Below, in pieces: positions 1 through 64,000 of a stretch of DNA of 64,000 nucleotides. The translations under genes and the position numbers were made by a program. Position 1 is the stretch's first letter; the number at the start of each line of letters is the position of its first letter. This stretch comes from Amoebophrya sp. A120 (Eukaryota > Protista > Dinoflagellata). Location of the stretch: the NCBI GenBank assembly GCA_905178155.1, contig CAJINV010000008.1:3555292-3619291 (forward strand), read 5' to 3'. The notes beneath the pieces are model-generated. The model did no database searches and was not told the origin of the DNA. It saw nothing but the letters and a program-made list of their open reading frames with translations.

Positions 1-2
1 AG

Positions 3-673
3 CGGAAGCAGAAGAAACTGGAGAAACTGGACGACGCGACCCGGAAAGAGCTGGAGCAGCGGGAAAAGATGGACGTGGCGCTGAAGCGCGCCATGGGGGA
101 AAAGGTGAAAACGGTGGACAATGTATCCTGATTAAAAACGTTGCCACACCAGAGGCAGGAGGGGAAATCTGCTAGACAAATCAACAAGCTTTGGTTGTTT
201 GGCATGGTAGGTTTGTCCTTGTAGTGTAATCCTGTTTAGCTAGTTCAGAAGCATCACAGATCGAGCATAGCGCTCTGATTCTAGCGTCACAAATTCCAAA
301 ACTCGAATAGAAATCGTTGCTCATAGGGCTCCGCATGAGAAACTTTACTTGCATGCAGAATTACATGACAGCTCTGGGGTGGGGATGTTTTTACACGGGA
401 TACAATGCCGCGAAGCTGAAGAAAACCAAAAAGCATCTCGTCCAGGAGAAGCGGAACAAAGCCTTCGAAAACAAACAGAAACAAGTAATGAAGGAGCAGA
501 AGGGGGAAAATAAAAGCGGTGGAAAGATGAACAGTGGCAATAAAGGGACCAACCAGAAGGGCGCAGGAAAGAAGGGAAAGGGAGGAAAAAACACCGTCGG
601 TCCGAAGCGACGCGGCGGCTTCGAGGGCAGCGTGGGGAAAAACACGGTATTGAACAAGGACAGGGATGTGTGA
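3..673 (+). CDS. SURF6: SURF6/Rrp14-family nucleolar ribosome biogenesis protein, 5'-truncated; exons <1-123 and 408-673
   Basis: Removing introner 124-402 plus one CAATG joins ...DVALKRAMGEKVKTVDN to AAKLKKTKK...; Lys-rich C-terminus ends in RRGGFEG, matching the SURF6 ALxRAxGxKVxD and RxGFEG motifs. Confidence 0.75.
124..402. mobile_element. Introner, family B (TIR TATCC...AAAAACGT..CACACCAGAG)
   Basis: TAT..ATA ends, ~30-bp TIR, exact 5-bp TSD CAATG. Confidence 0.9.
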
Positions 674-1797
674 TGACAAACCGTTCTTGTTAAAAATACC
701 CTTGTCGCTTTAATGTTCTGAAACCGCAGACCGGTGCCGCACGGCAAGCCGTTCCCGCTACTCCTGCAAATAAAGAGCTATTTTGTAGTTACCAGGAAAG
801 GAAAATCATAACTAGGTGATTCTGAAATTATTGCAGGAGCAGTTGTGCTGGCCACTTGTCGACGCGCACAGTCACCTCTCTGAAATTATAAAGATTTGTC
901 ACGTTTACTAATTTGCGCCGCACGAATTACGTGAAAATCTTGACCACGAAGTTGAACCCGAGATAAAACTCGGAGTCTAAAGTAGATTTTATGATCCGTG
1001 TTCTGAATTATGCGAGGAACTACCACGTTCCTGTCGTCGGTGCCGAGGTCTACGAAAGCAACAAGTAAGAATGTACTGAAAAAGCAAAAGAGCATAGAAC
1101 CACACGACGTGCAGAAGAATATAGAAGTCTGACTGTGGTCACAGTCGGTCCAAGCACCGTCCGCACCGTCGGTAGTAAAGTAAGTACTGCACCACCATCG
1201 TCCTCCCTCCTATGAGTCGTCTCTTAGCTATTTGATGCGACTGAATTTCTCGCAGGAACGAAGGTCAAATTCAACCGTTCGTGTCGTGCAGCACATATTG
1301 TCGGTTCGTTCCACGCGATGACTTCTGTCTGTAAACGAGGTGCACCAGCACCTTTTCGTGCAACAAATACAGTACGACGACGTTCGGTTCGTGAAGCTCG
1401 ATTTATCGCTTATGGACTTGTCTTTGTAGATAGAAGAAGAATTGCCGTACCTAGATCTGCTAGCAGCCTTCGAAATCGTCGTTTCTGCCTTTCACTATTC
1501 TCAGGACCCCCTGCACGATCCTTCCAAACTAGGTTTCTCTGTCTCCTTAATATCTGTAGTCCACCAGTACACTAGCACAAAATATCTGTAATGTATATTA
1601 CTTAATTTGGTTTGTCATTCAACCAAGCTAAGCTAGCTTGCTTGTCAGCCCTTCTCTAGAACATCACCTCTACAACAAGTTACCCACAACTTTTCCTAAT
1701 ATCTTTCCATTCACGACGATGTCACCAAAGAACCTACTTTCTTTCCCAGATTATTTAGTAATTTACTACGGTGTCGTCCCTGTCCTCACATGCGGAC

Positions 1798-1939
1798 GCG
1801 AAATCGTCTCCTCCTCGTCTAGAAAGTGGATCGTCTGCAGAGCCTTTTTCTGAACAGAAATCCAGCCTGCGAAATCGCCTCCTCCTCGTCTAGAAAGTGG
1901 ATCGTCTGCAGAGACTTTTTCTGAACAGAAATCCAGCCT
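1798..1939. repeat. 71-bp tandem duplication upstream of the rhomboid gene
   Basis: GCGAAATCG.CTCCTCCTCGTCTAGAAAGTGGATCG...ATCCAGCCT at 1798-1868 and 1869-1939, near-identical. Confidence 0.9.
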
Positions 1940-2232
1940 CCAGGTGTAGTTACGCTTCCTGTAGGCACCAGACAAGCCCGTTCACCGACTCCGTTCGTGA
2001 GAAAGCGCAACAAGAAAGAGAAACTGTGAACTGAAAACGAAGCAAGTGAAATTATCTTCGAGGTGGTTTATGCGTTGACCTGTAGCGAACACCCTACTTC
2101 GCGGAGCACCACAGCAAAGCAGATTTCTCGAAAGGGAGGAGCGAGACAGGACAACGCCTTCCGCGACCTCAACAGAACTTACCGCGTTCCTGTTCTTACC
2201 TCTCCTCAGGCAAAAGTAAAGTCATCAGGAGC

Positions 2233-5200
2233 ATGGGGAAATCAACTCCGGCAAGTCCGGACGACGTTGTGATCGATGTCGCGGCGGCAGGATCTTCCTC
2301 CACCACCGGAGCGGATCCAGGCGCCGGAAAAGCTTCGTATCCACTGCAAAATAGAAGATGTCTGGGTCTGAAAGACGAAGAATGTAGAAATTGCTGATGC
2401 AGAAAGTGGAGGCCTTGGCGTGGCCCCGCGAGGTCAAGAATGCATGGCCTAGCGTTACAGATTTTTTTGCCAGAGCCTTGCCAAGCCCAAGCCTATGCCG
2501 CATGATGAGAAGTGCTTTCTTGTTAGAGCGCGAGAAACCGCACCGTTTTCGCTGCTCATGCAATACAAATAAAATGTTTCGATTTCGTGTATGTGTGAGT
2601 TACAGGAAGCATCAGAAATTTTCATTCTTTTTCTCAGAGCCTGACATGATATGTGCAAAAGTGCATACTTTTTCCTCGTCCTCCGCGACCATTGCCGGCG
2701 GCGCGAAGGATGCGGTGATGAAGTTTGGGTCCTTCGGCAAGTCCGTGACGAAGTCTGCGCTCCCGCCGGTGGATGCCGCGGGTGGGGCCAAGGACGCGGT
2801 GTCGAAACTGGGGTCGCTGGGGAAATCGATGACCAAGTCCGCCTATCAAATGCAAAAATGTCTGGGTCTGGAAGGTTGGAACTTGTCATGCTAAATCTGA
2901 ATCAGTATCAGGCAAAAAACTGTGTTGTATGATTGTCAAAAGTTGTGCACTTTTGACCTAATCGAGAGGCAGTTTCATTCTCATGCAGGATAGGCATGAG
3001 AAAGGTCTCGCAGAATCTGTCATGCTATGTCCTACATACTACACCTCATGGGTCGTGGAAAACCTGCATGCCAAATCTCACAATCTTCCAGACCCAGACA
3101 CTTTTGCATTTGATACCGCACTGCCGCCGATCAAGCTGGGCAAGGCGAAGTCCAACATGGAGGGAGAGGGGGAAGCCACGGGTGACGGCAACAAGCCGCA
3201 GCAGTCCCTGAAGGCGAAGGCGGCGGCTAAGAAGAAGATGACGGCCGCGTATCGTATTTAAAAACGTCCCCATCCCAGAGTTGTAATGCAAATCTGCATG
3301 CTGAGAATGTTTCTCATGCGGAGCCCCATGAGAAGTATCTTCTAGTCGTGTTTTGGGATTTGTCATGCTCCAATCAGCATGATATACTAGATCTTTAATG
3401 CTGCTGAAGTACCTCAAACAGCACTACACTACGAGTCCAAATTTGTCATGCAAGACACCCAAAACTTGTGAATTTGTCTAGCCGATTCCGCATCTTGCCT
3501 ATGGGGTGGGGACGTTTTTAGATAGGATACCGCGCAGCTCCGGTTCGAGGCGAAGAAGAAGGCCAAGGAGAAGGCCGCGGCGAAGGAGGAAAAGAAGGCC
3601 CAGAAGCGGCGGGAAAAGGAGGCGGCGGCCAGCAGCGCGTCCAAATCGACGCCGAAGTCCGCACCCACCGGATCCACGCCGCAGGAGAGCGGGTTAGAGC
3701 TGGCTATCCAGCAGGAAAGCGAAGTACACCCGTGACACCAGAAAAGGCGGCATAATTCCTCGTGTAGCCAAACACGTCAAGGTCAACTTTGGGACCATGC
3801 GGACGAGGAGGCCGCAACATTTACAAACAATCTGCTGGTGTCATGTAGAACGCAGAATGCACTACCTACGTATATACATAGGAAAATGAAATCACAGTAG
3901 AGGTACTAGGAATATTTATGCTGCTCCTGTGCATGCAAACAGGACTGCTGGATGAAAAACACTGGCTGTGTAGTGTGACGCTTCGAAATAGACAAGCTGC
4001 CAAATGAAAAATAGTTTGCAATTTTTAATGGCACGTTGTCGGGTGTACTACTTTGCTGTATGATATTCGCCGTTATCCGCGAGGATGAGGAGCTCGCCAG
4101 TTCGTCCTCATCAAGCAGCTCAATGGACAGCGCGCGGTCCGACTCGAAGGACGCGGAACAAGACAGCACGACGCCCGGCGGCTCGAAGAAAAAGAAAAAG
4201 AAGGAAAATAAGACCGGAGAGGACAACGACGACAACGCCTCGGGTTCGGGGTCGAGCTACTCCACCGAGGGCAGCAAGTATCCAACGAAAAAAGTGTTAC
4301 AGTTACACATTTGTAGTCAATTCAGCAACACAAATTTCTCTGCATGAGAGAGAAAAGTTGTAATGCAGAAATCCTACGGGAAAACACCTATGAAACGAGG
4401 CGCCTATGCATATCCGGCATGACAGAGCTTGTCTGTCTTGCTTGGCCTGCAACACAATGTGTAACTGTAACACTTTTTTCTTGCGATAGCAAGGCCGCGT
4501 CCGACGGGCTGTCCGAGGTGGAGACGGAGTCCGATGACGAGGGCGAGGACGCTATCCTAAGTAAAAACGTACCCACACCAGAGTTGTCATGCAGATTTGC
4601 AACGACAGGAACATTTGTAATGCGCATCTGCATGAGAGGCATTTCCAGTCGTGTTTTGACATTTGTAATGCTGTAAACACGACGAGGAGATGGGTTTGTC
4701 ATGCGACTGCACTTGCTAACCTGCACTACACTGCGGAGTGCAACTTGTCATGCGTGACTCACAAAACTCCTAGGTTTGTGTTGCAAAATCCCCATCCTGA
4801 CTCTGGTGTGGGTACGTTTTTACTCAGGATAGACGCCTTCGCAGAGCTGGACGCGCACTACCGCCCATACTTCTCAGTTCTGTTCCCCATATCGCAAATC
4901 ATTATCTTCCACGTCACCAACGACATAGACGGCATCGACAGCGGGCCCAACGCGTTCTACACCTGCGCCGCGGATCCGGCCTACTGCACCAACTGGATCA
5001 AAAACCTAGGACAGGAGTGGTGGATCGATTCCAGCTGCGACATAGACAAGGCCCGCAACGTATGCTAGCGTCAACAGTTAGAAATCGTCTCCATCGTGGA
5101 GGAGAAGACGACCTTGGTGTCATGCGAAGGGAACAATATTAAAATGGATCTCAGTTCTTGGACCACAAACAATTTCTAGTATTCAAGGGGCGCATGACAA

Positions 5201-6957
5201 ATCTTTGGAACAACACCTAAACCGCCAATTTGTATACGCTTTGGTATAACTAAGAGCGAGATGAAATAGAAATACGGCTTTTGCCGTAGTGGTCCTTCGC
5301 AGGTGTAGCGGTAAGTAGCTTTAAGCTAATACTAAAGCCGCTTGCCTTCTCTGCACCACAAGCACAAACTTTGTGCGTCGCGTTTTATTATGCGCCACGC
5401 TCCAGCGGCCTGGCTATTTATGGAAGGGTTCCACCCTGACGGAAGATCGTGCCGTAGGAGCTGCGGTCGGTTACGGTTTACTTATTTCGACTTCCACTTC
5501 TGTGATTTCCACAACTTCCTTGACGCTTCCATACAATGCCTACGTGCACGGGGGGTGCCCGGCCTGGACCGACCAGCGCAGTCAAGTGTGGCGAGCGGTC
5601 ACCTACAGCCTGTGCCACGTAGATTTCGATCACGTGTGGTTTAACGCTTTCTTCTATCCAAAGTGAAAGGCGCAGCTCCCCTCGCTTCTAGCCCCCCCCC
5701 AACAAAAAAGACCTGTTTTCATCATATGCAAATTGTGGTTGTGCAGCCATGGGCATGGTAAATAGCAAATGAGAAAAACTCCGCTGTGTTGGTTACGGGG
5801 CCGCACGGAGCAGGCAAGATTTGTCTTGAAAGGAATGCACGCGGATTCTTATTTTAGGTTCAAAGAGTTTTTTTGTGTACAAACAAAGAGTCTACTAAAT
5901 GTTATACAATTTTTCAAAACAACGAACGAGCTTTGCGAACAGAAATATTTGACGCTTGTACTATTTGGGCACGACTGGGGCGCTGTTCCTTTTCTCACTG
6001 ATACTTTCGAGCTTCTGTTGGGTCCCAGCTTGGAGATGGTTCACGGGCACGTGCGGTTTATTCCCCTGGTGTTTCTCGCGATTATCGGTGGCGCCCTTGC
6101 CTGCGCCGCCACGGATCCAATAGGCAGAGTCGTCGGCTCGTCTGGCTACGTCTGGGGCTTGGTGCCCATGCACGTACTTATTTTTTGATATATCATTTCT
6201 GATTTGGCGCCACCTTCTTACTTTTCGGAGGTTTTTTGCTTAGCGCTGCGGGAGGACCTTCCCTTGTTGCAAAAGAACCACGACTACATGAAAGGATTGA
6301 TAAGCAATATCATGCATAATTCGCATTAATTTCGAATCGCGACGACACCTCCTGCGCTTTATTTTCCTCATTTCTCTGCCGTATGTGTATGTCCGCGATT
6401 TCAAAACCTGTACTGCTTTCTGACCCGTGCAAATGAGATAAGTGCCCCTATATTTCAACATCCAGGTATCCGGCGTGCTTCTGAATTGGGACGAGCTCGG
6501 ACACGAAAAGATTTACGGGGTGCAGGAAAACTACTTCCGGCTACTGCTGATCTGCATCATCTCCGCAACGATGGCTTGGTCTATGGTGGACGACATAGAG
6601 GCCGGGACCGGGGTGTCCCACGCCGCGCACGTCGGCGGGGCGCTCTTCGGGTTCTTCTTCTCGCTGAACGGTGTGAAGAACGTGGTGGTGGAGGACTGGG
6701 AGCTGATCATGCAGTGGATCTCGCTCGTCATCGCCCTCATCTACACGGTGATTTGCGTCGTACAGATCGGCATCCACGATACCCCAAACTCCCTCACCGG
6801 GATGCCCGTCTGCAATATCCAGGGAAACTGCACATGGTCTGATCGTAGTATCGTGTCTAAGTACTATCTACTGGATCTTACGCATTGAAGATTCATCGCA
6901 ATATCGTCCTACTTCTCGCGAGACTGCAGCTCCTTTGCGAACGAAGTGCAGTCATAG
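2233..6957 (+). CDS. Rhomboid-family intramembrane serine protease with long low-complexity N-terminus (~583 aa); exons 2233-2337, 2673-2843, 3121-3249, 3535-3723, 4084-4278, 4494-4552, 4837-5060, 5539-5654, 6009-6173, 6466-6836, 6930-6957
   Basis: Spliced product has QVWR..YSLCH...HVWFN, LEMVHG, catalytic VGSSG and SHAAHVGG; 7 introners and 3 GT-AG introns all join in frame. Last exon uncertain (alternative stop at 6888). Confidence 0.8.
2338..2667. mobile_element. Introner, degenerate family A
   Basis: TATCCACTGCAAAA...TGTCTGGGTCTG to ...GTGCATA; TSD CTTCG/CTTTT; removal is in frame. Confidence 0.7.
2844..3115. mobile_element. Introner, family A (TIR TATCAAATGCAAAA.TGTCTGGGTCTGGAA)
   Basis: 30-bp TIR, TSD CCGCC/CCGCA. 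Confidence 0.9.
3250..3529. mobile_element. Introner, family B, opposite orientation to 124-402 and 26234-26513
   Basis: TIR, exact TSD CCGCG; interior is the reverse complement of the 26234 copy. Confidence 0.9.
4279..4488. mobile_element. Introner, family E (TIR TATC...AAAAAAGTGTTACAGTTACACATT)
   Basis: TIR, exact TSD GCAAG. Confidence 0.9.
4553..4831. mobile_element. Introner, family B
   Basis: TIR, exact TSD GACGC; close inverted copy of 55320-55598. Confidence 0.92.
5061..5533. mobile_element. Introner, long and degenerate (G-like)
   Basis: TATGCTAGCGTCAA / TTGACGCTTCCATA; TSD CAACG/CAATG; in-frame join. Confidence 0.7.
5655..6003. mobile_element. Introner, degenerate
   Basis: TATCCAAAGTGAAAGGCGCAGC / GCGCTGTTCCTTTTCTCACTGATA; TSD TCTTC/CTTTC; restores rhomboid WFNAFF-ELLLG. 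Confidence 0.7.
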
Positions 6958-8678
6958 CCTTCAGCTTTATGAACGAACGATGGACAAATTAATACGTATC
7001 TCTGATCATGTGCGTAAGTACTACTACGCAATGAGAATGAATTCTAAGTTTCGACTCAACAGAGTCAGTAAAAAGCGGATTATGATTGCCCGAAGCTGAA
7101 ATAGGATGCATGAGCATGCATGCTAGACGAGAAGAAGAAGAATCTTCTAGCCAGGAAGCGTTGTCATGCGATCGTGGATAGTACGCAGATACGATAGACC
7201 AATTTTTGCACAGGATATGCAAGTGTTGCGTGGAAGGCGCGGTGTGTCCACCCCCTCTGCTGGATGTCGTCAACGCGACCCTGAACGTAACAAGGTAGGA
7301 GCGGACGAGGCGTCTAGAAGTTGTGAAACAACTGCATTGGCGAATACTATGGCTTTTATCCATTTTTTCCATGGCACGAGTACCAGCTGCAAATTCAGGT
7401 TGCCAACCTTGGCAGGTATTTCTGCTGAGTATGTTGTCCTGATCAGGAGTTGCAGCAGCCAGGATCACGGAAGAACACTCTAGCCATGATGGCGATGAGA
7501 CGAGCAACAGCAAGCCAATGTCGTGAATCTGCACAGAGGACTACACCACACTTGAAGTTGTAGTGTTTTTTCGTGCAACTACATGAGGTGTCAAAGAAAT
7601 CGTAGTGCTTAGTGTGGTACCCAAGCTCAATCGAATCCCAGCACTGTTAGCACTATTTCTATTCTGCCCACGTCCAGAACCAGATGAACATTAGGGGTTG
7701 CTGTACCTTTGCTGCTCTACTCGTGTTCCAGTAATATTTATAATACGTACTTTCCATTTGTTGATTCAATGAGTGGAACATATCTATCGATTGAGTATAT
7801 TGAATTGCCGACCCTCCCGCTAGTACGTTGCTGTGGATGTACTGCCGAACCGTTTGTTTGCTGTTGGGTCCCTCTCGTGCGGACGGCAAAAACGCAACCC
7901 TTTACTGGGAAGTTCTATGTACGAAAACGAATGTGTCTTTCGATGATCTTGGCCTTGCTATTAATTAGCAAATACCGCCGCCCACACGGCGGTTCCAGCG
8001 TCGCTAAGAAGCTGAGCGACTGCCTGCCAAAAAGTTCGGACAGGAGTTGTCAAGTCTCTTTGATCATAGCAAGAAAGATCCCCGTTCGACACGGACTGTC
8101 CTTGCTTCGATCAAAACACCACCCTTTGAAAGGCGCAAACAGATACAAGTACATTTCCGAAAGACAGAAGTCGAGTCTAAGTTTTCGGAGCTGTCCTTCT
8201 GTTTTTTTCCTTTTCTCTACAACTTAGCGCCCGCAATGTCGAAGGTGATTGGGAATGAGGTTGGAATTGACGCGCTGCTGTCCTCGCGTTTAGGGTGACT
8301 GTACGTCAATTTTCGATGAACAATTTTTCAAGCAGCTGCTTTAGCGATTCCAACTTTCATTGACTTCTACTTGAATTTATACATTTGATTTCTGATTGTA
8401 AAGATAAAAATAAGTACTATTACCGGTTCCTCCTCCTCCTTTGTTTTAATAGAAAAGATCGGCTCATCTGTTGTAGTTCACCCGGTTTTTTTTGAAACAG
8501 AAGCTTTTTGAAAACAAGAACGCCGCCCCAATTTACTTAGAAAGAGCGTATCACATCGCACCCGTTCGTGTCGTTCGAACGAAGAGAACAGGACCGACCG
8601 AAGAATTCGTTTTAATCTGATCGACAACATTTCCATCAAGAATTTGGCGTTAGGGAAGATCGAGGAATTTTTTCCACC

Positions 8679-11600
8679 ATGGCGCAGCTACATCGCAAGA
8701 AGACCCTTATGAGTAGCAAGAAGAATTCGTGCTACACCGGGACGACTGGAGGGGGCCAGCCGGCTGCGGCTTTGTTGACGAGAGTGGTCGCTCTTGTGCC
8801 GATCTTGTCGTCTGGTTTGGGGTGCAGCTGGTGGTCCACGACCTCCACCGGGGGTCCGCAGGTGGCAAGCGGCGGCCTCATTGGTGTTGACGCCGTTCAT
8901 CTTTCCCGCCGCGGTCCTGCGTCGAGGGCCGAGCAACAAGGCGCCGCGGGGGCCAAGAAAGGCACATCAAGCACGGTCAGCGTTTTCCAACGCAACCACT
9001 TGTTGCACGAGAAAGAGAACGAAGTCGACTACGACCTGTCCTACCAGGACTGGCAGGAGGTACTCACGCACGACAACAAGGACGAGATCTTTTCCTTCCT
9101 GGACCGCTACTACAAGCACGCGAACAAGGAATTCAAGGTAGAAATCGGCTCGAGTACCGTCGATGGCGTGCCCGAAGACTCCTCGGAACTGATCCAGATT
9201 CTCAAGTTTCTCCACGAGGACAAGGAAGTCGTGAGCACTTTCGGCACGCGGTCCCACCCGACCATTATGGCGCAGCAGCAGGCGGACGTCGAGGCCAATA
9301 AAAAACATCAGAGAACATCAAGTGATGGGACCACGAACTCGTCCACGTGGCCCCCGTACAACCGCAAGTACAAGGGCGAAATTTTGGCGAAGCTGACCGG
9401 GGGCGACTGGAGCCGAGCCGAGCTGACCGATACCATCTTCAAAGCCTTTCTGGCGAGAGGCGCAGATGTGACGGCGTGGAAGATTCTGAAGGACTTGCTC
9501 ACCATGAAGGGCGGCTGGACCATCAATTACGACGGCTCCTACGCAATTTTCCTGGCCGGGCGTGAGGAGTCCCTGCTCGCTTCTAGTAGTGGCGGTAGTT
9601 TTGTTCTTGTGGCTGCTGCTGGTGCTGCTCGTCCCGGCACCAGCTGCACAACTTCTGTTGAGATCGCGGGTCGTGTTGATCAACATCTACTGCTTCCGGC
9701 GGCACAATCCTTCCTGGCGCCCGGGGGGGAGACGTTGCAGGCCGTGAGCCTGCTGGCCCCGTTGCGGGAGGCCAAGCAAGACGCCGCGGTGGCACTGCTG
9801 AAGCGGTTTCTGAAGGTAAGAGAGGGAATCAGACTAATAGAATGGAATCAGACTAATAGAATCAGACTAAATGTAGAATCAAACTAATGGAATCAGACTA
9901 GAGGTAGAATCAGAATAGTAGAATCAGGATAGAAGATAGAATCAAGATACTAGCATCAGAATTATGCATGGAGTCTGTGCCCATAGTCGAAGGTGCTCGC
10001 CGCGCATTTCTTTCTCTCTCGTCTGCATTGCACCCGTTGTCCCCCTGCGCTTTGGCCAGTCGTTTTCTCATAATTTCATCGCTCGGCTTTGCATGTTCGC
10101 TGCCGCGCATTTATTTGGGTTGAGATGGCCATGAGACTTCATTTGCATGCTGTGTATGCCTTCGAGTCGAACCACACTTAGACACAAGGGCGCAGGGTTC
10201 TGTTGTAATTCTCATGATTGTATATCTTGGTTGTGCATAAGTTGTGATTGGCGATCCGTTGCGGCCACCGATCCCGGGTCGGCTTCTATCACAAGTGCCG
10301 GGACCTTGTTTGCCGATTTGTTTTCTCGTGACGGCACGGCTGGCAGACCGCACACGGATCGCGGACGACCGACGACATGCCGGCACAGGTACTACAGTCT
10401 TGCTTTACATTAAGTGCGGCTACCATGATGCAGTAGCTGTGCTCTTTTTTTGGACGCAACTACGGATGACTTGAAATGAAGCGCAAGAGAAGTATGCCCT
10501 ATGTCCATGCATGAAACCTCGCACCACCACCACGATGACCACGCACCTACGCGCAGCACCACGGAACTGGAAGGGCGACAGCTTCGCCCTCGCAAAGTAA
10601 GTTGTGCTCTCCGCTTGCGCTTATTTCCGAACGCATTGCGTCTCGCTTTATTCCTTGTTGAAGAGACAGAAAATCGAGCTCGAGATCAAAACCCGATGAC
10701 ACATGACGCAAGCGCGTGTAGATTGGCTCAGAGCCCATGCGCTCGTCTGCGTATGAATAGCCACAGACTGACGATCCTGGTTTTTGATTGATGAAGACGT
10801 CGGCCGTTTGCTGTTTTTTTGATTGATTGGTCAAGATCTCAGCCGCTTTTTTTGTCTTTTGGTAAACGAACGGATAGCGGCAGTGGCTCCCTTCTGTGAT
10901 TCGTTTTGGAAAGCTTACGCAAGCATCTGGATTGTTGAGATTCGTCTATTCACTAGAGGAGAAAAAAGGCTAGAACTAGAAGTAGAGCGCTAAGTCTGGT
11001 AGTACACATGAACTCACCTAAACGAAGACCACTCAGCTGGGCGGCATAGATAGAAGAGCACAAAGACGAGGCCCTGCCAGCGATGCACGACAAAGTTGGC
11101 AGCTAGCTGCCTGATCGCAAAAGGACTGTCGGTCCGTTTTCCTTCGCCTCCGTCCGTCGCTCGGTCAGGAAAGCATGCAGGCACAGGGACCACAGTCGCC
11201 GCCGCCGGCCTCGCGCAAGCTTGCCGAGCGGATAAACAAGATGTCCCAATCAGAACGGCGGCGCAAGCGGGACAAGGTGCAGAAGGAACTCTCGGCGAAG
11301 GAGGGCCTCCTGTCTGCCTTGGCAACACCGGGGGACGCCGGCGACAAAAGCGAGCATTATGGGACTCTCAAGCGTTACGGCTACACACTCAGCAGCTGCG
11401 TGGGTTTCTCATGAAAGACTATTTTCGTGATCCGTCGGGCTAAACTACTTTATCACGCAAAGATACTTTTTGGCTTCGGTCGGGCTACTTAGCATCGCGA
11501 GTTCATCGATGTAGGGGCTGAGTGTGTAGCCAACAGCTGAGAACCCCATACACGCGCTGCCTCGGTTTCGGGTGCGGGGGACGGTGGTGCCAGTAATGTG

Positions 11601-14600
11601 GCAGGCGACAACGGGCTCGGGCCCCGAAGCAAAAAGCAGAAGCTTGCGCATGCGGTCGGGAAAAAAAACCTTTTCTTCGAGTTCGAAAAGCTGCCGGAAC
11701 CATCGGGGAACACCCCGAAGCGTGGGCGGCCGAAGAAGAACCCTCCGGACCCCCTCGCGTTGCTGGATGGTGACGCCGTCGCAGGTACTTTAAGTATAGT
11801 GGATGAATCGATAATCAAGTAAATGGATATCAATCATGAAAATGAAAATCGACGAAAATCGATGGCGGTGTGAATAATGTATCCAGAACTCTCAAGCTTC
11901 AGCAAAAGGGTCTCGGTCTCAGTATCGTAGTTGGAAATCAATCATAAAAGAGGTGCGTCGCAGTATGAGCTCATCAATTGGGTATGTCAGTGCAAAGATG
12001 CCGGAGCGTCGTCCATAGTGTACAAATAAATCGCGCGCCATGCCTTTTTTGGCTACCAGTAGCACCTTGCGCCGATGCTTTTCGTGAATGATCGCGCGTG
12101 CCCTAGACTGAAAAAAGCGGCGCCGTCGGGGGAGGGGCTCCCGGCCCAGCCCTCCGCAGGGGGGCCGCAGCGCGCCGTCGTAAGAGCCAGCGCATGGCGG
12201 GCGCGGTTTAATTGAGCGCCACTGAGTGTCTGTAGGGGCCGCTAGCGGCGGCGGCATTTGTGGCCGTGAAGTGGCAGCGCTCTCCCTTCTTATCGCCCCC
12301 CCGCCTGCCGGCTAGCAGGCGTCGTAGTAGATGGGGCGAAGGCTGGGGTGTGTGTCTTTCAAATTGCGGCGTCCCGCATTCGGATTTTGCCCTGCGAGGT
12401 CCGAATGCGAGTGCAAACAATGGCCCAGACAAGGAGACTGCGATGGTTTGCATTGCTTGCCTTCCCCGCACCAGCGGAAGCTGGAACTTCGACTCTTGCG
12501 GCAGAGGCGAAGTTCCGGCTTAGCTTCGCCTTTTCGACAGAGGCGAAGTTCCGGCTTCCGCTGCGGAGAAGACAAGCAAAGCAACCTCCTTGAAGAAAAG
12601 AAAAGCTTGCGCTGACTTTCACGCGGCGGAAGTACAGACTGCGCCTCCTGCGAAAGCGGCGAAGCTGCAGTTCCGGCTTTCGTTGTGGGGAAGAGGGCGA
12701 GCAAAGTAACTTATTTGAAGAGCAAAAGAGCTTGGGTTGACTTTCGCGCCGCGGCCGCCGGAACTTCGCCGCTGTCGAAGGAAGTGCAGGAAGCTCCGGC
12801 TCCCGCAGTGTACATGTTGAAGCCGGTCGTCTTCCAATATTTTGCGCGGACGCCCGTCCGCGCCGATCGGTGGGCTGGCACAAAATGCCATCAGGTGCTT
12901 GCCGAAGCCCTTCATAGTTCCTCGCGTAGCTAGCAGTCGTGGCCGGTTTGCGGGCCTTCAGCAGCAGCTCCCGTTCCGTATCCCCGTACTGCCGCTCCGT
13001 TGGCTTGCGGCTGGGGACGTTGAAAGCCGCCGTCGTTCGCGCGGCATCGTCGTACTTCACCTCGGCGCCCTGATTCGTGGCCCGCTTCAGCATGGTCACG
13101 GTGAGGTCGTGGGTGAAAGCAAACACGATGCTACTGCCGTGCTGGCGGCCCTACGGCCGGAGAGGTTCATTGTCCGGACTACCATCGGGGGCAGCAAAGT
13201 TCCAGAAAAATGCGACGCTTTGCGATCTCTCTTAGCACTGTTGCGGTTACGCCAAACGGCTGCACCGCTGTAAAAAGGCTGACTTATACTGAAAACCAGC
13301 CATCGGAAAAGACCCAGAAAAATGGACCGTTAGCCCCTGTCTAGATACGAGCCCACGACTGGCGTCCTTTAGGTAGAAACTGAAGCGCCCTTTACAAAAA
13401 TACGGAAAGACATAGCCTCCCGCCCTGTCTAGATAGGAACGGAGGCCCTTTTCAGGCGCGGGGAGATCAATATTCCCGGACTTTCCAGGAAAATCCTGGC
13501 AAATCTCGCGCCCCCGGGCGTACTCCAACGCTCACGCTCCACGCGCTGTAGAGCTTGCTTGTCTTCCCCGCAGCGGAGGCCGCAACTTCGGCTCTGTCTA
13601 AAGAGGCGAAGTCCCGGCTTCCGCTGCGCGGAAGGGAGGCAGGGCAAAGTGTGGAACGACTTCAACCAAGACAGAGCAGCTGCAAAACTTGGATGAATAA
13701 AGGACAGGAGCAGTGACATTCTGAGACAGTAGCACTTAGGGCGAAAAATAGGCTACCACTACCCGCTGCGCTTTTATTTGCAAAGCTTTTTCACTTCGGA
13801 TTTTGGATGACCGTTTCGAAGCCACGGGGGGCGTGGCGTTTACAGAGACGCGAGCAATTCACTCCCAGGTCTACCCCTGCTAGTTGCGGACGATCAGCAG
13901 CAGGACGCTCTATGCGTGGCAGATGTGTCTATGTCTGGCGCTGCGAGATCTGGACACGACAAGAGTTGCGCATTCTTCAGAGGATGCGTCAGCTTTTTCT
14001 TTTTGCTCGTTTCGAAGGGTTTCCGGTCATGGAAAACGCGGTAGATCTACAGCGTAGTTTTGCATGACGCCTGCTTCACTGCCTTCTTCAATCAGACCCA
14101 GACGCATTTGCATCGGATACGCCGATGGAGGTCGCAATGGCGCCGCGGCCGACAGCGAATCCGATGCCCCGGCTTTGACGGTGGAAGTCACCATTTCCGC
14201 GGGGTGGCAGCAGGACCTTGGCGGTGCCCGAAAGGCTATTTTAGAACGAATGGCGGCGGAAGCCGGCGGGCTATGGACCGTGAAGATCACAGCGGAGACG
14301 GGGCAGACGACGGTCTTCTGCCGTAATTGCCTCAGCATAGCGAAGGGCGGCGAGCGGGAGTGTAAGTACAAGCTGACCGGGACGATGCCAAAGGGCAACC
14401 GGGGCGGGACCCTCGAGCTGACGGCGAACAACTTGAAGCATGGCACGCGCTTGCCCGGTGACCGCGCGGGAGCTCGCCGCCGGGCACTGCAGATCTCGGC
14501 CGCGAATCCCGAGATGGCCGCTGGCTCCATCGAGACCATGATGTACAACGAGACTGGGATATTTCCACACGTTGGCGATGTTCGCAGTGCTGTCAAGGAT

Positions 14601-17600
14601 GTTCGGAAGAAGTTGCAGTCTAAAAATGCAAAGACCGTTGCTGCCATCATGGACTTGGCGAAGGGCAACCCCGTGCCCGCGGCTCCATTTGACCTCTCCA
14701 ACCTTTCGCCGGCTCCGTATTGTTTCCTTCTCGAAGAAACAGGCTGCTACTGGACGAGCGACCTGCTGCTGGCCGTTTTCGCGTTTTACCATTCTGTGGC
14801 GTTGGGACAAGATCGCAACCCGCATCAAATAAAAGCAATCCACGCGGGTGATTGTTGCCATGCAGACACGACGGCGCAGGAGGGTCGGCCAGCTATGAAA
14901 TTTGCCGCGGTCCCGATACTATGGATTGCAAAAGTGTCTGGGCCTGGAAAGAATGGAATGCGTGATGTTACATTTGGATTTATTTTTATAAAAAATCTGT
15001 ATTGGATGAGCAGCAGCAGAAGCCTAGTTTTTTCTACGGGAAGAGGGCACTTCTCATGCGGGATAGGCATCAGGACGGCCTCAAGAAACCTGTGATGCTG
15101 GGGCAGACATCGCAGACATCTATCTTGGGTCATGCAAAATGTGCATGACAAACCTCGTATCCTTCCAGACCAAGACATTTTTGCATTTGATAGATACGGA
15201 AAACCCCGGAGGGAGAGTATTGCCTGACCGAACTGGTCGGGTTTTTAGCGTGGGTCGTCGAGGAGCAGACTGCTACTTACGAGGTGGGAATGCAGAGCTT
15301 TCTGCGTCTTCTGGAGAGCCGTTGCGGTGTTTCGGCGCTCAACACTGCCGTCGCGGCCTGGGACGGAACCCCAACAATTAGCCAGGCTCTGTTAGACCGT
15401 GTCTACCGCCCCGGGAAGAGCGCAGCGGCGTTGGTTTCCAAAATCGACCCGATGAAGGCAGTTGCGACGAAAGGCAAGCGACCGGGGGAGGGAATAAAAA
15501 GCGAAGCGGATCCGTTTTTGAGCGACGCGGAGTCCCTTTTCGATGAAGATGGTGGCGACTTTGTGGACCCCGGCACGCGTCCGATCCTGAGAAGGGATTT
15601 GCCACATATCGAGAGGACAACGGTGAAGCATAAAGTCGGGGCGTGGCAAGGCGTATGGCGCTGGCTTCCGTTCATATTGGACCCACGCCTTTTTAGTGCC
15701 GCGGCCTGCCTCCTCCTGCAGCGCGTCCGCAGCCGAAAAGAAAAAGACTTCCGCTACCTCTTGGGCACCAAATTCGACACGCTGCCGGATGGGACCTTTG
15801 TCGCGAAGAGCGGTTGGTGCACCGGAATGACTGGCATGGACTTCAAGACGCCCCGGCCCCCGTACGCGGAGCAGACGACCGAACGCGCCTGGGGTGTTGA
15901 ACAGATGCAGAGGGACGCGGCGAGGAAGGCCAAGGACCCAATCCAACACTTCGGCGTGGAAACTGCCAAACACTACCGCAACCGAGGGTATGTCGAGCAG
16001 CAGTTGCGTTACGAGACTGGTCCCGCCGGGAACGCCGTCCCCAAACCGACGGGCCGATACCTGTTGCGGTGGGATGCGCCGCTCGTGGCCGAGGTCGCGG
16101 GGCACTCCAAATCCGTCATCAGCTGCAAAAAGAAGGCGAGCGTCCGACATTTCGCCCCCGGCAGCAGGTTGGGAGAACAGTACAAAGAGCTCAGCGGGGA
16201 ACAGCTCCGGGACCGTGTGGAAAAAGGCGAAATAGAGATCCACGAGCGCTTTCTCGGGGAAGATGAAGAATACCTTGTTACAGTCCTCCCGAACTACGTC
16301 CATTCGAAACAAAAAAGCGCCCCGGCGCCGCCGAACGCCCTTTCGCTTGATCTGGCATGCTGGTTGTTGACGACGGATTGCTCCCCCGGGAAGCCGAACT
16401 ACAAACCCCTGAGCGACTACAGGCCCGGAACAGCCGAGGCGCGGCACCACTGGAAGAAGGTGCGGAAGCTGATGGGCGAGTTCCGGGAACTCCAGCGGAA
16501 AAAGCAGCAGGAGGGCCAGGCAGTTCCTGTAGTGGACTTCGATGGCTTGGGTGGTGGGAACCCAGAGGCCGGGGAGGCGGGTTCCGGCGAACCTCCGCAG
16601 GAAGATGCGGCGGAAACGGCCGCGGAAGCACAGCAGGCCGGTGGCGAAGCTTCCGGAGGACCTGCGGAAGGGTTCCTGCCCGCCGCGAATGCAAAAGCCG
16701 CTTCTGGTGATTCCTTCCGCGAGCAACGTGTGGGTGTGGACGCCACTGTGCATGCTGCCGGCAATACCAACAACAAAGAAGTGATGGACTCGGACGTGCC
16801 AGACTCAGAAGCATCGGGGGACGACCCGCACGGGCCGCCGCTTGATCATGCGGTGAAGAGCAGTAAGGAAACGAGAAGCCTGTTCTTCGCCCAAGTACTG
16901 GGGAAGAAGAACATGAAAGCGGCCGGGCTCGGTTTCAGTTCGCAGCGTGCGGAGCCGAAGGGCAAGAGGATGGGCGCAAGTGGTGGAAACGATGACGGCC
17001 CCGCCTATCAAATGCAAAAGTGTCTGGGTCTGGAAGATTGCGAGACTTGTCATGCTTGTCTGGCATGACAAAAAAGTTTGTGATGCGTGTCCAAGAAGTA
17101 GAAGAGACCCTTTTCCGCCCTTCTGCCTGTCATGCAAAAACGCAGTTTCTCATGCGAAAAACGTAACAAAAAGAACTACAGATATTTCTCATGCTTGGCT
17201 GCGCATTACAGAGCATTCACTGTTCCCAACACAGCGTTACAAGTTTCCAGACCCAGACATATTTGCAGTGCATACCGCCGCATACGATCCGAAAAGATTG
17301 CAGTTGATGGCCGTATCTGCTGATTGGGTGTTTGGGTCTGGAAAAGTGCCGATGTCGAGTCGGTCTGTGCATGCTTTCGGTCGTATGCAGGATAGTGATT
17401 AGGGTGTGAGAGTCGCTGGCGTGGTCGCTTCCTGACTCGACATCCTCCAGGCGGTGCGACCATGTCATGTGCTCAGCTGGCATCTGCGTGATGTCATGTA
17501 ATCTTTCACTTTGCATCTGCACTGCTCTTCCAGGCTCAGACACATTTGCGGCCCATACTCGACTGGTGATGACTTCGACGCACAGCTGGCAGACGATGGA

Positions 17601-20600
17601 AAGTATTCTTTCGGCGAGGAAATTCAAATTTTGGGAGGTGGCGGCAGTACTGACGCGCGGGGTCCGAAGGCAGGCGCTGTGATGGCAAAACGCGAAGAAA
17701 CCTCGCTGAGTGAAGATTCCCTGTCCGAGAATTCTGAGGATGACTTGGAGGCGCTGAAGCTGAAAGAGCGAATCCGAAAACTGAAAGCGAAGATGAAGGA
17801 GAAGCAGGAGCGTCGTCGGCGGCGCGATGCGGAGCCGGGTCGTTTGGAGCTCCCGACCACAAGCAGCGGGCACGGTCTTGGAGTCTCTGGCGCCGTCGGG
17901 ATAGAGGACGGCGAGATGCAGGACGTCGAGATGCAGGACGTCGAGATGGAGGATGTCGAGATGGAGACGGGGGACGACCCCGACGTCGAGACCCTCGACC
18001 AAAAGCCTCCCCCGACCACATCTACGTCGCTGAGTGCCGGAGCGAAATTTGCGCAAGCCGCCAGAGCGAAGCTGACGCACAGGGACGTGCTGGGGATCCG
18101 GGTAAAGGTTGAGCTGGTGGAAGTTCTTCCGGAGAAACCGGCGGACGAGGGCAGTGCCGCAGCTGCAGCCAGTAGAACAAGCGTTGCAAACACGACGGGA
18201 ACTGGTGCAGACGCTGCCACTGCAGAAGCGACGAAGATGACGCCGGAGCTAATAACTTTGAAGCCAGTGCAACTATCCGGAACGAAGAAAAAGCCCTCCT
18301 CCCCATATCGAAGTCGCAATATGTGATCCAGATTTCCACAAATCAGCTTTACCATACTAGAATGAAGGGAGCAGATGCATTCCTCAAAACCACACTTGTG
18401 CCGTAGCGCGTACGTCGCGCCTTGTCCGCATCTAAAGCCGCGGCTTGCGCGCCTTGTCCGCGTCTAAAACTGCGGCTTGCGCTCGGCTCTATATGTTTGT
18501 AAAGCGGCCGAATCCTGTTTCTTGTTTCTCTTTCGCCTAGTCCTCTGCTGACCTTATCTTGATCACCTCGCGCCAGATACCATCACAGTAGGCAGCACAC
18601 CAAACGCCGCCGCTCTGGTCCATTTTTCTGGAACTTTGTAAGTCTAACCGGCGCGCCTTGTCCCCATGCTATGGTGGACAATTCGCGCCAAGTAACGTAG
18701 AAAGCAGTAGGAATGTGGCTGCAAAAGTCTGGAACCTGAAGAACCCTTGCTCCAAGTCTTCAAAAGTAGTGCTGCGACTTTCAAGCTTAGGCCTCGCCTT
18801 GTCCCCCTCTGTTTCTGGTCTCGGGCTCCTCTTCACAGGGATACGGACCAGGGCCAGGCTTTCCGTTGTCGGCAAGGCGGGAACGTCGTGTCTCGTCGCG
18901 GAACGGTGCCGCTACCGGCCGGCGACGTCCACTGTTCGTCTCTAGACACGGCGGCGTGCTCGACTGGGCTCGCAAAGGTTCTCGCATTATGCTCAAAAAG
19001 TTGCGCGCTAGGCCGTTCCGGAACACAAACGCGGTCGCCGGGCCCGACAGCGTGCTACTATGCTTCTACGGTATACGAAGCAGTGAACTATTGCGGTAGA
19101 AGCGCGCTTGTTTGTAGTCCGAGCGAGGTGCTCGAGCGTCTGAAGCCCTTCTGTAGTCAGACAGCATTCTGTAGTCAGAAACGGCGCTGGTGTTCCTTCG
19201 AGCGTCTGACCTATGTGATTGATCGGTGTTCTCCGTCGCGCGGAGGAAAGCAGCATCACAAATTTTGGCTTCGTTACGGGAAGGGGGGCGCTTCCTCACA
19301 ATAGCAACCGAAAATCACATTCCAGCGCCTTCCTACCGAAGAGGAAAAGGAAGCTGAGGAGGACGAGCGCCCGGCTGTTCTTGCGGCGCCTTCGGCTTTC
19401 GAATACTGGCGCGAGCTTTACCCGTATCTGAAGATGAAACTTTTCAAGAGCGCGATTCTCGTGCCGTTCAACGACGACGACAAGTTTGACTTTCAGGAGG
19501 GCCGCTCCCTCCGCGCCGCGCTGGTCGATCTCGGTGTCGACGCGGACGACATTCTGCTAACCCTGGGCATCCCCGCGAGATTGTTGCAGAAACCGGTGCA
19601 GTGGGTGGACAAGGAGAAGTTCGAAAAACATCTGCTGCAAATTGCGCCGAGGCCTCCCCTTGGGGAGAACCCAAACCACGACGGATCTCTGCAGGCGGAG
19701 GCTGAGTTGAATCGGGACGAAGACGAGGTCATTTGCGATTCCGCAAGCGAGAGCGCCAGTGCCAGTGAGGGGGAGGAAGATGACAACTGCTCGCCATTCC
19801 ACTCCGTTCAGTTTCTCCGGGACTTCGGGTTAAATTGTGCGGTCGTCGTCTCTATTCATTGCAAAAGTGTCTGGGTCTGGAAGAATGTGGGATCTGTGTT
19901 TGTCATGCTAGTCGGGCATGACGCTGGGCTTTGCATTGCGTGGCCAGCAAGAGCTCCTCTTGTCATCGTCTGTCATCTTGTTATGCGGAATACGCAACAC
20001 GGAGCCAAGGATAAATCTGTCATGCCTGGCGATGCGTTACAGTGTGCTTTATTTAGATTTTCACTGAAATGCATCACAAATTTCCAGACCCAAACACCTT
20101 TGCAATTGATAGCCTCCAAGGTCGAACGGGACCCGCGCACCAATGAGGTGATCAGGCTTAAGGCGAAGGCTTGCAGTTGTCCCAGATCTTTGCATATCTG
20201 GTTGGACTGCAAGCACACATTTTATACCGACACCTGGACGGCGGAAAAAGACCCGAAGGGCAAGCGCGGCCGCAGGAAGGGGACGACCGACGCGCAGAAG
20301 GGCGCGGAGACCTTCCTGGAGGGTGTTGCGGTTGCGCGCGCCAAGGAGAAGGACAAGAAAAAGGCAGAGGAGGAAGCCGCCGCGGCGGCAGCAGAGGCGA
20401 AGGAAAGGAAGCCGCTGAGAAGAAAGGCAATGGGGTGGAAGGAGATGAACCTGCAGAAGTACGCTCTCCAGTGCCCCGACCCCCCGACGCCCTGGACGGC
20501 CCTCGCGCGGCCAATCTTCAAACGCTGGCTCGATGCGGGTTTTTCGTTGCGGCTCTTTCAGGTACATGCTGTTTTGCTTTTTCAGTTGGGGTAACATGAA

Positions 20601-23600
20601 TCTCGAGCAGCAGCCTCATCGCGACTATATAATTTCCAACGCGAACAAAGTGACTCGCGCAGAGCGCCATTCTCTTTTCTTCAATGAAAACGCCCTGTGT
20701 TTTCTATCAGTCTCACCACGCTGAACATGCAGCGCAAATACCAAATAAACAGGTTTCCCAGGCCGGGATCGGCTTGAGAATGTTCACCAAGGCGACGCAG
20801 TTTGGAAGCTACGCCGAGGCCACGGAAGTCCAGGCGGTTGCCAAAGGTCTGCTGAAGCAGAAGAAGGAAGGCTTGTTGGAGGAAGAGGATGCGACGCAGG
20901 GCGCCGACTTTGCCGATGTTGTCAGGGCCGTCGTGGACACGTTGAACAGACCCAGCGCGCACGACGTCATCTCCCACCTGCTTGCGGAGGGCGAATCAAG
21001 GAGCAAGACTTATTATGGCCACTACAAAGGCTGCACGGGCCCGAAGTTGCGCGACGTCCTTGGGCAGGCCGTCAACTGCTTGGTCGCCATCAATGTTCTC
21101 GCCGTCCAGCACCTGAAATTTACGGACAGTCGCCAGCGGCGCGTGGAATATGATGCCCTTTTTGTCCCCCTCCGGGAAGCAGCAGCGTCTTCGTCGAAGC
21201 CAGCCGGCAGGGGACAAGGCAAAGCGCCAGCTGCGCAACCGCCGCCGCCAGCTGCGCAACCGCCGCCGCCAGCAGCTTCCTCGAGCCGCAACAGCCCGAA
21301 CATCTCCACGGACACCGGTGCCAAGAGTAAAAATGCCGGCGCGGTGATATCCTATGGAAAAGCGCACCCATTACAGAGCGTGTGCCTACACCCGTGCTGT
21401 CATGGTCTAGGGAAGAAGTAGGCGCATCTTTGTCATGTGTGTGGGCTCCTGAGTCGAGACATTGTTCTCCTTGCAGTGGGTGATCTTCTTCAGAGCGGGA
21501 ATCTGTTTGCATGAAGATTTCATTTGCAATGGCATCCCTAGCCCCCAAAAAGAGATCGCAATCTGTAGAGTGGGCGCTTTCTCTTAGAGGATACCGAAGC
21601 AGCAGCTCCTCCGTTGTCCCCGCCCAGGCGAAAAAGGCTCCGGTCGTAAGTGGTTCCAGGGGTGCTGTGTTTCCAACGAGTTCAATAGGTCCGTTCCCGG
21701 CGGCCGGCTCCAGTGCCGGTGCGTGTAGTACTATCGTAGTGCTTTTAGATTGCTTTCCAGTAGCTGTCTGCTGTAGCATCAAAGAGTTTTTCCATCGTCC
21801 ACACTCTAGCGGCACAATTTTCCTGGCTCGCGCGAATTTATTGCGTGTGATAGTTTGCTATGCCGTTTGCAATACAAATCCATGTGTCTGGTGTCGGAAA
21901 TTAGCAAGCCTTTTCATGCTGGTCTGTATTGCGAGGCCCCGAAGAAGTCCTCCTGCTTGTCATGACAAAACGCCGCTTCTCATGCGGAGCACACATGCAG
22001 CACAGAGTGGGGCTCGCTCGCATCATACAGCACAACTTTCCAGACCCAGCAGACGCATTTGCACGCAATTTGCACTGAGCATACATCTCAACACAATAAA
22101 CAGGACAAGGCAGTAAAAGCGAGGCTGGCAAGGTCAAGTCCATTCCTAGTTCTTTCGCCAGCGGCAACATCAAGGACAGCAAGACCGCCGCTGCAAACTT
22201 CGCGGCCCCATCGGTTTCAGCGCGCCCCGGCAAAGAGGTCAACAGGACAGGCGCTGCAAGCTCCACAGCCCCATCGGTGTCAGCGCGCCCCAGCAAAGAG
22301 GGGAACAAGACCGCGGCGGCAACCCTCGGAGCTCCATCGGTGACGGCGTCGGCGCCCGACGGCGAGTAGGCGTCGGGGAGGCTTTTGATTTTGAAGTTGA
22401 CGGGAGATGTAGACAGAGCGTGCTCGTTGCGAGTCTTTACTGTGTCCTTTTTCACATTCTACCTACTTACTAACTTGGGCCATCTACGTTCATCTCGATT
22501 CATCTGCTTGTGCTCTTTATTCGTGCCTACCGCTTTCATACTCATTTACTGACTCATACTTGAGTAAGCCACTCACTCGTTATCAATCTGCTCCTCTACC
22601 ACCACAGCTTCTTTTTGTAGACGGAGTCACACTCTTCAGAGCACTTTTTTGAAGACGAATGAAAGCAGACGCAAAGGCAAAACGCCCCGCGCGACTTAGA
22701 TACAGCGACGCTATATTATTTCGTCTATGTGCCCCGTGCTTGAGTTTGAATTTTGTTGCGCTCGGGATTCTATCTCTATCCGGTTGAGGAACGAGTGCGG
22801 CGGTGTAGCTGATTCCTGTGGGGTTCTTGTTGAGGGATGGCCGACGTGCTGCACGATTGCAGTTTGCAAGGAGTACCTGCGCACCGTGAGCGGTTTGCAA
22901 GTTAAGGCGGCGCGCTTGAGAGGTGTTATAGTCGCAGTTGAGTGCCCTCTCTCTTTGGAAGGCGCCCGAGGAGGACGAAAACTTGAGAGGGGGAGACTTC
23001 TCCAGAGGGTTGCCTCCCGACGTTCCGGCTGCGTCGAGTAGTTCAGGCGACTGCTCTGTGTCGCAACTTGGAGTCGAGCGGCCGTGCCCGCACGTGAGCA
23101 GAGCTTGCGAAAAAATGAGGCGGCAGGCTATGCCATTCTGTGCAAAAACGTCCCCGCCTCGTAGTCAAGGTGGCAAATCTGCAATACAAATCCAGGCTCT
23201 GCTGGGAGATACGCATGACAAATTTGCATCTGCAGTGTCGTGTGGGTTAGCAAGGAGGGGGAGAGCCGCATCACCGCGGCGCCTACGCATCCTATTCATG
23301 GCATTTATTACAAACCCCCGAACCAACACGACTGCAAGGTCTTTTCGTGCGAAGGTTCTTCTGCAGTTTTTTCTGTTGATGCAAATCAGCATATGGGGCG
23401 GGGACGTTGTTATCCAGGATATGTGTGCTGGTTCGCTCGGGACTCAAGCAAAGCAGCAGGCCGGTTTTCTGACAGTTTGCCGAGAGAGACGGGTGAGAAT
23501 CTCGCGTGGGGGTCTGGCCGCGCATGATTGGGTACGTACGCATGAGACGAGCCGACGACGCCGTGGTGGAGGCCCAGCAACAGCAACCTGGCGCAAGAAT

Positions 23601-26600
23601 GGGGCGCAACGGTGGTGCGAGGCGCAAAGACGTTGCTGTGTAGATTCTGCGCCAATCATTCTATTGCGATTCGGAACCATCTTCCAAAAAATACAAATCT
23701 CAGGTAGTCCCCCGCGGAGTCGATAGATTGTCGCTGCGAAGCCTGACGCGCTTACGGAAGCAGACTGCCGGTGGCGGAGTGGCACTGGGTCGCAGGGTCA
23801 TAGAAGATGGCATCCAGGTTCGACCAGTTCGTGGATAACTAACAGCACGACAGAACTTTCGCTCTGCCCACGGAAAGATCAGCAGCGGCGACACGACCGA
23901 GCACGACAACAAACTACGACCAGGCCAGATCACGGATTCGATGCTGCAACGAAACTAGCCTGATTCCACTAGTCTGATTCCATCCGTAAACCTGATTCCG
24001 ATACGCGGATTCGATACCTTAGCCTGATTCCGTTAGTCTGATTCCATAGATAAGTCTGATCCCGTAAATGCTTTAGTCTGATACCATCGACGACCGTTTC
24101 TGAACGCGCAGGACAAAGAGCTCCCGAACAAGCAGGTGGAGGCCATTTTTAGCAGCCGGAACGAGGCTCTCATGCTGTTTGCTCTACGGAACTGGAATGG
24201 GTTGCCCCGGACCCGTATCAAATGCAAAAGTGTCTGGGTCTGGGAGGTTGGAGCTTGTGACGCTAACTTTGGACTCTAAAAAAATCTGTATTGCATGATC
24301 AGCAAGAGGAGTCTAGTTTGTGCTACGCGGGGAGGGCATTTGTCATGCGGAATAGGCATCCGGAAGCCATTGAAAAATCAGTGATGCTAGGTCATGCATT
24401 ACAGACATCCTGGGTCATGCAAAATATGCATGACACTTCCGGCAACATTCCAGACCCAGACATTTTTGCATTTGATAACCCGCTACGACCTCCTGCAACT
24501 CGCGGACATGCAGAGCGATCCGCTCCTTGCCGCCTTGCGCGATCTATCAAATGCAAAAATGTCTGGGTCTGGAAAGTTGGAACTTGTGATGCTAACTTTG
24601 GACTCTAAAAAAATCTGCATGACCAGCAAGAGGAGCCACATTTGTGCTACGCGAGGAGGGCATTTGTCATGCGGAAACGGCATCAGGAAGCTTTCCAAAA
24701 ATCTGCGATGCTGGGTCATGCATTACAAGCATCATGGGTCATGCCAGACAAGCATGACAAGCCTTCCATTCTTCAAGACCCACACATTTTTACATTTGAT
24801 ACGATCCGCTCCACGAAGATATTAAACCCTCCGCTTTTCACGGAATCGTCGGAGAGGACTCCATACTCAAGAAGAACAGCTGGTTATTGACGACTCCGGC
24901 CGACGTGCAAGCCGTCGCGCCTCGGAGCTGCCCGCCGGCGGTGGGCGAGCACCTGGGAAAACCGGCGCTGGTCCGCCTGGGTAGTGCCGTCGATCAGGCC
25001 CGGCTCCTGCGGTACGTGCAGAAGTTCGCCAACGCAGGAGTAGACCTCCACCTCTCGAAGAAGGTGAAACCGTTCGAACCGCTGATCGTGGAAGATTTTC
25101 TGGAGCTGCTTACCAGCGTCACGTTGTATGCATTGCAAATATGTCTGGGTCTGGAAACTTGTAATGCTAAGTGACGTAGCATGAGGAGCCCACAATAAAT
25201 GATTGCCTAGCATGACAAGCTTCTGAGCTTCTAAGTGTTGCCTATTCGGCATGACAAACTCCGACTTCGCATCACAGAAAAAAAGGGTTTTTGGGTACCG
25301 TGCATGACAGACTTGAAAGTCCTGCTAGCCTAGCATGACAAACCTTGCTTTTTTCCAGACCCAGACATTTTTGCATTTGATATCACGGACGGAAACGGGA
25401 AAACCAATCTGGTGAAACACGAACCATTCCTGCTCAACCTGCTCGACCACTACCGGGTCAAACTGCCCGTGCACGTCTCCACAAAGGTGTTGGAGCAGTT
25501 CTACGAGACCGAGAAAGCCTATGGAACTGTCAGGATCGAAATCAAGAGAGTCGAAATAAGTAATTTGTGATGCATAAAAGCGAGGATACCAGTTGGACCC
25601 TCAGACTCAGTTTGTTTCCAGGTGGCGCGTGACGAATTTCGGGAGCACCAAGATCCAGTCTGTCGCGCTGTTTGCGCAAAGAAGACGGCTCCTGTCATGA
25701 AAACTCTGGCAGTCCATCGTCTTCCCCTAAACAGGCTTGCGATTGGTCTCATTTGCCTGCTCCCCAACACTGGCCTTACGTGCCCTACATTTTATGCATA
25801 CACAACTAACTAAACTTTTGGATTTTGTCGATTTTGATCCTGGCACTCCCATAAGGTTGACGCAGAGGCGGCTGCGCTCACCCTGCCTGCGGACGGTCCA
25901 GCACTTGACCAGGAGGCGGCCGGGGCTCGGAACCGGGTTATGGCGTTCTCAACTGTTACATTCTCAACTGTTACACGGATGCGTGATGCAAGAATGGCAA
26001 AAGTGAAAGGGGTCACCTTGCGGGTCTTGCATGACAGATCTGGCAAAGATTCCGAGCCTGTTTGGCTCTTCGAGAATTTGTCATGCGAAGCAGCTTGATC
26101 GTGTCGATTCTGATTGTGATTTTGCATTTACAAATCATGTAACAGTTGAGAATGTTAATGTAACAGTTGAGAACGCCATACGGGTGCTGGCCAGGTTTCT
26201 GTCTCTGCCGCGGCGCGATTTGACGACCCACAGTATCCTGAGTAAAAACGTACCCACACCATAGTCAAGATGGGGAATCGGCTAGACAAATCCACAAGTT
26301 TTGGCTGTTTTGCATGACAAATTTGGATTCGTAGTGTAGTGCTGTTTGAGCTAGCTAAGCAGCATCACAGATCTAGCATACCATGGTGATTGGAGCATGA
26401 CAAATTACAAAACACGACTAGAAAATGCTTCTCATGGGGCTCCGCATGAGAAACATTTTCAGCATGCAGATTTGCATTACAACTCTGGTGTGGGTACGTT
26501 TTTACTGAGGATACACACCGTGAAAAAGTTGTTGGAGGAAGCGGAACTGGAAATTGTCGAAGGTTGCATCGTATCAACTGTAAAAATGTCTGGGTCTGGA

Positions 26601-28591
26601 AGAATGCACGTTTGTCATGCTAAGTCTGAAGCATGCAAAAATCTGTGTTGCATGATTACCAAAAGTCGTCCAGTTTTGACCAAGTCGGGAGGGAGTTTCT
26701 CATGCAGGATAAGCATGAGAGAGATCGCGCAGAATCTGTAATGCTAGGCTCTGCATTCCAGACCTCATGGGTCATGGAAAAGCTGCATGACAAATCGCGC
26801 ACTCTTCCAGACCCAGACATTTTTACAGTTGATACATCGCTATCAACTCGAATGGTACGACAACTGCTACAGAGTACGACACTGCAGCTACTTCCGCTGC
26901 TGCTGCAGCGCAGGCGGGAGAAGTGGAACAAGTGGTAAAGGGGACCACGGACAAGAACAACTCCACGGCAACTTTTAGTACAACAACTCGCCGCAAGACG
27001 AGCAGCTGCAGCAGCCCCCGCACCGTGGCCAGTCTGTCGATCGCAAAAAACCCGTTCAAGCTCCGCATTCTGCGGGGTCTGTATACGCAGCCCGGCGCTT
27101 GGAACATCGAGCGCGACGTGACGATGAGGATCTGGAAACATGCCGGCATCGACGTGGACACGCCGCAGAGCCAGCTGGCGCTGGCAGCACTGAAACTGTT
27201 CGATGCCACCACCCAGATGCACCCCGACCACATCGACGCCATCCTCTCGACCAAGAACACCGACCTGATGTACCACCTGCTGGACACGTGGGACTTCCCC
27301 ATTTCGCACGACCAGTTCGACGAGCTGCTGAACTTCGATTGGTGCTTCGGCCTTCAGCCGTGCACAAAGCTGACATCATCTGCGTGCACAAAGTTGACAT
27401 CATCTGCGATGTCGGCTTCGTCCTCTGCCGTTGCAGTTTTCAGCCTGGATGCTGTCCCGGTGGGAGTTCTTCCCTCCCCGGTCGTGGGGAGTTGTACATC
27501 AGCACGGGCCGCCGGGGTAGCAGCTGCACTCGTCACAGGCGAAGAGCAGGGGCGGGGCAACAACGACGGCAGTACCAATAGTATGCCCACCGCGACGACG
27601 AGGAGCACCGGTGCGGCTGAAGAAGCGTGTTGCGGAACTACAACTTCGCCCCCCACTTACTACTACACCAACCGGGCAGGTGGCATCAAGGTGATTGCCA
27701 AACTGCTCACCAAGTGGCAACCCAACCTGACGGCGGAGCAGGCCGCGGGCCTGCGTCGCAGGTACGCGGATTCTCCGGTGTCCGACTTATCAAATGTAAA
27801 AGTGTCTGGGTCTGGAAGATTCTAGACTTGTAATGCTGTCTCTGGATTCCAGAAAAATTTGTATTGCATGACCAGCAAAAGGCCTCCAGTTTGTGCTACG
27901 TGGAGAGGGCATTTCTCATGCGGTAGAGGCATCACAAAGTCTTCTAAAAATCTGTGATGCTAGGGCATGCATCACAGACATCATGGGTAATTCAAAAGAT
28001 GCATGACAAACCTGGCAATCTTCCAGATGACCCAGACATTTTTGCATTTGATACGACTGGGTGACCAGCAAGTACGGTGGTGGTGGACTTTCCGCCAATG
28101 AGGTGATGTTACTGGAAGAAACTACCCAGGGCGGCCCAGAAGTAGACGGGCTGCAAAATGCATCCCGGCAACACCAGCAGCCGCAAGTAGAACCTCAGCC
28201 GCTCGGTGAAACGGAAAGTAAAAATCAGGGTGACGGAGGACAAGTCGACAATGAAGCTGCTGCTGCCGATATTGCGAGAAAAAAATCCCTCATCCCCTAT
28301 TCAGCACAGGATTTTTGAAGCGGGATTATAATTTGTGCTGTACTCATGATCTTCAAGAGGTACTACTGTCGGCACACGCAAAGCATCTGCGTAAAATTAT
28401 TGCCTTGTTATTTGCTGCAAATGCAATACATTAAATTTGCATCACTGAGTCATTCTCATTGCGATATGGGGAGGGGGATCATTTTCATTTCGATAGTTAA
28501 CGTCTGGACGGTTTCTTCATCTGGTGACGAGACCGGATCGCGGGAGGACTGGGACATGATTCCTGCTGACGGTAGTTCGTTGGATCCGTAA
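8679..28591 (+). CDS. Hypothetical protein (~1,060 aa, N-terminal hydrophobic segment) interrupted by the 14.3-kb transposon and 9 introners; exons 8679-9814, 24105-24215, 24483-24544, 24807-25126, 25388-25519, 25859-25938, 26186-26233, 26519-26571, 26840-27787, 28059-28269, 28501-28591
   Basis: Removing each insert plus one TSD gives one stop-free frame (3192 nt), e.g. LLKRFL-NAQDKELPNKQVEAIF; no family recognised. Confidence 0.7.
9815..9960 (+). repeat. Left TIR: tandem array of GAATCAGACTA-like units
   Basis: About 8-9 degenerate (G/A)GAATCA(G/A)ACTA units. Confidence 0.9.
11241..22369 (+). CDS. MULE/Mutator-type DDE transposase (~1,901 aa); exons 11241-11357, 11556-11784, 13869-13910, 14125-14919, 15198-17005, 17280-17313, 17563-18273, 19309-19852, 20117-20561, 20753-21347, 21599-21718, 22104-22369
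   Basis: Exons sum to 5706 nt with no stop. AT-hook KRGRPKK; C-x2-C..C..H finger (FCRNC..ECKYKL..KH); D1 HADTT; FLAWVVEEQTATY..; D2 AAWDG..ISQAL; DxxH (RDLPH); E in QTTERAW; SWIM CSC-x8-CKH. The 5' exons are less certain. Confidence 0.75.
11358..11550. mobile_element. Introner inside transposase gene (own family)
   Basis: TATGGGACTCTC..GGCTACACACTCAGC / GCTGAGTGTGTAGCC..GAGAACCCCATA; TSD eroded; element+5 nt removal is in frame. Confidence 0.75.
12453..12810. repeat. Cluster of GC-rich palindromic units (GAGGCGAAGTTCCGGCTTCCGCTGCGG core)
   Basis: 12453-12579 folds back with ~40-bp arms; partial copies at ~12612-12706 and ~12737-12810. Confidence 0.75.
13555..13647. repeat. Second palindromic unit of the 12453 family
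   Basis: TTGCTTGTCTTCCCCGCAGCGGAGGCCGCAACTTCGGCTCT ... AGAGGCGAAGTCCCGGCTTCCGCTGCGCGGAAG. Confidence 0.75.
13911..14119. mobile_element. Introner, degenerate family A
   Basis: TATGCGTGGCAGATGTGTCTATGTCTGG / CAGACCCAGACGCATTTGCATCGGATA; TSD CGCTC/CGCCG. Confidence 0.7.
14920..15192. mobile_element. Introner, family A, splitting the DDE domain
   Basis: TIR, exact TSD GATAC; joins ORF 14064 to ORF 15284 in frame. Confidence 0.9.
17006..17274. mobile_element. Introner, family A
   Basis: TIR, exact TSD CCGCC. Confidence 0.88.
17314..17557. mobile_element. Introner, degenerate family A
   Basis: 30-bp imperfect TIR, TSD lost (GGCCG/CTCGA), element+5 nt removal is in frame. Confidence 0.7.
18274..19303. 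mobile_element. Expanded introner, family C (1,030 bp)
   Basis: Left end TATCC..AAAAAGCCCTCCTCCCCATATCG, right end CGGGAAGGGGGGCGCTTCCTCACAATA, exact TSD GCAAC; joins ORF 17511 to the SWIM-side exon in frame. Confidence 0.75.
19853..20111. mobile_element. Introner, family A (stop-free, read through in the ORF track)
   Basis: TIR, TSD GTCTC/GCCTC. Confidence 0.85.
21348..21593. mobile_element. Introner, degenerate
   Basis: TATCCTATGGAAAAGCGCACCCATTACAGA / TCTGTAGAGTGGGCGCTTTCTCTTAGAGGATA; TSD lost; in-frame join. Confidence 0.7.
21859..22083. mobile_element. Degenerate family A element nested within GT-AG intron 21719-22103
   Basis: TATG..TGTGTCTGGTGTCGGAAA / TTTCCAGACCCAGCAGAC..GCATA. Confidence 0.6.
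23134..23421. mobile_element. Degenerate introner-like MITE in the 3' non-coding part of the transposon
   Basis: AAAAACGTCCCCGCCTCG / ATGGGGCGGGGACGTTGTTATCCAGGATA. Confidence 0.6.
23932..24095 (-). repeat. Right TIR: tandem array of TAG(T/C)CTGATTCC-like units
   Basis: Inverted counterpart of the 9815-9960 array. Confidence 0.9.
24216..24477. mobile_element. Introner, family A
   Basis: TIR, exact TSD ACCCG. Confidence 0.92.
24545..24801. mobile_element. Introner, family A
   Basis: TIR, exact TSD CGATC. Confidence 0.92.
25127..25382. mobile_element. Introner, family A
   Basis: TIR; TSD TCACG with the left copy offset by an extra TTG. Confidence 0.85.
25520..25853. mobile_element. Introner, family G (TIR TATGG...GTCAGGATCGAAATC..GTCGAAATAA)
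   Basis: TIR, TSD eroded (AAGCC/AGGTT), in-frame join. Confidence 0.8.
25939..26180. mobile_element. Introner, family F (TIR TATGGCGTTCTCAACTGTTACATT, internally duplicated)
   Basis: Near-perfect TIR, exact TSD CGGGT. Confidence 0.92.
26234..26513. mobile_element. Introner, family B
   Basis: TIR, TSD CACAG/CACAC. Confidence 0.9.
26572..26834. mobile_element. Introner, family A
   Basis: Perfect 31-bp TIR TATCAACTGTAAAAATGTCTGGGTCTGGAAG, exact TSD CATCG. Confidence 0.93.
27788..28053. mobile_element. Introner, family A
   Basis: TIR, exact TSD CGACT. Confidence 0.92.
28270..28495. mobile_element. Introner, degenerate family C
   Basis: AAAAATCCCTCATCCCCTAT / ATATGGGGAGGGGGATCATTTT..GATA; TSD eroded; in-frame join. 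Confidence 0.75.
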
Positions 28592-29913
28592 GGCGAACTC
28601 TCGTACGTCGGACCCTTTCTGAAGATGTGCCGTTCGCACTGTGGTGTGTACACAAGAATGAGATCGCGCTGCTTGTTGCACTCACTTGTTTTGCCCGCAA
28701 ACGTTTTGTAAGTTCTTCTACGAAGTAGGTATCAAGTTGTATGTACGTACCAATCTACAACTGCCGGATGAACAAGAATATAGACGAGCAGAAGTTTTGG
28801 AATATTGTACTTAGTTTTGGAAATTTCTGTCTTGAGAATACTACAACAAACCACGGGGCGGGATCTGCTTCTATTTTTCCCTCTCAATACAGCACTGCAC
28901 CAGCTAGACACAAAGAAAGATTTAAACTTCTTGCTGTCACTCACAGTATCGTCGATTTCGATCGTCTGCACGCAAGGGCAGGTTGTAGGTAATGTGTATT
29001 TTTGAAGATATTTTTGTTGGGCCGACGAGGTGGAAGGGGTACCTGCTGCTAGCGTTGAGGGGCGCTTTTGTCCATGCGAACCGCGATGAAAAATATAGAA
29101 ACCCAAGAGCAAGCTTTGCTACATAATTGTGTTGCGCAGATGGAAATCAGAATTGGTCTAGGACCGACTAACCAATCTGACAGGACTTCTTCACAGTCTC
29201 AGTTGTAGGATCTAACTTCTGGCCTCGGGTTTTCCCCTACAACTTCTAGGAGTGGAAAAAGAAATATGGTCTTTGTTCTACGAAACCGGTCGTACCTGGT
29301 GGGCCTTTATCTGTAAGCTTTTGGTTTTTTGTTGCCCTGGCGCGCGTTGGCCACAAGATCTGTAAATCCAAAATTCGTGGTGGCGCAATAGTACTCACTG
29401 CAGAAAGGTGATCTCGCCCCGAGAATGCAGAAGTGTGCACACGTTTGTAATGCAAACACGAGGAAATTCAGAAATCGAAATTCGAAAATGCAATGCTCTA
29501 CTGCTCCAGCAGAATTTGAAGCAAGGAAAAAAGAAAAAATCGATTGGTAGAATCTTGGATCAAATAAGTAGAAGGAAAAGCTCAGCAACAAGGTGAACAC
29601 GGCAACTTAATACTACATCATCAAATTCATTTTCAATTTTTTGAACAAAAATTATCATCATTTTCACGAGCAGGACTGCACAACATGAAGAGTTAGCGAG
29701 CCAAGACTCGAGAAAAATTACCGTTGATTTCATCCGGCAGCGAGCGTCGTGTCTCCTTTTTTGTCTGACCCTAACACACCAGTTGGACGAGAAGACTGAC
29801 TACACTTGACTGTTACACTAAGCAAAGAAATACCGTCTTTCACCGCCACAAAAAAAACTAGAAGCAAGAGACCTAACAGCATCAATTGAGCCTCGTCCGC
29901 AAAAGAGAAAAAA

Positions 29914-30820
29914 ATGGTGGCAAGCAGCGGTAACGCGCGTGGCGGGGGTCCGGTTTCGCAGCCGTCACCGGAGGTTACCGCGTTGGCGACCGAGTTCCGG
30001 GAGCTGCAGAAACAGCTGCAGACGAACTACGATTCGCGGATGAAGCTGCTGACTCAGCAGGAGGAGAACCAGACGGTGGCGAAGGAATTCGCGATCCTGG
30101 AGCAGGTATCCTGTGCAAAAGTATCGTACTCGTACTAATTGCAGATATGCATAAAAAATCCAACTTTCTACCTGAAATAGCACGACAAATTCATTGCATT
30201 TTTGTTCTTGGGAAAGTTTGTAATGCAATTCATACTAGGTAGTACGATTACTTTTGCAGTGCATAGTATGACGGTGTGGTCTACAAGTTGATCGGCCCCG
30301 TGCTGGTCCGCCAGAACCTGGAGGACGCGATATCAGAATGAAAAATCCCCCCTCTCCATATCAAAACGAAGTTTCTGATGCTGGATTTGCGTACACAAAT
30401 CTGATTTGTCTTGCTGGCGAGGACTGCGGACCCATGTTAAGCCTGAGGAGACAGGTTTTGGCCTTGGCGCTTCGCATGACAGACGTCTATGCTGTAGGTG
30501 CAACAGCATGACAAACCGCTTGTAGAATGCGGCGGAGCCTGTGGAATTGCCTTCATGTAACACAGAGACGATTTGTGGTCACAAATTAGCAACACAAATT
30601 TTCGAAAACGTGCCTTGTCAATATGGGGAGGGGGGATTTTTCCTTTTGATACGCGAAGGGGAACGTGGACAAGCGACTGAACTACATCAAGGAAGAGCTC
30701 GACCGAGCGGACAAGGTCATCGTGGAGCTGGAGAAGGACCTGGAGGGGAAAAAGGTCAAGCTTACGGACCTCATGTCCGCAGGAGGTGCCGCCGCACCCG
30801 CGACCCAGCCTGCCAAGTGA
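29914..30820 (+). CDS. PFDN6: Prefoldin subunit 6 (beta-type), 138 aa; exons 29914-30106, 30271-30330, 30657-30820
   Basis: EENQTVAKEFAILEQDGVVYKLIGPVLVRQNLEDAKGNVDKRLNYIKEE matches the PFDN6/Yke2 signature. Confidence 0.92.
30107..30265. mobile_element. Introner, family D (TIR TAT...TGCAAAAGTATCGTAC)
   Basis: TIR, TSD GCAGG/GTATG. Confidence 0.85.
30331..30651. mobile_element. Introner, family C (TIR TATC....GAAAAATCCCCCT..CCATAT)
   Basis: TIR, exact TSD CGCGA. Confidence 0.92.
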
Positions 30821-31901
30821 GAAACCCAAATCAAAATCAGCCTGCCAAAGTGGATGTATAAAATGGTTCTTCCATAATCTACTTATACCGCCTGGTACGC
30901 CGGTCATGTGGAGGGAGAATGAGCAAGAGCCAAGCGAAGCGAGCTCGTTTGATGATCAGGTTTTTTTCACAAAGACGACAAGATTTATTGCGACTACACA
31001 TGTACTACGACTACGTAACGCAGGCCTGACGGCAGGTGGCACAGAGACGCTTTATCACTCCACGTGCCTCAAGAGGAGCAGAAAGTAGAACCTGTTGTGA
31101 TGTCTGCCATGAACACATTCATAAAAACGGCAGAAGTGGTAGCAGCACACTCCAGTTGCAAATCTGGCGGAGGTCTAGTACCCAGCGTGCGCATGCCACG
31201 AATGTTCGAAATGTGTTAGGTTGGACGTGGGACGCCTCACACTGCGATCCCCTCGTATGAATGCAGCAAGGTTGGTAGAGGTGCAGCCACGGTGACTGAG
31301 TACCAAGCTGATTGGTTTCCAAGTAACATAAAAATGCTGCCGTTTGTATGCTTCGACCATAGCATTCTGGTCGGTCTCTGTGCGACGTTTGAGTGCTCAT
31401 TTTTTTTTCAATTTCTGCATATTACGAGCAAAAGATGAACAGTCGTAATCACGGCTATAAGAAGCACGCTAAGTTGTTAGTAATCGTACTCATGAAGAAC
31501 ATATTTTCTGCAAAAATTTTTCTACCGCGATCTTTGGGATGAGAAAATACTGGGTAGTGCGCAGCTTCGGTTTTTCGCCTAACAATAGATTGGGTTTGGT
31601 CGTTAGGTATTGAAATAGTACATCCAGAAAAAAATCTTGATGACACTCTCGTTTATTAAATTCTGTCATTGTCATCTCCCTCTCCTCGTCCTACTTTGAC
31701 TGCAGTGCCCGAATAAAGCTTCCTTTCTCTTGCTGCGCCTCAGCATTTTTTTCCTGCTAGTGCTAGATAAAACAACTAATTAGTTGGCTTTCTTCTCGGT
31801 GGCCGGTATTTACCCCGTGCTTGATTTCCTATTTCTTTCTTATCTTCCGATGTAGTTTTGGTTCGTCGCGATCAACCAAACAACGCAAAAACACATACAA
31901 A

Positions 31902-34394
31902 ATGGCACGGCATGGAATTACAACCACGTTGGACGATGATGCAGCCTCCTCCTTTTCCTTCTGGGTTGTCCGGGAAGACAAGATCGGTGCGTGGTTGGGA
32001 ACGAGACCCACCCCCGCTGGGATGGACGATGCGGGCGAAAGATCTGCGGCCGCGGCAGCAGACGAGATTCTCGATAAGAACCTCCTGCGAAGTGGCAACG
32101 GCAGCTGCGATGACGCAAAGATCTGCTTGAACGAGGAGGAACGTCTCTTGTTCTCGGAAAAAGTATGTGAACAAATGTTGCAGCCGGGGGCGCCTCCACA
32201 AGTGCACGTCGAGCGTCTTCCTGAAGGCGAGGAGCACAGCACTTCTGTAGGAGGTGTGGCACCATCCTCTCCCGCTCCGCTGGGACAAGCGTCAGACCGG
32301 GTCTTTTTCTGCCGCAAGGACCGCGTGTTGTGCGTGCGACACCACTCTCACTCAAGAACCTTAGACACCAACTTCATCTCGGCGTTTCTTGGTGATACGT
32401 CGACTGGAGCTACTCAGCATCACCTTATTTCTCCGGAAAAGTTCGATGTGGAAATCCGCCGCGATCGGGACCGCATCCTGGTCACGTTTGCCGATGGTGA
32501 CGGAGAGGAAGAGATGCGAAAAGACTACAAAAAATTGCGGAAGCGCAAGGAGGGCGCAAAGAGCAAGCACTTTTTTCTTGACCCACATAAAAAATACAAT
32601 GCGCGAGCGGCCAGCTTCTGGCGACGTCCCTCTTTCGCAACGACGAATCATCCCACATGGAAGCGAGAAACCTGGACTCGGAATATTGAACTTCGAGAAT
32701 GGGAATTGTGTGATCCAGAAGAAGCAGGCACAGCTAGGGAGCTGGAGGAACTCCTGGCCTTAGAAGTTCTCCATCAGCAGCGCAGTGCCGACAATGGCGT
32801 CGTCTCGCGGGGGCCCTCGTCGTGTCTGTCGTCCGCAGAACCAGCAATGTTTCGGCTCCTGTTCCGACCTCGAGAGCGCTGGTTTCGGCTCTGGCTGTGC
32901 AGCGCGATCCAAAATTTTCGTTCTAACGGCTGGCACCACTTTTTACCTTCGGCGGCACTACAAACTCACTTCGACAGACTCAAAGGAAAATTATCGTCTC
33001 ATGCGAACGAGGAAGCGCCGGATTATAATTGTACAAAAAATGTGCAGCTGACGCGCGGAACATGCGGTACATTCGCTTCGCAAGACGAGCGCGCTCTTCA
33101 CGACTGGAAGGTCACTGCTATTGTACGACAGGAGTGTTCCGACGCCTACTGGCTTCGCTCCATCGTAGAAAAGAAGCTTCAAAAAGACCCCAAACAGAAC
33201 TGGCCGCAACTGGCCAGGTCGTTGGCTGGCCACGCACGGGTGGCGCCGTTTTTCTACCACCCGCAACATGCGCGCGCGCTGCCGCTGTTCCTGCGAAGCC
33301 ACCACTTCCTTTCGCCGACCGGGACGAGACGCTTCTACTACATCAAAACCGTCGTCGTCCAGGTGCTTCCACGCTCTTGTCTCGTGGGCACGACGCTCGG
33401 GTCGGGAAAACTCCAGAAATACGCGCAAATCTGCGGTGTGGGATTCGTCAATGTTTTGCTCATTCGGAACAACGACATTGAACACCAAAAGATGATGAAC
33501 GCTCCATCGGCCGCGGACGAACAAGGCGGCGCCCGGAGGACGACAGACGAGGAACACTTAGTCCAGAGGAACGATTCAGCTGCTGCACACGACCGTGCAC
33601 CTGCTTCTTCGAGCCAAAGCGAAGAACTAGATGATGAACAATCTTTCCGAGAAGGACCTACCTCGCGTCACACGTTCGTGATGGACACGCAGAAAAACAC
33701 GATCGTGGAAAAGAATGCGGTGCTCTTTCTCCACGTGCAGGCATCAACCGTTCCCGGCGAGGACCAACCCTTGCAGATGTTTCTGGCGCAGCTTGATCTC
33801 CGCCGCCTACGCTACCGCCGCCTGCCCATGGAACGTTTCCAGATCCCGTACCGCCTCAAATTGTCACCGGAGTTAGGAGCATCTTCTGGTGCAGCAGCTG
33901 CAGTAGGAGGGAAAAATTCAAGGGGGGAAAGTAGAAGTGCTAGCCGTGATGAAGAAGATCCTTCCACTTGCTCCTCCTATACAGGGAAATTCCATATCAT
34001 CGACCCGAGCTATGCACACCACGACCCGAGCTCAAGGCAGATGACGTTGAGGACCACCGCGACCGACGACCAGTCGGTCGCGTTGCCGCACAGCCACACG
34101 ATTCCCTTTCGCCAGCAGCTGGGGGTCAACCTCCCCGGGGCCTTTGACTTTGGCGACTGCGCCTCGCCAGCCGAAGACCTGCCGGCGCACTTCCTGGTGC
34201 AGCCGACAACCACACTGCGACCCGGAACATCGTTCGTACTCACGGTCATGATCCCGCAAAACGAGCATTTACTACCGGAGGACGAGGAGTACTGCGAATC
34301 GCACGACTGCCGCTCGCGGGAAACGGAGCTCCAAAAGGTGTTGTGCAACGCGGACATTCTGGGCCGTTTTTTGACCAGGATTGAGGAAAACTGA
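31902..34394 (+). CDS. Intronless hypothetical protein (~830 aa)
   Basis: Long stop-free ORF with coding-like composition, first ATG at 31902; no motif recognised. Confidence 0.75.
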   Translation: MARHGITTTLDDDAASSFSFWVVREDKIGAWLGTRPTPAGMDDAGERSAAAAADEILDKNLLRSGNGSCDDAKICLNEEERLLFSEKVCEQMLQPGAPPQVHVERLPEGEEHSTSVGGVAPSSPAPLGQASDRVFFCRKDRVLCVRHHSHSRTLDTNFISAFLGDTSTGATQHHLISPEKFDVEIRRDRDRILVTFADGDGEEEMRKDYKKLRKRKEGAKSKHFFLDPHKKYNARAASFWRRPSFATTNHPTWKRETWTRNIELREWELCDPEEAGTARELEELLALEVLHQQRSADNGVVSRGPSSCLSSAEPAMFRLLFRPRERWFRLWLCSAIQNFRSNGWHHFLPSAALQTHFDRLKGKLSSHANEEAPDYNCTKNVQLTRGTCGTFASQDERALHDWKVTAIVRQECSDAYWLRSIVEKKLQKDPKQNWPQLARSLAGHARVAPFFYHPQHARALPLFLRSHHFLSPTGTRRFYYIKTVVVQVLPRSCLVGTTLGSGKLQKYAQICGVGFVNVLLIRNNDIEHQKMMNAPSAADEQGGARRTTDEEHLVQRNDSAAAHDRAPASSSQSEELDDEQSFREGPTSRHTFVMDTQKNTIVEKNAVLFLHVQASTVPGEDQPLQMFLAQLDLRRLRYRRLPMERFQIPYRLKLSPELGASSGAAAAVGGKNSRGESRSASRDEEDPSTCSSYTGKFHIIDPSYAHHDPSSRQMTLRTTATDDQSVALPHSHTIPFRQQLGVNLPGAFDFGDCASPAEDLPAHFLVQPTTTLRPGTSFVLTVMIPQNEHLLPEDEEYCESHDCRSRETELQKVLCNADILGRFLTRIEEN

Positions 34395-35088
34395 GCGGAT
34401 TCATCGTTTTCAAAGAGAAACAAAGAAATCCAAATCCGAGGTGGAAAAAACAATTTAGCAGATGAGAACTAGAACAAGTAGACCTATTGCGAGATGACCC
34501 GCTTTGCTCTGCAATACTGGTTGATGTTGAGCGATTCCCATTCACGATCAATACAAATCCCTACTTGCTGTTGGTACATCTGAAAGTGCATCTTCAGCAA
34601 GTGTGGTGTGAAAAAAAGACCTCCACGACATGTATTTTCTGGCCACTGCCGTTGGAAGTTCCAGGGCTGAAGCTTTATTGTTGTTCTCGCGCGAAATAAA
34701 AATACTTCGTTGGAGGGACAAACGAGGAAGAACCTTTCTGTGATTATCTATGGATATTATGCGGACCGTGCGTTCGTAAACGATGCTAGCAGTAGCATGC
34801 ACTTGTACTTACCACGTCCTCAAGTCAAGCAACTAGAGGACTAACTTTGAATACAACCAGGATCTCCACTGTGTGATCTGATTGTGAGCGCGGCACTTCT
34901 GAGCAACGACTTGCTTCATTTCCTTGAGACGCTTGCGTACTTGCGTTTTTTCGTTCTCGTATCTTCTGTTGTCGCCGTTTTGTTGAGTTATGCACTAAGT
35001 TACGAATAAGAACCTCGTACCCCTCCTAGTACATGCTGAAGGAGCGTGTCCTTTCGGTTGACAGAATTGAGCCAGCTTGCCCGCGAAG

Positions 35089-37534
35089 ATGGGCAAAAAA
35101 TCGAAGAAGAAGGACAAGGGGCCACCTTTGCCGGGGATCCCAAGGCTGCCGGCGAGCCACCCAAACTACGTCGATGTGCAGCTGCAGGAGGACAACATAG
35201 ACCTCGTATCGCGGAAAAGCTGGTCCCGGTCGTGGTTGTTTTTAGCTGCCGGTGTTTCTCTTTGTCATGTGCAAGAAGTGGAACACTTAAACTTATTCGC
35301 TCAGGATGTGGAAGATGCGTCTTCGTCTTCCATCATGAAGAGAGTGTGTATGTTGTCTACGTTGCCCTCAAATTGGGGTCAAAATCCTATTCCGTTCTAT
35401 AGTAAAGATTAAGATCGTGAATACCTTGCAACAACGACCTGTATTTTTCGCTTCGATAATTTACCAAGAGGATCGAAACCTTGGAGCGGCAATTGCTGGT
35501 GAAGAAGAGAATAGAAGAGGTACGACCTGTCTAGTTTCTTGAACTTCGTTTGAAAATTTTTTTCGGCCGCAATCGGCACTTATTTTTGATAAGGTTCCAG
35601 GTCCTTGAACTTGATGCAGCTTTTCGGTCATGGTCGACGTGCTGCAACGACGGCTTAGGCTGCTTCTCTGCACTATAGATTTAGATCTTTGTGTTTCCGT
35701 TTTCGTTTAGCACTATAACTAATATACAACAGAATCTCCGGTCCTCGACGATGAAAACACGAACGCAGCTGGATCACATGTATCGAAAGGAAAAATCCCC
35801 CCTCCCCATATCAAAACGGAATTTCTGATGCTGGATTCATTTGTGTACACAAATCAGGTTTGTATTGCAGAGAGGCACTGCGGCCAGATCCCCAGGCTAG
35901 GTAGGGGCGTATGGGTCTAGTTGTTCAGCATGGCAAGCGGCTCACTTTTAGGGCCAGCAGCATGACAAATCGCTTCCATAATGGGGCGGAAGCTTCTGCC
36001 CTTGTCTTCTTGCAAGACAAATGTCATATGTGGCCTCAAATGAATCAGCAACGCAAATTTTCGGAAACATACCTTTTCGATATGGGGAGGGGGAATTGTT
36101 CCTTTTGATAACATGCAGGAGGACCTTACACTGGAAAAGCGCACTACCTACGCAGTGACTTCCGACCTCACGCGACAATACAAGGCCATGCAGGAGGATC
36201 TGATCCACAAGATCAACAGTACAGTGATCGATGTTGCGTTCTTGTTCTTTCACGATGTATGGTTCACGCTCGCTGCTTGACACGCCAGAATTTGTGATGC
36301 AGAACTTCCTACTAATTGGATCGAAAGCGAAAGCGTAAGCTGCTTTTACGATTACCTGCGGCAGATTCTATCAATCGGCACAACAGGCTTGGAAACGACG
36401 TTGACGGAACAGCGAGAAGAAGTGGATATGTCACAGCATGGTATGAAATGAAAAGGAGAGGGATCATGTTCAACAGCTGTACCAAAAGGCAAAAACAAGG
36501 CTCCGCCATTAAGTTAAGTAGGCGGAGAAAGCTATGCCAAAACAAAATTTGATGCCGGATGTAAATGTAATGCGACTGAATTTTCCACGAAGACAAAGGT
36601 ATAAGAAATTGGAAGAGGAAGTGCCATGCCTGAGAGAGGAGTCCGTATGCGGAACACAAAAGCCTGACGCGGAAGGAAAAATTTCGGTAGAAAAGTTTGT
36701 GTCGCGTTGTTTTTACACTTCTCGCGACGAGTTCACTCAGCATCCTTCTTTTTCCTCAGTCATACAGAAACTGCAGGAGCTCGTAAGGGATAAGAACGAC
36801 ATCATCCGCCACAAGGATCGGGTAATCGAAGAACTGAAAGTCCGCATGGAAACGATGTCCACTGAGTTCGAACAAATGCTGTCTATGACCCTGAAGAGCA
36901 TGAAGGTATAATTTTTTGAGTGCTGTTCGGGGTAGCCTCTACCTTTTCGCATCATGATTCGAATAAGCCGAGTTATCTACACCTACACGACAGTCCGCTG
37001 CATGACTAGTATTTCGTATCCCGGTCGTCCCGGGCCAAGCCCAAGCTGCTTTCCCGCGATCGCATGAGAGAAAATCCTTCGTTCAACAGGAGCACATGGC
37101 GACCAAGCTGAACCAGGACCAGCGGGAAACGGTCGTGAAAAATGCCCAGGATATTGCGAGGAAAAATCCCCCCTCCCCATATCAAAGCAAAATTTCTGAT
37201 GCTGGATTTGCGTACACAAATCAGCCCTGTCTTGCAGTAGAGGACTGCAGGCCTATAGGAAGCCTAAGTGGAGGGGTTTCGGCCTAGGCGCTCAGCATGA
37301 CAGAAGTCTATGCTGTAGGCCCAACAGCATCACAAACCGCCGGCATGATGCAGGGCGTCTTCTTGGTTTGCCTTCTTGCAAGACATTTGTGACCATAAAT
37401 CAGCATCGCAAATTTCTACAAATCTACCTCTTCAGTATGGGGAGAGGGGATTTTTCCTTACGATACAGGACAAGCTGGAAGAGTACACAAAAAAAGTAGC
37501 AGCCACGGCAAACGCGAGCTCGCCGACGAGGTGA
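35089..37534 (+). CDS. CCDC153: CCDC153/DRC12-like coiled-coil flagellar protein (213 aa); exons 35089-35206, 35464-35519, 35733-35780, 36116-36218, 36387-36441, 36770-36905, 37090-37151, 37471-37534
   Basis: SDLTRQYKAMQEDL..KDRVIEELKVRMETMSTEFEQML resembles CCDC153; 4 introners and 3 GT-AG introns join in frame. Confidence 0.7.
35207..35458. mobile_element. Introner, strongly degenerate
   Basis: TATCGCGGAAAA..GGTC / GACCTGTATTTTTCGCTTCGATA; no TSD; element+5 nt removal is in frame. Confidence 0.55.
35781..36110. mobile_element. Introner, family C
   Basis: TIR, exact TSD ACATG. Confidence 0.92.
36442..36764. mobile_element. Introner, degenerate
   Basis: TATGAAATGAAAAGGAGAGGGATC / GCATCCTTCTTTTTCCTCAGTCATA; TSD CATGG/CAGAA; in-frame join. 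Confidence 0.55.
37152..37465. mobile_element. Introner, family C
   Basis: TIR, exact TSD CAGGA. Confidence 0.92.
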
Positions 37535-38726
37535 CCACACGAGATGATCAGCGCTACGAGAAAGCAAAGTTTGGTAAGACAAGCCGGGCTAGTCGAGTAC
37601 TGGAAAAGTATTCGACGCATCCGTCTTCGTTACTTGAACTTGATAAAGGAGATTCTTCCACCCAGATAAAAACTCAGCTCGTATAACTTGATGGAGTGAA
37701 TATAACCAAGAAACCCGATGAGAGATCGTGAGTTGCAAAAGCTTCACGAAATCAAAAAAGCCAGATAATTGACCAGAACATTGATGATGACCGAATCCGG
37801 GCTAAGTCTATTGAAGTGAGTGGAATTCGTGCCTTCATGTAGCGGCAAGAGGACTAATGTAGTAAGTATGAAAGTTTGAAGATATTGATTTTGTACTGTG
37901 AGCTGGTAGAAAACGAAAGAACCAGGCCGGCGAAGGCCTCAGAAACCGAAACGGTATAAACTGATGTAACCGCTGAACGGTCGTCTACAGGTTGTGTTTG
38001 TTTTTTTCGCTGCAGGTTCGGTAAGAAAAATGATTTGCTTCGTGAGCGGCCTGTTTTGCAAATTCAAAGCACTCGCCAATCAGTGTCCCGCGTCCGTGGA
38101 GCTGCTGACGCTCTTCCTAGAAAATGGTAAATCCACAAGCAAGAAGCTCATGGCTGCCCATTAGGCCGGCATCTAGAGCTTCACTTCTTCATCAACATGA
38201 ACAAGATCCCAAGAGGTTTTATTTTGTTTTTTGATCGTCTTTGATCAACACTGCACATCTATGCTTTTCGTCACCGTTGCATTAGCGATCCCGCCTTTTT
38301 GCTTTTTGTGGAGAGTTTCTGTTTGACGTTATTGTTGATGTGATCGACACCGATCATACCGTTATCATTGGTCTCCGTTGTCAACTTCAAGGGTGCTTTT
38401 TTCGATCGCGCACTCTGCAGCCGACGTTCCAAATAAAGTGCGGATGATGCTGAAGTCGGTACCTTTTGTATAGGTACCCATGTTGGCTTCAGAGCAAATA
38501 TTGAGCAACTCCGAAGATTTAATTGTCTTTACACAGATCAGAAGCTGTGCAACTTCGCGCCTAAAGAGCCAGAGTTGTGACCACTCAGCGCACGTGTTAC
38601 GCCACGCCTAGCAGACAGGAAATAGTAAAACGGCAGCGGAGCTCGAGCTCCGCCTCCGGCCTCCGAAGCCACACTACAGCAGGAACACGCGCTTATAATT
38701 GATAAATTATTCGCAAGGAACAAACC

Positions 38727-41572
38727 ATGGATACGAAGTTGTTTATCGACCTGTTGGCCAACCGGTCAGAGTCGAAATTCGAGCAACTTCCCGAGAAAAT
38801 TACCGAGTACATGCCGAAAAAGGAACCGACGTACGATAAAGATCTTGGGATAATCTTTCGCGTTCTTGAGCCGTATTACACCAAAGCAGCTGTCTATGCA
38901 AAGCAAAAACTGTTTCACTGTGATGATTTTGCAAGATCTGCCTCACAAGCATGCTACACATGAGACTAAAAACCTGTCATGCGCGTTTCCCAAAGGAAAA
39001 CACGCTTGAAATTCCAATGCCTTGCAAGTGTAGCAAGACAAATACTTCTGTGTTCCATTTTCTGCATCACAAATTCACAGTGAAACAGTTTTTTTTTGCG
39101 ATACTGTCGACGATGTCACAACGGCCATGCTCAACGGCGAGATCTCGTCGGGAACACGGTGGCCGCGGCAAATGGCAGAGAAGGTTTGCGTTTGAAAATG
39201 TTTTTTTATGAATGTGCAGCTTGTTCCTCCGGGTCATTTTTAATAGGTGTCGGTTGCATGATCCGTCCTGCCGTTCGGCGTGTGTATGTTGGTTCGTTCC
39301 TAGTACGATCTTCCTTGTGAAGATAGATATTCGTTTTGCTCGTGCTAAGTACAACTTGAAGATCCTTATAAAATGACATCCGAATGATCTTATTTATTAA
39401 AACTATCGCAAGATTTGCGCCACCTACTCGGTTCCGGTCGCTTTTCCGACCTCTTCTGGCGCGTCGGCCCTGCACGTTTCCTTGTTGTGCATCAACGTCT
39501 ACCAGTACGAGGTGATCGTTCCCGCACTGACCATGGTGGCGGTCGCCAACGCGGTCAAACTGGCGGGGGGCATCCCCATCTTTGCGGACTGCGCCAAAGA
39601 CAACATCAACCCGTCGCTGAAGGAGATCAAGGCCAAAAAATCGGTCAGGACGAAAGCGGTCATCGTTTGCCACACCTACGGGATCGTATGCCCCGAGATC
39701 CGGGAAATTGCCGAGTATTGCAAACTATGAACTGCAAAAGTATCGTATTCGTATCACTATCAATGCATTACAAATTTCCTCAGCATGAGAAATAAAATTT
39801 GTAATGCGGAGCTGCCTTACGGAAAAGATTTGTAATGCATGACTGCAATTACTACGAGTACGATACTTTTGCGCAGCATACAAACAGGAAAATCTACCGC
39901 TAATCGAGGACATCTGCGAGTGCATGGGCGCAAGGGTAGACAACCATCCCGAGCTATTGCAATGAAAAATGCCCCCACCCCCGAACTTGAAAGCATTTGT
40001 ATTGCAAACCTTTCCAAATGAAACATTCGCCCACTTGCATGTATCAGCATCACAGATTTCCGATCGTGAATAGGAAAAATTTGTATTGCAAAAGATCGCA
40101 GCAAGAGCGGTGCTTGTCATGCAAGCAATGCGAAACACCACTAGAATCTGCATCAGAAAGATTCATATTCCTTTCATGCATGACAAAAGGTTTTCATTTG
40201 GAAACTTCGCATCACAAATTTTTGCAACTTTGGGGGTGGGGGGCACTTTTCACTGTAATACGAGCCGAGAGTACTGAGGGGAAGCTCTATTATAAATGGG
40301 AAAGCGATGCTGGATCATATTTTTCTTTTTGTGTCGTCAGCCCCAGCACTTCAATTTATTCGCACAGGAAGGAGTGCAAACGCTACAAAAACAGAACCCA
40401 AATAACACAAACATCGTCGTGAAGGTTGCAAATCCCAGTACTTGTGCCTAAGCAAAAAAATAAGCAGAAGTACATAAAAACAAAACTACCAGGATCCTAC
40501 CGTGGGTCGGTACCTGCTCGCCGGTGCGTTTGGCGATTTCAGTTGCTCCAGTCTGTATGCCAACAAGCAGATCACCGCGGGCGACGGTGGCTGGGTGCAC
40601 AGCATTTCAGAGGAACACGCGCCGCGGCTGAAGAGTTTGATCAACCACGGGTTTGACCCCGCGTTTCACTTCCTGCACTTTGAAACCGCGCCCAACGCCA
40701 AGATCAACGGTCTGGGCGCGGCGTTTCTCAACTCGCAAATCGGCGAAAACCTCCACCAGCAGGTGGAGAAGCGGCACGAGATCGCGTTTTGGTACCGGAA
40801 GGCACTGTGGAACGAGAAATTGACGGCGTTCAACCCGGAGGGGACGGAAACGGAGCGAACTGCGGCTTTGGCGACTGCAACGTCCTCCAGCAGCGGGGAA
40901 GACGAGGAGGACCCAACGACCGCGACGCAGACGGGAGAGGACCACATGGGGGAGTCAAATAGTTCACTAGCAGCTCCTCCTGCGCAAGAACAAGGTGCGC
41001 AACAAGACGACACAAATTTCCTGACCCCGAAGTCGGAAGCCACCAGCAAGCTGGAAAACAGTCAGAGTGGTAGACTCCCTCCGCTCTTCCCTCTGCGCGG
41101 TATCAACGAGAAGACAATCATGCAGAACCGGTGTTTCTTCGACGCGCCGTGGGTATTCGGGATAGAGACCAAAGACCAGAAGACCCGGGATTCGCTGCGG
41201 CAGTATCTCGCAGAATTCGGCATCGAGTCGCGGAACTACTTCTTCCCCTTGCACGTGCAGCCGGTAAACTACTACGAATACGCACGGGGCGTCGCGGGCA
41301 GCTACAAGGCCTGGGAGGTGGAGCTGCCTCACGCGCTCAAGTTCGGCTCGGTGGGCCTGTACCTGCCCACCCACAGTTTCCTGGAGGAGGAAGATGTTAC
41401 GTACATTGTAGCTGTGTGCAAGAGGTTTTTTTTCCCTCCAGAAGAAGCTGCGAGAAATCAGCATAGTACCTCGGAGGAGGACAAACTGTTCAAAGAGCTG
41501 TCGACGGCCAGGAAAAAAGGCTGGGTAGACGAAAAGAGAAGTGTTTTACTAGGGACGAAAGGAAGTAGATGA
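38727..41572 (+). CDS. DegT/DnrJ/EryC1/StrS (perosamine synthase-like) PLP-dependent sugar aminotransferase, ~569 aa; exons 38727-38894, 39109-39183, 39413-39725, 39886-39954, 40266-40270, 40493-41572
   Basis: SSGASALH, VIVPALTMVAVANAV, TKAVIVCHTYG, LIEDICECMGA, PLP-lysine motif SLYANKQITAGDGG, GIESRNYFFPLH, GLYLPT. Confidence 0.88.
38895..39103. mobile_element. Introner, family E-like
   Basis: AAAAACTGTTTCACTGTGA TIR, exact TSD CTGTC. Confidence 0.9.
39726..39880. mobile_element. Introner, family D
   Basis: TIR, exact TSD CAAAC. Confidence 0.9.
39955..40260. mobile_element. Introner, family C-like
   Basis: TATTGCAATGAAAAATGCCCCCACCCCC TIR, exact TSD CGAGC. Confidence 0.9.
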
Positions 41573-41971
41573 AAGTGTTGAAACTTGTACATCAAAATTA
41601 ACTTGCAGGGAGATCTCGTTTTTGCAGATCATTGGTTCTCGACGGACAAACAAAGGATTGCGTTTCAAGGGTTCTTGTTGCCGAGGACACGCAACATAAG
41701 CAGGGTCAGGTTACCGCTTTGCGGTTTGAATAAGAAGTGTCGGTCGCACGTCGGTGAAAGGTCATGGAATTAGGCTCTCTCATCTCCCGCACATCAACTC
41801 GTCTTAAACTTCTCAAAGAAACTCTACAAAGTGCGAGCGTTCAACTGTGTCGATTGATATTTTTACGACAATGAAAATATTTGACATGATCTCCATTTCG
41901 CAGATTTCGTTTTGCTATCTTGAGCAACAGCCCAATTCCCATGGCTCGAGGCATACGAAAGAATCGTCAAA

Positions 41972-42754
41972 ATGTTCGCGCACTATTCTCCCGCGAGTAG
42001 GGCTCCAGGAGGTTGCGCTGCGGTCTCCAGGAGGCTGCTTGTCATGAATTTTCGCCCTCCAAACTACACATCGCCCCTTTGCGGTGCTAGAGTAACTTTT
42101 GCGATAAGGAGTCACCGCTTCTTCAGCGTCCCGCCCCTTTGTGATTATAGTACTATCGACCGAAGATTTTTCTCCTCAGCCCCTTCCCCCCCATCTGAAA
42201 CTACGAGCGAGAACGACAACGGCAAAGACCAAAAATCCCCACTCGGGAGCTCGCACGCGATCGTGGAAAACACCGGCTCGGTTGCCCGCGACCATCTCGC
42301 AAACGAGCGGACCTTTCTCGCATGGGCGAAGGTCGGCCTTGCGTTTACCGCGGCAGGTACGGCCTTGTTCTCCGCGTACCACACCGAACGGGAGTTAGCC
42401 GACCGCGTATCGAAATACTCCCTGGAAAATAAAAAGCAGGACCAACAAAAAACCTCCACGAACACGGATGTTCCTGAAAAATCTCAGCAAGAACTCCTAT
42501 CAACGAGCACACAGCGCAACAGAAGTTCCGCAGCAAGTAGTAGAAATGCGCGAAAAGAGAAGATCACGCTAGCCTCGGGGCTTCTCTGGGCCAACGGCGG
42601 CTTGCTGCTCTTGTACAGCCTGTACCGGTATTTGTCTGTCCAGAGAGCACTGTTGAAAGGCCAGTTCATCCTCGCGAAACGCGGCTTGTTTGCCGTTACG
42701 TTTTGCACGGCAGTGTGCACGGGTGGTGCGCTGGTACTCGTGTATTTGAGTTGA
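41972..42754 (+). CDS. DUF202/YidH-family membrane protein
   Basis: ARDHLANERTFLAW signature plus three hydrophobic helices; start uncertain. Confidence 0.85.
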   Translation: MFAHYSPASRAPGGCAAVSRRLLVMNFRPPNYTSPLCGARVTFAIRSHRFFSVPPLCDYSTIDRRFFSSAPSPPSETTSENDNGKDQKSPLGSSHAIVENTGSVARDHLANERTFLAWAKVGLAFTAAGTALFSAYHTERELADRVSKYSLENKKQDQQKTSTNTDVPEKSQQELLSTSTQRNRSSAASSRNARKEKITLASGLLWANGGLLLLYSLYRYLSVQRALLKGQFILAKRGLFAVTFCTAVCTGGALVLVYLS

Positions 42755-43853
42755 TAGGTCCATTTTGACTTTTGATAATAAGTGCAACGGAAAAATATTC
42801 ATTCTGTTTAGAAGAGAGGGAATCATGTATGTCGACGTCAGAAGTTGTTGCGAAGCAAATCAATGCTCCTTTCGGAAGCAACGTGGATGCGGCTACTTAC
42901 GCCCTCAGCTTGTTCGAATAATAGGTCCGTGTCCGCTGTGCTACGCACTACATGACCAACACAAATAAAGCGAGAATTTAAAAGTCGAAAGTCGGTACAG
43001 AGCCATGTTTATTGGGCATACGGGGGGGACTCTTGACAAGGACAAAGTGTCGATTTTTAAAGGGCAGTTTTTTCTTCTGAGAATGAATGTTTTCCTCTAC
43101 TGACGAGATATCGCAACCAAGAAAAGAACAGCTCGAAGGCCTCGTGCTTTTTTTCGCCAACCGCAGAGAACAATAAAATGTCGCTGATAATATTGTGAAT
43201 TTTCCTTGGGGATTGAATGACTGATATGTTTACTCGTTTAATATAATTAAGAGTATGGCGAAAATCCTCACGACCAGAAAATCACTTCCAGACCCTGTCT
43301 TCGCTCACTACCCCTCGCCCACCCGTTTCGGTTCCTCTATCCATCGGTACAGAAAATTGAACATCTTCATTATCTTCAGTCGGTTTAAAGAAATTGTGGA
43401 TCTAGGTATAGCATATGCAGTAAATAGGAATCGTAATCGTTTCAAATTGGACATTCAAATGCACCGCAGCCACGGTAGTGCGAGGAATAGCACTTCTAGT
43501 ATCGTCATCTAGTGCCAGGTGTCAAGGAGTGGCGGAACAAAAGCTCTCATCAATGTTTTTCCTGGTTGTAGTACGTAACGATTTCCTTTTCGCAAAAACG
43601 ATGGAGCACTTTTCTGAGTGTGTCTCTAATTGTTCTATGAGATAGCGTGCTGCTCAGGTACAACTATAATTGACAAGAACTACGGGGACGAGAATACTCA
43701 TATAAAGGGCAGGGAGGAGCGAGCCATCTACATCTCCTGTATGAGTAATTCGCAACACCTGCTACACCGAGCAAAGGAACAAGGCCGCATTTTTGCTCAT
43801 CTTGTTGAAGGAACTTGAGTAAAAAAACAAAAGTTGAGTAACTTGCTGCAAAA

Positions 43854-44697
43854 ATGTCGTTCGTTTCCCGTGCGGTCCAGGTGGTCACCAATAAGGAGAC
43901 CGGGATCACCACCACACACTTCTGGGGTCCGGTCGCAAACTGGGGCCTCAGTCTCGCTGCGGTCTACGACATGCAGTTCAGAAGCGTCGACGTGGTGAGT
44001 TACAACATGACCGGAACCCTCTATCAGAGTGCACGACGCCACCTGCTACCTCTCATGATTTGTAAAATAGTATAGTACCAATATATAACCAAACCCACAT
44101 GATCTTGATCTTGCCTTGAAGCACTTTCTGCGTCACAAATTTTGGAACCTCGAGCAGAAGTACTGAAATTAATCCATATTGGGAATCTTTCATGCGGTCG
44201 TGGAGGCCACAGACACTCCTACCGTTCTTGATGGTACTGCTACTGCTGCTCATCACCTTCCAGAGAGGGGGAGGCGGAGTTGTGCACTCTCATACCCTCT
44301 GCGTCTACTCATTGTTTTTCATGCGATTCGCATGGATGGTGCAGCCGAGGTGAGGATATAGAGAATTGGGGTTTCCGTTTTTTTTTCTTGCTATTGTTCT
44401 TCTGAAAATGCAAGAGTAGTTCGTTTTTCTCCATCCATAGCTAGACGAAGAAGCAGAACACCAAAAACTCAAAAAACTTTGACTTTCAGAAACTACATTC
44501 TGCTTGCGTGCCACGCATTTAACGAGGCCGCACAGTGCACGCAGCTGGTTCGCAAGTGGAATCACGACAACCAGAAAGCGGCCATATCCGGCGGCACCGC
44601 CGCCGCCACCGCGGGGCAGTCGCTCGCTATGGCTGCGGGCGGCGGAAGCCAGTCCTCCTGGCCGGGCATCGTCCCAAAGCTGCAGGCGCAGGTATGA
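43854..44697 (+). CDS. MPC1: Mitochondrial pyruvate carrier 1; exons 43854-44021, 44300-44349, 44490-44697
   Basis: [44 protein letters not shown].AQ. Confidence 0.93.
44022..44294. mobile_element. Introner (short TIR TATCAGAGTGCAC)
   Basis: TIR, exact TSD CCCTC; removal restores MPC1. Confidence 0.88.
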
Positions 44698-44928
44698 AGC
44701 AATATTTTGTTTCGAAAATGCTCCAGCACAACGACCATCGATCGCCTAGAGGAAAAGTCAAGTATTGACTACTGCGCATGAGGGCACGATAGCACAGCAT
44801 GGTCTTCAAGAATTTATGTGACCGTATACTTACTTAAAGTATATTTGTTGAACAGCGTAAAATAAAAAGTACCGCAATTATACTTCTAGGAAACAACCCT
44901 ACTACTCTTCACTTTCCAGGTTCTAAAA

Positions 44929-45449
44929 ATGCCTATGCCTTCGGCCTTGCACACGTTTCTCGCGCACCCTGCGGGCCCCTTTACCATTCACTTTTGGGCG
45001 CCCACCTTCAAATGGAACCTGAGTATCGCCAATCTGGTCGACTACGCAAGGCCCATCGATCAGGTGTCGACCGCCCAACAGCTCGCGCTGGCGTCCACCG
45101 GAGTCATTTGGACCAGGTACCTGCTACTTTTATCTTTATGGAATGATTTTGCCATTCTTCAAAACCTTGAAATTATTTGCACGTGCATGCAATGAATAAA
45201 GAGCAGGGCCGCTCGCTTCTGCCAGGCATGGATGTACTGTCGCGCTGCTGGTACAAGTACTATCAAATTTCATCTATCATTGTCATTCATACGACCTCCT
45301 ACAGGTGGAGTTTCGTGATCACGCCTGTCAATTACAACCTAGCAGCGGTGAACACCGCTCTCGCGGGGTCCTCCCTCTATCACCTGATGCGGAAAACCTA
45401 CTACGACCCTTTTCCGTCCGCGTCTTCCAGCAAAGCGCCACCTGTCTAG
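44929..45449 (+). CDS. MPC2: Mitochondrial pyruvate carrier 2; exons 44929-45116, 45305-45449
   Basis: HPAGPFTIHFWAPTFKW, STAQQLAL.TG.IWTRWSFVITPVNYNL..VN; one GT-AG intron. Confidence 0.93.
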
Positions 45450-45541
45450 TGAAGAATAGCATTTTTATGCTAATCTACGAAAGGAGTTGTGCTATCATGT
45501 TGATCTCATCGTCCGGGGAAAATCGAACACGAAAAGTTGCA

Positions 45542-45819
45542 TATCAAGTGAAAATGTGTCTGGGTCTGGAAGAGTCCGAGTTTGTCATGCCAAATCTGAA
45601 TCGTACAGAAAAGGAAAACTCACTGTATTGCATGAACCGCAAAAGTTAATACCCACTTCTTGCCACGCAAAAGGCGAATTTCTCTTCAGTATTGGGAAGC
45701 TCTTCCTTGCGAAATTTGTGATGCTTCTCGTCGGTGCATTCCAGACCATCTTTGTGATCCACGAGATGCATGACAAACCTTGCTCTCTTCCAGAGCCAGA
45801 GAGATATTTGCATTTGATA
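45542..45819. mobile_element. Family A element in non-coding DNA 92 bp after the MPC2 stop
   Basis: TIR, exact TSD TTGCA. Confidence 0.88.
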
Positions 45820-48800
45820 TTGCAAGTGCATCGACAACATCTTCAAACCACTGATGCTCGAAGAACCCGAAGGACCACAGGCTACTACCCGTTCTACCAG
45901 CATAGCGGCTACTTGCGTGACACCTTCGGCTTCATCCTCCAGCGGGAACACGGCGGCCTCCTCCACTGGGAATGAAAAACGAAGGACGACTGAACCAAGG
46001 AACAGCCCGCAGCTTGCATCGAGGTGGATCAGCACAAAAAGAACCGTGAACAACTTCTAGCAGTGAAGAACATCAACTACAGTGGGGGAGAAACGAGAAG
46101 CTAGTTTTCGAGAAGACCACACACGTCGCTCTGAGGAGGTGTCACCAGAGCGGATGATAGATCATCATCCTTTTTTTTGTCTGCCCGGCCATAGTACAAC
46201 TTGTCGGAGCTCTAAGTTTAGACGAAGCCAAGTAGTAGTCTGGTCTGATGCAGCCTGTGTGGCGGACAAGAATAAAAAAGTGCGAAAATGCTTCTAACGG
46301 CATCGGCAACTACACCCACAGTTTGCAGCACGAAGGGCTGCCCCACAAAGAAGAAAATATCACGAGGAAGCGGGCATGTGGAATTTGTAGCCATGCAGCA
46401 ACCACACCACGAAGGTCGCGAACGAACATATTACGATGTATTCGTTGCTTCGGAAACCAGATGGAATCTTGACTCGACCGTCACGAAGTTTCAGAGCTGC
46501 AAGTAGCTGCACTTTTTTGATTTTTCAAACAGACACGAGAACGAACGGGGGAGAGCCTGCACAACTAGCTCCACACGGCAACATGATAAAATAGAAGATA
46601 GCATAAAAATATTCTTCACGACGAAAAGATTTTTTCACCCTATTTTTTTGTTACCCTACGAAGCCACATTTTTTTACCCTCACGACACGCGACCACCATG
46701 ACCATGACAAGAGTGCTAGCACTAAGGCGCTCTCGCCTTTTTATACATTTTCCAACCTGATGAGCAAACCTGTACAATTACGAAGTTTTGGCGAACTGAC
46801 TGAAGGGGCTACACCTTTGCGACATGATCATAATTTCATACGAAAAATTTGATAATTTTTTAGGATCGTAGCAGCTTCAGCTTTTGCTTGAGGCTGAGCG
46901 TCAGCTCCTGCTGTAATATGTAGCGCCAGACCTGCAAAAGCCTCTAGCAGGTGTCAAAGGTAGGAGCACTCTGCTATTGCGACTACTGGCTACAAATGGC
47001 TCGTCAGAACAAAATCCGCTGAGCAACGCCAATGACGAACTTCCTAAGTGTATGGATGGCCTGCAAGAATTTCTGTGTAGCCTTGCAAAACGGGAGTACA
47101 AACTCATTTGACGAGCAGTTGCTGCACCATGGCGACAACGCAAAAACGATCATGCGTGGTAGTACAGTACAATAGAAATTTTTTAAACTGTTCCTGTGAA
47201 AAAGAGCTCGATCTTGTGTGATTTGTAGCAGTTTACTAGAGGTTGAAATAAGTATCTATCAACGTTGCTTTGTTTCATCATGGTTTGTTGTATCTCGTGC
47301 CTCGTTTGTACCAGTATGTCTACGACGAGGATGATAGAGCTCGAGACGCTTTTCCGTTTGCGTCAGTAAATTTGGTGTGTTATGTTGTGTCAGTTTTGTT
47401 TTCGACCGAAGCGGAATAAGATAACAAGGAGGTCGGTGGGTGGAGGTACAGAGCTGCAAAGCTCAAGTCAAAATATCAAATATATGCACTTCGAATCTGG
47501 TTTCAGGTTCATGTTTTGATTTAGCGTAGTTTTCATTTTCTATTCTTGCCTTGCGACCCGCAGCTGCACCCACACTACTTTGTTCTTGTCACTAGAAATG
47601 GTCCAGGGACATCAGCCACCCTCACTCTGAAAGTGTCGTCTTTTGGGAGTACGTATGTCATTGCCGTGTTTTTTCCCTGTCGCGCAAGTCAAGTATTTCA
47701 CCGGTTTGCCTAATGCCTGCGCTACGTATTACTTTACTTGTCCTACCCCTACGCACCATGTTGGTCACGGACTTGGTTTCGTGCTAGAGACCACCACGAC
47801 CATTGCGCCTCAGTGACCTACCAGATCAGGAAGATGAACTTGAAACGGACTTCGATTTTTCGTGCATATTTATTATGCTTCGCTATGTATTTGTTCATAG
47901 AGAATGCAAATACTCCACACCTTTAAGGTTAAGCTCAACACTCTGTCATACTCTAGCTCATTTGCGCTGATCCTCTCACGCAGCCGCGTTTGCTTCGTGC
48001 CCTGCTAGCAACTGTCTTTCCGCGCACAAGGATTGCAAGATGCTATCATCGGCAAAGGGAGCAAATCGCCTTGGTTGTTTGAATTTCAATTTTTTCAGCT
48101 ATAAAATAATGAGAACTCATTGTATTGACAAGTAAGAGAGATACTTTTTAGTTGAATATTTATTCTAGATTGTAAGGGCGCTGTACAATTTTTAGAATAA
48201 GTCCAAGTTGTTGTAACCTGGAGTTTCACAAGACTGTTTCACCCATAGATACACCAAATTTGTTGACCAAAACCATTTAGTTCAATTTTCACACAACGTG
48301 GGCAGGCGGTGCCATAAGGAGAAAATTGCGATTTATCTTCGTCAGGGGGCCCGACGGTCGTGCAACAGTGAGTCTGACGTTCAGATGATTCATGATAGAA
48401 GCCCGCCTGCTAACTGCGTACAAGGATAGCACATCAAGGGGCTGAGCTGCTAGACTGCTCTGCGAATGACGAGCGCAAGATAAACATACTTACGACCGAC
48501 CGCGACGAAGATGATTTTTCCCTACGTTCGAACTGTGTTTTGTAATCGAACAAAGACCACCACCACATGATCATCTGCTTCAAGGGTAGGTCAAAACACA
48601 TATCAAAATATCAAAATCTGAATAAATTTTCATCGATTCCAGCTGGATGGAACTTCTCTCTTCAGACACAGAAACGGTCCTGCAGTTCTTGCGACGCGAA
48701 TCTTGCAAGACCAGGGTTGTGACGGAGCACGATTTCCTCGTGCTGTGTTTACGTTTAGAGAGAGGTGGCGGCAACTTACAATTACAAGGACGTGGATGAA

Positions 48801-49368
48801 GAGCAGCTAGCATTACAACTACTGGAGCACCACCATCTTCGAGCGTGGAATCAAGTACGTACTTTCGACGTCCGATGAAGAAGTCTTGTCTTTGTGTCCC
48901 ATTTTCTTGTTGAGCGAGCGGACAGTGAGGAGACACATCTGCATTACATAGAAGAGAGGGAACGCGAAGGCTTGTGCTGGCACAGCTTCATCAACGGAAG
49001 GCTTGTTTTTCGTATAATTCAGCAGTTATTTACTCGCTGAAAGTGAAACTGGATCTGTAGCACGGACGCTGCTACAATCCGTCGCAGTATTTTTGCAAAA
49101 GGACACTCAACGTCCGAACGATCAAGATGTGGCCCTTCATTGTGGGAATGTGCGCATTCATCATCTGGATTGCGGTCGACTACTGAACTGCCGGGTCGTC
49201 TTCGTGCTGTTTGGTGTCTGTTGGCGGCCCCTGCAAAAAGAGAAGATCCTCACGTCGACATTACGTCGACGTCCTCTCTTTACCGCGCTGCGGCCAAGTA
49301 AGTACCTCGTGACCGTGCCTAGTAGCGCGGTCCGGGGGAGAAGATAGAATCATAGTCGTGGCGCAAAC

Positions 49369-51249
49369 ATGGTGCTGTACTTCCTCCGCCCTTCACGCTC
49401 GGTTGAGGACGTGCGGTTTCCTATTACAATGAAAAATGCCTCCTCCCCATATCAAAACGGAAATCTGTGATGCAGATTTGTGGTCACATATCAGCTTTGT
49501 GATGCTAGAAGGCAAAAGATGCGGACTGTAGTGCTGTCTAGCGTGGGAAAGCCTTGCAGCTCCAGGATGACAGGAGGCAACTGGAAGTGGGAAACAGCAT
49601 GACAGATTACCTGCAATTTAGGCCGCAGCTTCGTCTCCTGGCCTTCTAGCAATACAAGTTGATTTGTGTACTCAAATACAGCATAACAAATTCGCGCATC
49701 TTCCGTTTCCGATACGGGGGTGTCCACTACATGATGATGATGACGGGGTGGGGGCTTTTTTCACTTTGAAATTTCCTGGCTTCCTCCTGGGCGTCCACAA
49801 CGTCTTCAAGTGCTTCCAGTACGGCCTTGCCGCCGGCTTCGTCGGCGGCGCGGTCTTGTGCTCACGAAAGGGCAACCTGAGTTGGGCGTTGCTCAGGCAC
49901 GACTGCACGATTGGCATGCGAAATATGGCCTTGTTCACCACTCCGGTGCTGGCACCGGTACGTTGAATTTAGTTGCTTGTTTGGCCGTTGAACGTCTTTG
50001 GCCCTAGTATAATTCATCTGCATGCTTCTAAAAAAGAAAGCGGGGCAGAACTACCAGCAGCACCGGGGTAAGCTCGACGCAGAAAAAGAAAGCAATACTA
50101 TAGTATACTTCAGTATACTACGATGTATACAAACATGGTACAAGATGAAAATGAAAATTCTGAGGTAGTAACCGCTCGGCAGCTGTGGAATTGCGAAAGT
50201 CTAGAGGATCTGGATTGCAAAAATGTCTGGGTCTGGAAGAATGCAGGAATTTGTCATGCAGGTTTTGCATGACCGATGAGGTCTGTGATGCATGCCCTAG
50301 CATCAGAGATTTTGCGAGGGCTCTCTGATGCTCATACCGCATGAGAAATGCCCTCTCCGCGTAGCACAAATTACACCTCTTTTGCTGTTCATGCAATACA
50401 GATTTTAGGTAGATTCCAAAAGTAGCATCACAAGTTGCATTCTTCCAGACCCAGACACTTTTGCATTTGATAGAGGAAAAGAAGGAGCTTGCGTACAACG
50501 TTCAACACGATAAAGCTGTGAACCGCTTGCACCTCCTAACCCTCTACGGCATCGCAGCCGGGTATGGAAACGTCAGGTTTGAAATCCTCAAAGTTGAAAT
50601 AATTTGTAATGCATAAAATGCATGACCCGAGGCACGTGCGTTGCAGAGCAGGCAAGTGAGGCCGATTGTAAGCCTGTTTGGGGTTACAGCTCGAGCTGCT
50701 AGAGTAGCATGAGAAAATCACTCTTCTTTGCCTAAACAGCATGACAAACTGGACTTAGGGACCATCAAAATTTGTCATGCGCCACTTGGAAACTGGGTTC
50801 CAACTGGCATCCATTTTATGCATGACAAATTATTTCAACTTTGTCGATTTCAACTCTGACACATCCATACCGGGGTTCTGTGCTCCAGACGCCTGCAGGG
50901 ACTGGATTTGACACATCCGAAGGGCATGCTCAGCACTGAGGTTGGTGAAGCTGTTACTTAGTTTTTTTTGTGCATCTTCGCTTACACTTGTTCGTTTATA
51001 GAAGAACATCGCGACCGGTTCGTGGTTCGTTCGGTCTTACAGTGATTAATCGTACAAAATGCAAAATTCCAAATCCATATCCATCGGAAACAGGTTTTCG
51101 GAGTCCGGGGCGGCGGAGTCGCGTTAGGGGGTTTTGGCGGCTACTGCAGCGATTTCCCCGTTTCCGTCTTCGTCCCCATCTACGTTTCCCACGTGGACGA
51201 TATACCGGTCTTCTGGCCATGGCTTGCGGGGTTGGACGATGACGACTGA
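49369..51249 (+). CDS. Small multi-exon membrane protein (~194 aa), weak DUF1757-like pattern; exons 49369-49421, 49777-49957, 50165-50208, 50478-50562, 50875-50940, 51094-51249
   Basis: Three introners and two GT-AG introns join in frame (585 nt); Gly-rich hydrophobic helices; family assignment tentative. Confidence 0.6.
49422..49771. mobile_element. Introner, family C, right end AAA instead of ATA
   Basis: TIR, exact TSD TTTCC. Confidence 0.85.
50209..50472. mobile_element. Introner, family A, inverted orientation, left end TCT instead of TAT
   Basis: TIR, exact TSD GAGGA. Confidence 0.88.
50563..50869. mobile_element. Introner, family G
   Basis: Long TIR ..GAAATC..AAAGTTGAAATAATTTG, exact TSD CCGGG. 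Confidence 0.9.
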
Positions 51250-52470
51250 GGCGCGGCTGAAGATGAGGAATCCCTTATTTAGCCCTGCTGTGGCTGTGGG
51301 AGGCAGAGGGTCCTCGTCCTTGGAGGCTTCGCCTTTGCCGCAACCAGGCCAACCTTCGTGGCAGACCTGGTCGTACTAGCAGACGAGCGACTAGAGCTAT
51401 TGAGTACAACAGGTTCAAAAATGAAGACATGGATATCTACTTATTATGTGTACCTCTGTCCAGAGTTCTTTGTACATGTGAAGATCACGACGTCGAAAGA
51501 TATTCATAGAACGCGTTCATTCTCTGCGGAGGTGGAACTACTGCTTTGTGACCGCGTCCGCGCAACGGCGAAGCACATATGCACGACCGAGCACGTCGAA
51601 GAGTACTATGCTGATTTCTTTGCCGCCTTATCACGAGCACGACAACGACGAAAAGAGAGCAGAAAATCATCATGAAAATTTTGTCTTAATTGTGCCCAGG
51701 CAGCAGCCGGGGTTTGATGCAACGAACTCCTACACGTTGTTCTTTCAAGTCGGTACAGTTCCGAATTCGATCATCGAGCACAGGCATTACAGCTGATGAA
51801 GTTGTGTATTCTTTGGCAGCGCTGACAGACTTTACCTTTAGTCCTACTCCACTGCTTGTCCGTCCCCGTCGTCACTGGTCTATTTGCGCGAGAAAGAAAG
51901 AAGATCCCTGTGCCACGCAGTCGTGAAAAAGTGCGAGCTTGAAAAAACAAGATGTAGATCACTCTTGCAGGTGCAGTGTTGTCTGTTTTTATGAGGCGAT
52001 CCTTTTCACCCTTGCCGACGTTGCGATGCAGCAAGCGACGAGATCAAGATCGTGAAGCGGGTTTTTGATTATGTCACGACTAGCTGCATGTGCATGAAGA
52101 TCTCCACGATCCTATTCATGGTGGTGAAAGAAGCGATGATGTGAACAAGAAAATTCTTTCTGTCGATTCTGACTCAAGCATCAATCGGATATTGATCCGC
52201 CCACATTTCCGTGATAGTTTCTGGTTCTGGTTCCCTCTCCGGCAGCGCCGTCCACCTGCTTACTTGTCGCAAATTTTAATCTTTAAGTCGATCAGATTCA
52301 GAACTGATGCGGCGATTCATTTACTCACTACGTTTACTTACAAGACGAGGAAAAAACTTTTGAAAAGCGTGTATTCACCTTCGTACTGAATGATAATAAG
52401 TAGAACTCGACTGCGGCCCATTTCCATTATTTCATTTTACCGAGCATAGCGCAAACTTCATTTAGAAAAG

Positions 52471-55400
52471 ATGACGACATCCTACCCACAGCACTCCCCT
52501 AAAAGTAGGAGTAGTTCTACTTGTACATCACTCCCAGAAGAAGTTGTACAAAAAACCGCCTTCTACGTGGAAACCGAGCGCTGCAGCCCCGAGGAGATGG
52601 CGCTTCTGAAGCCTCACTTTCTCGCCGATCTGAGGCTTTCCCAGGCCCCAATCCACCAAACGCTTGAGCAGCTCCTGACCGACGACAGGAACCGGCTCAA
52701 ATTCCTATGCCACCGGATCCTCCCGCCCAAACCCTTCACTTTCCTGAAACGGCAGAAATTCGTCGTGATGATTCGCGGGAACAACGACTTTGAGCTCAAA
52801 AAGCTGGGGGAGAGGTATGGCTTTCCCAGGGGATTCCCGCTGGTGTGGACGCCAGGAGGATCCACGCCGCGGGCTTTCAAAGCCGAACAAGATGAACAAG
52901 ATCATTCTTTGGATGAAGTGAAAACGCCTCAATCTTCCAGAAAGTCCTCGCCATCTTCGAAAAAGCAGAAGAAAAAGGACAAGCAGCTTGTCATGAAAAA
53001 TGATAAGCTCCAAAAATCCACGTCTGTCGCGTCGCAAGTACTGCTAGAAGCACCTGGTGCTGACGACAAGGCGAGCGGCATTCCTTCGTCCGTGGGCGAA
53101 GTCGTCTCGTATGGTTTCTATCCGAAATTCGATAATGACACGGCGCTGCCGAAGATCAAACTGGAAGACTACGCGAACGCAGAGAAGTTATCTTTCTTCC
53201 GCAAATGGAGTGGCTTCTTATCCATGGTGGTGGCGTTTGACTTGGAGGTAGTACAAGTGTCCAGCGACAGTACGACTCATCAAAGAGCAGACAAAGGTCG
53301 TTTGCTCACATCAACGTCTTCACCCCCACTGCTGTCGTCAGAAAAAATCTTCTGCTGGACGGCGACGTCGAAAAACAGCTGCGACCGAGGCTCGGAATTT
53401 GTCCAGGACGCCGCCCGATTGTGGCGGCCGCACCTCGCAGGCAACTTTTCCCTGGTAAAGCAGATGGCCACCAGGTTCAAGTGTCTCTGTGCCGAGAGCA
53501 TGAGCTTCAAGGACCAGACCCACGGAGCGAGGGTGTTGAAGGAAAGCGTGATTGTGACCGCGCTGGGGACGGGCACAGCATCATTTGCCACGGCTGGTCA
53601 GGTCCTCGAGCAGCTGCCCGAAGATGTGCGATGCATCGGTTCCACCAGCAGTTCTCCTTCGTCTTCCAAATTCGTCCACTATGCGGACCTCCAAGAGTTG
53701 TCCACCTTTTGCCTCAACTACCACCTTCCCCACGACCCCCCAATCATCATCGAGGGGAAGCGGTTAGTCCAAGAGTTCCTGCAAAAGCTCACGGCGGGGA
53801 GGGACTACATGACGGAGAACAACTTGATCAAGATTCTGAGCGGCTTGCGTCTCGAAACCCGGTCCTTCCACCAGGAAGTGCTCGGCGACGTATTGGAGGG
53901 CCTGGTGCTGCACTGCTTCACGAAAGTGGAGGGGGGAATAAATGACACTGCTTCGGCCGATGTTCCTGCGGTCGGGGGAGGTGCGGAGATAGTACCTACA
54001 ACAGAAGCCCCTTCTAAGAATATAATTATGAAGAAACAGATTATCAAGTACAAGTTTCCGAACTACACCTGTCGCACCTTCGGCTTGCGCACCCTCCTCG
54101 GAGACAAGGTCGCGCTGAACTCGCCGAAAGCGCTGCAGGCCTACAAGGATTACGTCCAGCACTGGTGCTACTCCCGGAAGGGCCGGGAGTTTTGGCTGCA
54201 ATTTCTCTGCGAGTGCGGGCTGCGGAGCAAAGAGGTGATGCGGAAGCTGGAGACCATGGAAGGCCGCTCCGAGGATGAACCACTGCTGGAATTAGCCTCG
54301 AGTGGTGCAGAGGAGGCAGTGTCTGTGGACGCCACAGCACGGTGGATGATGAAAAAAGTGAAGGAAGGACAAGAAAAAATAAATCAAGTAAGCGGGGAAA
54401 AAGAACCAGAACACGAGAGGATGAAAAGTGAAATTGGGTTCCACATTCGTCTGGCGGACTACACGAGGGACTTGCTCTTGAAAACCGGGAAAATGGCGTA
54501 CAAGGAAGATGGAATGCTAGCTGCTTGTTCTACGGACCTCACAAATAACCCCGACTCCCCGTCGGCGTTGCGTAATTTCGGCCTTGGTGGGGGAGTAGAA
54601 CAAATCGATGCAGTAGACGCGTTTTCCAAGCAAGCGAGGTACACCACAACTGTGATCTGCGTTTTCGCGCCCATTGGCTACGGGAAAAGCTCCTTTGCAG
54701 AATTTTTGGTGAAGGAGATGAACGTATCAAACAAAAGGAAACCCCCCCCTCCCCATATAAAAACGAAGTTTCTGATGCTGGATTTGCGTACTTACACAAA
54801 AAATCAGATTTGTTTTGCTGGACAAGACTGCAGGCCTATGCTAAGCCTGAGTAGGGAGGTTTTGGGCTAGGCGCTGAGCATGTCTTCAAACGTCTAGTCT
54901 GTAGGGCCAACAGCATCACAAACCGCCGGCAGAATGCGGCGGAGCCTCTGGATTTGCGTTCTTGCAAGACAGAAGCTATGATTTGTGGTCACAAATCAGC
55001 ATTGCAAATTTTCTGCAACGTACCTTTTCGATATGGGGAGGCGGGATTTTTCCTTTCGATAGAACGACCGCCGGAGGTCCGAGGTTGATGCGGGCCGCGG
55101 GCTGCACCTACAACACCCCGAACTGGTCCACATCGACGGCGACGCGCTGTTTTATCCGGATCATGCCGTTGTAAATTCTGTTTCTGGTAAGCCCCCGACG
55201 TCCAACAGTGCAGCGTCTTCTTCGGGAAAAAATGCAGCTTCATCTGCAACGACCGGATCTACAACTTCTAGGAGTACTTCTTCACTCACCTCCGCCAACG
55301 TGAAGCAAACCTGGGAAAATATCCGGAGTAAAAACGTCCCCACACCAGAGTCAGGATGGGGATTTTGCAACACAAACCTAGGAGTTTTGGGAGTCACGCA

Positions 55401-58400
55401 TGACAAGTTGCACTCCGCAGTGTAGTGCAGGTTTGCAAGTGCAGCCGCATCACAGATTCATCTGCTCATCCTGTTCACAGCATCACAAATTCCAATACAC
55501 GATTGGAAATGGCTCTCATGGGGATGCGCATTACAAGTCTTCCTGTCTTTGCAAATCTGCACTACAACTCTGGTGTGGGGACGTTTTTACATAGGATAGA
55601 AAAGCGCACCATGTCGCTGGGACAGGAACGGTATGGATTGCAAATATGTCTGGGTCTGGAAGAGTCGGGACTTGTCATGACCCGTGAGGTCTGTGATACT
55701 GGTGCTAGCATCACAGATTTTTTGAGAGCTTCTTGATGCTAATTACGCATGAAAACAGCGGAACTGTGGAGGGGTACAAGGCTGCACACTGAGTGGTGGG
55801 GTTAAACTGGACTAGAACCGTAAAACTCTCATTCATCATCATCATCATCTAATTACGCATGAAAAATTCCCTCTCCGCGTGCAAAGAACTGACTCCTCTT
55901 GCTGCTCATGCAACACAGATATTTTTAGAATCCGCAGACAGCATTACAAGTTGCATTCTTCCAGACCCAGACATTTTTACATTTGATAAACGGCAGCCGT
56001 ACACGATGTGGTCGGTGCTACTAGCCCTGCACTGCGGAAAAATTCCGGTGATCTCCGCCGGCGGGGGCGTGCTGTTTTCGCAGAAGGGGCAGTTTGCGTT
56101 GCGAGAAAAAATCGAGCAGTGCTTCTCTTGCTTAGAAAACGACGTTGAAGTTATAAATGACGAAATGCAGGAGCAGGAGAATTATCCAGAACATCAAGCA
56201 GCACAAAGAACATCTTCGAAGAAGAACTTCTACAACCAGATGAAAAAGAGCAAGCGAAGACCACAAATTCTGCGCCCGCAGGTGAAGATCATCGGCGTGC
56301 TGCCGGAAGACGTCAAGGTGGAGGGCCGGAAAAATAAAAGTGCCGAGTCAGCCTACGAAAACACGAAGCTGGTCGAACAAACCGTCAAGTACCGAGTCGC
56401 GGAGGACATTTGGCCCCTCCCCCCGAACTTCAACACGGTGGACCAGTTTGCAAAGATGATCAGTGGGAAGTCGCGGAAGAATGAGCAATTTGCCGAAAAA
56501 CTGGAAAACGTCGCCGATGTGGTTTTCCGCTTTCCAAGAGTCGGGCCGGGGATGCGGTTGACTTGTGCTCATAGTTCCTCTTGTCCTGCTGCAGATGTAG
56601 TTCTTGCAGCGGTGGACGGGCGATTTGAAGCGAATGAAAAAGAAAATAAACCGAGTGGTCGTCGTGTTTTCAGCAAAGAAGAAGATTTAGTTGTTGTTGG
56701 CCCTTCTGGCAGCCACCAAATAATAAATGATATCAACAAGTCCGAACAGTCGTGGGAAGAGCGATTTGGCGTTGCTCCGGCGTGGGGCGCGCCACCTGCA
56801 AAGCCGGATGTCGTGCCGCAGGTTGGTTTGATGGTGGAGAAGGAGAACGGAAGTAATGATCGTGCAAATAAAGCGATGAACCTCGGCACGACCAACGCCT
56901 CCGCCCAAGCTCATGCAGAAGGAACATCAAAGGCTGAAGATCGTAGCGCTGTCAACTCGTTGAACATCCGAAACCTGTTCGAGCAAATACATTCCGCTAT
57001 CGAAGTGGATTCAGCCAACCTGAAGAAATTTTTCGGCAAGATGCGTCTGACGCAAACGAGACAGCTAATTCAGCTCCCCGCGGGCGGAGATAAGAACACC
57101 CTGACCGGGCACATGACGCTGCGGTTCGGTCCAGTGGAGGTTGCGTTTTCCGCTGCACCATCGCACGATGGTGACCTGACGAGAAAGAACGTCGAGTACA
57201 ACCAGCAAATAAATGAGCTGAACATGATCCCCGCGGCGGCTCCAAGCAGCGGTGGCACGAGAAGTACAACCTCCAAATACGCGGAGACAATCGACTTCGT
57301 GCGCTCGCTATATTTTTCCACAGGTCAAGTGCAAGATGATGCGAAGAAAGAAGAAAAACTAAAACACGAGCGATCAGTGGCCACTACGGCTTCATCTTCA
57401 TCTTGCAACAATCTTCTCGGCATCCGCATCACAGCCAAGCCATTGGTGAAGAGCGCCAGCGGCTCGGGAAAGAAGAAGGACCAAGGTGGAAGCAACGTGG
57501 TGTCTTGTGTCGCGATTCCTTCGAGCCCGTCTCAGTGGAAAGCGTGTTGGGGCGAGATTACTTCGGAAAAAAAGAAGTTCCTGAACCTGTTTGACGAAGC
57601 TGCAGTAGAGCTGCAAGAAGGGCGGCGGAGTGTACAACTAGTCGTGCAGCAAGAACGTGCAGCTCGATCTTCGCCCGTAGTACAAGAAGAACCATCTCCA
57701 CCGGTGGAGAATTATCCGAGGCCGCGCACACGCACTAGCTCCACGACCGCGGACGAGAAATTGCGGTCGTTTCTCGGCACAATTTCGACCGTGGTGTCCT
57801 CCCGACTCTGCAGCTGCAGCCCCGTACTTTCCCGGGGGACGTGCAATGCTGCTCCTGCTGCTGCGCAGTTGTCCGGTACAACTTCTTTCGGAGCTCCGAG
57901 GGGTGCTGCTGCGACTTCCACCTCCAGAAGTGCCATTTCGACCACAATTGTTCCTGTTGTTCCACCTCCACCACCGCAAATAAACGAGGAACTACCGTCC
58001 ATCCACTCCACTCCGCAAAACAAGGCCGCGCCGAGTCGTGGTGGAGCTGGTCCTGCAAGTGCAATCAACAACACGAAAATAATAAATTCGCCCGATTCTA
58101 TTCAACCAGGAACTACAGGCAATCTCGAGAAAGCCGCCAGTGTCTGCACGGAATGGGACTTCAGCCCGCCGAAAGCGGTGGACCCGGCGAGGAAAGTGTT
58201 TGCGTCCCAAACAGCACGAGAAGCAGCCTCTGCTTCAGTGACGGGGCACGGAGCAGATCATCTTGTGCAGGGAACTCCCGACGTGAAGATGAATACGACT
58301 GGTGCTGGTAACGGCACCGAAGTAGAAGAGCAACAGAAGATGTTGCTGGAAAAGCTTTTTGACGTGGATCATTTGAATTACCGACGCGACGACGCAGTAT

Positions 58401-58822
58401 TCTCGTCCGGAGTGGACCCGTCTCCCAAGCAGAAGCAGAATGATGTTCATGCCCAACAAGGTGATGATGTTTTGGCGCTTACCACCGCTTTTGACACGGA
58501 AAGCGATGCCGAGGAACAGGATAGGTCACCGCGCCAAAAGCAAAACACTGCCAAAATAATCCACAACAACTACGCCGCTGCTGACAAAGACAAGGACCGC
58601 GACCAGCAAGAGGCTCCGCTGGCTCTGCACGTCACAATAAACAGTGGTCGGCACATGGCCAAGGAAATGCGTACGCTGACCGGCGCTTTTCTCGCGGGGA
58701 AGAAAACGGTCTGGCTCCCGCTGGGCAATGGACAGGGCGAAATTGAGTACGACTTGCGACCGGGCTTTCTCGAGAAGCAGCTCGTGGATTTGCAAGTGCT
58801 GGGGGTGTTTGGACTTCCGTAG
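52471..58822 (+). CDS. Trl1-type trifunctional RNA ligase / polynucleotide kinase / 2',3'-cyclic phosphodiesterase (~1,787 aa); exons 52471-54724, 55067-55319, 55604-55631, 55994-58822
   Basis: Ligase motifs in order: GFYPKFDN, RKWSGFL (I), SKNS (Ia), CAES (III), EGLVL (IV), KYKF (V); P-loop APIGYGKSS plus HIDGD; two HxT motifs (GHMTL, LHVTI); three introners removed in frame (5364 nt). Confidence 0.8.
54725..55061. mobile_element. Introner, family C
   Basis: TIR, exact TSD GAACG. Confidence 0.92.
55320..55598. mobile_element. Introner, family B
   Basis: TIR, exact TSD GAAAA. Confidence 0.92.
55632..55988. mobile_element. Introner, family A, inverted, with a secondary 93-bp insertion
   Basis: TIR, exact TSD AACGG; internal 17-bp duplication flanks 55756-55848. 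Confidence 0.9.
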
Positions 58823-59521
58823 GAGAGCTAGACGACCAAGAATTTCATTATAGAATCAAAGTGATGACTTTTGTTGAGTAGTGCGAGTAAGTACCTCTAC
58901 CTGCCACGATCCCGTTCTTTGATTTCATTTTTATTTGCTCGACTGTGGACAAAATGAATGGCGACAAACTTCTGCAGGGCATAATGCATTGACGCGATAA
59001 AAATCTTTTGCTTTCCCTTTATTCCCACCACCACGACGACTTGCAAGCCGCATTGCGTTGAATTTTGGTACGGGAATAGATTACTCTTTCATGATTTTGG
59101 GGATTCCGCCGCTGTTCCAATTTGGTGCACAAGTCCACCTTTCACTTTTAAACACAGCTGAGCAGTTGTCGGTTGTCCTCCGTCGCCGTCGGCGCTGTAT
59201 TGGCAAAGACTGGAGTTCGGCTTCCAATGCTGACTCTTGCCTGATGGGACCGCCAAGTACTTATAGTACTTATTCGTTGCACGGTATGCGTACGTAAGAA
59301 TTGAATTGCAGTATTCTTATTGAACATCATCCGTCGCTCTCGCTGCCGTAGTTTCTTATCCTCGGTCGTCGAGAAAGCTGCAATGAGATCACGACTTTCA
59401 ACATCTGCTGCACCTCGTGCTTTGTTTTGCTTTTCCAACCTATTCTTGAGTGACCCGCCGGTCATCTGTTCGAGGAATTGAGGTCACGGCTTCATCTGTG
59501 TCACATTATTCGTAGACGATC

Positions 59522-60560
59522 ATGCAAAAGACGATCCATGATCCGGGCGACGTTGTCGTCTGGGACAAGGCTTATCCGCGACAGGACAAGAAAATCAGCC
59601 CGGAAAGTGAAGATAAGGAGAAAAGCAAAGGAGAAATTATAACCGGACGTAAAAGTAAAACCGGATGTAATCACAACGACGATCGGGGACGGGACGATGA
59701 GCACGCAGAAGAAGAGGAGCTACCACGCCGAGAGGCCACCTCCGCTGGTGGTGCCAAATTCGACGAGGAAAAGGACAACAAGAATGCGACCAACGACCCC
59801 GCTAAAGCCCCGACCCTGACTCAGTTGAAACACGAGCTCGCCTGTGGCCGGCTCGGGGAGCAGATTTTGGAGCAGAAAGTCGCGGGGGCCGACGCTTTCG
59901 CGATACTCATTGGCTTTCTCCTGGCTTTCGTCGTGGAAAAGTTGCTTAGTTTGAACCCCTCGGATTTCCAAAACCACTTGTGGTTCAAGGTCTACACCTC
60001 CATGCTCGGGATCGCCTCCGCCTGTGGCTTCTCCTGCGTCTTGGCGCTCACGTTCCTCGGCGCGAAAATTCGAAGGTTGTCGGGGCGGAGTCTCTACCTC
60101 TTCGGCAGCAGTGACGAGGACGTCGACGCGCTGGCGGCCGCGGTAGGGGAACCGGAAATCACGAAACGGGTGCTGAGTGTGCGAAAGGCCAACGCGCAGA
60201 CGTCGGGCACCTCCGAAAGGTCGACCCAGGGGAAGCTGGCGTTACACGCACGAACGTGGTACTACGCAAACGCAAAGGTCTCGACCAAATGGAAATGGTA
60301 TTCGGATGTTACAAAAAATACGTTCCTACTTCGACCGCCTTTCCTGCTTCTGCCCTCCGCACAGACTCTACGCGAACGTGTTCCCGCTGTTTCAAATCAT
60401 GCTGATCTGCTTTCTCGGGGCGATATGCGTGAAGCAAATTGACGCGCTCGAGCAAGATCACGCGTGGCTGGCGCACCTGAACAACCTGGTGACCTGTATC
60501 GGGCCCATGGTCATGTATTTCTTTCTGTGCCGGTGCGGAGCTACCGAAGACTTGTCGTAA
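59522..60560 (+). CDS. Putative 4-TM membrane protein; the C-terminal TM part lies in another frame (possible 43-nt intron 60322-60364)
   Basis: Two hydrophobic helices in ORF 59522-60442 and two more in the frame ending at 60560; junction uncertain. Confidence 0.55.
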
Positions 60561-61524
60561 CGCTTAGAGCCGTCTCGATGCCTGGATATAGACGGAGAAC
60601 AGAAGAGAACGGTCTAGCGAATGCAAATACTAAAAATAGATACATATTGTAGAGTGCACACATAGACATAGCGTTCGTGTGTACGTGTCAGTGGCAGCGC
60701 AGGAGACCGAACCCCAGCTATGCCGACAGAAGGTGCGGAGGAACTTTCAGGGGGATTTTTTTTCCTTCTGTTCAACGTTGCCTTGCGAGTGATAAAGCGT
60801 TATTGTAAGTATAAGTACGCTTGTTCTCCGTTTACGCATTTTCTGCTCTCCCAGTGCCGTGGCCGTCTCGTCCTGTTTTTTGTTCTGTGCACCACCTCCT
60901 TCGTTTTTTCATTCAAAGTCGTCCAGGTTTCTCTCCGTATCTCTGTGTATGAAGATGCGATGTCGTACAAGTTATATTTTTGGCCAACAGATTCCTTTGT
61001 CGTCCAATTTCGTCCTTTTGTTGAGGCCGGGCCTCTGCGTTTTTTTCGTGCCAACAGTGACGCTGGAACGACCGCGTATTCATCTTGCTCTCGGTTGAAA
61101 GTATCGTTTTTTACATTTTTTCTTTGAAGGCTCTTCAAGCAAATATCGGCAAAACATGTTCGCGCGTGAAAATGGAAAGTCAGATGACATTATACTTTTC
61201 CCCGAGTGCATTTAGATGATACTGATAGTAGACGATAGCCCGCCCCCAAGCAAAACAAAAATAAAAGGCTACTAGGGTTTTCGCATCTACTACTACTACT
61301 TCAAGCAAAAATTTTTGTCCCCCCATCCTAAAGTCGTTCCTGTACTAACAAACCTAAAAAGTAGTTTAGTTCAGTACAGTAGAAAGAGAAACCATTTGTT
61401 TCCAACGAACCTATTCCTAGCGTTGGAACATAAAACAAGAATAACTTTTCGAACCCTGCCGAAAAATTGGCATTGAGTTGCCCCGTCGCTGTAGTTGCCT
61501 GGAACCATCACACCATCCTCGACA

Positions 61525-63837
61525 ATGAACCGGCCGGTGCGCGGTAGTTCTTCTGCCGCCGCTCCAAAAACCACCCCGCGGGGAAAGGCAACGGCGAAGA
61601 AGGGAGCCAACAGTCCCGCGGGAGGGGTAAAGGCGGGTGGTCCATCCGCGTCACGGGGTAACAAGGCAGGGACATCACAACCGGCAGGATCAGCCACGTC
61701 CATTGTTCTTCCAGGAACTTCTACTTCGCCACTCAGTGAGGAGGAAGAAAAAGCAGTGCTAAACTTTTCGCAAGCGCTTATCCGGCAGTTCGGCGCAAAC
61801 GAAGAGATTTTCACGCCGCAGCTCTTCGAGCGCGTTTGGCTCGACCTGGATCCCGCACGGCAAGAGGAGGTTTCGGTCGAGGAAAGGCTGCTGCCGTGGT
61901 AAAATACTCATAAGGAATGGTTTTGGTTTTCGTTATTTTCAGCGAGTAAGTATCTACTTCTGGTGACTTTGTTCAGTTCGCTACGTCGCTACAGTGCGAT
62001 TTTTCAAACTTTTTCCCTCTGGGATTTTCTTTTTAATATGATAATGTTTCTGGCTCGAGCTGGTGATATGTAATGTAGATGTTGAGTAAGTTCGTTGTCA
62101 GCAATTCATCAGAATCATCCGCACCATCTAAAACAGGCTGTCCGATCGTTTGGGTTTGTCCACGAGCGAGAGCAAGGCCGTGGTCTCCACCGCGTTTACG
62201 GCAATAAACACGGAGAATAAAGTGCAGAAGTCCCGCTTCCTAGAGGTCGTGCCGAAGCGCGTGGCGTTGAGAAAAAGTGGCGCAGCTGCAACCGGTTTTG
62301 TAGGTGCGCAGCCGCTGTCTTCTTCGGCCGGCACAGCAACGCAAGACCCGGCAAATCTTGTTTCGTCAACGAACCACTACCAAGAGCCGCCGGCTGCGAC
62401 GAGCTCCTCTGTGGTCGTCTCCTCGCCAACTAAGCCCAATACAACGACCCGCCCCGCCAGCGGCACGACCAGTCGAGCGTCACGAGGATCCGTGAGCAAC
62501 AAACCCGGAGCAGGACTACAGGCCCCTGGTGGTAGCAACAAGCTTCTTTCGTCACCCACGGGGAAACTACCCAACAAGGCAACCGCGGGAGCCGCCGGCG
62601 GTCCACTGCTCCCGAATACTAGCACAAGCACGACAGGAGCACAAGCGCCTCCCGGCTCTACAAGCCTGGCTGGCGTGGGATCATCAGCGGGGCAACAAGC
62701 CGGTGTGGGATCATCAGCGGAGCAACAAGCCGCAGTGAATATCACCAGTACACCGGGAGCCGACCCGGCACACCAACTCGATTCTAAGGCCAACTTGTCA
62801 TCCTCGACCTCAATCCCAACACAGCTGCCCACTTTGCTGGAGAACCAAAACTCCCTGCGAGTCGGCGCACCAGGTGGAGAGCCGCTGCTTAGCATGTCGA
62901 ACAGCATAAATTACTACACCGGGGGCGCGACGGGCGGGGACCAGAATAGTATGAAGGACTACAAATCTGCCACAGGAGCAGGAGATCAACACCACAATAA
63001 CGTGGTTATCGCCGAGGAGTTGGAGAAAATGACCTCCGTAAGCAAAATGTTCGAACAGTCGCAGAAAAAGATCCTGGACGAACTCGTCTCCATGCGAAAG
63101 GAAACGGAAAAAGCAAAGATGAGGAACTTCGACATCAGTACTATGATGATTTTTTTTACGAGGAACTCGAACTTTTGGTTCACTTTTTCAATACTCCACT
63201 ATTTTTTTCTGCCGCCGGTTGTGGTCCTGGTCTGATGTTAACCCAGATAGAACAATACAATGGACCTCTCGTCTGTGTCGGAGGGCGGGGCCAGCCTCTG
63301 TTCTGAGGTCACTTTTGAATTCTCTATAACTATAGTATCTTTCTGCATGATCGCGAAGAGAACGAGGCTCAGGTGCATACCTGAAGATGCTTAGTACGAC
63401 GTTCACGACATCGGAGTTAGTGTTATAATCAACGCCAAAATTTATTAACACACAAACAAAATTTTTTCTCTTCAGGCGCCAAACTCCGGGACGTGTTGAC
63501 GGCGTTAGATCAGAGCAACCAGTCCAACCCTGCCTCGTTATCTGGGACCAACAAGGGCGCAGGGACAACAGGCGCAGCAGGTGTTCCCTCCACGAATAGC
63601 AACCCTCCCTATTCCGCGCGACTGCCGGTTCCCCCGCTCAACAACAATGCGGGAGGTGGTAATATTACAGCCGCAAACAAGCAGACGACTCCCCGGGAGC
63701 AACCGCAATTGGGGGTTAGCAACAGCAAAGATCCCATGAGCGGGACCATGACCAGTGCGCGGACCGACATAACGCAGTTGAACTCCCGAGACAAACTCTC
63801 CACGTCCGCAGAGCGTATAGAAATAATTCATAAATAG
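61525..63837 (+). CDS. Low-complexity protein with a degenerate EF-hand-like segment and a coiled coil (~578 aa); exons 61525-61898, 62137-63137, 63476-63837
   Basis: Two GT-AG introns join three ORFs in frame (1737 nt). Confidence 0.65.
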
Positions 63838-64000
63838 AATAAATGCATGCCCGGGCAGTAGCAGGCTAGCGAGCCTGTGAGCCTAGGCTGAGGCTGGACG
63901 GGCGATATTTTATGTTTGTCCGAGCCTCGCCCTTTTCCGGTAGCCGGGACCTGATGACTGTGAGGGCGAGCCTCTTCCCGTTCTGGGTTGAAGTTTATTT

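What the first reader, a model, noticed from the sequence alone, without database searches (positions are those of the whole stretch)
52471..58822. Trl1-like heal-and-seal RNA ligase in a genome full of hairpin, non-GT-AG introns: candidate non-spliceosomal exon-joining enzyme
Seen: ligase motifs I, Ia, III, IV and V (with unusual KWSG in motif I), a P-loop kinase and a 2H phosphoesterase in one ~1,787-aa protein. The order is ligase-kinase-CPDase, with large low-complexity inserts. Established: fungal and plant Trl1 rejoin 2',3'-cyclic-phosphate/5'-OH ends in tRNA splicing and in IRE1-type unconventional mRNA splicing. Inference (speculative): stem-closed introners lacking splice consensus could be cut by an endonuclease and sealed by such a ligase. 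The gene carries three introners in its own kinase region. Proximity in this window is not evidence of a functional link.
Basis: partly seen in the sequence, partly recalled or inferred. Interest (0 to 1): 0.78.

Follow-up and report, generated by a model that had tools for sequence, protein, structure and literature searches.

The report
Trl1-like RNA repair ligase in Amoebophrya
This gene of the marine parasite Amoebophrya encodes a 1,787-residue protein predicted to clean and re-join cut RNA in the way the yeast tRNA ligase does; it belongs to a family shared with giant viruses and other protists and likely repairs tRNA or rRNA rather than splicing the parasite's unusual hairpin introns.

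Summary
Four exons (52471-58822) give a 1,787-aa protein. An assembled, likely-RNA contig lacks all three inverted-repeat inserts exactly (element plus 5 nt), and no register reads GT-AG. The predicted ligase domain matches fungal Trl1, C-terminal domain included (Foldseek E 4e-7; Z 14.8). The kinase matches P-loop RNA kinases, and both 2H HxT motifs are intact. The C-terminal 1,198 residues are an annotated Amoebophrya A120 protein whose model lacks the ligase core.

The introner-splicing idea gets little support. The protein belongs to a family of at least 275 clusters, common in giant viruses, which this scan has already reported in other genomes. KWSG is the family's commonest motif I. Close relatives include a gene with one GT-AG intron, an intronless gene, and a cluster labelled Prorocentrum. 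A second paralogue occurs in strain AT5, whose introns are canonical. So the gene likely predates the strain-specific introner invasion. No partner endonuclease was identified, and three introns is below the genome average.

It is most likely a heal-and-seal repair enzyme for tRNA or rRNA. An exon-joining role is not excluded (about 6%), because the window's own paralogue was not found in AT5.

The parts
52471..54719 (+). Exon 1 (leftmost placement of the joint; it can slide up to 5 nt right): ligase domain and start of the kinase
   Evidence: ORF; joint 54719->55062 in run X2
52588..54486 (+). Trl1/Rnl1-like ligase domain, about residues 40-672: N-subdomain, nucleotidyltransferase core, helical C-terminal domain, with low-complexity inserts
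   Evidence: AlphaFold2 model, mean pLDDT 74; Foldseek ranks 1-7 all fungal Trl1 ligase, E 3.8e-7 to 7.5e-6; Z 14.8, rmsd 4.2, 341 aligned to 6n0t residues 37-406
53203..53214 (+). Motif I KWSG; K245 is the predicted adenylylated lysine
   Evidence: K245, S247, G248 in 169 of 169 aligned ligase domains; Trl1 has KxNG here (PMC6379707, passages)
54046..54090 (+). Motif V (K526, K528) followed by R535 and R540, candidate counterparts of the Trl1 2'-phosphate arginines
   Evidence: R540 in 164 of 169, R535 in 141 of 169; spacing is RxxxxR, not the RxxR of fungal Trl1
54643..57013 (+). P-loop polynucleotide-kinase-like domain, about residues 725-1185, split over four exons; Walker A APIGYGKS at 54667-54690, IDGD from 55132
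   Evidence: VIA-align: 9drz fungal RNA kinase Z 11.1 (rmsd 3.5, 156 aligned), 6tzo Z 10.3, 9r3w Z 9.9, among other NMP-type kinases such as 2rhm Z 11.7; motif blocks
54720..55061 (+). Intron 1: introner 54725-55061 plus one copy of a 5-nt direct repeat (342 nt removed)
   Evidence: Inverted arms; joint in X2 with 5 ambiguous letters; no GT-AG register
55062..55314 (+). Exon 2
   Evidence: X2 record 12
55315..55598 (+). Intron 2: introner 55320-55598 plus one 5-nt direct repeat (284 nt removed)
   Evidence: 55-nt arms, 75% complementary; joint in X1 and X2
55599..55626 (+). Exon 3 (28 nt)
   Evidence: Between two joints in X2; restores the conserved L-G-x-E-R kinase segment
55627..55988 (+). 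Intron 3: introner 55632-55988 plus one 5-nt direct repeat (362 nt removed)
   Evidence: Arms; joint in X2
55989..58822 (+). Exon 4 to the stop codon; likely-RNA contigs run on to 59029-59051
57035..58819 (+). Predicted 2H cyclic phosphodiesterase, about residues 1193-1787; HMT at 57110, HVT at 58628, split by inserts of about 85 and 340 residues
   Evidence: Motifs aligned with compact homologues; the matching part of homologue P0019 resembles PF08302 tRNA_lig_CPD and 2H-SAK clusters by language-model features, 0.93-0.95; not confirmed by fold search

Best explanation
The gene encodes a 1,787-residue three-domain protein predicted to be a Trl1-like heal-and-seal RNA ligase, which likely repairs cut tRNA or rRNA, and the three introners in it are likely ordinary passengers. 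Predicted mechanism, by analogy with fungal Trl1: the 2H domain opens a 2',3'-cyclic phosphate to 3'-OH/2'-phosphate. The P-loop kinase phosphorylates the 5'-OH end. The ligase adenylylates K245, passes AMP to the 5'-phosphate and seals a 3'-5' bond, leaving a 2'-phosphate for a Tpt1 enzyme. Shown here: gene structure, precise intron removal in likely-RNA contigs, conserved motifs, predicted folds of ligase and kinase, family membership and tree position. Inferred: every catalytic step, the 2'-phosphate preference, the activity of the split 2H domain, and the substrates. The gene was likely inherited from before the A25/A120/AT5 split as one of two paralogues; the introners themselves are more likely removed by a relaxed spliceosome.
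For: Fold: top 7 Foldseek hits are fungal Trl1 ligase. The alignment to 6n0t covers chain residues 37-406 including the C-terminal domain, whereas T4 Rnl1 aligns only to residue 277 (Z 14.8 vs 14.5, tied). Trl1 activity residues (PMC6379707, passages) have counterparts by motif and spacing: D86/D106, R99/R120, K120-F121/K219-F220, K148/K245, K169/K301, E218/E342, H227/H351 (same 9-residue spacing from motif III), E300/E476, K323-K325/K526-K528, R337/R540 (same 14-residue spacing from motif V). Each is kept in 164-169 of 169 domains. Homologues P0037 and P0183 are fused to Tpt1 (E 2e-16, 2e-15), P0041 hits PF09511 (E 3e-6), P0181 hits PF08303 (E 1e-9), P0027 and P0038 hit 2H-SAK. Family breadth: 275 clusters at E<=0.001; 7 loci in IMG/VR, 5 of them giant-virus MAGs by contig name; nearest Atlas cluster 100% viral; a choanoflagellate; none among 27 candidate stretches in 185,579 prokaryote genomes. 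Tree of 54 proteins, 705 columns, FastTree: window protein + A25 P0045 (0.98), inside a clade (0.96) with L008 (one 147-nt GT-AG intron), L009 (no intron seen in 5.1 kb), the P0002 cluster (one member labelled Prorocentrum cordatum) and MMETSP P0006. A25 P0146 + AT5 P0084 form a second paralogue (1.0). Introner families are strain-specific and likely post-date the A25/A120 split; 83 of 89 spliceosomal proteins and U2, U4, U5, U6 were found in A120 (PMC7789003, sections 10, 11, 16). The gene has 3 introns where the genome mean of 1.42 per kb predicts about 7.6. One contig has both a GT-AG intron and introners removed (X1 record 2). Trl1 is reported to repair rRNA breaks generally (10.64898/2026.05.26.727988, abstract only).
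Against: No activity or substrate was tested, and nothing here points to tRNA or rRNA directly; the 7 viral loci and the window hold no tRNA genes. Motif I is KxSG, not KxNG, and the arginine pair is RxxxxR, so 2'-phosphate dependence is uncertain. The 2H fold was not confirmed by any structure search. The window's paralogue was found in both non-canonical-intron strains and not in AT5. The Prorocentrum label rests on one cluster member, which nr labels Polarella glacialis, and P. cordatum introns are also rich in inverted-repeat elements, though with GT/GC/GA donors (PMC10666404, passages). L008 and L009 show intron type only for this one gene.
Confidence: 0.75

Rival explanations
1. The protein is the exon-joining ligase of a non-spliceosomal pathway: an unknown endonuclease would cut each stem-closed introner at a fixed distance from the paired ends and this enzyme would heal and seal the exons.
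For: Exact removal without GT-AG; 0 of 26 repeat-flanked elements in the window allow GT-AG and 1 of 26 allows G[TCA]-AG. U1 snRNA was not detected in A25 or A120, and the authors call the mechanism distinct from the usual machinery (PMC7789003). The orthologue is in both A25 and A120 and was not found in AT5. A120, A25, L008 and L009 share long inserts absent from compact viral members, which could be docking surfaces. Euglenid nonconventional introns are released as circles, not lariats (PMC11282704, passages).
Against: Same-clade genes carry a GT-AG intron or none. The family is common in giant viruses. No endonuclease is identified. A near-complete spliceosome is present. The failure to find an AT5 copy is weak: searches also missed AT5's known paralogue P0084, hides relatives above 50% identity behind one representative, and the AT5 assembly is 87.7 of about 120 Mb. 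Both spliced elements with decayed direct repeats that I could examine (25127, 30107) start with GT in the -1 register, as a spliceosomal donor would; n is 2.
Confidence: 0.06
2. The protein is only partly active: the ligase works, but the 2H domain, split by a 340-residue insert, or the kinase has lost function, and healing is supplied by other proteins, as in sealing-only fungal ligases.
For: 667 of 1,198 residues of the C-terminal model have pLDDT under 50; no 2H fold hit; first Walker A position is Ala in A120 and A25 but Gly in the other 19 of 21 aligned. Sealing-only ligases exist in Mucorales (PMC10946435, search listing only).
Against: Both HxT motifs, the QxR strand and the C-terminal strand are kept in A120 and A25 and modelled with block pLDDT about 76-90; GKS and DGD are intact.
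Confidence: 0.11
3. The protein serves a dedicated programmed splicing event on a few mRNAs, of the IRE1/HAC1 type, rather than general repair.
For: Fungal Trl1 has this second role (PMC6379707 abstract and passages).
Against: No IRE1-like nuclease or target was examined; the many viral homologues fit repair better (PMC9503650 passages).
Confidence: 0.06

Closest known systems
Fungal tRNA ligase Trl1 (Rnl6 clade; Chaetomium 6n0t, 6n67, 8rbj, 9r3w; Candida 9qw7)
   Same: Ligase-kinase-2H order; predicted ligase fold including the helical C-terminal domain; counterparts of most activity residues; kinase fold shared with Trl1 KIN.
   Different: 10-15% identity in structural alignments; no Trl1 Pfam hit to the window's exons or P0046; motif I KxSG instead of KxNG; RxxxxR instead of RxxR; Trl1 Arg305 is His here; roughly twice the length of compact homologues through low-complexity inserts.
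Giant-virus ligase-kinase-2H proteins (CAH6419376.1 'RNA ligase'; Oceanusvirus WRJ69702.1 'putative tRNA ligase'; Bodo saltans virus 'tRNA ligase/uridine kinase' in PMC5871332, passages)
   Same: For the first two: same sequence family (E 1e-39 and 5e-11); P0019 has 37% identity over 582 aligned columns and the same motifs in all three domains. The Bodo saltans virus protein was not compared here; it is only a named precedent.
   Different: Viral members are compact (about 750-870 aa); this one is a nuclear, intron-containing gene of 1,787 aa. I found no biochemical study of the family in the searches run.
Phage T4 Rnl1 with Pnkp (tRNA repair)
   Same: Ligase N-subdomain and core superpose equally well (Z 14.5, 246 aligned).
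   Different: Rnl1's C-terminal domain does not align; T4 heals with a separate kinase-phosphatase (recalled), whereas a 2H domain is fused here.
Introner elements of Amoebophrya sp. A120 (Farhat et al. 2021, PMC7789003)
   Same: TAT-starting inverted repeats, short direct repeats, non-canonical borders, RNA-supported removal.
   Different: Nothing material; the three introns are ordinary members.

Membership tests
Trl1 / Rnl6 clade | Ligase-kinase-cyclic phosphodiesterase in one chain, in that order | tested here: met
   the third domain by HxT motifs and homologue features
Trl1 / Rnl6 clade | Nucleotidyltransferase motifs I, Ia, III, IV, V and Rnl1-like N-subdomain residues | tested here: met
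Trl1 / Rnl6 clade | Trl1-type helical C-terminal domain of the ligase | tested here: met
   Model aligns to 6n0t residues 37-406, 341 residues, rmsd 4.2, Z 14.8; predicted model, domain not scored on its own
Trl1 / Rnl6 clade (fungal and kinetoplastid type) | Motif I KxNG | tested here: not met
   KWSG; Ser in 169 of 169 vs KxNG
Trl1 / Rnl6 clade (fungal and kinetoplastid type) | RxxR after motif V that binds the 2'-phosphate | tested here: inconclusive
   RxxxxR (R535, R540); R540 has the spacing of R337, R535 is 2 residues off R334; residue-level superposition was not available. Plant Trl1 also lacks the pair (10.1101/2024.06.06.597711, passages)
Trl1 / Rnl6 clade | Pfam PF09511, PF08303, PF08302 above cut-off | tested here: not met
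   0 families for the exons and P0046; P0041 reaches 27.7 bits against a 28.3 cut-off for PF09511; P0181 passes PF08303
Trl1 / Rnl6 clade | 2'-phosphate-dependent sealing, GTP-dependent kinase, complementation of trl1 deletion | not testable with these tools
   Needs biochemistry
2H phosphoesterase superfamily | Two HxT/S motifs | tested here: met
   HMT 1218, HVT 1724; second His in 21 of 21 aligned, first His in 20 of 21
2H phosphoesterase superfamily | 2H fold | tested here: inconclusive
   Kinase filled both fold searches; the domain was not modelled alone; Atlas structure search of P0019 648-807 gave no 2H match
Giant-virus/protist ligase-kinase-2H family | Sequence similarity over all three domains | tested here: met
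Amoebophrya A120 introner elements | TAT-starting inverted repeats, 3-5-nt direct repeats, removal from RNA at non-canonical borders | tested here: met
Endonuclease-plus-ligase splicing (tRNA or IRE1 type) of introners | A cognate endonuclease, linear or circular non-lariat introns, 2'-phosphate junctions | not testable with these tools
   No genome held; contigs cannot show end chemistry or lariats

The most novel reading that the evidence does not exclude
Amoebophrya A25 and A120 co-opted one of two inherited Trl1-like ligases as the exon-joining enzyme of a spliceosome-independent pathway that removes tens of thousands of transposon-derived introns from mRNA, which would explain how these introners spread without splice signals and without U1.
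Probability: 0.06. Interest if true: 0.95.

Novelty: new member of a known kind. Interest (0 to 1): 0.33.

Why it matters
As most likely read, it adds a nuclear dinoflagellate-lineage branch, with two paralogues in Amoebophrya, to a large and apparently untested family of Trl1-like RNA repair enzymes best represented in giant viruses. It also corrects a gene model that lacks the ligase core. The KxSG and RxxxxR variants make it a useful test of what sets 2'-phosphate specificity. How Amoebophrya removes its non-canonical introns is still an open question, and this gene gives one concrete enzyme to rule in or out. If it did join exons, it would be a genome-wide non-spliceosomal mRNA splicing system, but current evidence does not favour that.

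Tried and rejected
No whole genome is held, so RtcB, Tpt1, TSEN, IRE1, Dbr1 and an A120 copy of the second paralogue could not be searched. The supplement of PMC7789003 (1 file searched) has 0 hits for RtcB, DBR1, TSEN and this gene id.

Sequence searches of PDB chains did not find Trl1: one search gave 2 weak unrelated hits; one search gave P-loop proteins, best E 0.004. Foldseek on the kinase-2H model had no match at E<=0.001. The third homologue search covered only 30-119-residue proteins and found 0 of 268, so fragments of 120-412 residues were covered only.

No listed run is on record as RNA. Raw-read RNA runs X8 and X9 laid only 13 and 3 reads, in introner-containing bins, and say nothing on expression. 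The DNA-like run X5 was laid on 11001-31000, not on the ligase gene; its joints swamped the joint table, so only contig pieces could be used.

A GT-AG reading of intron 1 that would keep one extra codon was considered and rejected: the contig skips 342 nt, not 339. IQ-TREE did not run because of an option conflict, so supports are FastTree values; the tree is midpoint-rooted and gives no donor or direction of transfer. In one search, 23 of 192 rows were dropped for covering fewer than 250 ligase columns; one search used 54 chosen proteins.

Literature: 'Amoebophrya' + 'RNA ligase' gave 1 paper, a review whose one ligase mention concerns tRNA introns. Other searches listed no study of this family in dinoflagellates. 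PMC5062991 (recalled as a survey of RNA repair systems) is not held and may already describe the family. bioRxiv supplements were not available. No complex prediction was run, as no binding claim is made.
Full report
Gene structure. The + strand has an ORF from ATG 52471 and a second long ORF ending at stop 58822. Three elements with inverted ends lie between them. Each starts TAT, ends ATA and is flanked by a perfect 5-nt direct repeat. One 3,380-nt contig of run X2 shows joints 54719->55062, 55314->55599 and 55626->55989, each with 5 ambiguous letters; run X1 also shows the second. So element plus one repeat copy is removed (342, 284 and 362 nt). None of the six registers of any of the three reads GT-AG. 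The joined frame is 1,787 aa, and residues 590-1787 are identical to P0046, annotated as Amoebophrya sp. A120 GSA120T00005867001. The public model therefore omits the ligase core.

Are X1, X2 and X4 RNA? The tool calls this a guess. On 11001-31000 their contigs skip introns, while X5 has even depth in single-copy bins (about 41-72 in most) and its contigs run through stretches that the others skip, for example 18269-19303. X1, X2 and X4 thus behave as RNA and X5 as DNA.

The introners. A scan for TAT...ATA elements with paired arms gave 45 raw candidates, 26 with at least 4 of 5 repeat letters matching, against 3-6 candidates and 0 such repeats in each of three shuffles. After removing overlaps, 33 elements remained, 22 with perfect repeats. 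They match the introner elements of Farhat et al. 2021 (PMC7789003; outline, passages, sections 10, 11 and 16, one supplement search). Of 26 repeat-flanked elements (25 plus intron 1, which that scan missed), none allows GT-AG and one allows G[TCA]-AG. Earlier notes of this scan propose a cut one base before and four after the element. Three elements with imperfect repeats fit that: shift 2 or more at 19853; four left-repeat letters kept at 25127; shift 4 or 5 at 30107, where the 55-nt exon is inferred from record coordinates. They do not separate -1/+4 from 0/+5. The three introns fold stably (z -4.15, -6.21, -3.12), but only intron 2 is predicted to pair to its very ends.

The protein. No Pfam family hits the exons or P0046, and sequence searches of PDB chains do not reach Trl1. 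An AlphaFold2 model of residues 1-749, built on 23 sequences, has mean pLDDT 74 and pTM 0.74. Its seven Foldseek hits at E<=0.001 are all fungal Trl1 ligase domains. VIA-align gives Z 14.8 to 6n0t over 341 residues including the C-terminal domain, and a tied Z 14.5 to T4 Rnl1 over its first 277 residues only. Trl1's activity residues (PMC6379707, passages) have counterparts kept in 164-169 of 169 family members; this mapping is by motif and spacing, not by residue-level superposition. Differences: motif I is KxSG rather than KxNG, the arginines after motif V are RxxxxR rather than RxxR, and Arg305 is variable. KWSG is the family's commonest form (95 of 184).

The model of residues 590-1787 is poor overall (pLDDT 54), but its kinase matches NMP-type P-loop kinases, among them fungal RNA kinases 9drz (Z 11.1), 6tzo (10.3) and Trl1 LIG-KIN 9r3w (9.9), with 2rhm top at 11.7. 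The fold alone therefore does not fix the kinase substrate. The 2H domain rests on two intact HxT motifs conserved in the family and on language-model similarity of the same part of homologue P0019 to tRNA_lig_CPD and 2H-SAK clusters. Its fold was not confirmed.

The family. Searches gave 43 homologues at 90% clustering and 275 clusters at 50%. They include named viral proteins ('RNA ligase' of an uncultured virus; 'putative tRNA ligase' of Oceanusvirus), the choanoflagellate Didymoeca costata, a cluster with a member labelled Prorocentrum cordatum (Polarella glacialis in nr), and Amoebophrya A25 and AT5. IMG/VR gave 7 loci from 63 pattern matches, metagenomes 7 from 129, prokaryote genomes 0 from 27. 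Two homologues are fused to Tpt1, which ties the family to 2'-phosphate chemistry. By features, compact homologue P0019 is nearest to a wholly viral cluster, then to Trl1 clusters (0.94). This scan has already described such proteins in several giant viruses. Bodo saltans virus is reported to carry a 'tRNA ligase/uridine kinase' among tRNA repair genes (PMC5871332, passages); I did not compare that protein.

Does it splice introners? In a 54-protein tree (ligase-only tree of 169 agrees) the window protein is sister to A25 P0045 (0.98; 57% identity over 576 columns). It sits in a clade (0.96) with L008, L009, the P0002 cluster, P0001 and MMETSP P0006. L008's gene has one 147-nt GT-AG intron, and L009's shows no intron over 5.1 kb. 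A25 P0146 and AT5 P0084 form a second paralogue (1.0), weakly sister to that clade (0.76). AT5 introns are 99.98% canonical, and introners are strain-specific and likely younger than the A25/A120 split. P. cordatum donors are GT, GC or GA, although its introns are also rich in inverted-repeat elements and were predicted with tools set to those donors (PMC10666404, passages). The gene thus likely predates the invasion. A120 keeps 83 of 89 spliceosomal proteins and U2, U4, U5 and U6. One contig has both a GT-AG intron and introners removed. Three introns in this gene is below the 7.6 expected from the genome mean, so carrying them means nothing special.

That absence is weak. The word-index searches also missed P0084, the full search collapses relatives above 50% identity, and the AT5 assembly is incomplete. 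Co-option of an old enzyme cannot be excluded by phylogeny alone.

Verdict. The protein likely works like Trl1 but does not meet the fungal motif I definition or the Pfam cut-offs, so I file it in the giant-virus/protist Trl1-like family rather than as a fungal-type Trl1 orthologue. Most likely role: heal-and-seal repair of cut tRNA or rRNA (0.75, inferred; general RNA break repair by Trl1 in 10.64898/2026.05.26.727988, abstract only; viral RNA repair context in PMC9503650, passages). Introner exon joining: 0.06. Searches listed no paper on this protein or on its family in dinoflagellates; subscription papers and PMC5062991 were not available. Other papers seen: PMC12130899 and PMC6777427 (passages; neither addresses this enzyme) and 10.1101/2024.06.06.597711 (passages). 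Interest 0.33.

Noticed in passing
L009:708-5807: The orthologue reads through in one frame with three in-frame TGA and two TAG codons and ends at TAA, which suggests a recoded nuclear genetic code (TGA likely Trp, TAG likely Gln); such a code has been described in a syndinian (recalled, not checked).
   Followed up: partly
window:54720-55988: All three introns fall within 281 nt of a 5,364-nt coding sequence, with one 28-nt exon between two of them; the rest of the gene has none.
   Followed up: no
window:55739-55865: A 17-nt direct repeat 110 nt apart inside intron 3; contigs of X1 and X2 show a form lacking the 110 nt, suggesting a nested insertion or a shorter family member.
   Followed up: no
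window:52471-54237: The annotated A120 protein starts at residue 590; the ligase core is present in databases only as fragments (P0044 residues 1-283, P0047 residues 361-489).
   Followed up: yes
P0146 (A25) and P0084 (AT5): A second Amoebophrya paralogue of the ligase-kinase-2H protein, 48% identical between the two strains over 414 columns; an A120 copy could not be searched for.
   Followed up: partly
P0037, P0183: Four-domain members with an N-terminal Tpt1/KptA domain fused to the ligase, which would hold a complete 2'-phosphate repair path in one chain.
   Followed up: partly
window:25127-25382 and 30107-30265: Two elements whose direct repeats have decayed both begin with GT in the -1 register, and likely-RNA pieces stop just before it; a hint that a GT donor helps once the repeat is lost.
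   Followed up: partly
window:18269-19303: A 1,035-nt introner-type intron with a 5-nt repeat is skipped in run X2, several times longer than the others.
   Followed up: no
window:12472-13641: Arrays of longer inverted and repeated segments unlike the TAT...ATA introners.
   Followed up: no
window:40478-41569: ORF with a DegT/DnrJ/EryC1/StrS aminotransferase domain, E 3e-20.
   Followed up: no
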